Assembly (NCBI RefSeq): GCF_003945235.1
Contig: NZ_RSDW01000001.1
Span: 4,410,001 to 4,442,000 of the forward strand
DNA length: 32,000 bases
Reading direction: 5' to 3'
Source of the DNA: Edaphobacter aggregans
GTDB taxonomy: Bacteria; Acidobacteriota; Terriglobia; Terriglobales; Acidobacteriaceae
Numbering within the stretch: the first letter of the stretch is position 1; each line of letters begins with the position of its first letter. This document shows positions 1 through 32,000 of the stretch, piece after piece. The position numbers and the translations under genes were made by a program. The notes below the pieces were generated by a model that was given only the letters and a program-made list of their open reading frames with translations, had not been told where the DNA came from and searched no databases.

Positions 1-1372
1 GATTGGCGGACTGGAGGAGAGCTCCGATGAGGTCGCTGCGAAGGCCGTTGGATGTGGTCAGGACGGTGAAGTGGCCGTTCTGTAGGTGGGCCAGGCCGCG
101 GCGGGTGCCGATCCAGAGAGAACCATCGGCGCCGAGCAGAAGGGAGCGGATGAGGTCGTCGGGGAGGCCGTCGGCTGAGGTGTAGGTCTTGATGTGGGAG
201 TCGGCGAGGTGGTTGAGGCCGTCGGGTGTTCCGATCCAGAGAGTGCCGTCGGGGCCAGGAGTGAGAGAGAGGATGATGTCACTAGCGAGGCCGTCGTGAG
301 TGGAGATGTGCTTGAGTTTGCCGAACTGATAGCGGTAGAGGCCATCGCCATTAGTGCCGGCGTAGAGCGCGCCGTCGGTGGTTTGGACGATTGTGTTGAC
401 GGCTAGATCGGCCAGGTCAGGTAGGGAGTGGAAGTTCTGGCGGCGGAGGATGTGGAGACCGGTGCTCTCTGTGCCGACCCAGAGATTACGTTCACGGTCT
501 TCAAAGAGAGAGAGGACGGAGCTAGCGTTGAGGGCGGGGATGGGTTGGGGGAGAGACTGGGGATTGGCAGCGTCGAGGGCGACAAGGCCTTTGTTGGTGC
601 CGATCCAGAGGGTGTTGCGGGAGTCGGGGAGGAAGGCTTCGATGCGTGTGCCGGGGAGTTCGCGGCCAGCGGTCCAGAGATGCTGGCGGCCGTCTCGCTG
701 CTGGATAAGGGTGGTGTGGGTTCGCAGCCAGAGGGTGTGGTCGGGCTGGACGGCGAGAGACTCGATGGGTTCGGGGGGGAGCGCGGGGCTGACGGGGACG
801 GGGATGAAGCGGCCGTGCTGGTATTGGGAGAGACCGGATGGAGAGGTGATCCAGACGTTGCCGTCGGTGCCCTGGGTGAGTGTGGAGGGATGAGGCAGGT
901 TGAGAAGGGAGAATCGGTTGGTGCGGAGATCGAGTTGTGACAGGCCTTCGCGGGTGAGGACGAGGAGAGAGGCGTCGTCGGTAGCGGCCAGAGCATAGAT
1001 GGTCGAAGAGGGGAGGCCGTCGGCGGTGGTGTAGCGGCGGAGGCCTTGAGGCCCGTACTGCAGGAGGCCGCTGGCGGTGCCGATCCAGAGGCTATCGGGG
1101 GCGTTTTGAGCGAAGCAGCAGATATCGTTGCTGGTGAAGACGGTGGGGTCGGTTTCCTGGTTGAAGATTTTGAAGTTGAGACCGTCGAAGCGGGCGGCTC
1201 CGCCTTCGGTTGCTAGCCAGATGTAGCCGTCGAACGACTGGAAGATTTGATGGACACTGCTTTGCGGGAGGCCGTTTTCCGTGGACCAAGATTGATGGCC
1301 GAGGTTGGCGGTTTGCGGTTGGGCTGAGAGAGCGAGGAAGCCGCAGAGCGCCCACAGGAGGATCGCGCGCAT
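1..1372 (-). CDS. Secreted/periplasmic two-component-regulator-propeller (Reg_prop) sensor protein, N-terminal part. The 3' end lies beyond the window start.
   Basis: Not in the ORF track because it has no stop inside the window. My own minus-strand translation from the ATG at 1372 gives an open frame of 457 codons. It starts MRAILLWALCGFLALSAQPQ (signal-peptide-like). At least 8 Reg_prop-type repeats follow (SLWIGTASGLLQY, TLWIGTNKGLVAL, NLWVGTESTGLHIL, TLWIGTPDGLNHL, SLWIGTRRGLAHL...). The ATG lies 3 nt after the TAG stop of the upstream cytochrome c gene. Confidence 0.75.
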   Translation of the reverse strand, partial: MRAILLWALCGFLALSAQPQTANLGHQSWSTENGLPQSSVHQIFQSFDGYIWLATEGGAARFDGLNFKIFNQETDPTVFTSNDICCFAQNAPDSLWIGTASGLLQYGPQGLRRYTTADGLPSSTIYALAATDDASLLVLTREGLSQLDLRTNRFSLLNLPHPSTLTQGTDGNVWITSPSGLSQYQHGRFIPVPVSPALPPEPIESLAVQPDHTLWLRTHTTLIQQRDGRQHLWTAGRELPGTRIEAFLPDSRNTLWIGTNKGLVALDAANPQSLPQPIPALNASSVLSLFEDRERNLWVGTESTGLHILRRQNFHSLPDLADLAVNTIVQTTDGALYAGTNGDGLYRYQFGKLKHISTHDGLASDIILSLTPGPDGTLWIGTPDGLNHLADSHIKTYTSADGLPDDLIRSLLLGADGSLWIGTRRGLAHLQNGHFTVLTTSNGLRSDLIGALLQSAN

Positions 1373-1375
1373 GGG

Positions 1376-1723
1376 CTATTTTGCCTTTTTGTCGCGGCAG
1401 GAGCGAAGGTAGGCTACGAGGTCGTCGGTCTCGGATTTTTCGAGGATGTCGGCGAAGGAGGGCATTTGTTTACCGCCGTCGTGGATCTGGGTTCGGATCT
1501 GGGCTTCGTTGAGCCTGCGGCCTACGCCGGAGAGATCGGGGCCTTTGGTGCCTCCATGCTGGCGGATAGTGTGGCATTGAAGGCAGCCGGTTTCTGTGAA
1601 GACCTGGGCTCCCCGGATGCGTGGGTCTGCTGAGGGTGCCGATGACGTGGGCGGTGCGGCCTGCGCGAAGAGAGAGGCCGTGGCTGCGAGTGAGAGGAGG
1701 AGAACAGGACGTAGCAGGTTCAT
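1376..1723 (-). CDS. Monohaem class-I c-type cytochrome (115 aa)
   Basis: Signal peptide MNLLRPVLLLSLAATASLFAQA. Single CLQCH haem-binding motif with a distal Met candidate (GGKQMPSF). The start overlaps the stop of the upstream gene as ATGA (1720-1723). Confidence 0.9.
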   Translation of the reverse strand: MNLLRPVLLLSLAATASLFAQAAPPTSSAPSADPRIRGAQVFTETGCLQCHTIRQHGGTKGPDLSGVGRRLNEAQIRTQIHDGGKQMPSFADILEKSETDDLVAYLRSCRDKKAK

Positions 1724-3972
1724 TGGGCCGCGGGCAGCACTCCCTCGATTTGTTGTTGTGGTGCGAAGTCGCTGTGGGTGTGCCAGGGGACACTCTCGGA
1801 GGCGATCTCGTGATGCTTGCGCAGGAACTCGAGTGCGTAGGTGCTGGCGGTGGGATCGTCCTTTTGGTCGGCAAAGGCTGCGGCTTCGCGGGAGGCTTGT
1901 TCTTTCATACCTAAACGACGGTAGACGATGGAAAGGATGTAATGCGCGGCGAGGTCGTCGGGGTCGATGGATTGGAGGTTCTCGTACTCGACGCGGGCTT
2001 CATCGTATTTGCGCTGCTGATAGAGGGAGAAGCCTAGTTCGCGGTGGGCGTCGCGGGAGCGCGGGAACTGGGTGATGACTTCGCGGAGGTCGGCGATGGC
2101 CGCATCGAGATTACCCTGATTGCGTTCGACAAGAGCGAGGTAGTAGAGGGCGCGGGCGTTGTGCGGGCTTAGCTTCAGGGCCTTGTCGAGAGCGGTGCGA
2201 GAGTCATCGTAGCGTTGCCAGGAGAAGTTGGCGATGGCGATATTGGTGAAGGCGTCGGCGTAGTCGGGACGGAGCAGGACTACGCGTTCGAAGGCGTGGA
2301 CGCTCTCGGCGTATTGCTGGGCGTCGAGCATGGCGATGCCGAAGTTGTTCCAGCGCATCCACTCTTTGTTGTCCTGCGGATCGGGGGCGTTGGCTGGGTT
2401 GTCGCCGAGATTGAGGGTGCGAGTGCGGGCGGCCATTTCGACGACGGGCTCCTCGTAGTGCTTGCCCATGGCGAAGTCCATGAAGTGCTGGTCGAAGCGG
2501 CGGTAGTTGACCTTCGCTGTGATGGTGATGGGGCCTTTGGCGTCGGCGGGAACTTTGAATTGATAGCGGACGATCTGCGAGCGGCCGGAGGCGATGGTGT
2601 TGTTGTAGGCGACGACGCGGTTGTTCCAGACCTGGTGGAGATCGTTGATCTCGCCCTTTACGTTGACGAGGCGGTTGGTAAAGCTGTGGGCGCGGGGGTC
2701 GAGGTCGCCGTTGGGCTCGATAATGCCGGAGTGGGTCAGAGTTTTGCCAGACGCGTCTTTGGCTTCAAATTCGACCCAGCTCTCGTACATGTCGCGCTGC
2801 TCGGGGACGTGGCTGTGGGCGATGCCTTTGTTCTGGATGACGATGGAGGCGGTGAGAATGTCGCCGGGAGCTATGGCGAAGTTTTGGGTGCCGAGCGGGG
2901 CGATCATTTTGCCATCAGCTTTGCCGTCGCTCTTTTCCAGGCCGAAGATATCTACGTTGAAGACTCCGTTGCGGAGGAAGGCGATGGTTTTTTCCATCTG
3001 AGTGTCGTAGTTGTAAAACTTCGACATGATGGTGTTGGCTCCGAGCCAGCGGTGCGAGGCTAGCTTGCCGTCTTTAGCCCCGTAATCGGAGGCGGCTGCT
3101 CCGAGGGGCTCGCGGGGCATGTGGCAGGTCTGGCAGGTGGAGACGGAGTCTTTGACGTAGAAGGGAAGTGGGGACTCCTTGGCGAAGGAGGAGAGCTGCC
3201 ACTCGTCGTAGAGGAAGATGGCGCGCTGCCACTTGTAGTCATTGAGTTGGCGGGGGAGCGCGGCTTTGTGGCAGGCGGAGCAATACTCGCTCTGGTGGTA
3301 GAAGTCCTTCATGACGGCCTTGGAGTGGCGGTCGAGGTGGGCGAGGATCTCTTTGTCGGAGACGTCACCGTAGATGGGCTGGTCGTGTTCGTCGACGAGG
3401 ACGGCAGGCTGGGCGAGAACGTAGCTTCCGGTACCGCGGGTGTCGACCCTCTGGATGGAGTGGCAGACCGAGCAGGTGACGCCGTCTTCATCGAACTTGC
3501 GGTTGATTGGAGAGCCTTTGGTCATGGCTCCGGAGGTGAGGGCTGTGGGATTGTGGCAGCCTTCGCAGTGACGGGCGAATTCGATGCCCTTCTCCGCCAT
3601 GAGGAGGTTGACGTTCCGGGTGTACCAGGGGGTGCGGAAGGAGTTGGCGTGAGCGGATTGGCGCCACTCGGTGTGGGCTTCCTGATGGCAGTGGCCGCAA
3701 TACTTCGCGGTGGGGAAGGCCCTAGGATTGATGAATTCGCCGGTGTCGGTAGTGGCTAGCGATGGGAGGAAGGGTTTGTCGGCGCCGAAGCGGTAGTTGT
3801 AGTGCTCGGCTACGGACTTCGAGTAGACCTGACGCTGAGATGGCGTAGTCGGGTCGTATTCGGCGTGGGCGCGACCGGCGCGCAGAGCCATGATGCAGCA
3901 GGCGAGGCTTCCGCCAAGAAGGGTGCCGATGAGGATGCGGCCTGCTCGCTGCGGGGAAAGTCTGGGAACCAT
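1720..3972 (-). CDS. Multihaem c-type cytochrome (5 CxxCH) with a C-terminal TPR domain (750 aa)
   Basis: N-terminal hydrophobic anchor/signal. Five CxxCH motifs (CGHCH, CEGCH, CSVCH, CSACH, CQTCH) lie in the N-terminal ~300 aa. The C-terminal ~190 aa are TPR-like (YAESVHAFERVVLLRPDYADAFTNIA; ALYYLALVERNQGNLDAAIADL; ELGFSLYQQRKYDEARVEYENL). Confidence 0.85.
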   Translation of the reverse strand: MVPRLSPQRAGRILIGTLLGGSLACCIMALRAGRAHAEYDPTTPSQRQVYSKSVAEHYNYRFGADKPFLPSLATTDTGEFINPRAFPTAKYCGHCHQEAHTEWRQSAHANSFRTPWYTRNVNLLMAEKGIEFARHCEGCHNPTALTSGAMTKGSPINRKFDEDGVTCSVCHSIQRVDTRGTGSYVLAQPAVLVDEHDQPIYGDVSDKEILAHLDRHSKAVMKDFYHQSEYCSACHKAALPRQLNDYKWQRAIFLYDEWQLSSFAKESPLPFYVKDSVSTCQTCHMPREPLGAAASDYGAKDGKLASHRWLGANTIMSKFYNYDTQMEKTIAFLRNGVFNVDIFGLEKSDGKADGKMIAPLGTQNFAIAPGDILTASIVIQNKGIAHSHVPEQRDMYESWVEFEAKDASGKTLTHSGIIEPNGDLDPRAHSFTNRLVNVKGEINDLHQVWNNRVVAYNNTIASGRSQIVRYQFKVPADAKGPITITAKVNYRRFDQHFMDFAMGKHYEEPVVEMAARTRTLNLGDNPANAPDPQDNKEWMRWNNFGIAMLDAQQYAESVHAFERVVLLRPDYADAFTNIAIANFSWQRYDDSRTALDKALKLSPHNARALYYLALVERNQGNLDAAIADLREVITQFPRSRDAHRELGFSLYQQRKYDEARVEYENLQSIDPDDLAAHYILSIVYRRLGMKEQASREAAAFADQKDDPTASTYALEFLRKHHEIASESVPWHTHSDFAPQQQIEGVLPAAQ

Positions 3973-4056
3973 GGCAGAGGGTCATTTTAGTGAAGTGGAG
4001 TAGGAGTTGGCTATCCATCGAAAGGTGGATGGCAGGGAGTAGAGATATAGCTTGGG

Positions 4057-5925
4057 TTATGGCTTTTTGGCTGTGGTGGGTTCGCCTTTGCCTTCGGTTA
4101 GGGTGACGATCTGGTCGGGCTTGGCGATGGCGAATTTTTCGATGGTGCCACTGGGCCAGTGGACTTCCAGGTTGTCGATCGCGGTTGCGTCTCCGATGCC
4201 GAAGTGAATGCGTGGGTCATGCGTAGAGGCGTAGCTGCCTCCTGAGATGACGTCTCCGCGCTGACGCTTGCCTGCTGCGGTGAGGTAGACGGTTGCTCCG
4301 ACGGCGTCGCGGGGACTCTTAGGGCCGCCAATGAGTCTGAGTTCGATCCAGTGGTGGGTGTCGGGAGAGACGTTGCGAAGAAGGACTGGGTGTCCGTCGA
4401 GAACGTTGATGACGGCGTCGAGCTTGCCGTCGTTGAAGAGGTCGCCTACGGCCAGGCCACGGCCTCGGACAACAATGGCGAGGCCAGTGCCTTCGACGGC
4501 GGGAACGAGGTCAAATTTTTTACCTTCGATGTTGTGGAAGAGCAGCGGGCGCTGGGCCCAGGAGGTGCCCCATGGTTTGCTGTCGACGGTGGGGTAGACG
4601 TGGCCGTTGGAGATGATGATGTCCTTCCAGCCGTCGTTGTCGTAGTCGAAGAAGGCGGTGCCCCAGCCGAGGAAGGGAATGGTGGGCTCGGCGATGCCCA
4701 TTTGGTAGCTGATGTCGGTGAAGTTGGCGTCGCCGTCGTTGCGGTAGAGGGGGTTGTAGTCATCGGAGAAGGTGGTGTTGTAGAGGTCGAGGAGGCCGTT
4801 GTTCTGGTAGTCGCCGATGGCGATACCCATGGTGGCGGTCTCGCGTCCGTTCTCGTTGAGGGCGTAACCGGAGGGGTAGCTGGCGTCCTCGAAGGTGCCG
4901 TCGCCTTTGTTGATGTAGAGGTAGTTGGGGGTGGAGTCGTTGCCGACGAGGAGGTCGAGCTTGCCGTCGTTGTTGATGTCGACGAAGGCGGAGGCGAGGC
5001 CGTAATAGGCGTTTTTGTCGGCTACACCAGCTTTTTCGCTGACGTCGGTGAAGGTGCCGTCACCGTTGTTGTGGAAGAGGTGATCGGGTTCGCCTTTGAG
5101 GCCGCGGGGTCCGCACATGACGGGCTCACCACGGAACTCGCAGAAGGAGGTGGACTTGTCATCGGCTGAGGTCTGGTTGGCCATGTCGTAGTGGATGTAG
5201 CCGGGGACGAAGAGATCGAGTTTGCCGTCGCCGTCGTAGTCGCCCCAGGTTGCGCCGGTGGACCAGTTGCCAAGGGTGACGCCGGCTTTTTCAGCGACGT
5301 CGGTGAAGGTGCCGTCGTGGTTGTTGTGGTAGAGGCGGTTCTTGCCGAAGTTGGAAACGTAGATGTCGGGCCAGCCGTCGTTGTCGTAGTCGGCGATGGC
5401 TACGCCTACGCCCCAGCGATCGTTGGTGACGCCGGCTTTATCGGCGACGTTGGTGAAGGTGCCGTCGTGATTGTTATGGAAGAGAGCGGCTTTGGGAGCG
5501 GGGGCTCTGCCAGCCTCGGCTTCGAAGGTGGAACCGTTGACAAAATAAATGTCGAGCCAGCCGTCGTTGTCGTAGTCGATGAGGCCGACGCCGGAGCCGT
5601 TGGCTTCGATGATGAAGTGCTTTTCCGGAGTGCCCATGGTGTGCTTCCAAGTGGTGAGGCCTGCTTTTTCGGCGATGTTCTGGAAGACGATGGGGCCGGT
5701 TTTGACGAAGCCTCCGGCGGTGATGGGACGGTGCTGCTGGTCGAGGACGGGGGCGTGGACTCCGCCGGTGTTGACTCCGCCGGAGGCTGGGGGCTGACCG
5801 CCTTCCTGGGGTTTGTCGGGCTGAGTGGCTTGCGCCATCAGCGTGGGGGAGGTCGAGATGACCGTGCCTGTGATGAATGCGGCGAGAGTCAAGCTGCTGA
5901 AGGTGCGACGAAGTGCGGGCATCAA
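4057..5925 (-). CDS. CRTAC1-family secreted protein (FG-GAP/VCBS repeats plus an ASPIC/UnbV C-terminal domain), 622 aa
   Basis: Signal peptide present. Repeated Ca-binding-like FG-GAP motifs (DYDNDGWLDIYF, DYDNDGWPDIYV, DYDGDGKLDLFV, DINNDGKLDLLV, DYDNDGWKDIII). ASPIC/UnbV-type tail (HWIELRLIGGPKSPRDAVGATVYL...SGGSYAS...HFGIG...LEVHWPSG). Confidence 0.85.
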   Translation of the reverse strand: MMPALRRTFSSLTLAAFITGTVISTSPTLMAQATQPDKPQEGGQPPASGGVNTGGVHAPVLDQQHRPITAGGFVKTGPIVFQNIAEKAGLTTWKHTMGTPEKHFIIEANGSGVGLIDYDNDGWLDIYFVNGSTFEAEAGRAPAPKAALFHNNHDGTFTNVADKAGVTNDRWGVGVAIADYDNDGWPDIYVSNFGKNRLYHNNHDGTFTDVAEKAGVTLGNWSTGATWGDYDGDGKLDLFVPGYIHYDMANQTSADDKSTSFCEFRGEPVMCGPRGLKGEPDHLFHNNGDGTFTDVSEKAGVADKNAYYGLASAFVDINNDGKLDLLVGNDSTPNYLYINKGDGTFEDASYPSGYALNENGRETATMGIAIGDYQNNGLLDLYNTTFSDDYNPLYRNDGDANFTDISYQMGIAEPTIPFLGWGTAFFDYDNDGWKDIIISNGHVYPTVDSKPWGTSWAQRPLLFHNIEGKKFDLVPAVEGTGLAIVVRGRGLAVGDLFNDGKLDAVINVLDGHPVLLRNVSPDTHHWIELRLIGGPKSPRDAVGATVYLTAAGKRQRGDVISGGSYASTHDPRIHFGIGDATAIDNLEVHWPSGTIEKFAIAKPDQIVTLTEGKGEPTTAKKP

Positions 5926-6051
5926 TGGGTCCTGTCAGGTTCCGCGCGTCGGGAAAGACCGCGACGTAGCGTTGCTTGAACTGAGAAGAGCAAGCGTCCC
6001 CACCATACAATATTTCGATTTCGAGGACGAGTTAGAGGGAGTTCGGCGGGG

Positions 6052-7146
6052 CTATTGCCTACGCCGTTTGCTCTTTTGCGCGCGGGTGTTGCGTGGGGAG
6101 CCGGTCGATTCCCGGACGATGAGGTCGGTCTGGATTGGGTATTCGCGTTGAGGCGTGGATGCTTCGGGATTCTCGACGTGGGCGCGCAGGGCGGCGAAGG
6201 CAGAACGCGCCAGGCTGAAGCCGGACATCCGAACGGTGGTAAGAGGGGGGATGGTGACCTGGGCGATATGAATGTCGTCGAAGCCGATGACGGAGATGTC
6301 GTCGGGTACGCGGAGACCGGCGCGGTTGAGCTTGTGGAGGACGCCGATGGCTGTCATGTCGTTAGAGCACATGACGGCTGTTGGCTGGGGATTGGTGGCA
6401 AGGAGTTTCTCCATGGCTGCGATGCCGCCATCGAGTGTGTGGTCTCCTTCGATGATCCATTTCGGGGAAGGAGTGATGCCGCACTCTTTGAGTGAATAGG
6501 TGAAGGCTGCGGTGCGGGATTGGGCCGAGTGGAGATTAAGGGGGCCGGAGATGAAGGCGATGTCTTTGTGGTTCAAAGCGGCAAGGTGTTGCACGCCCTG
6601 CCGGATGCCGTGGTGATAGTCCACCTTGAGTACGCTGACGCCGGGGCTTTGGGGGCCGACGTCGATGAAGACGAGCGGGACGTTTCGCTTGGCGAGCTGA
6701 TCGAGGAGAGGGGCTTCGATGCCGAAGGTCATGATGGCTACGCCTTCGACCTTGCGCTCAATCATGCGCCGGATGCACTGATACATGCGGCTTGTGTCGT
6801 AGTTGGTGGAACTGACGAGGATTTCGTAGCCGTTTTCTACAGCGACGTCTTCGAAGCCCTGGAGAAGCTCGGGGAAGAAGGGATTGGTGATCTCAGAGAT
6901 GATGAGGCCGAATATTTTGCTGCGTCCGGAGACGAGAGCACGGGCCTGGGTGTTGGGGAAGTAGTCAAGTTCCCCGATGACATCCCACACACGTTTGGCC
7001 ATGGTTGGGTTCACCGTGGCGACGCGGTTGATGGTGCGCGAGACTGTCGCTATGGAGACGTTCGCCGCTCGTGCGATCGTGCGAATGTCCATGCGTTCGG
7101 GTGTTTCGGCCTTATGATTCTTGCTCTTCGCTTTTTTCTCAACCAT
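6052..7146 (-). CDS. LacI-family transcriptional regulator
   Basis: N-terminal HTH (DIRTIARAANVSIATVSRTINR) followed by a periplasmic-binding-protein-like sugar-binding core. An alternative start at ATG 7092 (MDIRTIA...) would remove an atypical Lys-rich 18-aa leader, so the start is uncertain. Confidence 0.88.
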   Translation of the reverse strand: MVEKKAKSKNHKAETPERMDIRTIARAANVSIATVSRTINRVATVNPTMAKRVWDVIGELDYFPNTQARALVSGRSKIFGLIISEITNPFFPELLQGFEDVAVENGYEILVSSTNYDTSRMYQCIRRMIERKVEGVAIMTFGIEAPLLDQLAKRNVPLVFIDVGPQSPGVSVLKVDYHHGIRQGVQHLAALNHKDIAFISGPLNLHSAQSRTAAFTYSLKECGITPSPKWIIEGDHTLDGGIAAMEKLLATNPQPTAVMCSNDMTAIGVLHKLNRAGLRVPDDISVIGFDDIHIAQVTIPPLTTVRMSGFSLARSAFAALRAHVENPEASTPQREYPIQTDLIVRESTGSPRNTRAQKSKRRRQ

Positions 7147-7225
7147 AGATAAAGTTCTGACGCGCGCTTTCAGGATAGCTCAGCATGAAATGCCGACGCT
7201 CTAACAAAGACGCGCAGGCAGAGGC

Positions 7226-8260
7226 TTACTGCTCGACGGCCGCATGGGGCCAGTTGTCTTTCCAATCGATTGTCGAGATCTGCAGGTAAGGTTTGCCGGT
7301 GATGGAGTCGTAGGCGTGAAAGACAATGATGTCATCTCCCTTCGAATTAATGAGAACGCTCTGCCCGCCGGGACCGAGCCAACGCGAATTGGATAGAAGA
7401 AGTGGCGTCCCGCCACCCTGCGCGAGAGGGGTTCCGGTTGCGTCGATGTAAGGGCCGGTGACAGATTGAGATCTTCCGACCATAGTTTTGTATGTGCTCT
7501 TGAGGCCGCGGCAGCAAAGATCCCATGAGGTGAAGAGGTAGTAAAAGCCGCCATGGCTGACTATGAACGGAGCCTCGATGGCCTGCCAATTGGGTGGCAG
7601 GCTGGCGGATTCGGAGCCGGCATCCGCTGTCGGTTTTGCACGACGTGCGAGAGAGTACAACGTCGTATCGGACTTTGACAGCATGCCTGCGTCGTCGAGG
7701 CGACGCATTTTGATGCCGTCCCAGAAACTGCCGAAGGCGAGCCAAGCTGCATCTTTCTTGTCGAGGACGAGGTTAGGGTCGATTGCGTTGAAGTCGTCGG
7801 TGGCTAGCGATTCAAGTACGAGCCCTTTGTCGATCCATTTGTAATCGGGGCTTATGGGGTCAAGAGTTTTGTTCGTGGCGAGGGCGATTCCAGAGGTGTT
7901 TTTACCGAACAATGAATAGGCGTAGTAGAGCCGATACTCGCGATTGACGTAGGAAATGTCGGGGGCCCAGAGATCCCGGGTACCAGGACTGCGCTCCTTG
8001 ATCCAGGCAGGGATCGCGTCGAAGACATGGCCGCACAACTTCCACTGCGTCAAATCGCCGGAGCAACGTATGGCAAGCTGCCCGCCGTCGGGGGCTTTAC
8101 CGGTCGCAAAGACATACCAGGTATTGCCCTCGCGGATGATGGAGGGATCATGGGTGCCTGCGATGTCACCAGAGAGATGATAGGCGTGTGGCTGTTGTGC
8201 AGTGCAGATGTTTACGAGGGACAGCAAAAGCACGATCGATGTTTTGCTCGAATGAATCAT
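7226..8260 (-). CDS. Secreted GH43 glycoside hydrolase, endo-1,5-alpha-L-arabinanase-like (344 aa)
   Basis: Signal peptide (MIHSSKTSIVLLLSLVNICTAQQ). GH43 propeller motifs (GTHDPSIIREGNTWYVFATG, LWAPDISY, IEAPFIV). Strong SD AAGGAGG lies 3 nt upstream of the ATG. Confidence 0.8.
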   Translation of the reverse strand: MIHSSKTSIVLLLSLVNICTAQQPHAYHLSGDIAGTHDPSIIREGNTWYVFATGKAPDGGQLAIRCSGDLTQWKLCGHVFDAIPAWIKERSPGTRDLWAPDISYVNREYRLYYAYSLFGKNTSGIALATNKTLDPISPDYKWIDKGLVLESLATDDFNAIDPNLVLDKKDAAWLAFGSFWDGIKMRRLDDAGMLSKSDTTLYSLARRAKPTADAGSESASLPPNWQAIEAPFIVSHGGFYYLFTSWDLCCRGLKSTYKTMVGRSQSVTGPYIDATGTPLAQGGGTPLLLSNSRWLGPGGQSVLINSKGDDIIVFHAYDSITGKPYLQISTIDWKDNWPHAAVEQ

Positions 8261-8296
8261 GTCCCTCCTTCTGTTGCAAGTTGCAATGCTGCGATT

Positions 8297-9877
8297 CTAC
8301 TGAGAGCGTGTGGTGGCGGCGATTTTACGGAGTTCGGGTAAAAGTGTGCCCAGCGACGCTGGTGCTGCATCCGGCTGGCCGAGGGCGAAGTATGCATTGC
8401 GGTAGAGGGGGTAGAGCTGGTCGTAGACTGCAACGGCGTCGGATTGGGGCAGGAAGGTGCGGTAGCGGAGGCAGACGGATTGCTGCGCTTCTTCGATGGA
8501 TTTAAAGGCACCTGCGGCGAGCAGCGCAAAGATGCCGGAGCCGAGGCTTGTGGACGTGCCGTCGGGAACGAGAACTGGCTTGTTGAGGACGTTGGCGTAG
8601 ATCTGGTTGAGGACGGCGTTGTTCTGCGGAATGCCTCCTGCGTTGATGATGCGTTCGACCGGAACGCCGTGCTCGGCCATGCGCTCGAGGATGATGCGGG
8701 TATGGAAGGCTGTGCCTTCGATGGCGGCGAAGAGTTCGTCCTGCGCGGTGTGGAGGAGGTTCCAGCCGAAGGTGACACCACCTAGTTCGGGGTTGACGAG
8801 GATGGTGCGGTCGCCGTTGTCCCAGGAGAGACGAAGGAGGCCGGTTTGTCCGGCGCGGTATGCTTCGAGACCCTGGGCGAGGTCGCGGACCTTGGTGTTA
8901 GCGCGGCGTGCGATGGACTCGAAGATGTCTCCGGTGGCAGAGAGACCGGCTTCGATGCCGGTGTAGCTTGGGTGCACGCTGCCGGGGACGACGCCGCAGA
9001 CTCCGGGGACGAGTTCGGTCTTCTTCGCCATAGCGATGATGCAGGTCGAGGTGCCGACTACGTTGACGACGTCGCCCTCGCGGCAGCCCGCGCCGATGGC
9101 ATCCCAGTGAGCATCGAAGGCACCGACGGGGATGGGGATGCCGGGCTTGAGACCCATCTTTTCGGCCCACTCAGAAGAGAGATAGCCCGCAATGTGATCG
9201 CTGGCGAGGTATTCTCCGCCCAGCTTTGCGCGGATGCCGTCGAAGAGAGGATCAAGTTTTGAAAGGAACGACTGAGGAGGCAGGCCGTCCCACTTGGGGT
9301 TCCACATCCACTTATGGCCCATTGCGCAGGCGCTGCGCCGAACTTTGGCGGGGTCGGTCACGCCGGTTAGGGTGGCGGCGACCATGTCGCAGTGCTCGAG
9401 GGCGGTGGCGAAGCGGTCTCGTTTGTCGGGATTGTTGCGGAGCCAGTGGAGGAGTTTGGCGAAGCCCCACTCGTGGGAGTAGACCCCGCCGCACCACTGA
9501 ATGGCTTCAAGGTCTTCCGCGTGGGCAAGTTCGGTGATCTGGCGGGCTTCGTTGTGGGCACGGTGGTCGCACCAGAGGTAGTAGTCGTCGAGCGGTTGGA
9601 GGGTGGCGTCCACGGGAATGACGCTGGAGCCCGTGGTGTCGAGGGCTATTGCGGCGATGTCCTGGCCGTTGATGTTGTTTTCAGTGAGGACCTGACGAGT
9701 GGCACGGACGAGGGCCTGCATCTGATCGGCGTGGGACTGGGTGGCGTAGTCGGGATCTTCGCGGCGACGGTGGAGGGGGTATTCAGCAGAGGCAGTGCCG
9801 ATGCGACCTTGGGTGCTGTCGAGGAGGGTCACTCTGACGCTGAGGGTTCCGAAGTCTACTCCAGCTACGATGGGCAC
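8297..9877 (-). CDS. araB: L-ribulokinase (FGGY carbohydrate kinase family), 526 aa
   Basis: Sequence blocks match the ribulokinase subfamily as I recall E. coli AraB: GVDFGTLSVR, ALDTTGSS, GGVYSHEWGFAKLLH, CAMGHKWMW..WDGLPPQSF, GAFDAHWDAIGAG, VVGTSTC. SD-like AAGGAAG lies upstream. The stop is 36 nt upstream of the GH43 gene. Confidence 0.9.
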   Translation of the reverse strand: MPIVAGVDFGTLSVRVTLLDSTQGRIGTASAEYPLHRRREDPDYATQSHADQMQALVRATRQVLTENNINGQDIAAIALDTTGSSVIPVDATLQPLDDYYLWCDHRAHNEARQITELAHAEDLEAIQWCGGVYSHEWGFAKLLHWLRNNPDKRDRFATALEHCDMVAATLTGVTDPAKVRRSACAMGHKWMWNPKWDGLPPQSFLSKLDPLFDGIRAKLGGEYLASDHIAGYLSSEWAEKMGLKPGIPIPVGAFDAHWDAIGAGCREGDVVNVVGTSTCIIAMAKKTELVPGVCGVVPGSVHPSYTGIEAGLSATGDIFESIARRANTKVRDLAQGLEAYRAGQTGLLRLSWDNGDRTILVNPELGGVTFGWNLLHTAQDELFAAIEGTAFHTRIILERMAEHGVPVERIINAGGIPQNNAVLNQIYANVLNKPVLVPDGTSTSLGSGIFALLAAGAFKSIEEAQQSVCLRYRTFLPQSDAVAVYDQLYPLYRNAYFALGQPDAAPASLGTLLPELRKIAATTRSQ

Positions 9878-9904
9878 TCGTTCTTCCTTGTCTCGGGTTG
9901 GTTG

Positions 9905-9918
9905 AGAAATCGTTTACT
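9905..9918. promoter_or_regulatory. Candidate LacI-family operator upstream of araB
   Basis: AGAAATCGTTTACT is an imperfect palindrome centred on CG. Read on the minus strand (AGTAAACGATTTCT) it matches 10 of 14 positions of the TGTAAACGTTTACA-type LacI/GalR consensus. It lies 28-41 nt upstream of the araB ATG. Confidence 0.3.
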
Positions 9919-10280
9919 TTGGTAAGTTTTAACGGCCAGAGTGCGCCGTTGTCAATCGAGAAACAACAAGTTGTACTCTCCCGTGGTGGCTGATTTAGAG
10001 GCCTCCTGTTTTTGTTAGAGGCATTTAAGAATGCGACCTTGAGGTCGGATGCGAACATGCGAACGCTGCTTGAAGTATCGAATGAATCACGACGCCTCGA
10101 AGTCTTCGATGGATTTTTCCGATCTGCGATCGGCTCGTTTTTGCGGGGAGCATTTTAAATTTCTGCGAGACAACGTCCACGAAAATCATGGTGCAGCTTA
10201 ATTAGCTGGAAACCATATTTTGATCTTTTGTGGGAACAAGATAGAGCCAATGTAGGTATCAGCAGATAAACTTCTCCATA

Positions 10281-12029
10281 ATGTTCAGGTCCGTGCAAAT
10301 CGCTCGTCTTTTCATGGCTGCTGTGCTTTGTATCTTGGCTGCCGCAAAAAACCAAGAGGGTTTTGCTCAGGCTACGACGCTGCCTTTAAATGTTGTTCCG
10401 GGCCAATTCGTTGACACGACTGCGACCAGCAAAGTCCACTTTAGCAGCGTGGCTTCCCATACGGCGAAAAAATATCTTCTGGAAACCATGGGTTCAGGTG
10501 TTGCGCTTTTCGATTATGACAACGATGGTCTGCTGGATATTTTTTTTGTCAATGGCGCACCACTTGCCGATCCAAGCCTTAAAGGCACAATTCCGATGAA
10601 GGCCACCGAACGCGACTGGAATCGCCTCTATCATCAAAAGAAAGACGGCACGTTTGAAGATGTCACCGTCAAAGCCGGTTTACAGGGAGTCGGATATGGC
10701 ATGGGCGTGGCTGTCGGCGACTATGACAATGATGGATATGAGGACCTATATGTCACCGCTTATGGTGGTAACCGTCTTTACCATAACAACGGCAATGGCA
10801 CGTTTACTGACGTTACAGAGAAGTCAGGTACCGCTGGTAGCGGCTGGTCAACTTCAGCTGCCTGGGTAGACCTCGACAATGATGGTCTTCTCGACCTCGT
10901 CGTACTGCGCTACCTTCAGTGGGACTTCGATGATATCTGGTGTGGAGAGCACCGCGAGGGCTATCGTTCGTACTGCCATCCTGACATATTTAAAGCCGTT
11001 GCTCCTCTTGTTTACCATAATGACGGCGACGGTCATTTCACTGAAGTATCAGCCAAGGTTGGTATGAATCTTCCAGGGAAAGGCCTTGGAATTGCAATCG
11101 CCGACTTCGATCGCGACGGCCATATCGATGTTGCTATCGCCAACGACTCGATGCTTGAATTCCTTTACCGGAACAAGGGAGACGGTACCTTTGAAGAAGT
11201 GGGCTTAGGAGCCGAGATCGCAGTCGACGGTGATGGCCGCACTTACGCAGGTATGGGCATCGACTTCCAGGACTACAACAACGACGGTCTGCCCGACCTG
11301 GTGATTACTAATCTTGCAAACCAGAAATACGCTATCTATCGCAATAATGGTGACGGTAGCTTCAGCTATGACACGTACCAGACAGGACTAGCCGGTATTA
11401 CTCTTCTGCACTCGGGCTGGGGTATCCATTTCCTTGACTATGACAACGATGGCTTCAAAGATCTTCTTGTTGCTCAAGGGCACGACCTCGACACGATCGA
11501 GCTTAACTTCCCGCAACTTCACTATCGCGAACCCCTACTGCTTGCGCGCAATACGGGTAAAACATTCGTCGATGTCTCCTCCCAATCTGGAGACGTTTTT
11601 CGACAGCCGTGGGTCGCGCGAGGTTTGGCTATAGGCGATATCGACAACGATGGCCGCATCGATGCCGTGGTCGCCGTCAATGACGGGCCAGCACACATCC
11701 TCCACAACGAGACCGCGACCGGAAACCACTGGCTCACACTTGCTTTAGTGGGCCACCGCAGCAACCGCGACGCAATTGGCGCTGAGGTCAAACTTACGAC
11801 TACTCACGGCTCTCAGTTCGTTACGGTCTCTACCTCAGGTAGTTATCTCTCCGCCAACGACAAGCGTGCTCACTTCGGTCTCGGTACGGACGCTGTCGCA
11901 ACTTCGATCGATATTCGCTGGCCGAGTGGGATTACCCAGCATCTGAGTAACATAAAAGCCGACCAGATTTTTAAGGTCGATGAGCCGGCCCAGTCCACCT
12001 CTGTTGCCACAGGCATGAAGACTCCATGA
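10281..12029 (+). CDS. Second CRTAC1-family secreted protein (FG-GAP/VCBS repeats plus ASPIC/UnbV), 582 aa
   Basis: Signal peptide (MFRSVQIARLFMAAVLCILAAA). FG-GAP motifs (DYDNDGLLDIFF, DYDNDGYEDLYV, DLDNDGLLDLVV, DFDRDGHIDVAI, DYNNDGLPDLVI, DYDNDGFKDLLV, DIDNDGRIDAVV). ASPIC/UnbV tail (HWLTLALVGHRSNRDAIGAEVKL...SGSYLS...HFGLG...IDIRWPSG). Confidence 0.85.
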   Translation: MFRSVQIARLFMAAVLCILAAAKNQEGFAQATTLPLNVVPGQFVDTTATSKVHFSSVASHTAKKYLLETMGSGVALFDYDNDGLLDIFFVNGAPLADPSLKGTIPMKATERDWNRLYHQKKDGTFEDVTVKAGLQGVGYGMGVAVGDYDNDGYEDLYVTAYGGNRLYHNNGNGTFTDVTEKSGTAGSGWSTSAAWVDLDNDGLLDLVVLRYLQWDFDDIWCGEHREGYRSYCHPDIFKAVAPLVYHNDGDGHFTEVSAKVGMNLPGKGLGIAIADFDRDGHIDVAIANDSMLEFLYRNKGDGTFEEVGLGAEIAVDGDGRTYAGMGIDFQDYNNDGLPDLVITNLANQKYAIYRNNGDGSFSYDTYQTGLAGITLLHSGWGIHFLDYDNDGFKDLLVAQGHDLDTIELNFPQLHYREPLLLARNTGKTFVDVSSQSGDVFRQPWVARGLAIGDIDNDGRIDAVVAVNDGPAHILHNETATGNHWLTLALVGHRSNRDAIGAEVKLTTTHGSQFVTVSTSGSYLSANDKRAHFGLGTDAVATSIDIRWPSGITQHLSNIKADQIFKVDEPAQSTSVATGMKTP

Positions 12030-12116
12030 AGCAACTGCTGGGTGATGGGCGATATGGTTATTGACGTAACAATTTATATGCGTCGTCCTTGAGTCCTTTG
12101 GTGAGAGAGTTCCTGA

Positions 12117-12145
12117 TAGACTCGCTGCAAACTAGGCTCTATAGT
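12117..12145 (+). promoter_or_regulatory. Possible sigma70-type promoter for the TIR operon
   Basis: TAGACT (12117-12122), a 17-nt spacer, then TATAGT (12140-12145), about 57 nt upstream of the TIR-gene ATG. This is a pattern match only. Confidence 0.2.
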
Positions 12146-12202
12146 CTCTCTAAGAGCGCGCCGGGCCTGCGCAAGTGAGTACTCGTTTGAGGGACCAACG
12201 GT

Positions 12203-13690
12203 ATGAGCTTCGATTGCGATGCCTTCATCAGCTATACCCATATTGATAATGTGAGCCTTGTCGACGGAAGCAAAGGATGGATTACGAATCTCCATCGTGC
12301 TCTTGAGATTCGAGTGGGACAATTGTTGGGTGAGACGCCTGAGATATGGCGCGACCCGAAGCTGACAGGAAACGATGTCTTCGAAAACACACTGGTGGAA
12401 CAGCTCAAGCGAGTAGCTGTTCTTATAACGGTGGTCTCGCCTCGCTACGTGAAGTCGGAATGGACACGGCGAGAGCTGGTGGAGTTTTGGAAAGCCGCCG
12501 AAGCACAAGGGGGAGTGAAGTTTCACGACAAAGCGCGCATCTTCAAGGTTCTGAAGACGCCTATCCCACGCCAGATGGATCCACCTGAATTGCAACCGCT
12601 TTTGGGTTATGAATTTTTTCACGTCGATGCGGAGACGGGGCGTGTGCGCGAACTGGACGATGTCTTCGGCGCACAGGCGCAAAAAGATTTTTGGATGAAA
12701 CTGGATGACCTGGCGCACGATATCGCGGGTCTGCTGGAGATATTGCAGGGAGAATCGCTGGAGGGTGTGCCGGGAGTTAAGACGAGCACGAAAGAAGCGG
12801 TATTTCTGGCTGAAACAACCGCCGATCTGAAGGAGCAACGAGAGGCAATTCGGCGAGATCTGCAACAACACGGCTATACGGTGCTGCCTGCGCAAGGCCT
12901 ACCGTTGGTGGCATCCGAGATGAAGACGTCGCTTGAAGAGGATTTAGCCCAATGCAGGATGTCTATCCACCCGATTGGAAAGAATTATGGGCTCGTTCCT
13001 GAAGGTAGTAGCGTGTCTCTGCTTGAGATTCAAAACGAACTTGCGATCGAAAGAGGCAAGCGTGGAGGATTTGTGCGGCTTCTGTGGATTCCTGCCGGAC
13101 TTCAGGTCGAAGACGAGAGGCAGGCGAAGCTTATTCAGCAGTTTCGGATGGATCCGAGAATGCAGGCGGAAGCGGACTTGCTGGAGACTTTTCTTGAGGA
13201 TCTGGAGACAGTTATTCATGATCGTCTGAGAGAAGAGAAGCCAAAAATTGCGCAGCAAAATGGCAGCCTGGCGATAGCAGAAGGGTGCCGTGGACAGATT
13301 TACCTTATCTACGATCAGCGGGATGCTTCCATCGCATCGCTATATGCAGACGCCTTGTTCAATCAGGGGTTTGAGATTCTTCATCCCACGTTTGAAGGAG
13401 ATGAAGCGGAGGTGCGGCAATACCACGAAGACAATCTGCGGGTTTGCAATGGTGTGCTGATCTTCTTCGGATCCGCCAATGAAGGATGGGTTCGGCGGAA
13501 ACTTAGAGAGGTGCAGAAGAGCGTCGGGTACGGCCGTACAGGGCCTCTACCAGGCGTCACGATCTCATGCGTAGGAGCGAAGACCGCCGAGAAAGAGCGC
13601 TTTCGCACGCATGAGGCCCCAGTGATTTTTCAGATGGATGGCTTTTCAGCCGACATTCTGTCGCCGTTTATTTCACGCCTGAAGTCTTGA
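12203..13690 (+). CDS. TIR-domain protein with two additional TIR-like/DUF4062-like modules (495 aa)
   Basis: The N-terminal ~140 aa fit the TIR pattern: DAFISYTHIDN (betaA), IWRDPKLTGNDVFENTLVEQLKRVAVLITVVSPRYVKSEWTRRELVEFW (BB-loop Gly, then an S.W...EL motif). The Glu at the usual catalytic position is E91, nt 12473-12475. Module 2 (~aa 198-300): AVFLAETTADLKEQREAIRRDLQQHGYTVLP...CRMSIHPIGKNYGLVPEGSSVSLLEIQNELA, which resembles DUF4062. Module 3 (~aa 365-440): IYLIYDQRDASIASLYADALFNQGFEILHP...CNGVLIFFGSANEGWVRRKLRE. SD GAGGGA lies 8 nt upstream. Confidence 0.85.
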   Translation: MSFDCDAFISYTHIDNVSLVDGSKGWITNLHRALEIRVGQLLGETPEIWRDPKLTGNDVFENTLVEQLKRVAVLITVVSPRYVKSEWTRRELVEFWKAAEAQGGVKFHDKARIFKVLKTPIPRQMDPPELQPLLGYEFFHVDAETGRVRELDDVFGAQAQKDFWMKLDDLAHDIAGLLEILQGESLEGVPGVKTSTKEAVFLAETTADLKEQREAIRRDLQQHGYTVLPAQGLPLVASEMKTSLEEDLAQCRMSIHPIGKNYGLVPEGSSVSLLEIQNELAIERGKRGGFVRLLWIPAGLQVEDERQAKLIQQFRMDPRMQAEADLLETFLEDLETVIHDRLREEKPKIAQQNGSLAIAEGCRGQIYLIYDQRDASIASLYADALFNQGFEILHPTFEGDEAEVRQYHEDNLRVCNGVLIFFGSANEGWVRRKLREVQKSVGYGRTGPLPGVTISCVGAKTAEKERFRTHEAPVIFQMDGFSADILSPFISRLKS

Positions 13691-13707
13691 GGAGAGATCT
13701 GGGAACC

Positions 13708-16530
13708 ATGTTCAATCCCTTTCCGGGTTTGCGTCCATTTGAGGCTGATGAAGACCACCTGTTCTTTGGGCGGGAGAAAGAGATCGACGAGTTGTTGCGG
13801 AGGCTTCGCGCCTGCCGGTTTCTGTCGATCATTGGAACGTCGGGGAGTGGTAAGTCGTCGCTGGTGCGATCGGGTCTGATTCCTTCGCTCTACGGTGGGT
13901 TCATGGTGGGTGCAAGCCCGAGTTGGCGGATCGCGATCATGCGTCCCGGTGAAGACCCTATACGGCATCTGGCAGAAGCTTTGAATTCGCAGGGGGTGCT
14001 GGGGACGACAGGCGAATTGGAGACTACGAATGGTGTGCTGCTGGAAGCTACGCTGCGGCGAGGCACGCGAGGACTTGTCGAAGCTGTTCGTCAAGCCAGG
14101 ATGCTGGATCAGGACAACCTGCTGATTGTGGTGGATCAGTTTGAAGAGCTGTTTCGTTTCAGGAGAAACAATCAGCTCGAGAACTCCAGGAATGAGGCGG
14201 TAGCCTTCGTTAAGCTTCTACTTGAGGCAGCCCAACAGGAAGAGCTTCCTATCTACATCGTCATCACCATGCGCTCCGACTTCATTGGAGACTGCATGGA
14301 TTTTGCAGGACTGCCGGAAGCGGTAAACAGCGGCTTGTACCTTGTGCCTCGTATGACACGTGACGAATTGCGCTCGGCGATTACGGGACCGGTGGCGGTT
14401 GGAGGCGGGAGCATCGCGCAGAGATTGGTTTTGCGCCTGCTCAACGACTTTGGCGATGAGTACGACCAGCTTCCTATCCTTCAGCATGCTCTTATGCGGA
14501 CGTGGGACTATTGGGCTCGGAGGTCACCATCAACTGATGCTATCGACGTCGAAGATTACGAAGCGATCGGAACCTTCCGCCAGGCACTGTCGATACATGC
14601 TGAGGAAGCTTACGAAGAGACTGGCACTGATGGTGCAAAGATGTTAGCCGAGCGGATATTTAAAGCACTGACGGATACATTTTCGGATCATCGAGGTATT
14701 CGCAGGCCAACCTCTGTCGGAGATCTCACTGCTATCTCCGAATCGACACAGGCGGATGTAGTTCGGATCGTTGAGATCTTTCGACGACCCGGTCGTTCCT
14801 TTCTGATGCCTCCCGCTAATGTGCCTTTAGACGATCGATCGGTTATCGATCTGTCGCATGAGAGTTTTATGCGGTGTTGGGGGCGGCTTGTCGGCTGGGC
14901 CGAGGAGGAGAAGGTTTCTGCTGATATCTACAGTCGTCTCTCCGACGCGGAGATATGGTTTGAAGAGGGCAGAGCGGGGCTTTGGCGCAACCCGGAACTA
15001 GAGATCGGGCAGAAGTGGAAGCTCGAGAGTCGACCTACTGCGGCCTGGGCTCAACGTTACAATTCGTCTTTTGCTCAGGTAATGGGATTTCTTGATCGTA
15101 GCGAGGCAGAGTGGCAGCGTCTCAACGACGAGAAGAAGAGGGAACGGCAGAAGAAACTCAGACAGACTCAGTGGGCCGCTGGGATATTGGGCTCATTGCT
15201 TCTGATTGCTCTCTTTCTGGCGGACTTTGCGTGGAGGCAGACGCGTCGTGCAGAGAACAACCTACAATTGGCGAAGAAGGCAGTGGATGAAAGTTTGTCC
15301 TCTGCGGGGCGTGAGCAGGGACGCGAGGCGGGTGACCTACCGCAGGTAGAACAATTTCGAAAAGAGCTTTTGGATAAGGCTGAAACTTTCTATAGCCTAT
15401 TCGCTCAGCAGAATTCAACAAATGCAAACTTGCGAAGCGAAGAGGCCCGAGCACATTCCAGACTGGGAGATATCAATCGTTTGATGGGCAGGGATAAAGA
15501 AGCTGTTCAGGAATACAACGAATCAATCGATCAGTTTTCAGTTCTAGTAAAGCAATATCCCACTCAAAATGAATTCCGTCAGGCGCTCGCGTATTCCCAT
15601 AATTGGCTGGGGGAAACTATCCGTGACGCGCTGGATAGAAAATCAAGTTTGAATAGTTCAGCCGACGCCGATAAGGAGTACAGTGAAGCCATTCGTCTAC
15701 AGGAAGAGTTACACAAGGAACAGCCAACGAATGTTCTTTACCAGCAGGAACTCGCGCGGACTTACTATAACCGGGGAATCATTCGTTATGGGATGCACGC
15801 TGACGACGGAATGCGATCTGATTTTCGCAAGGCAGTTGAGTTGCTGGAGCCTTTAGTTTCAAAAACTCAAACCACAGTGGATACAAGTGAAAATCCAGAC
15901 CCCGCTCAGGATTTGGCGCGGGTCTACAATAACTATGCAATTGTAGTTAGCAATACGGGCCAAACCACAGAAGCTCAGGGCTTTTACGAGAAGGCGATCG
16001 CGCTTGCCGAGCAACTGGTCCAGAAGAGACCAGAGAATCGGGAGTATAAGGTGGAGCTTGCGCAGTACTGCATCAACGAAGCGAGGATGTTGGAAGCCGC
16101 AGGCGAGTCTCGCCTGACGGAAGCAAGAAGCGAGCGCGCCCTGAAACTTGTAGAGGAATTGGCGGAGCCGACGCCGTCCCTTGCTATAAAGATGGTTCAG
16201 GCTCTTCAGTTAAGGGGGCAGTTGCTTCGGCCCCATGATCCAGACGCAGCAAAGGCTTTGACGGATCAGGCCTTTGATTTGCTGAGGGACGTCGACGAAA
16301 AGAGTGCGAAGAATGTTACTCCGTTCAGTGCGCTATATATGAACATTGGAGTGAATTATCTCGAACTCGCCCAGGACGACCTCGCACATGGTGACAAAGC
16401 AGGCGCAAGAACAGCACTTGGCTATCTGACTGCAATACTGTCTCACTTATCACCTGAGGACAAACAGATACTTATCGAACCTTACCAAGACTTACAGGGA
16501 AAACTATCTATCGGGCCGACCAGACACTAG
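13708..16530 (+). CDS. STAND-class P-loop NTPase (nSTAND1-like) with a predicted single membrane helix and a C-terminal TPR array (~940 aa)
   Basis: The lead-in FNPFPGLRPFEADEDHLFFGREKEIDEL precedes Walker A GTSGSGKSS (13834-13860). Walker B is LLIVVDQFEE (14119-14148), followed by IYIVITMRSDFIGDC...LYLVPRMTRDELRSAITGP. A hydrophobic helix WAAGILGSLLLIALFLADFAW (15172-15234) is flanked by KKRERQKKLRQ and RQTRR. About 380 aa of TPR-like repeats follow (ARAHSRLGDINRLMGRDKEAVQEYNESI, LARTYYNRGIIRY, LARVYNNYAIVVSNTGQTTEAQGFYEKAIAL). The track starts the ORF at TTG 13687, which overlaps the TIR stop as TTGA. I prefer ATG 13708 (GAGGAGAG 13689-13696 upstream), but both remain possible. Confidence 0.85.
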   Translation: MFNPFPGLRPFEADEDHLFFGREKEIDELLRRLRACRFLSIIGTSGSGKSSLVRSGLIPSLYGGFMVGASPSWRIAIMRPGEDPIRHLAEALNSQGVLGTTGELETTNGVLLEATLRRGTRGLVEAVRQARMLDQDNLLIVVDQFEELFRFRRNNQLENSRNEAVAFVKLLLEAAQQEELPIYIVITMRSDFIGDCMDFAGLPEAVNSGLYLVPRMTRDELRSAITGPVAVGGGSIAQRLVLRLLNDFGDEYDQLPILQHALMRTWDYWARRSPSTDAIDVEDYEAIGTFRQALSIHAEEAYEETGTDGAKMLAERIFKALTDTFSDHRGIRRPTSVGDLTAISESTQADVVRIVEIFRRPGRSFLMPPANVPLDDRSVIDLSHESFMRCWGRLVGWAEEEKVSADIYSRLSDAEIWFEEGRAGLWRNPELEIGQKWKLESRPTAAWAQRYNSSFAQVMGFLDRSEAEWQRLNDEKKRERQKKLRQTQWAAGILGSLLLIALFLADFAWRQTRRAENNLQLAKKAVDESLSSAGREQGREAGDLPQVEQFRKELLDKAETFYSLFAQQNSTNANLRSEEARAHSRLGDINRLMGRDKEAVQEYNESIDQFSVLVKQYPTQNEFRQALAYSHNWLGETIRDALDRKSSLNSSADADKEYSEAIRLQEELHKEQPTNVLYQQELARTYYNRGIIRYGMHADDGMRSDFRKAVELLEPLVSKTQTTVDTSENPDPAQDLARVYNNYAIVVSNTGQTTEAQGFYEKAIALAEQLVQKRPENREYKVELAQYCINEARMLEAAGESRLTEARSERALKLVEELAEPTPSLAIKMVQALQLRGQLLRPHDPDAAKALTDQAFDLLRDVDEKSAKNVTPFSALYMNIGVNYLELAQDDLAHGDKAGARTALGYLTAILSHLSPEDKQILIEPYQDLQGKLSIGPTRH

Positions 16531-16558
16531 TACGCGATTCCATCTTGAGGAGTTTCGA

Positions 16559-17731
16559 ATGCGACTATTGGTTTCCAGAGTATGTCTGTTGCTATCTGCC
16601 TTCGTGTTCTCCACTGCCGCAGTAGCGGCTCAGGAGCATTTTTCTCAAACAACTGATATTGATTCGCCGTTGTTGCAATCCGATAAGCCCTATTCCGTCG
16701 CCGAATATCGCGTCTCTTCTATCTTCGATCACAGTGATTTGATTCACTATCCTCAGAACCTGAGCCTGTATTGGATCCAGACCTCTGCCAATCCACCTAA
16801 ACCGGCTAAACCTCCCGTTGAAAAGATCAAGAGGACGGCAATCGATCCCAGCATGGTCGGATACATTGACAATGCTGTTGTTCACTCTGAGGTGCGGGTT
16901 CGCTTTGATGCGGCGATGGATGATACAACTCCGGACCGAGCTGAGTTTTTTTATGCTAAGTGCGGATGCTATGCGTTTCTTACCGGCACGAACGCTTATG
17001 ATCCTCGGACGCCTGGGCCCGGGGTGGCTCCGCCTGTTGGTATTCCCAGAGCGGTCAACTTCCAGCAGCTTTATTTTTATGGTGAGTATGCGCCTCATCC
17101 TCACCTTTCGTTGTTTATGCAGCTTCCTTTTCGTTGGCTTCAAGCGCAATCTTTGCCCGGTGTGGCGCAGGCTTTTCCGAATGCTGGTGGATTCAGCGAT
17201 ATGCAAGTGGGGCTTAAATTTGCCGCTCTTGCTTCGGCCCGCCATTACCTCACGTTTCAATTTCGGGCTTATACGCCTACTGGCGATGCCGGGCTAGGGT
17301 TGGGGACGCATCACTATAGTGTGGAGCCGTCCCTTCTGTACTACCAGAGGCTTTCGGAGCGAACGTCTGTGGAGGCCGAGGTCGGGGACACGCATCCGTT
17401 GGGCACGTCTTCGGGCGTTCCCACCGTTGGTTCCGGCGGGTTTGCGGGCGACGTGTTCTTCTACGGGGTTGGGCCGAGCTACCAGTTCGTGCGTGACGAG
17501 AAGTTTGGTGTGGCGGGGGTCCTTGAGGTCGTCGGATGGAACGTCCGTAGTGGATATGTCACGGGGCCAGCTAATCCGAGTACGGCAGGTGTGAATATCG
17601 TGAACATGAAGGTAGGTCCGCGCATGTCGTTTGGGGCGCACCATTCCTTGTATATCGGATATGGAATTGGGCTGACTTCAGCGAAGTGGTATCGGCAGAT
17701 TTTCAGGACAGAGTATCGTTATTCGTTTTGA
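16559..17731 (+). CDS. Putative outer-membrane beta-barrel protein (resembles the MetA-pathway/'transporter' OMP family), 390 aa
   Basis: Signal peptide MRLLVSRVCLLLSAFVFSTAAVAAQE. Pro-rich linker PPKPAKPP. C-terminal beta-signal with alternating aromatics ending in Phe (FRTEYRYSF). Internal motifs GFSDMQVGLKFA and YTPTGDAGLGLGTHHYSVEPSLLY recall that OMP family. SD GAGGAG lies 6 nt upstream, 28 nt after the NTPase stop. Confidence 0.55.
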   Translation: MRLLVSRVCLLLSAFVFSTAAVAAQEHFSQTTDIDSPLLQSDKPYSVAEYRVSSIFDHSDLIHYPQNLSLYWIQTSANPPKPAKPPVEKIKRTAIDPSMVGYIDNAVVHSEVRVRFDAAMDDTTPDRAEFFYAKCGCYAFLTGTNAYDPRTPGPGVAPPVGIPRAVNFQQLYFYGEYAPHPHLSLFMQLPFRWLQAQSLPGVAQAFPNAGGFSDMQVGLKFAALASARHYLTFQFRAYTPTGDAGLGLGTHHYSVEPSLLYYQRLSERTSVEAEVGDTHPLGTSSGVPTVGSGGFAGDVFFYGVGPSYQFVRDEKFGVAGVLEVVGWNVRSGYVTGPANPSTAGVNIVNMKVGPRMSFGAHHSLYIGYGIGLTSAKWYRQIFRTEYRYSF

Positions 17732-17758
17732 TCCTTCATTTCAGGAGCGGTTTTCTCT

Positions 17759-18196
17759 ATGAGCCAGGAAGTCGTCGTTGTCGCCGACCCCATCATGGGG
17801 CGTCTCGAGGATCAGATCGCGTGGTATGACTGCAAGAGCCTCCAAAATCAGCACGTCTATAAGCGGATCAAAGTTGTTGAGATACTGGCTGCTGCAACGA
17901 TTCCGCTCATTGCTGCCCTGCCTATCCCCCATCAGGCGGTCATTACAGGCAGCCTTGGCGTCTTGATTACTGTGCTCGAAGGGCTGATTCACCTTAACCA
18001 GTACCAGCAGAACTGGATCGCATACAGATCGACTTGCGAGGCTCTCAGGCACGAGAAATATGTCTACCTCGGTAAGGCGTCTCCGTATGCGGGCGTAGCG
18101 GATGCGTATGCTCTGCTGGCTGAACGAATTGAATCTCTGGTCTCGCAGGAGCACGCTAAGTGGGCTGCCTCGCAGTCTCAGGAGAGCAAGAAATAG
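17759..18196 (+). CDS. DUF4231 / SLATT-family two-transmembrane-helix protein (145 aa)
   Basis: The pattern LEDQIAWYDCKSLQNQHVYKRIK is followed by two hydrophobic helices (VVEILAAATIPLIAALPI, nt ~17873-17926; AVITGSLGVLITVLEGLIHL, nt ~17936-17995). The conserved post-TM segment follows: NWIAYRSTCEALRHEKYVYLGKASPY. SD AGGAG lies 11 nt upstream, 27 nt after the OMP stop. Confidence 0.7.
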   Translation: MSQEVVVVADPIMGRLEDQIAWYDCKSLQNQHVYKRIKVVEILAAATIPLIAALPIPHQAVITGSLGVLITVLEGLIHLNQYQQNWIAYRSTCEALRHEKYVYLGKASPYAGVADAYALLAERIESLVSQEHAKWAASQSQESKK

Positions 18197-18316
18197 GCTA
18201 AGTGTCTCCCGCTCAACTACGGTTTTTGATGTACCCTCTATCCCGTACTTCGAGTCCTAAAGTCTTCGAAACAGATGGCATAGGTCTGGACTTGCCCCGA
18301 ACCCTGTGTCAGAAAA

Positions 18317-18352
18317 GAAGAGCCCGGCTTTCGCCGGGCTTCTCGTTTTTCT
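18317..18352. terminator. Bidirectional rho-independent terminator between the SLATT operon (+) and the GH3 gene (-)
   Basis: Perfect 8-bp GC-rich stem AGCCCGGC/GCCGGGCT (18321-18328 / 18333-18340) with loop TTTC. It is flanked by CAGAAAAGA on the left (a T-run on the minus strand) and CGTTTTTCTTCT on the right. Confidence 0.65.
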
Positions 18353-18403
18353 TCTGAGTTAAGTTTATCAGCGACGTCAAGCATCGTTGTGGAAAAGCAG
18401 ACT

Positions 18404-20620
18404 CTACTGCACCTGTAGAGTGGCGTGCAGCGGGAGGTCGCGGGAGGATGTTCCGGCCGTGACTTTGTAGTCGCCGGGGAGGAGTTGCCAGGCGTTCTTG
18501 TCTGTGTCGAAGACCGAGAGGTAGAGCTGGTTGAGGGGCAGGGTTACGTCTTTCGATTCGCCGGGGGCTAGTTTGACTCGCTGCCAGGCTACGAGACGCT
18601 TGAAGTTTTCGTTGGCGGCAGTGGGTAGTGCGGCGTAGACCTGGGCGATCTCTGTACCTTCCTGCTTGCCGGTGTTGCGTACCGTGAAGTGGACTGTGCG
18701 CTTTGCGTTGTCCACGGTGAGGCCGGAGTACGCGAAGGTGGTGTAGGACAGGCCGTAGCCGAAGGGGAAGAGCGGCTGCTTGTTCATGGCGTCGAACCAC
18801 TTGTAGCCGACTTTCGCGCCTTCGGAGTAGGGGAGGTCGAAGGCGCCCACTTCCTGATGCCGGTCGTCGGAGACTACCTTGCCCGCGCGGTCGAGTCCGG
18901 GGACGATGGGGTGGGGCAGGTCGGCTTCGGTTTTGGCGAAGGTTACGGGGAGCTTGCCGGAGGGGTTGACGTCGCCGAAGAGGATGTTGGCGAGGGCCTG
19001 GGCTCCGCCGATGCCAGGGTACCAGGTTTCGACGATGCCTTTGACTCGGTCGGCCCAAGGCATGCTGACGGGGCCGCCGGTTTCAAGCACGACGATGGTG
19101 TTGGGGTTTGCGGCCGCGACGGCTTCAACAAGCGCGTCCTGATTGTGCGGGAGTGAGAGGGTTGGGGAGTCGTGGCCTTCGCTCATCCACTGGGTGACGA
19201 AGACGATGGCTACACTGGAGTTTTTGGCGAGTTGCGCGGCAGCTGCGAGGTCTTCTCCGCTGTTGAATTGAATGTTCGCCTTAGGAGCCTTGGCGCTGAT
19301 GTATTTGAGCGGCGAGGAGGGGAAGTAGACAGGCTTGCCCCAGACTGCGCCACCGGGCTTGTGATCGACGGCATCGCCGCCTGGTGAGTCGACCTGTGCG
19401 GAGCCGCCACCGGAGAGGATGCCTACGTCGGCGTGTCCTCCGATGAGGGCGATGGAGGGGGTGGAGGACTTGAGTGGGAGCAGGTTGTTCTGGTTCTTGA
19501 GGAGGACGATGCTTTCTTCGGCGATGTGCTGGGCGTCTTCGAGGCCGCGGAAGGGATCGACGACGGTGCGGACGGGCGGGTTGTCGATGACGCCTGCGTC
19601 GAACATGCTGCGCAGGATTCGGTGCACCATGTCGTCAACACGTGCCTGAGGGACTTGCCCGTCTTCGACGGCCTTCTTCAGCGGTGCGCCGAAGTGGTTG
19701 TCGTCACCGGGCATCTCCTGGTCGAGGCCAGCGAGGGCGGCTTTGACTGTGCTGTGGGTTGCGGCCCAGTCGGAGACGACCCAGCCCTTGAACTTGAAGT
19801 CCTTCTTGAGGACCTGATTGAGGAGGTAGTCGTTCTCACAGGCCCAGTCGCCGTTTACGAGGTTGTAGGAGCACATGACGGCTGATGGATCGGCGATATC
19901 GAGGGCGATCTGGAAGGCGAGCAGGTCGGACTCGCGCATGGCCTTTTTGTCGAGCTGCGTGTTGACGACGTTGCGCCCGGTCTCCTGATCGTTCATGGCA
20001 TAGTGCTTGATGTCGCTGAGGATGTGCTCGGACTTGACGCCCTTCATGAGGTTGCCGGTCATTGTTCCGGCCAGGACCGGGTCTTCGCCGGCATACTCGA
20101 AGTTGCGACCGTTGCGTGGTTCGCGCATGATGTCGACGCCGCCACCGATGGACATGTTTGAGCCCCAGGCGCGGAGCTCGCGGCCGATGACGGAGCCGTA
20201 GAGGAAGGCTGCGTCGGGGTTCCAACTGGAGGCTGCGCCGAGCGTGGAGGGAAGGAGTGTGGCGTAGCGGCTTTGATAGGCGGCCATGCGCAGGCCTACG
20301 GCGGAGTCGGCGAGGTCGATGCCGGGGATGCCGAGGCGCTCGATGCCGGGCATGTAGCCGGCGGCGAAGTTGGAGTGGGGATCGACGGGAGCGCCTTTGC
20401 GAAGGACTCCCCAGCCGGCGCCGTGGACCATGGAGATCTTTTCGTCGAGGGTCAGCTCCTTGAGGACGAGGTCGGCGCGCTCATCGGGGGAGAGGGCCTT
20501 GTTCATCCAGGGCATTTTGGATGTGTCGGGATGGGTTTCGGCGTGTGCGGGTGTGTGAGTGATGCAGGCGAGGACCAGTGCGGCCAAAATAGTCTTCAGG
20601 TGATGCTTCGAACGTGACAT
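18404..20620 (-). CDS. Secreted GH3 beta-glucosidase/beta-xylosidase-type glycoside hydrolase (738 aa)
   Basis: Signal peptide (LKTILAALVLACITHTPAHA). GH3 N-terminal domain with the nucleophile motif KGWVVSDW. C-terminal GH3 and fibronectin-like regions (LPYSEGAKVGYKWFD, FPFGYGLSYTTF). Confidence 0.9.
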   Translation of the reverse strand: MSRSKHHLKTILAALVLACITHTPAHAETHPDTSKMPWMNKALSPDERADLVLKELTLDEKISMVHGAGWGVLRKGAPVDPHSNFAAGYMPGIERLGIPGIDLADSAVGLRMAAYQSRYATLLPSTLGAASSWNPDAAFLYGSVIGRELRAWGSNMSIGGGVDIMREPRNGRNFEYAGEDPVLAGTMTGNLMKGVKSEHILSDIKHYAMNDQETGRNVVNTQLDKKAMRESDLLAFQIALDIADPSAVMCSYNLVNGDWACENDYLLNQVLKKDFKFKGWVVSDWAATHSTVKAALAGLDQEMPGDDNHFGAPLKKAVEDGQVPQARVDDMVHRILRSMFDAGVIDNPPVRTVVDPFRGLEDAQHIAEESIVLLKNQNNLLPLKSSTPSIALIGGHADVGILSGGGSAQVDSPGGDAVDHKPGGAVWGKPVYFPSSPLKYISAKAPKANIQFNSGEDLAAAAQLAKNSSVAIVFVTQWMSEGHDSPTLSLPHNQDALVEAVAAANPNTIVVLETGGPVSMPWADRVKGIVETWYPGIGGAQALANILFGDVNPSGKLPVTFAKTEADLPHPIVPGLDRAGKVVSDDRHQEVGAFDLPYSEGAKVGYKWFDAMNKQPLFPFGYGLSYTTFAYSGLTVDNAKRTVHFTVRNTGKQEGTEIAQVYAALPTAANENFKRLVAWQRVKLAPGESKDVTLPLNQLYLSVFDTDKNAWQLLPGDYKVTAGTSSRDLPLHATLQVQ

Positions 20621-20829
20621 CTATAACTCCCTGGCGGATTGTGGCCGCTTACATGGTGGCTTTTACGACGACGAAGATATGCTTCGCGGAGGCGTGAGAA
20701 GTGTAAATCAACTAAAACGATATAGGTAAGGCTTTTTAGATTAAATATGGTGCTGAAACGTTTGTCTACTGGGTTTCCGAGCACCACACTTTTTCGGCAG
20801 CCCGTTTTCGTCTCGGCGTGGGAATCGGT

Positions 20830-21261
20830 TTATTTTGCGAAGAGCTGGCTGATGTCCGCGAAGGCTTTGAATTCAAGGGCGTTTCCGGCCGGGTCGAGGA
20901 AGAACATGGTGGCCTGTTCGCCGACTTCGCCTTTGAAGCGGATGTAGGGCTCGATGATGAAGGTGATTCCTGCGTTGCGCAGGCGATCGGCAAGGGCCTC
21001 CCATGTCGCCATGGGGAGAACGACTCCGAAGTGGGGGACAGGGACATCGTGGCCGTCGACAGGGTTGTGGTGGGCGTCGGTTTTTGCGGAGAGCTTCAGG
21101 TGGGCGACGATCTGGTGACCGAAGAGGTCGAAGTCAATCCACTGGGCGGAGCTGCGGCCTTCGGGACAGCCTAGAGTCGTTCCGTAGAAGGCTCGGGCGG
21201 CATCGAGGTCGTCGACGGGGAAGGCGATGTGAAAGGGGGTGAAAGGCATTGCTTCAATCAT
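20830..21261 (-). CDS. VOC (glyoxalase/bleomycin-resistance/dioxygenase) superfamily protein
   Basis: [27 protein letters not shown]...HFGVVL...LEFKAF matches the VOC fold pattern. The track start at 21333 would overlap the upstream kinase gene by 41 nt with a low-complexity leader. I prefer ATG 21261 (MIEAMPF); ATG 21249 is an alternative. Confidence 0.7.
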
Positions 21262-21292
21262 ACGATCATGGCCCGGGGCGCGTCGTTGTGAC

Positions 21293-22753
21293 TTAGGTGT
21301 TGGCGGGAAGACGGACGACGAACTCGGTGTCACCGGGCATGGAGGTGAAGTGGATGGTGCCGCCGTACTGCTCGACGATGCGATGCACGATGCCGAGGCC
21401 GAGGCCGGTGCCTACGCCGACGGGTTTGGTGGTGTAGAAAGTGTCGAAGATCTGAGTTTGGCTTTCCAATGGGATGCCGCTGCCGTTGTCGCTGATGCGG
21501 ATGCAGAGGTAGGTTTGATCTTTACCGGCAGAGAGCGTTTTCTCGGCCCACGTGCGAATGCTGATTCGTCCGCGCTGCGGGATAGCGTCTATTGCGTTGT
21601 CGAGGAGATTGGTCCAGATCTGATTTAGGCCGGAGCATTCGGAGTGGAGGAGGGGAAGGTCGGGGGTGAGGTCTTTTTCTAGGGTGACTTCTTTTTCGCG
21701 GAGTTTGTGGCCGAGGATAACGAGCGTGGCGTGGATGCTGTTGTTGATGTCGACACTTTGAAGCTTGCCCTTGCCCTCGTAGGCGTAGGATTTGACTGCC
21801 ATTACGAGGTCGGAGACTCGACCGATGCTCTCTTCGATGGTGCCGACGAGTTGCATGCTGGATACGAGGGCATCGAGCCAGCTTAGAGCGTCGGAGAAGG
21901 TTTCGCCGGGGAATTGGGTGCGGGCGCACTCGAGTTGCGTGGAGTTGAGGCCGGCAGAGACTAGTGTGGGGGCCATCTTCCAGGCGTTGGGGAGATTGGC
22001 GGCTTCCATCCATTCGGCGAGGGCTTCTTCGGCGTCGCTCTGTTCGAGTGAGTTCATGACGGCTTGCGGCTTCGAGGAGAGCGCTCGCTCCTGCAGGTCG
22101 AACATGCACTCTTTCTGCTCGGCGGTCATGGCGGTTTTGCTGAATTTGGCGGAGAGCTCGTGCATGCGCATGAGATTTTCGCGGAGCTGGGAGGCGGCCC
22201 GACGAGCGGCGGCGCCGGGGTTGTTGAGTTCGTGCATCAAGCCCGCAGCGAGGGTGCCGAGGGAGGCCATTTTTTCCTGCTGGACGGTCGCGCCCTGAAG
22301 TTTGAGGAAGCGATTGGCCATGTTGCCGAGGATGGCTTTGCGGACGTCGGGGCAACTGGTCATAAGGTGCCAGAACTGCTCTTCGCCGAATTGCAGCAGG
22401 TGGCTTGGCGCGACTGCCTGCAGATTGGCGATGTTGGGGATGTTGGCGAGCAGAGGAACTTCGCCGAAGGCGCTGCCGGCTGGGATGTTGGCCAACGTGG
22501 CTTCGTTGCCGTCGGCGAGTTTCTGGACGAGACGGAGCTCGCCTTCGAGGAGGATCCAGAAGAAGTGAGCGGCCTCTCCCTGGCGCGCGATGATGTCGCC
22601 GGGGTGGATGTGGATCTCCTGGACTTCATCCAGACAGAGAAGCTCATCCTCTTTGAGCGAGGACAGGATGGGGACCGTGCGAAGCTTCTCGATCATGGCC
22701 TCGCTCATCTTCTCGGTGCGTTCATTCTGGACTGCCTGGGATTGGTCGCTCAT
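21293..22753 (-). CDS. Sensor histidine kinase with an N-terminal CAP/cNMP-binding-like effector domain
   Basis: cNMP-binding-fold pattern ([47 protein letters not shown]...[10 protein letters not shown]). H-box [17 protein letters not shown]-box [11 protein letters not shown]1 [10 protein letters not shown]2 GTGLGLGIV. Start moved from the track's 22846 to ATG 22753 (MSDQSQAV), 23 nt after the upstream gene's stop. Confidence 0.85.
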
Positions 22754-22776
22754 CGCTGTTGTCGGGGTATGCCCTT

Positions 22777-24423
22777 TCAGAGTGTTGCAAGATATTGGTG
22801 CACGAATTGGATTGCGATGGAGCCCTCGCCTACCGCGGAGGCGCATCGTTTGACGGAGTTATAGCGGACGTCGCCGGCCACAAAGATACCGGGGACGCTG
22901 GTTTCGAGGAGATAGGGGTCGCGGTCGAGCTTCCATGCCCCGGGGGCCTTGGCTTTGAGATCGGGGCCGGCGAGCACGAAGCCCTTGCTGTCGCAGACGA
23001 GTTCCTTGGGGAGCCAGTCGGTCTTGGGTGCGGCACCGATGAAGATGAACAGGGAGGAGGTTGAACGCTCCTCCTGGCCGGTCGGGGTCTTCAGCGTCAA
23101 CGTCTCAAGGTGGCTGTTGCCGTTCATCGCAGTGACCTCAGTGCAGGTCTCGACGACGATATTGGGGGTGGCGCCGATCTGGTCGATCAGGTACTTCGAC
23201 ATGCTCTTTTCGAGGGAGTCGCCGCGTATGAGCATATGGACCTTGGCTGCATAGCGAGCGAAGTGCATGGCTGCCTGCCCTGCGGAGTTGGCGCCTCCGA
23301 CGATGTAGACGGTTTCGTTGGCGCAGGCCATGGCTTCGGTGAGTGCCGCGCCGTAGTAGACGCCGGCTCCGCTGAACTTGTCGGCTCCGGGAACGTCGAG
23401 CATGCAGTAGGCGACGCCAGTAGCGAGAAGGCACACGTGACAGGTAATCTCGCTGCCGTCCTTCATCTGGACGATCTGGTACTGGTTCTCAGAGCGGATG
23501 CAGGTTACGCGCTGAAGGAGGAACTCTGCACCGAGGCGGCTTGCCTGGAGGAAGGCGCGCTTGGCGAGCTCGTCGCCGCTGAGGCCGGAGGGGAAGCCGA
23601 GATAATTTTCGATCTTGGAGCTGGAGCCTGCCTGGCCTCCGGGAGCGTTGGGTTCGACGATGAGGGTGCGAAGGCCTTCCGAGGCTCCGTAGACGCCTGC
23701 AGCCAGACCTGCAGGACCGGCTCCGATCACAACGACGTCGTAGAACTTCTGCTGAGCCTGGGTGGGTATACCTACCTTATTCGCCAGCTCGGTGATGCTC
23801 GGCTGCACGAGAGCGGTGCCGTCACCGAAGAGGACGACCGGGAGTTTGGCGTCATCGATGCCCTTTTCTTTCAAAAGCGCGAGTGCGTCGGGATTCTGCT
23901 CCGGGTTCAGAGACTGGTAGGGAATGCGGTTTCGCGAGAGGAAGTCGCGGATTTCGTGGTCCATCGGGGACCAGCGGACGCCGATGACGCGGATGCCTTC
24001 GAAGGGGGGCTTGTAACCCTGCTTCCAAGCTTCGAGGAGGTCATCGAGGACGGGGTAGAGCTTTTCTTCGGGCGGGTCCCAGGGCTTGTTGAGGTAGTAG
24101 TGAATTTTGGCGGAGTTGATGGCGCGGATGGCCGCTTCGGTGTCGGCGTAAGCGGTCAGAAGGACTCGCTTGGCGTCGGGATAGATCGTCAGGGCATGCT
24201 GGAGAAAATCGACGCCGGTCATGCCGGGCATGCGCTGGTCCGATAGGAAGAGGGCAACGATGTCGTTGCGTTCCTTGAGTTGGCGGCAGATATCCAAAGC
24301 GGCGGCCCCGGAGGCGGCACGGACGATTCGGTAGTCCTGACCGTAGTTACGGCGCAGGTCCTGGACTACGGCTTCCAGTACGCTGATGTCGTCGTCGATT
24401 GCTAGGAGAATTGGCTTCGGCAT
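22777..24423 (-). CDS. Response-regulator receiver fused to a thioredoxin-reductase-like FAD/NAD(P)H oxidoreductase (548 aa)
   Basis: REC domain with an acidic pocket (LLAIDDD) and a phospho-acceptor context (ALFLSDQRMPGMTG). A ~90-aa linker domain follows. FAD site VVVIGAGPAGLAAGVYGA. NAD(P)H site VYIVGGANSAGQAAMHFA. C-terminal GIFVAGDVR. Confidence 0.85.
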   Translation of the reverse strand: MPKPILLAIDDDISVLEAVVQDLRRNYGQDYRIVRAASGAAALDICRQLKERNDIVALFLSDQRMPGMTGVDFLQHALTIYPDAKRVLLTAYADTEAAIRAINSAKIHYYLNKPWDPPEEKLYPVLDDLLEAWKQGYKPPFEGIRVIGVRWSPMDHEIRDFLSRNRIPYQSLNPEQNPDALALLKEKGIDDAKLPVVLFGDGTALVQPSITELANKVGIPTQAQQKFYDVVVIGAGPAGLAAGVYGASEGLRTLIVEPNAPGGQAGSSSKIENYLGFPSGLSGDELAKRAFLQASRLGAEFLLQRVTCIRSENQYQIVQMKDGSEITCHVCLLATGVAYCMLDVPGADKFSGAGVYYGAALTEAMACANETVYIVGGANSAGQAAMHFARYAAKVHMLIRGDSLEKSMSKYLIDQIGATPNIVVETCTEVTAMNGNSHLETLTLKTPTGQEERSTSSLFIFIGAAPKTDWLPKELVCDSKGFVLAGPDLKAKAPGAWKLDRDPYLLETSVPGIFVAGDVRYNSVKRCASAVGEGSIAIQFVHQYLATL

Positions 24424-24648
24424 ACCCTAGTTATACTTCGGCTTGCAACTTTGAGACAGAACACACCGCATATGATTGGATTGTGCATGACGGTTTGAGG
24501 GTTCAGAAAACATATCGTGTTGATTACTAAGGCTCTGGCGGCCAATGCCAAGGTTGTCCGAATTGCAGACATTGTTGTTGAGGCGCCGCTATCCGCCGAT
24601 GAGGGGATTGGCGGGGCAAACGATCCCGCGGCAGGAGATAAGATAGCT

Positions 24649-25305
24649 ATGAATCGACTCATTCTCGCGGATAACCAGGCGATCTTCCGGGCTGGTGCGG
24701 CACGTGTTCTGGCATTGGAGGACGATATGCGTATCGTCGCTCAGTGCGAAGATTTGACGAAGCTTTCATCCTCTGTCGAGGGATTTCGAGGCGCGATTGT
24801 TCTGGTTGCCTCCAGTTTGCGTCCCGATTTGTCGAGGCTGGTAGCGCAGGCGCGTGGGCTTGGGAGCAAGGTCATTCTGATTACTGAGAACACCGAGCAC
24901 GTTCCGGACGAGATTGGGACGCAGCTTGATGGCGTGGTTTGCAGGAGTGTCGCCGGGACGGATCTTGTGGATTCGGTACGTCGTGTCGCGCGTGGGCAGC
25001 GGTTTGTGCAGCGCGTGAATGTGACGACTATGCAGGCTACCGATAGCGTAGGAACGCGGGTACGTGACAGGCTGACGCCTAAGGAGATGCAGATTGTCGC
25101 GTTGATCGCTCAGGGGTGCAAGAACAAGGAGATCGCGCTGCAGCTCGGCACCAAGGAGCAGGTCATCAAGAATTATCTGCGGGGAATTTACGACAAGACA
25201 GGTGTCTCAGACCGGCTGGAACTGGCGCTGTTTACGATTCACCACCGTGTGCTGGCAGAGGCCGCGGCGAAGGCAGGGAATTTGATTCAGATGAAGACGG
25301 CATAG
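24649..25305 (+). CDS. LuxR/FixJ-family DNA-binding regulator with an atypical (Asp-less) receiver-like domain
   Basis: C-terminal LuxR HTH (LTPKEMQIVALIAQGCKNKEIALQLGTKEQVIKNYLRGIYDKTGVSDRLELALF). The N-terminal domain aligns to NarL-type receivers. I prefer the start at ATG 24649 (MNRLILADNQ), with AGGAGA 10 nt upstream, over the track's 24517. Confidence 0.8.
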   Translation: MNRLILADNQAIFRAGAARVLALEDDMRIVAQCEDLTKLSSSVEGFRGAIVLVASSLRPDLSRLVAQARGLGSKVILITENTEHVPDEIGTQLDGVVCRSVAGTDLVDSVRRVARGQRFVQRVNVTTMQATDSVGTRVRDRLTPKEMQIVALIAQGCKNKEIALQLGTKEQVIKNYLRGIYDKTGVSDRLELALFTIHHRVLAEAAAKAGNLIQMKTA

Positions 25306-25325
25306 GGCGCTGGAACTATGAGATT

Positions 25326-25361
25326 GAGCTGGGCATCGTTTGCGAGAACGATGCCCAGCTC
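25326..25361. terminator. Hairpin between convergent genes (LuxR regulator + / P5C dehydrogenase -), probable bidirectional terminator
   Basis: Perfect 15-bp inverted repeat GAGCTGGGCATCGTT (25326-25340) / AACGATGCCCAGCTC (25347-25361) with loop TGCGAG. The T-tracts are weak (ATTTCCTTA on the plus side). Confidence 0.6.
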
Positions 25362-25367
25362 ATTTCC

Positions 25368-27008
25368 TTACATGCCCATGAGGTCCGATTGTTTTTCTTG
25401 CGCCGGGCTGGCCATGCCGACTTTTTCTGCGATGCTCTTGGCTTGCGTGAAGAGGAGCAGGTAGTCGGGGCCGCCGGCCTTGGAGTCGGTACCGCTCATG
25501 TTGAAGCCTCCGAAGGGATGCGCGCCGACCATGGCTCCCGTGCACTTGCGGTTGAGGTAGAGGTTGCCGACGTGGAACTCCTCACGGGCGCGGTCGAGCT
25601 TCTCGCGAGAGCTGGAGTAGATGGCTCCGGTGAGGCCGTACTCGGTGTTGTTGGCGATGGCGAGCGCTTCGTCGAAGCTGGTGGACTTGATGACTGCGAG
25701 GACGGGGCCGAAGATCTCCTCCTGCGCGATGCGGGCGGTGGGGGCGACGTCGGCGATGACGGTTGGGGCGATGTAGTAGCCGCCATCAGGGGTCTCGATG
25801 GCATGGCCACCGTTGAGAAGACGGCCTTCGCTCTTGCCGATCTCGATGTAGCCCAGGACTTTTTTGTAGGAACGCTCGCTGATGACGGGGCCGGTGTAGA
25901 CGTTCTCCGCAGGATCTCCGGTTTTGATGGTGGCTACGCGCGCCTGCAGACGGTCGCAGAAGATGTCGTAGATGGCCGCATCCACGATGGCGCGGGAGCA
26001 GGCGGAGCACTTCTGTCCATTGAAGCCGAATGCGCTGGCGACGACGCCTTCGATGGCTGCGTCCACGTCGCAGTCGCCGTCGACGATGATGGAGTCCTTG
26101 CCGCCCATCTCGAGGATGGTGCGCTTGATGAAAACCTGTCCGGGCTGCGTCTTTGCGGCGCGCTCGTGGATTTCGAGGCCGACGGCTTTGGAACCGGTGA
26201 AGGCGATGAAGCGGGTTTGCGGATGGGCTACGACTTCGCTGCCGAAGCCGGGACCTTCGCCGACGCAGAGGTTCACGACGCCATCGGGCAGACCGACTTC
26301 TTCGAGGAGGCTCATGAAGCGGGCAGCGATGGTGGGAGCATCGACGGAAGGCTTGAGGATGACGGTGTTGCCACAGACAATCGACGCGGCGGTCATGCCG
26401 GCCATGATTGCGAAGGGGAAGTTCCAGGGCGGAATGACTGCGCCGATGCCGAGGGGAATGTAGCGGAGCTGGTTGCGCTCGCCGGGGAATTGGATGGGCG
26501 TGGTGGCTTGGTCGAGGCGCAGGGCTTCGCGGCCGTAGAACTCGAGGAAGTCGATGGTCTCGCCTACGTCGGCGTCGGCCTCGGCCCAATTTTTGCCGAC
26601 CTCAAGGGTGAGCCACGCGCAGAACTCGAACTTGCGTTCGCGGATCAGGTCGGCGGCGCGGAAGAGAAGGGCTGCTCGCTCGGCGAGGGGGGTGCGGCTC
26701 CAAGTGGCGAATGCAGCTTGGGCGGCTTGGATGGCTTCTTCGGCGTGCTCCGCCTCGGCGCGCTGGTGGATGCCGATCACCTGAGAGGGGCGGGCGGGAT
26801 TTGTGGAGACGATTTTCTCTTTGGTCTTGAGGCGGCGGCCGCCGATGATCAGGTCGTACTCGTGGTTGAGGTGGCTCTCCACATCCAACAGAGCGGCCTG
26901 CATGGCCCGCTTGTTTTCGGGATCTGCGAAGTCGATGAAGGGCTCGTTGGTGAAGGGCGTCTGCGCGGTGCGCACGGGGATGGACGGAGTCAGTTCAAGA
27001 GTAGCCAT
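25368..27008 (-). CDS. pruA: L-glutamate gamma-semialdehyde (1-pyrroline-5-carboxylate) dehydrogenase, 546 aa
   Basis: Aldehyde dehydrogenase superfamily with the catalytic motifs LEMGGKD and FNGQKCSACSR. The N-terminal region (FTNEPFIDFADPENKRAMQAAL...STNPARPSQVIG) is typical of the long PruA/RocA-type P5CDH. Confidence 0.9.
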   Translation of the reverse strand: MATLELTPSIPVRTAQTPFTNEPFIDFADPENKRAMQAALLDVESHLNHEYDLIIGGRRLKTKEKIVSTNPARPSQVIGIHQRAEAEHAEEAIQAAQAAFATWSRTPLAERAALLFRAADLIRERKFEFCAWLTLEVGKNWAEADADVGETIDFLEFYGREALRLDQATTPIQFPGERNQLRYIPLGIGAVIPPWNFPFAIMAGMTAASIVCGNTVILKPSVDAPTIAARFMSLLEEVGLPDGVVNLCVGEGPGFGSEVVAHPQTRFIAFTGSKAVGLEIHERAAKTQPGQVFIKRTILEMGGKDSIIVDGDCDVDAAIEGVVASAFGFNGQKCSACSRAIVDAAIYDIFCDRLQARVATIKTGDPAENVYTGPVISERSYKKVLGYIEIGKSEGRLLNGGHAIETPDGGYYIAPTVIADVAPTARIAQEEIFGPVLAVIKSTSFDEALAIANNTEYGLTGAIYSSSREKLDRAREEFHVGNLYLNRKCTGAMVGAHPFGGFNMSGTDSKAGGPDYLLLFTQAKSIAEKVGMASPAQEKQSDLMGM

Positions 27009-27095
27009 AGCGTGTCGATTCTAGCGCGAGGCATGGGCTCTCGTCGCTTGGGTTTAGATGCAGTGAGCATGGTCCGGCGATTCGCGTCGGTACAA

Positions 27096-30000
27096 CTAGC
27101 TTTGCGTGAGTTGCTCGGTAGCTTTCGACATCTTTGCTGTTCGCTCGAGCTTGTCCCAGTTGAATGGTTTACCGTCGATGGCGCGTTTCACGGTCTTGAA
27201 CAGCACGACAGAGAAAACTTGCCGGTAGGTAAACCGCTGAATCCAGATGTGAACGAGCAGCCATGCGTCGCCCTTGCTGGCTGGGTGCTTTCGTTCTAGC
27301 GCGAAGGCCAGCGCGGATGCGGCGAAGTCGATCAGCAAGAAGGCCAGGAAGAAGGTTAACAACTTGTGGAAACTCTCGACGGAAGCGGCCTCGGGATGGA
27401 AGTGCTTGTCGATGAAGTAGTGCGCCACGCCGGCGACAAACATCAGATCGATGAGCGGCGAGACCAGCGGCAGAAGAATCTGGAAGATAAGGATGTTCGG
27501 CAGGGCAAAGAAGCCCATGGCGCGGTGCTTGCTGAAGGCTCCACGGTGCTTGAAGATCGCTTGCAAGATGCCGAAGGACCAGCGGAAGCGCTGCCGCATC
27601 AGGCCGTCTGCGTTGACGGGCGCCTCAGTAAATGCGAGGGCTTGGTCCTCGTAGATGACGGAGTAGCCCTGCTCCAGAAGGTTCATGGTCAAGTCGGCGT
27701 CCTCGGCGACGGTGTCGGGGTGGTAGCCTGCACCGACTTTAACGGCTGAGGTACGCCACGCACCGATTGCGCCGGGTACTACGGTTACGACGTCGAACAG
27801 GTCGAGCGCACGGCGTTCGAAGTTCTGGCTCGTGATGTATTCGAGTGCTTGCCAGCGTGTCCAGAGATTGACTCGGTTGCCTACCTTGGCGTTGCCAGCG
27901 ACTGCGCCGATCTTCGGGTTGGCGAAGTGAGGCACAAGGCGTGCGATCGCATCGTGGGCAATGACGGTATCGGCATCGATGCCTACGTAGATCTCTTCGT
28001 CGAAGCGCTCGAGTGCGTAGTTCAGGGCCTCGGCTTTGCCGGCATTCGGCTTGGTCAGCACGGTCAGGCGGCCGGAGGCGATATCGGTTGGATAGGCATC
28101 GCGAGCGATTTCGTAAGTGTTGTCTTTGGAGCCGTCGTCGATAACGATGATGCGGATGTTCTTGTAGGTGGACATCATCACGGACCGGATGGTGCGGACG
28201 ATGACCTTTTCTTCGTTGTAGGCAGGGATAAGGACGGCGACCCTGGGGGCGTACTCGGGCGTGGCGTAGTTCTTTCTCTTACGCACGCGATCGATGACGG
28301 CGCAGACGCCGATGATGATCAATCGGGCGCTCATCAGGATGTCGCCGACGAAGAAGACTCCGACGACGAAGTTATTGAAGAAGCCGAAGAGGAAGAAGGC
28401 GATGGAATCTGCCCGGGCCTGCCAGCGTTGCTGTGGTGTGAGCGGCGGCATGACTTCGGCGCGGGTCTTGCCCATCAACTGGGATACGGGGACGATTTCG
28501 TAGCCATGCGCGCGCAAAGCCCTAATCAGTTCGGGGAGAGCGGCAATTGTGGCAGAGCGGTCGCCGCCGCCGTCGTGCAACAGGATGATGGAGCCGCGGG
28601 TCCAGGGACGCTTGTCCATGTCGGCGATCTGCGCGAAGACGCTGTCGGTGATCTCTTTAGGCGACTTCCGTGGATTTTCATCCCAGTCGTTGGTGTCGAT
28701 CTTGTTGCCGATGGTGATGTAGCCGAGGCCCTGGATGCGATCGACGGGAGCTGCCTGATCGTTTGTATCGGGCTCTTGATCGATTGAATAGGGCGGCCGG
28801 AAGTAGAGCGGCTGCACGCCTAATTTCGAAGCGAAAAGGCGCTCTGTGAGATTCAGCTGCAGGTCTGCCTGAGCGTTAGAGATGTCGCTGATGTCCGGAT
28901 GGGTGAAGGTGTGGTTCCCGATCTCATGGCCTTCACGATAGACCCGTTGCATAACGCCGACATACTTCTCGGCTTCTTCGCCGATCATGAAGAAGGTGCC
29001 CTTGACGTTGTACTTCTTCAGGATGTCGAGGATGCGCGGTGTCCAGTCCGGATCGGGACCGTCGTCGAAGCTCAGCGCGACCTGCTTCGGGTGGTAGCCG
29101 TACTGCGTGACGGTGTACGAGAGTGGGTAGGAGTCCATCCACTCTTCCGTGATAGTGCGGTACTCTGCGGGCGCCGCGCCGTCGTCATCCATGGTTACGG
29201 TGCGCTGGCCGGCCTGAGGTTTACGCGTGATCCGGAGGATGTCACCCTCGCCCTCCGTATCGACGTCGTATCCCGGCTCTACTGTAGCGAGTGCTTTCAC
29301 AGGGTCTGAATGAAGAGGCGAGTCCCAGATGTTCCAGAGGGAGTTGTCTTCCGATCCCAGGCGCCAGAGAGCGTAGGTTTGGATGCCAAGAGCGCGTGCC
29401 GCTCTCATTTGATTGAGTACGGTTACTGCGTCAAGGAACCACACCTGGTGACGCACGTGGGCATCTTCATCGTCGTACGCGAAGTGGGCATTGAGGGAGT
29501 CGTCGTCAAGGTCAACCTTTGAGTCGGAGTCATACGCAGCCTGCCAGGCCTCCTGGGTCGACATGTTCTGCGTGTTGAGCACCTTTTCAGGAGGAGACTT
29601 GTGCCCCTTCTTCACAGAGGGTGGGATCGCAAGTGTCCAGTCGTAACCGTAGCTGCCGATGGAGCAGATGATCTTCTCTTTCGGGACCGTCTTCAGAACG
29701 TTCTTTAGATTGTCGATGAACCAGGCTTGTGAGGCGATGGGGCCGGGGCCGCTATCGGTCTGGTGCTCGTCGTAGTTCATCAGCAGCAGGCCGTCGGAGT
29801 GGGCTGCCATATACGCAAGGTCCCAGTCGTCATCGCCTACGGGCGTGTTGATGTAGAGGCGCAGATTGCGGGGGTGAAAGTCGTTATAGAGCGCTGCGAT
29901 CAGGGCTTTGTAGCCGGGCTGGGCAGCGGTTGGAATCTCCTCGAAGTCGAGAGACAGGCCGCGATAGGTTGGGTTTGCGGCGAGGAATGTGTCGATCTGC

Positions 30001-30623
30001 TTTACGAAGTTCGCTCGTGCGGAGTCGCTTTTGAGGAAGTCTCCGACCGAGGGCATGAAGACACTTTTGACCGGATCGTAATTGTTGACGAGGGGGAAGA
30101 CTTCGGTGTTGCTCTGGTTGAGGGCGATGGTGCGCGCAACCTTGTTTTCGATGTCGACGGGATGGGAGCCGGAGGAGTCGACGACTGGGTAGGATCGGTT
30201 GTCGATGGTGTAGGAGGTCAGGGAGCCGTCGGGTGTGACGACGTGCAGCCACTCAGGGAAGAGGAGGTCGATCTGCTTGATGTGCTGCTTGAGTGAGGAG
30301 TAACTGGCGGCATCCCACTCGACGTAGTAGGCGGCGCGGAGGCCTTCACCGGAGTTCAGGGGGACGTCGGAGGGCTTGAGGTCGGTCTTGCGGTGGGCCG
30401 AACGGTGAAGCTTCTGACCGGCTTTGAGCAGCACCGGAGTGGTCAGCGTGCGATAGTTCCTCTTCTGCTTGTCGAGCGTCAACTCTGGCAGCGGCTTCAT
30501 GCGCATCAAGCCAACGATGAAGATGGTTCCTAGAATAAGGCCGAGGAGCACGAGAACGTTCTGCATCAGACGCAGCCGTTTCCAGCGCTTGCGTTGGGGA
30601 TCGAAGAAGACTTGTTTGGTCAT
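27096..30623 (-). CDS. Triple-domain membrane protein (1175 aa): extracytoplasmic GH18-like domain, CE4 (NodB) polysaccharide deacetylase, and a processive family-2 glycosyltransferase (PgaC/IcaA/chitin-synthase-like)
   Basis: N-terminal TM (VLVLLGLILGTIFIVGLM). GH18-like barrel (AAYYVEWDAASY, IDLLFPEWLHV, GLSLDFEEI, LLLMNYDEH). CE4 motifs FDDGP, HTFTHPD, RPPY, LLHDGGG. A second TM block follows. GT2 motifs LIPAYNEE, VIDDGSKDNT, DADT, GAIGAWR, AEDADLT, QRFRW. C-terminal TM helices. Confidence 0.85.
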   Translation of the reverse strand: MTKQVFFDPQRKRWKRLRLMQNVLVLLGLILGTIFIVGLMRMKPLPELTLDKQKRNYRTLTTPVLLKAGQKLHRSAHRKTDLKPSDVPLNSGEGLRAAYYVEWDAASYSSLKQHIKQIDLLFPEWLHVVTPDGSLTSYTIDNRSYPVVDSSGSHPVDIENKVARTIALNQSNTEVFPLVNNYDPVKSVFMPSVGDFLKSDSARANFVKQIDTFLAANPTYRGLSLDFEEIPTAAQPGYKALIAALYNDFHPRNLRLYINTPVGDDDWDLAYMAAHSDGLLLMNYDEHQTDSGPGPIASQAWFIDNLKNVLKTVPKEKIICSIGSYGYDWTLAIPPSVKKGHKSPPEKVLNTQNMSTQEAWQAAYDSDSKVDLDDDSLNAHFAYDDEDAHVRHQVWFLDAVTVLNQMRAARALGIQTYALWRLGSEDNSLWNIWDSPLHSDPVKALATVEPGYDVDTEGEGDILRITRKPQAGQRTVTMDDDGAAPAEYRTITEEWMDSYPLSYTVTQYGYHPKQVALSFDDGPDPDWTPRILDILKKYNVKGTFFMIGEEAEKYVGVMQRVYREGHEIGNHTFTHPDISDISNAQADLQLNLTERLFASKLGVQPLYFRPPYSIDQEPDTNDQAAPVDRIQGLGYITIGNKIDTNDWDENPRKSPKEITDSVFAQIADMDKRPWTRGSIILLHDGGGDRSATIAALPELIRALRAHGYEIVPVSQLMGKTRAEVMPPLTPQQRWQARADSIAFFLFGFFNNFVVGVFFVGDILMSARLIIIGVCAVIDRVRKRKNYATPEYAPRVAVLIPAYNEEKVIVRTIRSVMMSTYKNIRIIVIDDGSKDNTYEIARDAYPTDIASGRLTVLTKPNAGKAEALNYALERFDEEIYVGIDADTVIAHDAIARLVPHFANPKIGAVAGNAKVGNRVNLWTRWQALEYITSQNFERRALDLFDVVTVVPGAIGAWRTSAVKVGAGYHPDTVAEDADLTMNLLEQGYSVIYEDQALAFTEAPVNADGLMRQRFRWSFGILQAIFKHRGAFSKHRAMGFFALPNILIFQILLPLVSPLIDLMFVAGVAHYFIDKHFHPEAASVESFHKLLTFFLAFLLIDFAASALAFALERKHPASKGDAWLLVHIWIQRFTYRQVFSVVLFKTVKRAIDGKPFNWDKLERTAKMSKATEQLTQS

Positions 30624-30774
30624 TAGGGAAGGAGCCAGTCGCCGCGCGCAGACACTACTTTAAGTATAATATCGGCCCTCCCCATGGTCAAAGCAGTGGA
30701 GGGCATCCATTCTGTTGGACGTGGCGATTCGTTGATTGGCACAGTAATCATCCGCAGTATGATGATCCACATAC

Positions 30775-32000
30775 ATGTCCCGAAGACGACTGCAGATGGG
30801 AGTGTCCGTGACGGCGGCACTGGCGCTTGGGTTTGGCCTGCGTCTGTGGTTCATTGTGCACACGGCGCGAATTGCTGGAGATTCATTGATTTACGGTGAT
30901 ATTGCGAAGACGTGGATGCAGACGGGGGTGTATGGGTTCGGGGAGGCAGGTGGGGGGGCTTTACCTACACTGATCCGGCTGCCGGGGTATCCGATGTTCC
31001 TGGTGGTTTGCTTCCGGCTGTTCGGGGTGGAGCACTATACCGCGGTGATGTATGCCCAGGGCGTCGCGGACCTGGTGACTTGCCTGCTTGTGGGGGCGTT
31101 GGCTGGGAGGCTATTTGGCCGTCGGGCGGGGTTGGCGGCGCTCTGGCTGGCGGTGTTGTGTCCGTTTACGGCTAGCTATGTGGCTTATCCGCTGGCTGAG
31201 ACGCTGACCCTGACCTGCGTGGCGCTGGCGTTCTATGGGCTGGAACGGTGGCGTGCGGCGGGGCTGGGCTTCAACCGGTGGCTTTGGGTGGTGGTGGCGG
31301 CGTTGGCTTACTCGGTGCTGCTAAGGCCGGAGCAGGGACTGCTTGCTGCGGCGGTTGTTCCGGCGATGCTTTGGCTGGTACTGCGGTCGCCTGCTCGGCG
31401 CGAGGGGGTGACTCGGGCGGCTGCTCCGGTGCTCGTGGCTGCGGCTTGTGTGGTGCTTCCGTTGCTGCCGTGGGCGGTGCGGAACTGGCGGGCGTTTCAT
31501 GTGGTGCAGCCGTTGGCTCCGCGGTATGCGACTGATCCGGGCGAGCTGGTTCCACTGGGCTTTCAGCACTGGTTCAAGACGTGGGGGATCGAGTTTGCCT
31601 CGACCGAGGATGTGTACTGGAATTACGACGGTGCTGCGGTCGATCTGAACGACATTCCGACGAGGGCGTTTGATACCGACAATCAGTATGCGCGAACGGC
31701 GGCGCTGATTGAGGAGTACGACCGGACGGCCAGGGCAAACCAGGCTTTCGATGATCGGTTTGAGGAACTGGCGCAGGAGCGGGTTAAAAATGATCCGTTG
31801 CGTTACTACGTTGCGCTGCCGGTGGCCCGGGTGATGGATATGATCCTTCGACCGCGGGTGGAGATGTTCGAGATTGAGCTGGAGTGGTGGCGGTGGCGGG
31901 ATCATCCGAAACAGACGATCTTTGCGGGTACTTATGCTGTGCTCAACCTTGGTTATTTTGTGTTGGCCGGCGTTGGGCTTTGGCGGTGGCGTCGGCGAGG
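30775..32000 (+). CDS. Polytopic membrane protein, probably a GT-C-fold glycosyltransferase (ArnT/PMT, GT39-like). The 3' end lies beyond the window end.
   Basis: Not in the ORF track because it has no stop inside the window. My own translation from ATG 30775 (in-frame TGA at 30763-30765 upstream) gives 408 open codons. The sequence reads MSRRRLQMGVSVTAALALGFGLRLWFIVHTARIAGDSLIYGDIAKTWMQTGVYGF...LPGYPMFLVVCF...LAETLTLTCVALAFYGLERW. It has multiple hydrophobic helices and a first-loop acidic motif, as in ArnT/PMT-like enzymes. The family call is tentative. Confidence 0.5.
   Translation, partial: MSRRRLQMGVSVTAALALGFGLRLWFIVHTARIAGDSLIYGDIAKTWMQTGVYGFGEAGGGALPTLIRLPGYPMFLVVCFRLFGVEHYTAVMYAQGVADLVTCLLVGALAGRLFGRRAGLAALWLAVLCPFTASYVAYPLAETLTLTCVALAFYGLERWRAAGLGFNRWLWVVVAALAYSVLLRPEQGLLAAAVVPAMLWLVLRSPARREGVTRAAAPVLVAAACVVLPLLPWAVRNWRAFHVVQPLAPRYATDPGELVPLGFQHWFKTWGIEFASTEDVYWNYDGAAVDLNDIPTRAFDTDNQYARTAALIEEYDRTARANQAFDDRFEELAQERVKNDPLRYYVALPVARVMDMILRPRVEMFEIELEWWRWRDHPKQTIFAGTYAVLNLGYFVLAGVGLWRWRRR

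Follow-up and report, generated by a model that had tools for sequence, protein, structure and literature searches.

The four co-directional genes at positions 12203 to 18196 of the window (the whole 32,000-nucleotide stretch of Edaphobacter aggregans DNA that was analyzed) form a widely conserved, previously uncharacterized operon, which appears to link an outer-membrane channel, via a membrane-spanning NLR-like ATPase, to a cytoplasmic, NAD+-processing TIR protein and a pore-forming SLATT protein. The operon is best read as a new envelope-sensing variant of STAND-TIR conflict systems, a function that we infer from its parts. That it is indeed an immune-type ("conflict") module, arranged around a membrane-spanning STAND switch and leading from the envelope to a TIR output, we regard as an even call. 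The reading is built on the domain identities of the proteins, a conserved transmembrane (TM) helix and the topology that it implies, the fold of the barrel, a coupled triad of genes, and fusions of gene 1 to nSTAND1. An earlier note, made from the sequence alone, had proposed an undescribed conflict system here. Its observations held. Its interpretation held in part: coupling a STAND switch to TIR and SLATT effectors makes sense as a predicted function. It is corrected below with respect to the core genes, the topology, Thoeris, DUF4062, and the genomic setting.

Organization and conservation of the operon

12117..12145, + strand: promoter-like site TAGACT-17-TATAGT, 5′ of gene 1 (putative, by consensus match only)
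12203-13690, + strand: gene 1, 495 aa
13708-16530, + strand: gene 2, 940 aa (ATG), or 947 aa from an alternative TTG start at 13687
16559-17731, + strand: gene 3, 390 aa
17759-18196, + strand: gene 4, 145 aa
18313..18348, both strands: intrinsic terminator, a hairpin with 16-nt arms and stem GAGCCCGGC/GCCGGGCTT

The tight spacing and Shine-Dalgarno-like elements reported in the earlier note are borne out by these coordinates. Genes 1 and 2 overlap in TTGA (TTG start) or are separated by 17 nt (ATG at 13708), the gene 2/gene 3 and gene 3/gene 4 gaps are 28 and 27 nt, respectively, and the motifs GAGGGA, GGAGAG, GAGGAG, and AGGAG are found before 12203, 13708, 16559, and 17759, respectively. The closing hairpin, previously placed at 18317-18352, maps to 18313-18348, between gene 4 and a convergent GH3 β-glucosidase gene. 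Its core stem (18320-18341) has 7 G-C pairs, and it is predicted to terminate in both directions because T-runs are present on both strands. The lower GC content of the segment was also confirmed (0.49-0.556 over 10-18 kb compared to ~0.58-0.64 in the flanks), with the dip beginning already upstream of the operon, at an FG-GAP/ASPIC gene (10281-12029). The coding-strand GC skew is +0.03 to +0.17 for the four operon genes compared to -0.15 to -0.27 for ten flanking minus-strand genes. This means that the operon is compositionally atypical. In related genomes the cassette 12110-18196 occurs in different contexts; DNA homology to two of these loci (L004 and L005) starts at 12110, and the promoter-like site lies within the segment (from ~12110) that travels with the operon. 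One copy is on a megaplasmid, adjoining an IS6 transposase. Judged by its atypical composition, varied contexts, and plasmid- and IS-linked copy, the operon is an acquired cassette.

The TIR, NTPase, and outer-membrane protein (OMP) genes, genes 1 to 3, stand in the same order in ~33 of 38 related loci, mostly from Acidobacteriota, down to ~45% identity (tblastn), and the flanks are unrelated between triad loci. This triad is the conserved core. The OMP, which the earlier note took for an oddity embedded in the operon, is a core partner, found in ~33 of the 34 loci where there is space for the gene. Stop/start overlaps of TIR/NTPase and NTPase/OMP recur in many loci and in an independent metagenome contig, and by this measure the triad genes are translationally coupled. 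Co-localization across genomes, which holds for the triad, fails for the SLATT gene (gene 4): it adjoins the triad in 7 loci only (the window, L001, L002, L004, L005, L029, and L036). Going by this distribution, the SLATT gene is a lineage-specific accessory and not part of the core. In ~9 other loci, a RyR/TPR-S/cyclase protein adjoins the triad instead. The triad is recurrently associated with two kinds of TIR-signal receptors, SLATT and RyR/TPR-S/cyclase. All four proteins are conserved across dozens of genomes and thousands of metagenome clusters, which argues that all four are real genes. For instance, gene 1 is represented by >1,800 clusters at 90% identity, its three-domain TIR module by ~1,180 clusters at 50% identity (E ≤ 1e-30), and the OMP by >1,200 clusters.

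Domains and topology of the four proteins

The features of the proteins are as follows (gene 2 residues are in TTG-start numbering).

Gene 1, residues ~8-101: TIR_2 domain, E91 at the catalytic position
Gene 1, residues ~196-345: DUF4062-like α/β domain, with S272, E275, and Q277
Gene 1, residues ~362-495: third TIR-like α/β domain, with W429 and K433
Gene 2, residues 11-428: nSTAND1 domain (Pfam PF20703), predicted cytoplasmic
Gene 2, residues G50-S57: Walker A, GTSGSGKS, with K56
Gene 2: Walker B, VVDQFEE
Gene 2, residues 497-515 (15175-15231, + strand): single TM helix, by hydropathy
Gene 2, residues 520-947 (15244-16527, + strand): TPR array, ~430 aa, predicted periplasmic
Gene 3, residues 1-23: signal peptide, cleaved between AVA and AQ
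Gene 3, residues ~24-87: disordered Pro/Lys-rich periplasmic N-terminal extension
Gene 3, residues 88-105: conserved segment
Gene 3, residues ~108-390: 12-stranded β-barrel ending in a ...YRYSF β-signal
Gene 4, residues 39-57 and 61-79: two adjacent TM helices

Gene 1 matches Pfam TIR_2 at 1.7e-9 (38.6 bits, cutoff 28) and, over residues 200-275, DUF4062 at 3.5e-6 (27.5 bits, cutoff 24.7). Both the TIR assignment and the position given earlier for the catalytic residue proved right: E91 aligns with the catalytic Glu of the RUN1 TIR (WCLDEL motif), is kept in the Caballeronia relative, and is invariant among 54 homologues, as are W87 (giving a W87-x3-E91 motif), Q277, and K433. Hydropathy gave no TM segment in this protein, which is cytoplasmic. 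AF2 modeled domains 2 and 3 with confidence (pLDDT 80-93) and the N-terminal TIR poorly (pLDDT 30-55). Foldseek matches include TIRs (SARM1, RPP1, and RPS4) as well as two nucleoside N-glycosidases, BcmB and DNPH1. DUF4062 is an experimentally shown NADase fold acting in defense (Swarozyc, Vulcan, Vesta, and Evangelion; 2026 preprints). Domain 2 of gene 1 resembles it in scoring above the Pfam threshold and in its confident TIR-like α/β fold (AF2 and Foldseek), and differs in being flanked by a canonical TIR on one side and another TIR-like domain on the other and in its invariant Q277. The catalytic Glu expected in DUF4062 is E97 in KpSwz and E108 in PsAvs2. The alignments of gene 1 to Pfam DUF4062 and to KpSwz (PDB 10wc) both end at E275, which is not conserved in the Betaproteobacterial Caballeronia outgroup, whereas Q277, two positions on, is invariant there as well. 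The comparison leans toward a replacement of the catalytic Glu by Gln. Given this Gln and the invariant Lys in domain 3, two of the three TIR-like domains are probably not NADases, and only the N-terminal TIR seems to keep a catalytic Glu. Elsewhere the module is fused to Ser/Thr kinases, LRR, and CHAT, a pattern that marks it as a portable effector module. Its tie to nSTAND1 is seen in one protein (P0365) that fuses the three-domain module to nSTAND1 and in one locus (L034) that is an in-frame fusion.

The description of gene 2 as a STAND NTPase with TPRs is well supported. The nSTAND1 match reaches 1.4e-92 (311.8 bits, cutoff 27.1) over profile positions 1-375 of 379, and TPR_2, TPR_8, and TPR_12 match residues 587-805, next to a weak sub-threshold match to TPR_Slam (Pfam). 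An alignment of 29 homologues shows no variation in Walker A, with K56 where the earlier note had placed it, or in Walker B, and conservation is higher in the NTPase half than in the TPR half. The TM helix is at the same place (~residue 490-545) in 37 of 38 homologues and is present in the Runella, Persicobacter, and Caballeronia relatives. Across homologues it spans 19-23 residues with a mean hydropathy of 1.6-3.0, and it is flanked by 5-8 Lys/Arg in the 15 residues before it compared to 2-5 in the 15 after. This means that the TPR "sensor" should be periplasmic; the topology, with the NTPase on the cytoplasmic side, is implied by hydropathy together with the argument that an ATPase has to face the cytoplasm. 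The membrane-anchored NTPase of the earlier note is therefore kept, with one conserved TM helix, and its sensor is moved to the periplasm. ToxR/CadC-type regulators and PknB-type kinases have a cytoplasmic output, one TM helix, and a periplasmic sensor, as proposed for gene 2, and in BcsC, PgaA, AlgK/AlgE, and Slam periplasmic TPRs work with an outer-membrane barrel, as genes 2 and 3 may do. However, a STAND NTPase together with a TIR protein provides the output in this operon, and the sequence relation is generic to TPRs apart from the weak TPR_Slam match.

Gene 3 is an outer-membrane protein, as assigned before, by its signal peptide, a Phenol_MetA_deg match (2.2e-6, 28.3 bits, cutoff 22; Pfam), and an AF2 model with a confident 12-stranded barrel (pTM 0.68). 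The best Foldseek matches are FapF 5o65/5o68 (E 4e-11, TM-score 0.6-0.7 on target), followed by the COG4313 channel 4rl8 (Pput2725; E 1e-8), at a sequence identity of only 13-15%. Like these it is 12-stranded, and it shares with FapF a long N-terminal extension in the periplasm ahead of the barrel; it differs in belonging to a TIR/STAND operon, not a fap or catabolic operon, and in an invariant CGC in loop 1 (K134-C135-G136-C137-Y138, motif PDRAEFFYAKCGCY). Residues 98-102 (SMVGY) are also invariant, and the C-terminal ...YRYSF is nearly so. With 12 strands and short periplasmic turns, only the N-terminal extension would be exposed to the periplasm. Annotation labels the family a "transporter," and the closest relatives with solved structures are channels for secretion or uptake.

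Gene 4 matches DUF4231 (2.6e-20, 73 bits; Pfam) and SLATT_1 (2.1e-34, 118 bits, cutoff 41; NCBIfam), which, with its two TM helices, upholds the SLATT assignment. It is predicted to be a pore-forming effector of the inner membrane.

Relation to known systems and alternative readings

None of the PADLOC v2 models matches the four proteins (best E = 0.029, to an unrelated model), and the literature search found no description of this gene composition, in line with the earlier view that the arrangement is not a named system. The operon resembles Avs/AVAST, including the DUF4062/NIR-bearing Avs2, in its STAND switch, C-terminal TPR sensor, NAD+-degrading TIR-family effector, and intact Walker A/B. 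However, Avs joins effector, STAND, and sensor in one polypeptide, whereas here the effector is a separate, translationally coupled ORF; the nSTAND1 domain opens the NTPase, from residue 11, and effector fusions are only rare. The NTPase is also of the nSTAND1 clade, has a TM helix that would place the sensor in the periplasm, and is accompanied by a dedicated, conserved outer-membrane barrel. Membership in Avs was rejected on the absence of a PADLOC Avs match and on the separate effector ORF. The nSTAND1-centered conflict systems (Kaur, Iyer, Burroughs & Aravind 2021, eLife, PMC8195603) share the NTPase clade, repeat-type C-terminal modules, and TIR among the effectors; those described link effectors via EAD or death-like adaptor domains, and the portion of that text that was searched mentions no TM helix, periplasmic sensor, or OMP partner.

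Four other explanations were weighed against an envelope-sensing immune module. The first, which we hold to be unlikely, is that the operon is a non-immune envelope signaling or regulated-cell-death device of Acidobacteriota, in which STAND is the switch and TIR an NAD+ brake; its cues might be, for example, outer-membrane damage, hydrophobic or aromatic compounds that enter by way of the COG4313-type channel, or signals of development or stress. The genomic setting speaks for it. Residence in a defense island, which the earlier note had proposed to check, was not borne out: the window flanks are carbohydrate-metabolism (sugar) and housekeeping genes, the flanks of the 38 homologous loci are mostly housekeeping, and among the 120 nearest neighbors at these loci PADLOC families match only single, generic members. 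Divergence broadly follows taxonomy across Terriglobia and Vicinamibacteria, a pattern more in keeping with long residence by vertical descent than with the fast turnover usual for defense genes. The barrel points the same way, in that the Phenol_MetA_deg/COG4313 family includes hydrophobic-molecule uptake channels and the conserved loop 1 motif resembles a ligand or redox site more than a fast-evolving phage receptor, and many STAND clades are non-defense (STAND survey, Nature 2026). However, TIR, DUF4062, SLATT, TPR-S, and nSTAND1 are hallmark parts of conflict systems, the gene 1 module is joined elsewhere to CHAT, LRR, and kinases, and the plasmid- and IS-linked copies, atypical composition, and different loci of the cassette also argue against it.

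The second explanation, which appears improbable, is a Thoeris type VII-like pair, in which the TIR makes a cADPR-type signal, SLATT kills, and the NTPase and OMP are separate or regulatory and merely co-transcribed. The earlier account of Thoeris, which named SIR2/SLOG and TM-macro proteins as the partners of TIR, needs updating: a two-gene system of ThsB TIR and ThsH SLATT that signals through cADPR has been validated as type VII (bioRxiv 10.64898/2025.12.03.692087), and type VIII, with a TPR-bearing effector, is validated as well. In the window, too, a TIR that keeps its catalytic Glu shares an operon with a small 2TM SLATT, although their genes do not adjoin, and SLATT relatives (73-77% identity) lie between other TIR genes, without NTPase or OMP, in two loci (L043 and L047). 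Several features are against such a pair. First, SLATT is optional: of 34 loci with TIR, NTPase, and OMP, 7 have it and ~27 do not. Second, gene 1 is coupled translationally to the NTPase and sometimes fused to it. Third, two genes separate SLATT from the TIR gene in the window. Finally, the TIR protein, unlike the short ThsB, has three domains and 495 aa, and its partners include a STAND NTPase and an OMP. A self-sufficient TIR-SLATT pair was rejected on the first of these points.

The third explanation keeps envelope sensing and changes the trigger to interbacterial attack (bacteriocins, T6SS or contact-dependent toxins, or periplasm-invading predators). A predicted periplasmic sensor paired with an outer-membrane channel would suit such a trigger, no data link the system to phage proteins, and no copies of the operon were found on the phage or viral contigs searched, a result that also counts against the preferred reading. 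We nevertheless consider it a poor prospect, as the STAND, TIR, SLATT, and DUF4062 systems characterized experimentally to date are all anti-phage.

The last, an ordinary cytoplasmic Avs-like sensor whose hydrophobic stretch is a peripheral anchor and whose OMP is unrelated, has a precedent in Avs proteins, where C-terminal TPRs bind conserved phage proteins such as terminase and portal and effectors are TIR or DUF4062, and is very improbable given a TM helix at the same place in nearly all homologues across phyla, a conserved OMP gene in the same orientation that frequently overlaps the stop codon of the NTPase gene, the negative PADLOC result for Avs, and a predicted periplasmic TPR array, which therefore could not read cytoplasmic phage proteins as Avs does.

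Proposed mechanism and implications

Under the preferred reading, an envelope-sensing STAND-TIR system, gene 3 would be a FapF/COG4313-like 12-stranded outer-membrane channel with a long periplasmic N-terminal tail, and gene 2 would sit in the inner membrane with its nSTAND1 ATPase on the cytoplasmic side and its ~430-residue TPR solenoid on the periplasmic side. The solenoid would touch the channel, most plausibly via tail segment 88-105 of gene 3. This contact is suggested by co-occurrence and weak co-evolution. The operon parts all co-diverge (r = 0.89-0.96), and the divergence of the OMP still follows that of the TPR domain once the NTPase domain is accounted for (partial r 0.53, permutation p = 5e-4), a correlation that could reflect rate differences. 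Relatives with a periplasmic WD40 or a different, long TPR array are without this OMP. A good example is Runella, where an nSTAND1-TM-WD40 gene is followed 26 nt on by a different outer-membrane barrel, a TonB-dependent receptor; on a Caballeronia plasmid, DUF4231/SLATT, a gene 1-like TIR protein, and nSTAND1-TM-WD40 adjoin an IS3 element.

A disturbance of the outer membrane or periplasm (phage adsorption, genome ejection, another invader, or a toxin) would alter the TPR-channel complex, and the signal would pass through the single TM helix and lead to NTP-dependent oligomerization of the cytoplasmic NTPase domains. The oligomer may then cluster the gene 1 protein, whose N-terminal TIR (Glu91) would become active on NAD+, with NAD+ depletion and/or a cADPR-type signal as the output and an abortive outcome for the cell. 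In the Edaphobacter lineage this signal would open the inner-membrane pore formed by SLATT (gene 4), and at Vicinamibacteria-type loci the neighboring RyR/TPR-S/cyclase protein would take SLATT's role.

To our knowledge, all characterized bacterial STAND/NLR-like immune receptors detect invaders in the cytoplasm, after the genome and proteins have entered. We tentatively suggest, at somewhat less than even confidence, that the operon is the first example of a STAND receptor whose surveillance is directed at the periplasm and outer membrane and not at the cytoplasm, with interchangeable effectors (SLATT or a TPR-S cyclase). If so, attack would be detected at the envelope, the earliest possible point, in a bacterial counterpart of eukaryotic surface-versus-cytosolic pattern recognition, and the nSTAND1-TM-WD40/TPR subfamily (Runella, Caballeronia, and cyanobacteria) would be a whole class of trans-envelope immune receptors. 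The operon family is also a naturally occurring example of a single TIR module paired with different signal receptors (SLATT in some loci, a TPR-S cyclase in others), and its gene 1 tandem of TIR-like domains, of which the first alone seems catalytic, bears on the nucleation of TIR assemblies. Acidobacteriota are a dominant soil phylum that is experimentally neglected and barely covered by current catalogues of defense systems. If the linkage of channel, ATPase, and TIR is true, these bacteria would possess an immune-type alarm that watches the cell envelope and not the cytoplasm.

The operon and its surroundings

Four co-directional open reading frames lay exactly where the earlier note had placed them, with the spacings it had read (17 nt or a TTGA overlap, 28 nt, and 27 nt) and a Shine-Dalgarno-like motif upstream of every start (4/4). 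The closing hairpin terminator of that account was also recovered and proved to be bidirectional.

Features of the operon (window coordinates)
12203-13690, plus strand: gene 1, open reading frame of 495 aa (TIR protein)
13687/13708-16530, plus strand: gene 2, open reading frame (NTPase)
16559-17731, plus strand: gene 3, open reading frame (outer-membrane barrel, OMP)
17759-18196, plus strand: gene 4, open reading frame (SLATT protein)
18313-18348: bidirectional hairpin terminator downstream of gene 4

The lower-GC segment was real too, with a GC content of 0.49-0.556 over ~10-18 kb of the window compared to ~0.60 outside. The coding-strand GC skew was positive in the four operon genes and strongly negative in the surrounding minus-strand host genes. 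Because its GC content is low and its coding-strand skew is opposite to that of the host genes, the operon is compositionally foreign. The window itself comes from the chromosome of a soil bacterium of the Acidobacteriaceae. No tRNA genes, integrases, or flanking direct or inverted repeats were found in it, and therefore no mobile-element mechanism can be named; Rfam gave zero matches across the window. Gene 1 was 100% identical to the database entry "uncharacterized protein DUF4062 [Edaphobacter aggregans]," and an exact-sequence look-up of the gene 2 NTPase returned no identical record.

Several other features of the window were recorded. The high plus-strand GC skew was rejected as a replication signal, since it arises simply because the host genes on the minus strand have coding strands rich in C. 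Two FG-GAP/UnbV_ASPIC paralogues are present: the one directly upstream of the operon (10281-12029) has a GC content of 0.52 and near-zero coding-strand skew, and the other (4057-5925) has a GC content of 0.61 and a strongly C-rich coding strand. The upstream paralogue may have been acquired separately, since it is missing at that position in the related locus L001; in another locus, L045, an FG-GAP/ASPIC gene occurs near a gene 4-like SLATT gene. On the minus strand, 1720-3972 encodes a 750-aa protein with multiheme cytochrome domains (Cytochrome_C554, MtrC/MtrF-like) and a C-terminal TPR array. At 21293-24423 (minus strand), the genes for a cNMP-binding histidine kinase (517 aa) and for a response-regulator-pyridine-nucleotide-disulfide-oxidoreductase fusion (548 aa) share ~70 nt; the fusion is an unusual two-component output. 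Finally, 27096-30623 (minus strand) encodes a 1175-aa fusion of GH18, polysaccharide deacetylase, and GT2/chitin-synthase-like domains.

Domain architecture of the four proteins

Gene 1 bears the TIR domain that the earlier note had called (TIR_2 at residues 8-101, 1.7e-9), followed by a DUF4062 match (200-275, 3.5e-6) in the same profile search. An AlphaFold2 model built with 54 homologues gave confident flavodoxin-like α/β domains at 196-345 and 362-495 and modelled the N-terminal TIR poorly. Foldseek matched gene 1 to the TIR domains of SARM1, RPP1, and RPS4 and to the nucleoside N-glycosidases BcmB and DNPH1. In the homologue alignment, the TIR motif W87-x3-E91 was invariant, and its E91 lined up with the Glu that is catalytic in the TIR of RUN1, a plant protein. 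For domain 2, both the Pfam DUF4062 alignment and that with KpSwz, a solved DUF4062 NADase (E = 0.6-0.9), ended at E275; the invariant residue here is Q277, and a Betaproteobacterial relative that lacks E275 still has it. Domain 3 carries an invariant Lys, K433, at the TIR-equivalent position. Comparison of the three domains by hhalign gave suggestive local matches only, the alignments being shallow (Neff ~2) and the test insensitive. Because E91 is kept and domains 2 and 3 carry Q277 and K433, gene 1 can be read as one catalytically competent TIR plus two TIR-like domains, with a tentative register for domain 2; these two domains probably bind or scaffold rather than hydrolyze. Across the four proteins, NCBIfam returned only generic SLATT models and, for gene 1, a sub-threshold match to FxsC_Nterm (39 bits versus a cutoff of 130), FxsC being presumably a TIR-like protein with a STAND/TPR partner.

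The three-domain module of gene 1 belongs to a large family (1,180 clusters at 50% identity, E ≤ 1e-30) and behaves as a portable cassette. Among the homologous proteins, it is fused to Ser/Thr kinases at either end (P0362, P0363, P0479, and P0461), to LRR (P0491), to a CHAT protease (P0371), and to nSTAND1 itself (P0365); a fusion of the last kind could also be an artifact of a single-base indel where stop and start overlap. As Rosetta-stone evidence, these fusions support both the partnership of genes 1 and 2 and an effector role for gene 1.

The reading of gene 2 as a STAND NTPase with TM and TPR segments held up. The nSTAND1 match was very strong (1.4e-92), with Walker A and Walker B invariant among homologues, and TPR matches fell between residues 587 and 805 (numbering from the TTG start). 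Exactly one strongly hydrophobic helix is present (497-515), and an equivalent helix occupies the same position in 37 of the 38 homologues, the exception being frameshifted. Lys and Arg residues numbered 5-8 in the 15 residues before the helix versus 2-5 in the 15 after it. Because the ATPase must be cytoplasmic and a single TM helix lies between, the C-terminal TPR region of ~430 residues is very probably periplasmic. A PDB sequence search gave zero matches with the nSTAND1 domain and only generic kinesin-light-chain-type TPRs with the TPR part.

Gene 3 likewise fits its original assignment as an outer-membrane barrel. A signal peptide is followed by ~65 disordered Pro/Lys-rich residues, a conserved segment (88-105) with an invariant SMVGY, the barrel, and a terminal YRYSF. 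The AF2 model showed a 12-stranded barrel (pTM 0.68), and the best structural matches by Foldseek were the FapF amyloid-secretion channel (E 4e-11) and the COG4313 channel 4rl8. In the model, the turns on the periplasmic side span only 2-4 residues, so that the N-terminal extension is predicted to be the only sizeable part exposed to the periplasm. In the alignment used for gene 3 (A2), the long first barrel loop contains an invariant K-C-G-C-Y (residues 134-138; window 16958-16972) within the highly conserved PDRAEFFYAKCGCY. Such a CxC pair is unusual for an outer-membrane protein; it might serve in redox chemistry, bind a metal, or belong to a plug. Gene 4 is, as had been called, a textbook SLATT_1/DUF4231 protein with 2TM by profile matches and hydropathy.

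The conserved triad and its accessory genes

A scan with one genome per species yielded 38 loci, mostly from Acidobacteriota (Acidobacteriaceae, Acidiferrales, Sulfotelmatobacter, Vicinamibacterales, and Luteitalea). In tblastn searches with the four window proteins, TIR, NTPase, and OMP occurred in this order in essentially every sufficiently long locus, down to ~45% identity. SLATT accompanied this triad in the same order in L001, L002, L004, and L005 and rearranged in L029 and L036, and in no other of the 38. Of the four-gene unit first proposed, the triad is conserved, and SLATT accompanies it in only 6 of the related loci. Stop/start overlaps at the TIR/NTPase and NTPase/OMP junctions were common and recurred on an independent metagenome contig. 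The flanks were unrelated between loci. L004 and L005 occupy different genomic contexts, and their DNA homology to the window runs exactly from 12110 to 18196; the relocating unit is therefore the four-gene cassette with its promoter region. Homology to L001 starts at 12068, directly after the FG-GAP gene. Pairwise divergences of all parts were tightly correlated (r = 0.89-0.96). The divergence of OMP was correlated somewhat more closely with that of the TPR domain than with that of the NTPase domain (partial r 0.53 versus 0.36; permutation p = 5e-4), which is suggestive only. Three triad loci with the barrel (L019, L022, and L024) are labelled Bifidobacterium, Acidimicrobiia, and Solirubrobacteraceae, i.e., monoderm Actinomycetota; these labels probably stem from mis-binned or misclassified MAGs and not from the real hosts.

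Only two kinds of gene recurred among the 120 nearest neighbors of the 38 loci. The first was SLATT/DUF4231, in 6 loci. The second was a protein of 600-800 aa with RyR, TPR-S/MAP3K_TRAF_bd, an unannotated middle domain, and a class III nucleotidyl cyclase, found in 8-9 loci plus L039 (L009:4187-6487; L039:388-2397; cluster 4 in L012, L013, L018, L022, L023, L030, L031, and L037) and mostly transcribed divergently from the triad. Because its loci lack SLATT, this protein may be an alternative TIR-signal receptor. The TPR of the Thoeris type VIII effector is presumably that of the Pfam "TPR-S" family. According to a December 2025 preprint (10.64898/2025.12.03.692087), the TPR of that effector had earlier been predicted to sense TIR products, and in type VII, an experimentally proven defense system of TIR plus SLATT, the TIR makes canonical cADPR, which triggers the SLATT effector. 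By analogy, both recurrent accessory genes would thus be of a kind that receives a TIR-made nucleotide signal, which argues that the gene 1 TIR may signal as well as, or instead of, burning NAD+.

SLATT proteins 73-77% identical to gene 4 also sit between TIR genes elsewhere in Acidobacteria. For example, L043 has the order TIR_2-Sel1, SLATT, and a 421-aa protein, and a TIR-rich island of an uncultured Acidobacterium (L047, 5937-12874), downstream of a D5_N primase gene, carries TIR_2 (111 aa), TIR_2 (304 aa), SLATT (73%), TIR_2 (421 aa), ThsB_TIR, and patatin. In an Acidobacteria MAG (L038:3660-5054), a second TIR_2 protein (465 aa, central TM segment) follows OMP, in the position of SLATT in the window.

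More distant relatives point to a broad subfamily of nSTAND1 proteins that have one TM helix and extracytoplasmic repeats and whose partners are interchangeable, as judged from a TM helix common to all and partners that differ. In relatives from Eiseniibacteriota and a cyanobacterium, a gene 1-like protein and the core of NTPase and TM helix are retained; the periplasmic part is a different long TPR array or WD40 repeats, and OMP is missing. Plasmid pSBC2-4 of Caballeronia sp. SBC2 (L041, 1140-8540) encodes, beside an IS3 transposase gene, DUF4231/SLATT (577 aa), a gene 1-like TIR (539 aa), and nSTAND1-TM-WD40, the same TIR/STAND/SLATT combination without OMP in Betaproteobacteria. Runella rosea plasmid NZ_CP030852.1 (L040, 4015-10794) carries a STAS anti-sigma antagonist, an RsbW-like HATPase_c_2, nSTAND1-TM-WD40 (1063 aa), and, 26 nt downstream of it, a TonB-dependent receptor. 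This is a second, independent pair of TM-anchored nSTAND1 and outer-membrane barrel, with partner-switching proteins in place of TIR; the partner is a barrel in two independent cases of the subfamily. In a third plasmid arrangement, from Persicobacter, the NTPase is paired with a 10-TM HEAT protein. The Caballeronia, Runella, and Persicobacter NTPases each have a single TM helix at residues 490-545.

Relation to known systems and possible function

PADLOC models gave nothing significant against the four operon proteins, in keeping with the earlier note, which recognized no named system in this arrangement. The system resembles Avs/bNACHT-type STAND immunity in its mode of working, with a TIR output; it does not belong to Avs, given its separate effector, the lack of any match to Avs models, and a sensor that very probably lies outside the cytoplasm. 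Its TIR and SLATT form a Thoeris VII-like pair, but the conserved unit can do without SLATT, which sets the system apart from a two-gene Thoeris. Gene 2 belongs to the nSTAND1 clade, to which Kaur et al. 2021 (PMC8195603) gave its name. The observation in the earlier note is real, and its interpretation was only partly right and needs updating: the TIR-SLATT pairing and DUF4062 as an effector are now established. In the text searched, neither Kaur et al. 2021, the 2020 eLife paper, the main text of the 2026 Nature STAND survey (PMC13581612), nor the DUF4062 and TIR preprints mention an outer-membrane protein as the partner of a TM-anchored STAND. Periplasmic sensing has a precedent, Doré et al. 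2024 having suggested that the sensors of some DGR-diversified STAND targets may face the periplasm; the OMP-coupled triad has none in this literature.

A non-immune role, in envelope stress or regulated death, is a serious if improbable rival. First, the defense-island setting that the earlier note had considered was not found: apart from the two accessory kinds, the 120 nearest neighbors were housekeeping genes, with only single, generic members of PADLOC families. Second, no relatives were found in phage records or IMG/VR contigs. Third, divergence largely follows taxonomy. Finally, the luminal loop of OMP, with its invariant CGC, is strongly conserved, which would suit a ligand or redox site better than a receptor under rapid evolution.

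The reading that we favor, a conflict system, builds on the observed domains, conserved TM helix, barrel fold, coupled-translation triad, fusions, and accessory associations. Together, the channel in the outer membrane and the TPR arm that the inner-membrane NTPase extends into the periplasm would form a trans-envelope sensor, and we consider their contact reasonably likely. The trigger, chemistry, and outcome are put forward far more tentatively: perturbation of the sensor might drive NTP-dependent oligomerization of the cytoplasmic nSTAND1 domains, the oligomer might cluster the gene 1 protein and so activate its TIR, and the active TIR might deplete NAD+ and/or make a cADPR-type signal, with SLATT in the window, or the TPR-S cyclase in other lineages, executing or amplifying the response. 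The system would then be a variant of STAND-TIR conflict systems with, potentially, a new principle, trans-envelope sensing.
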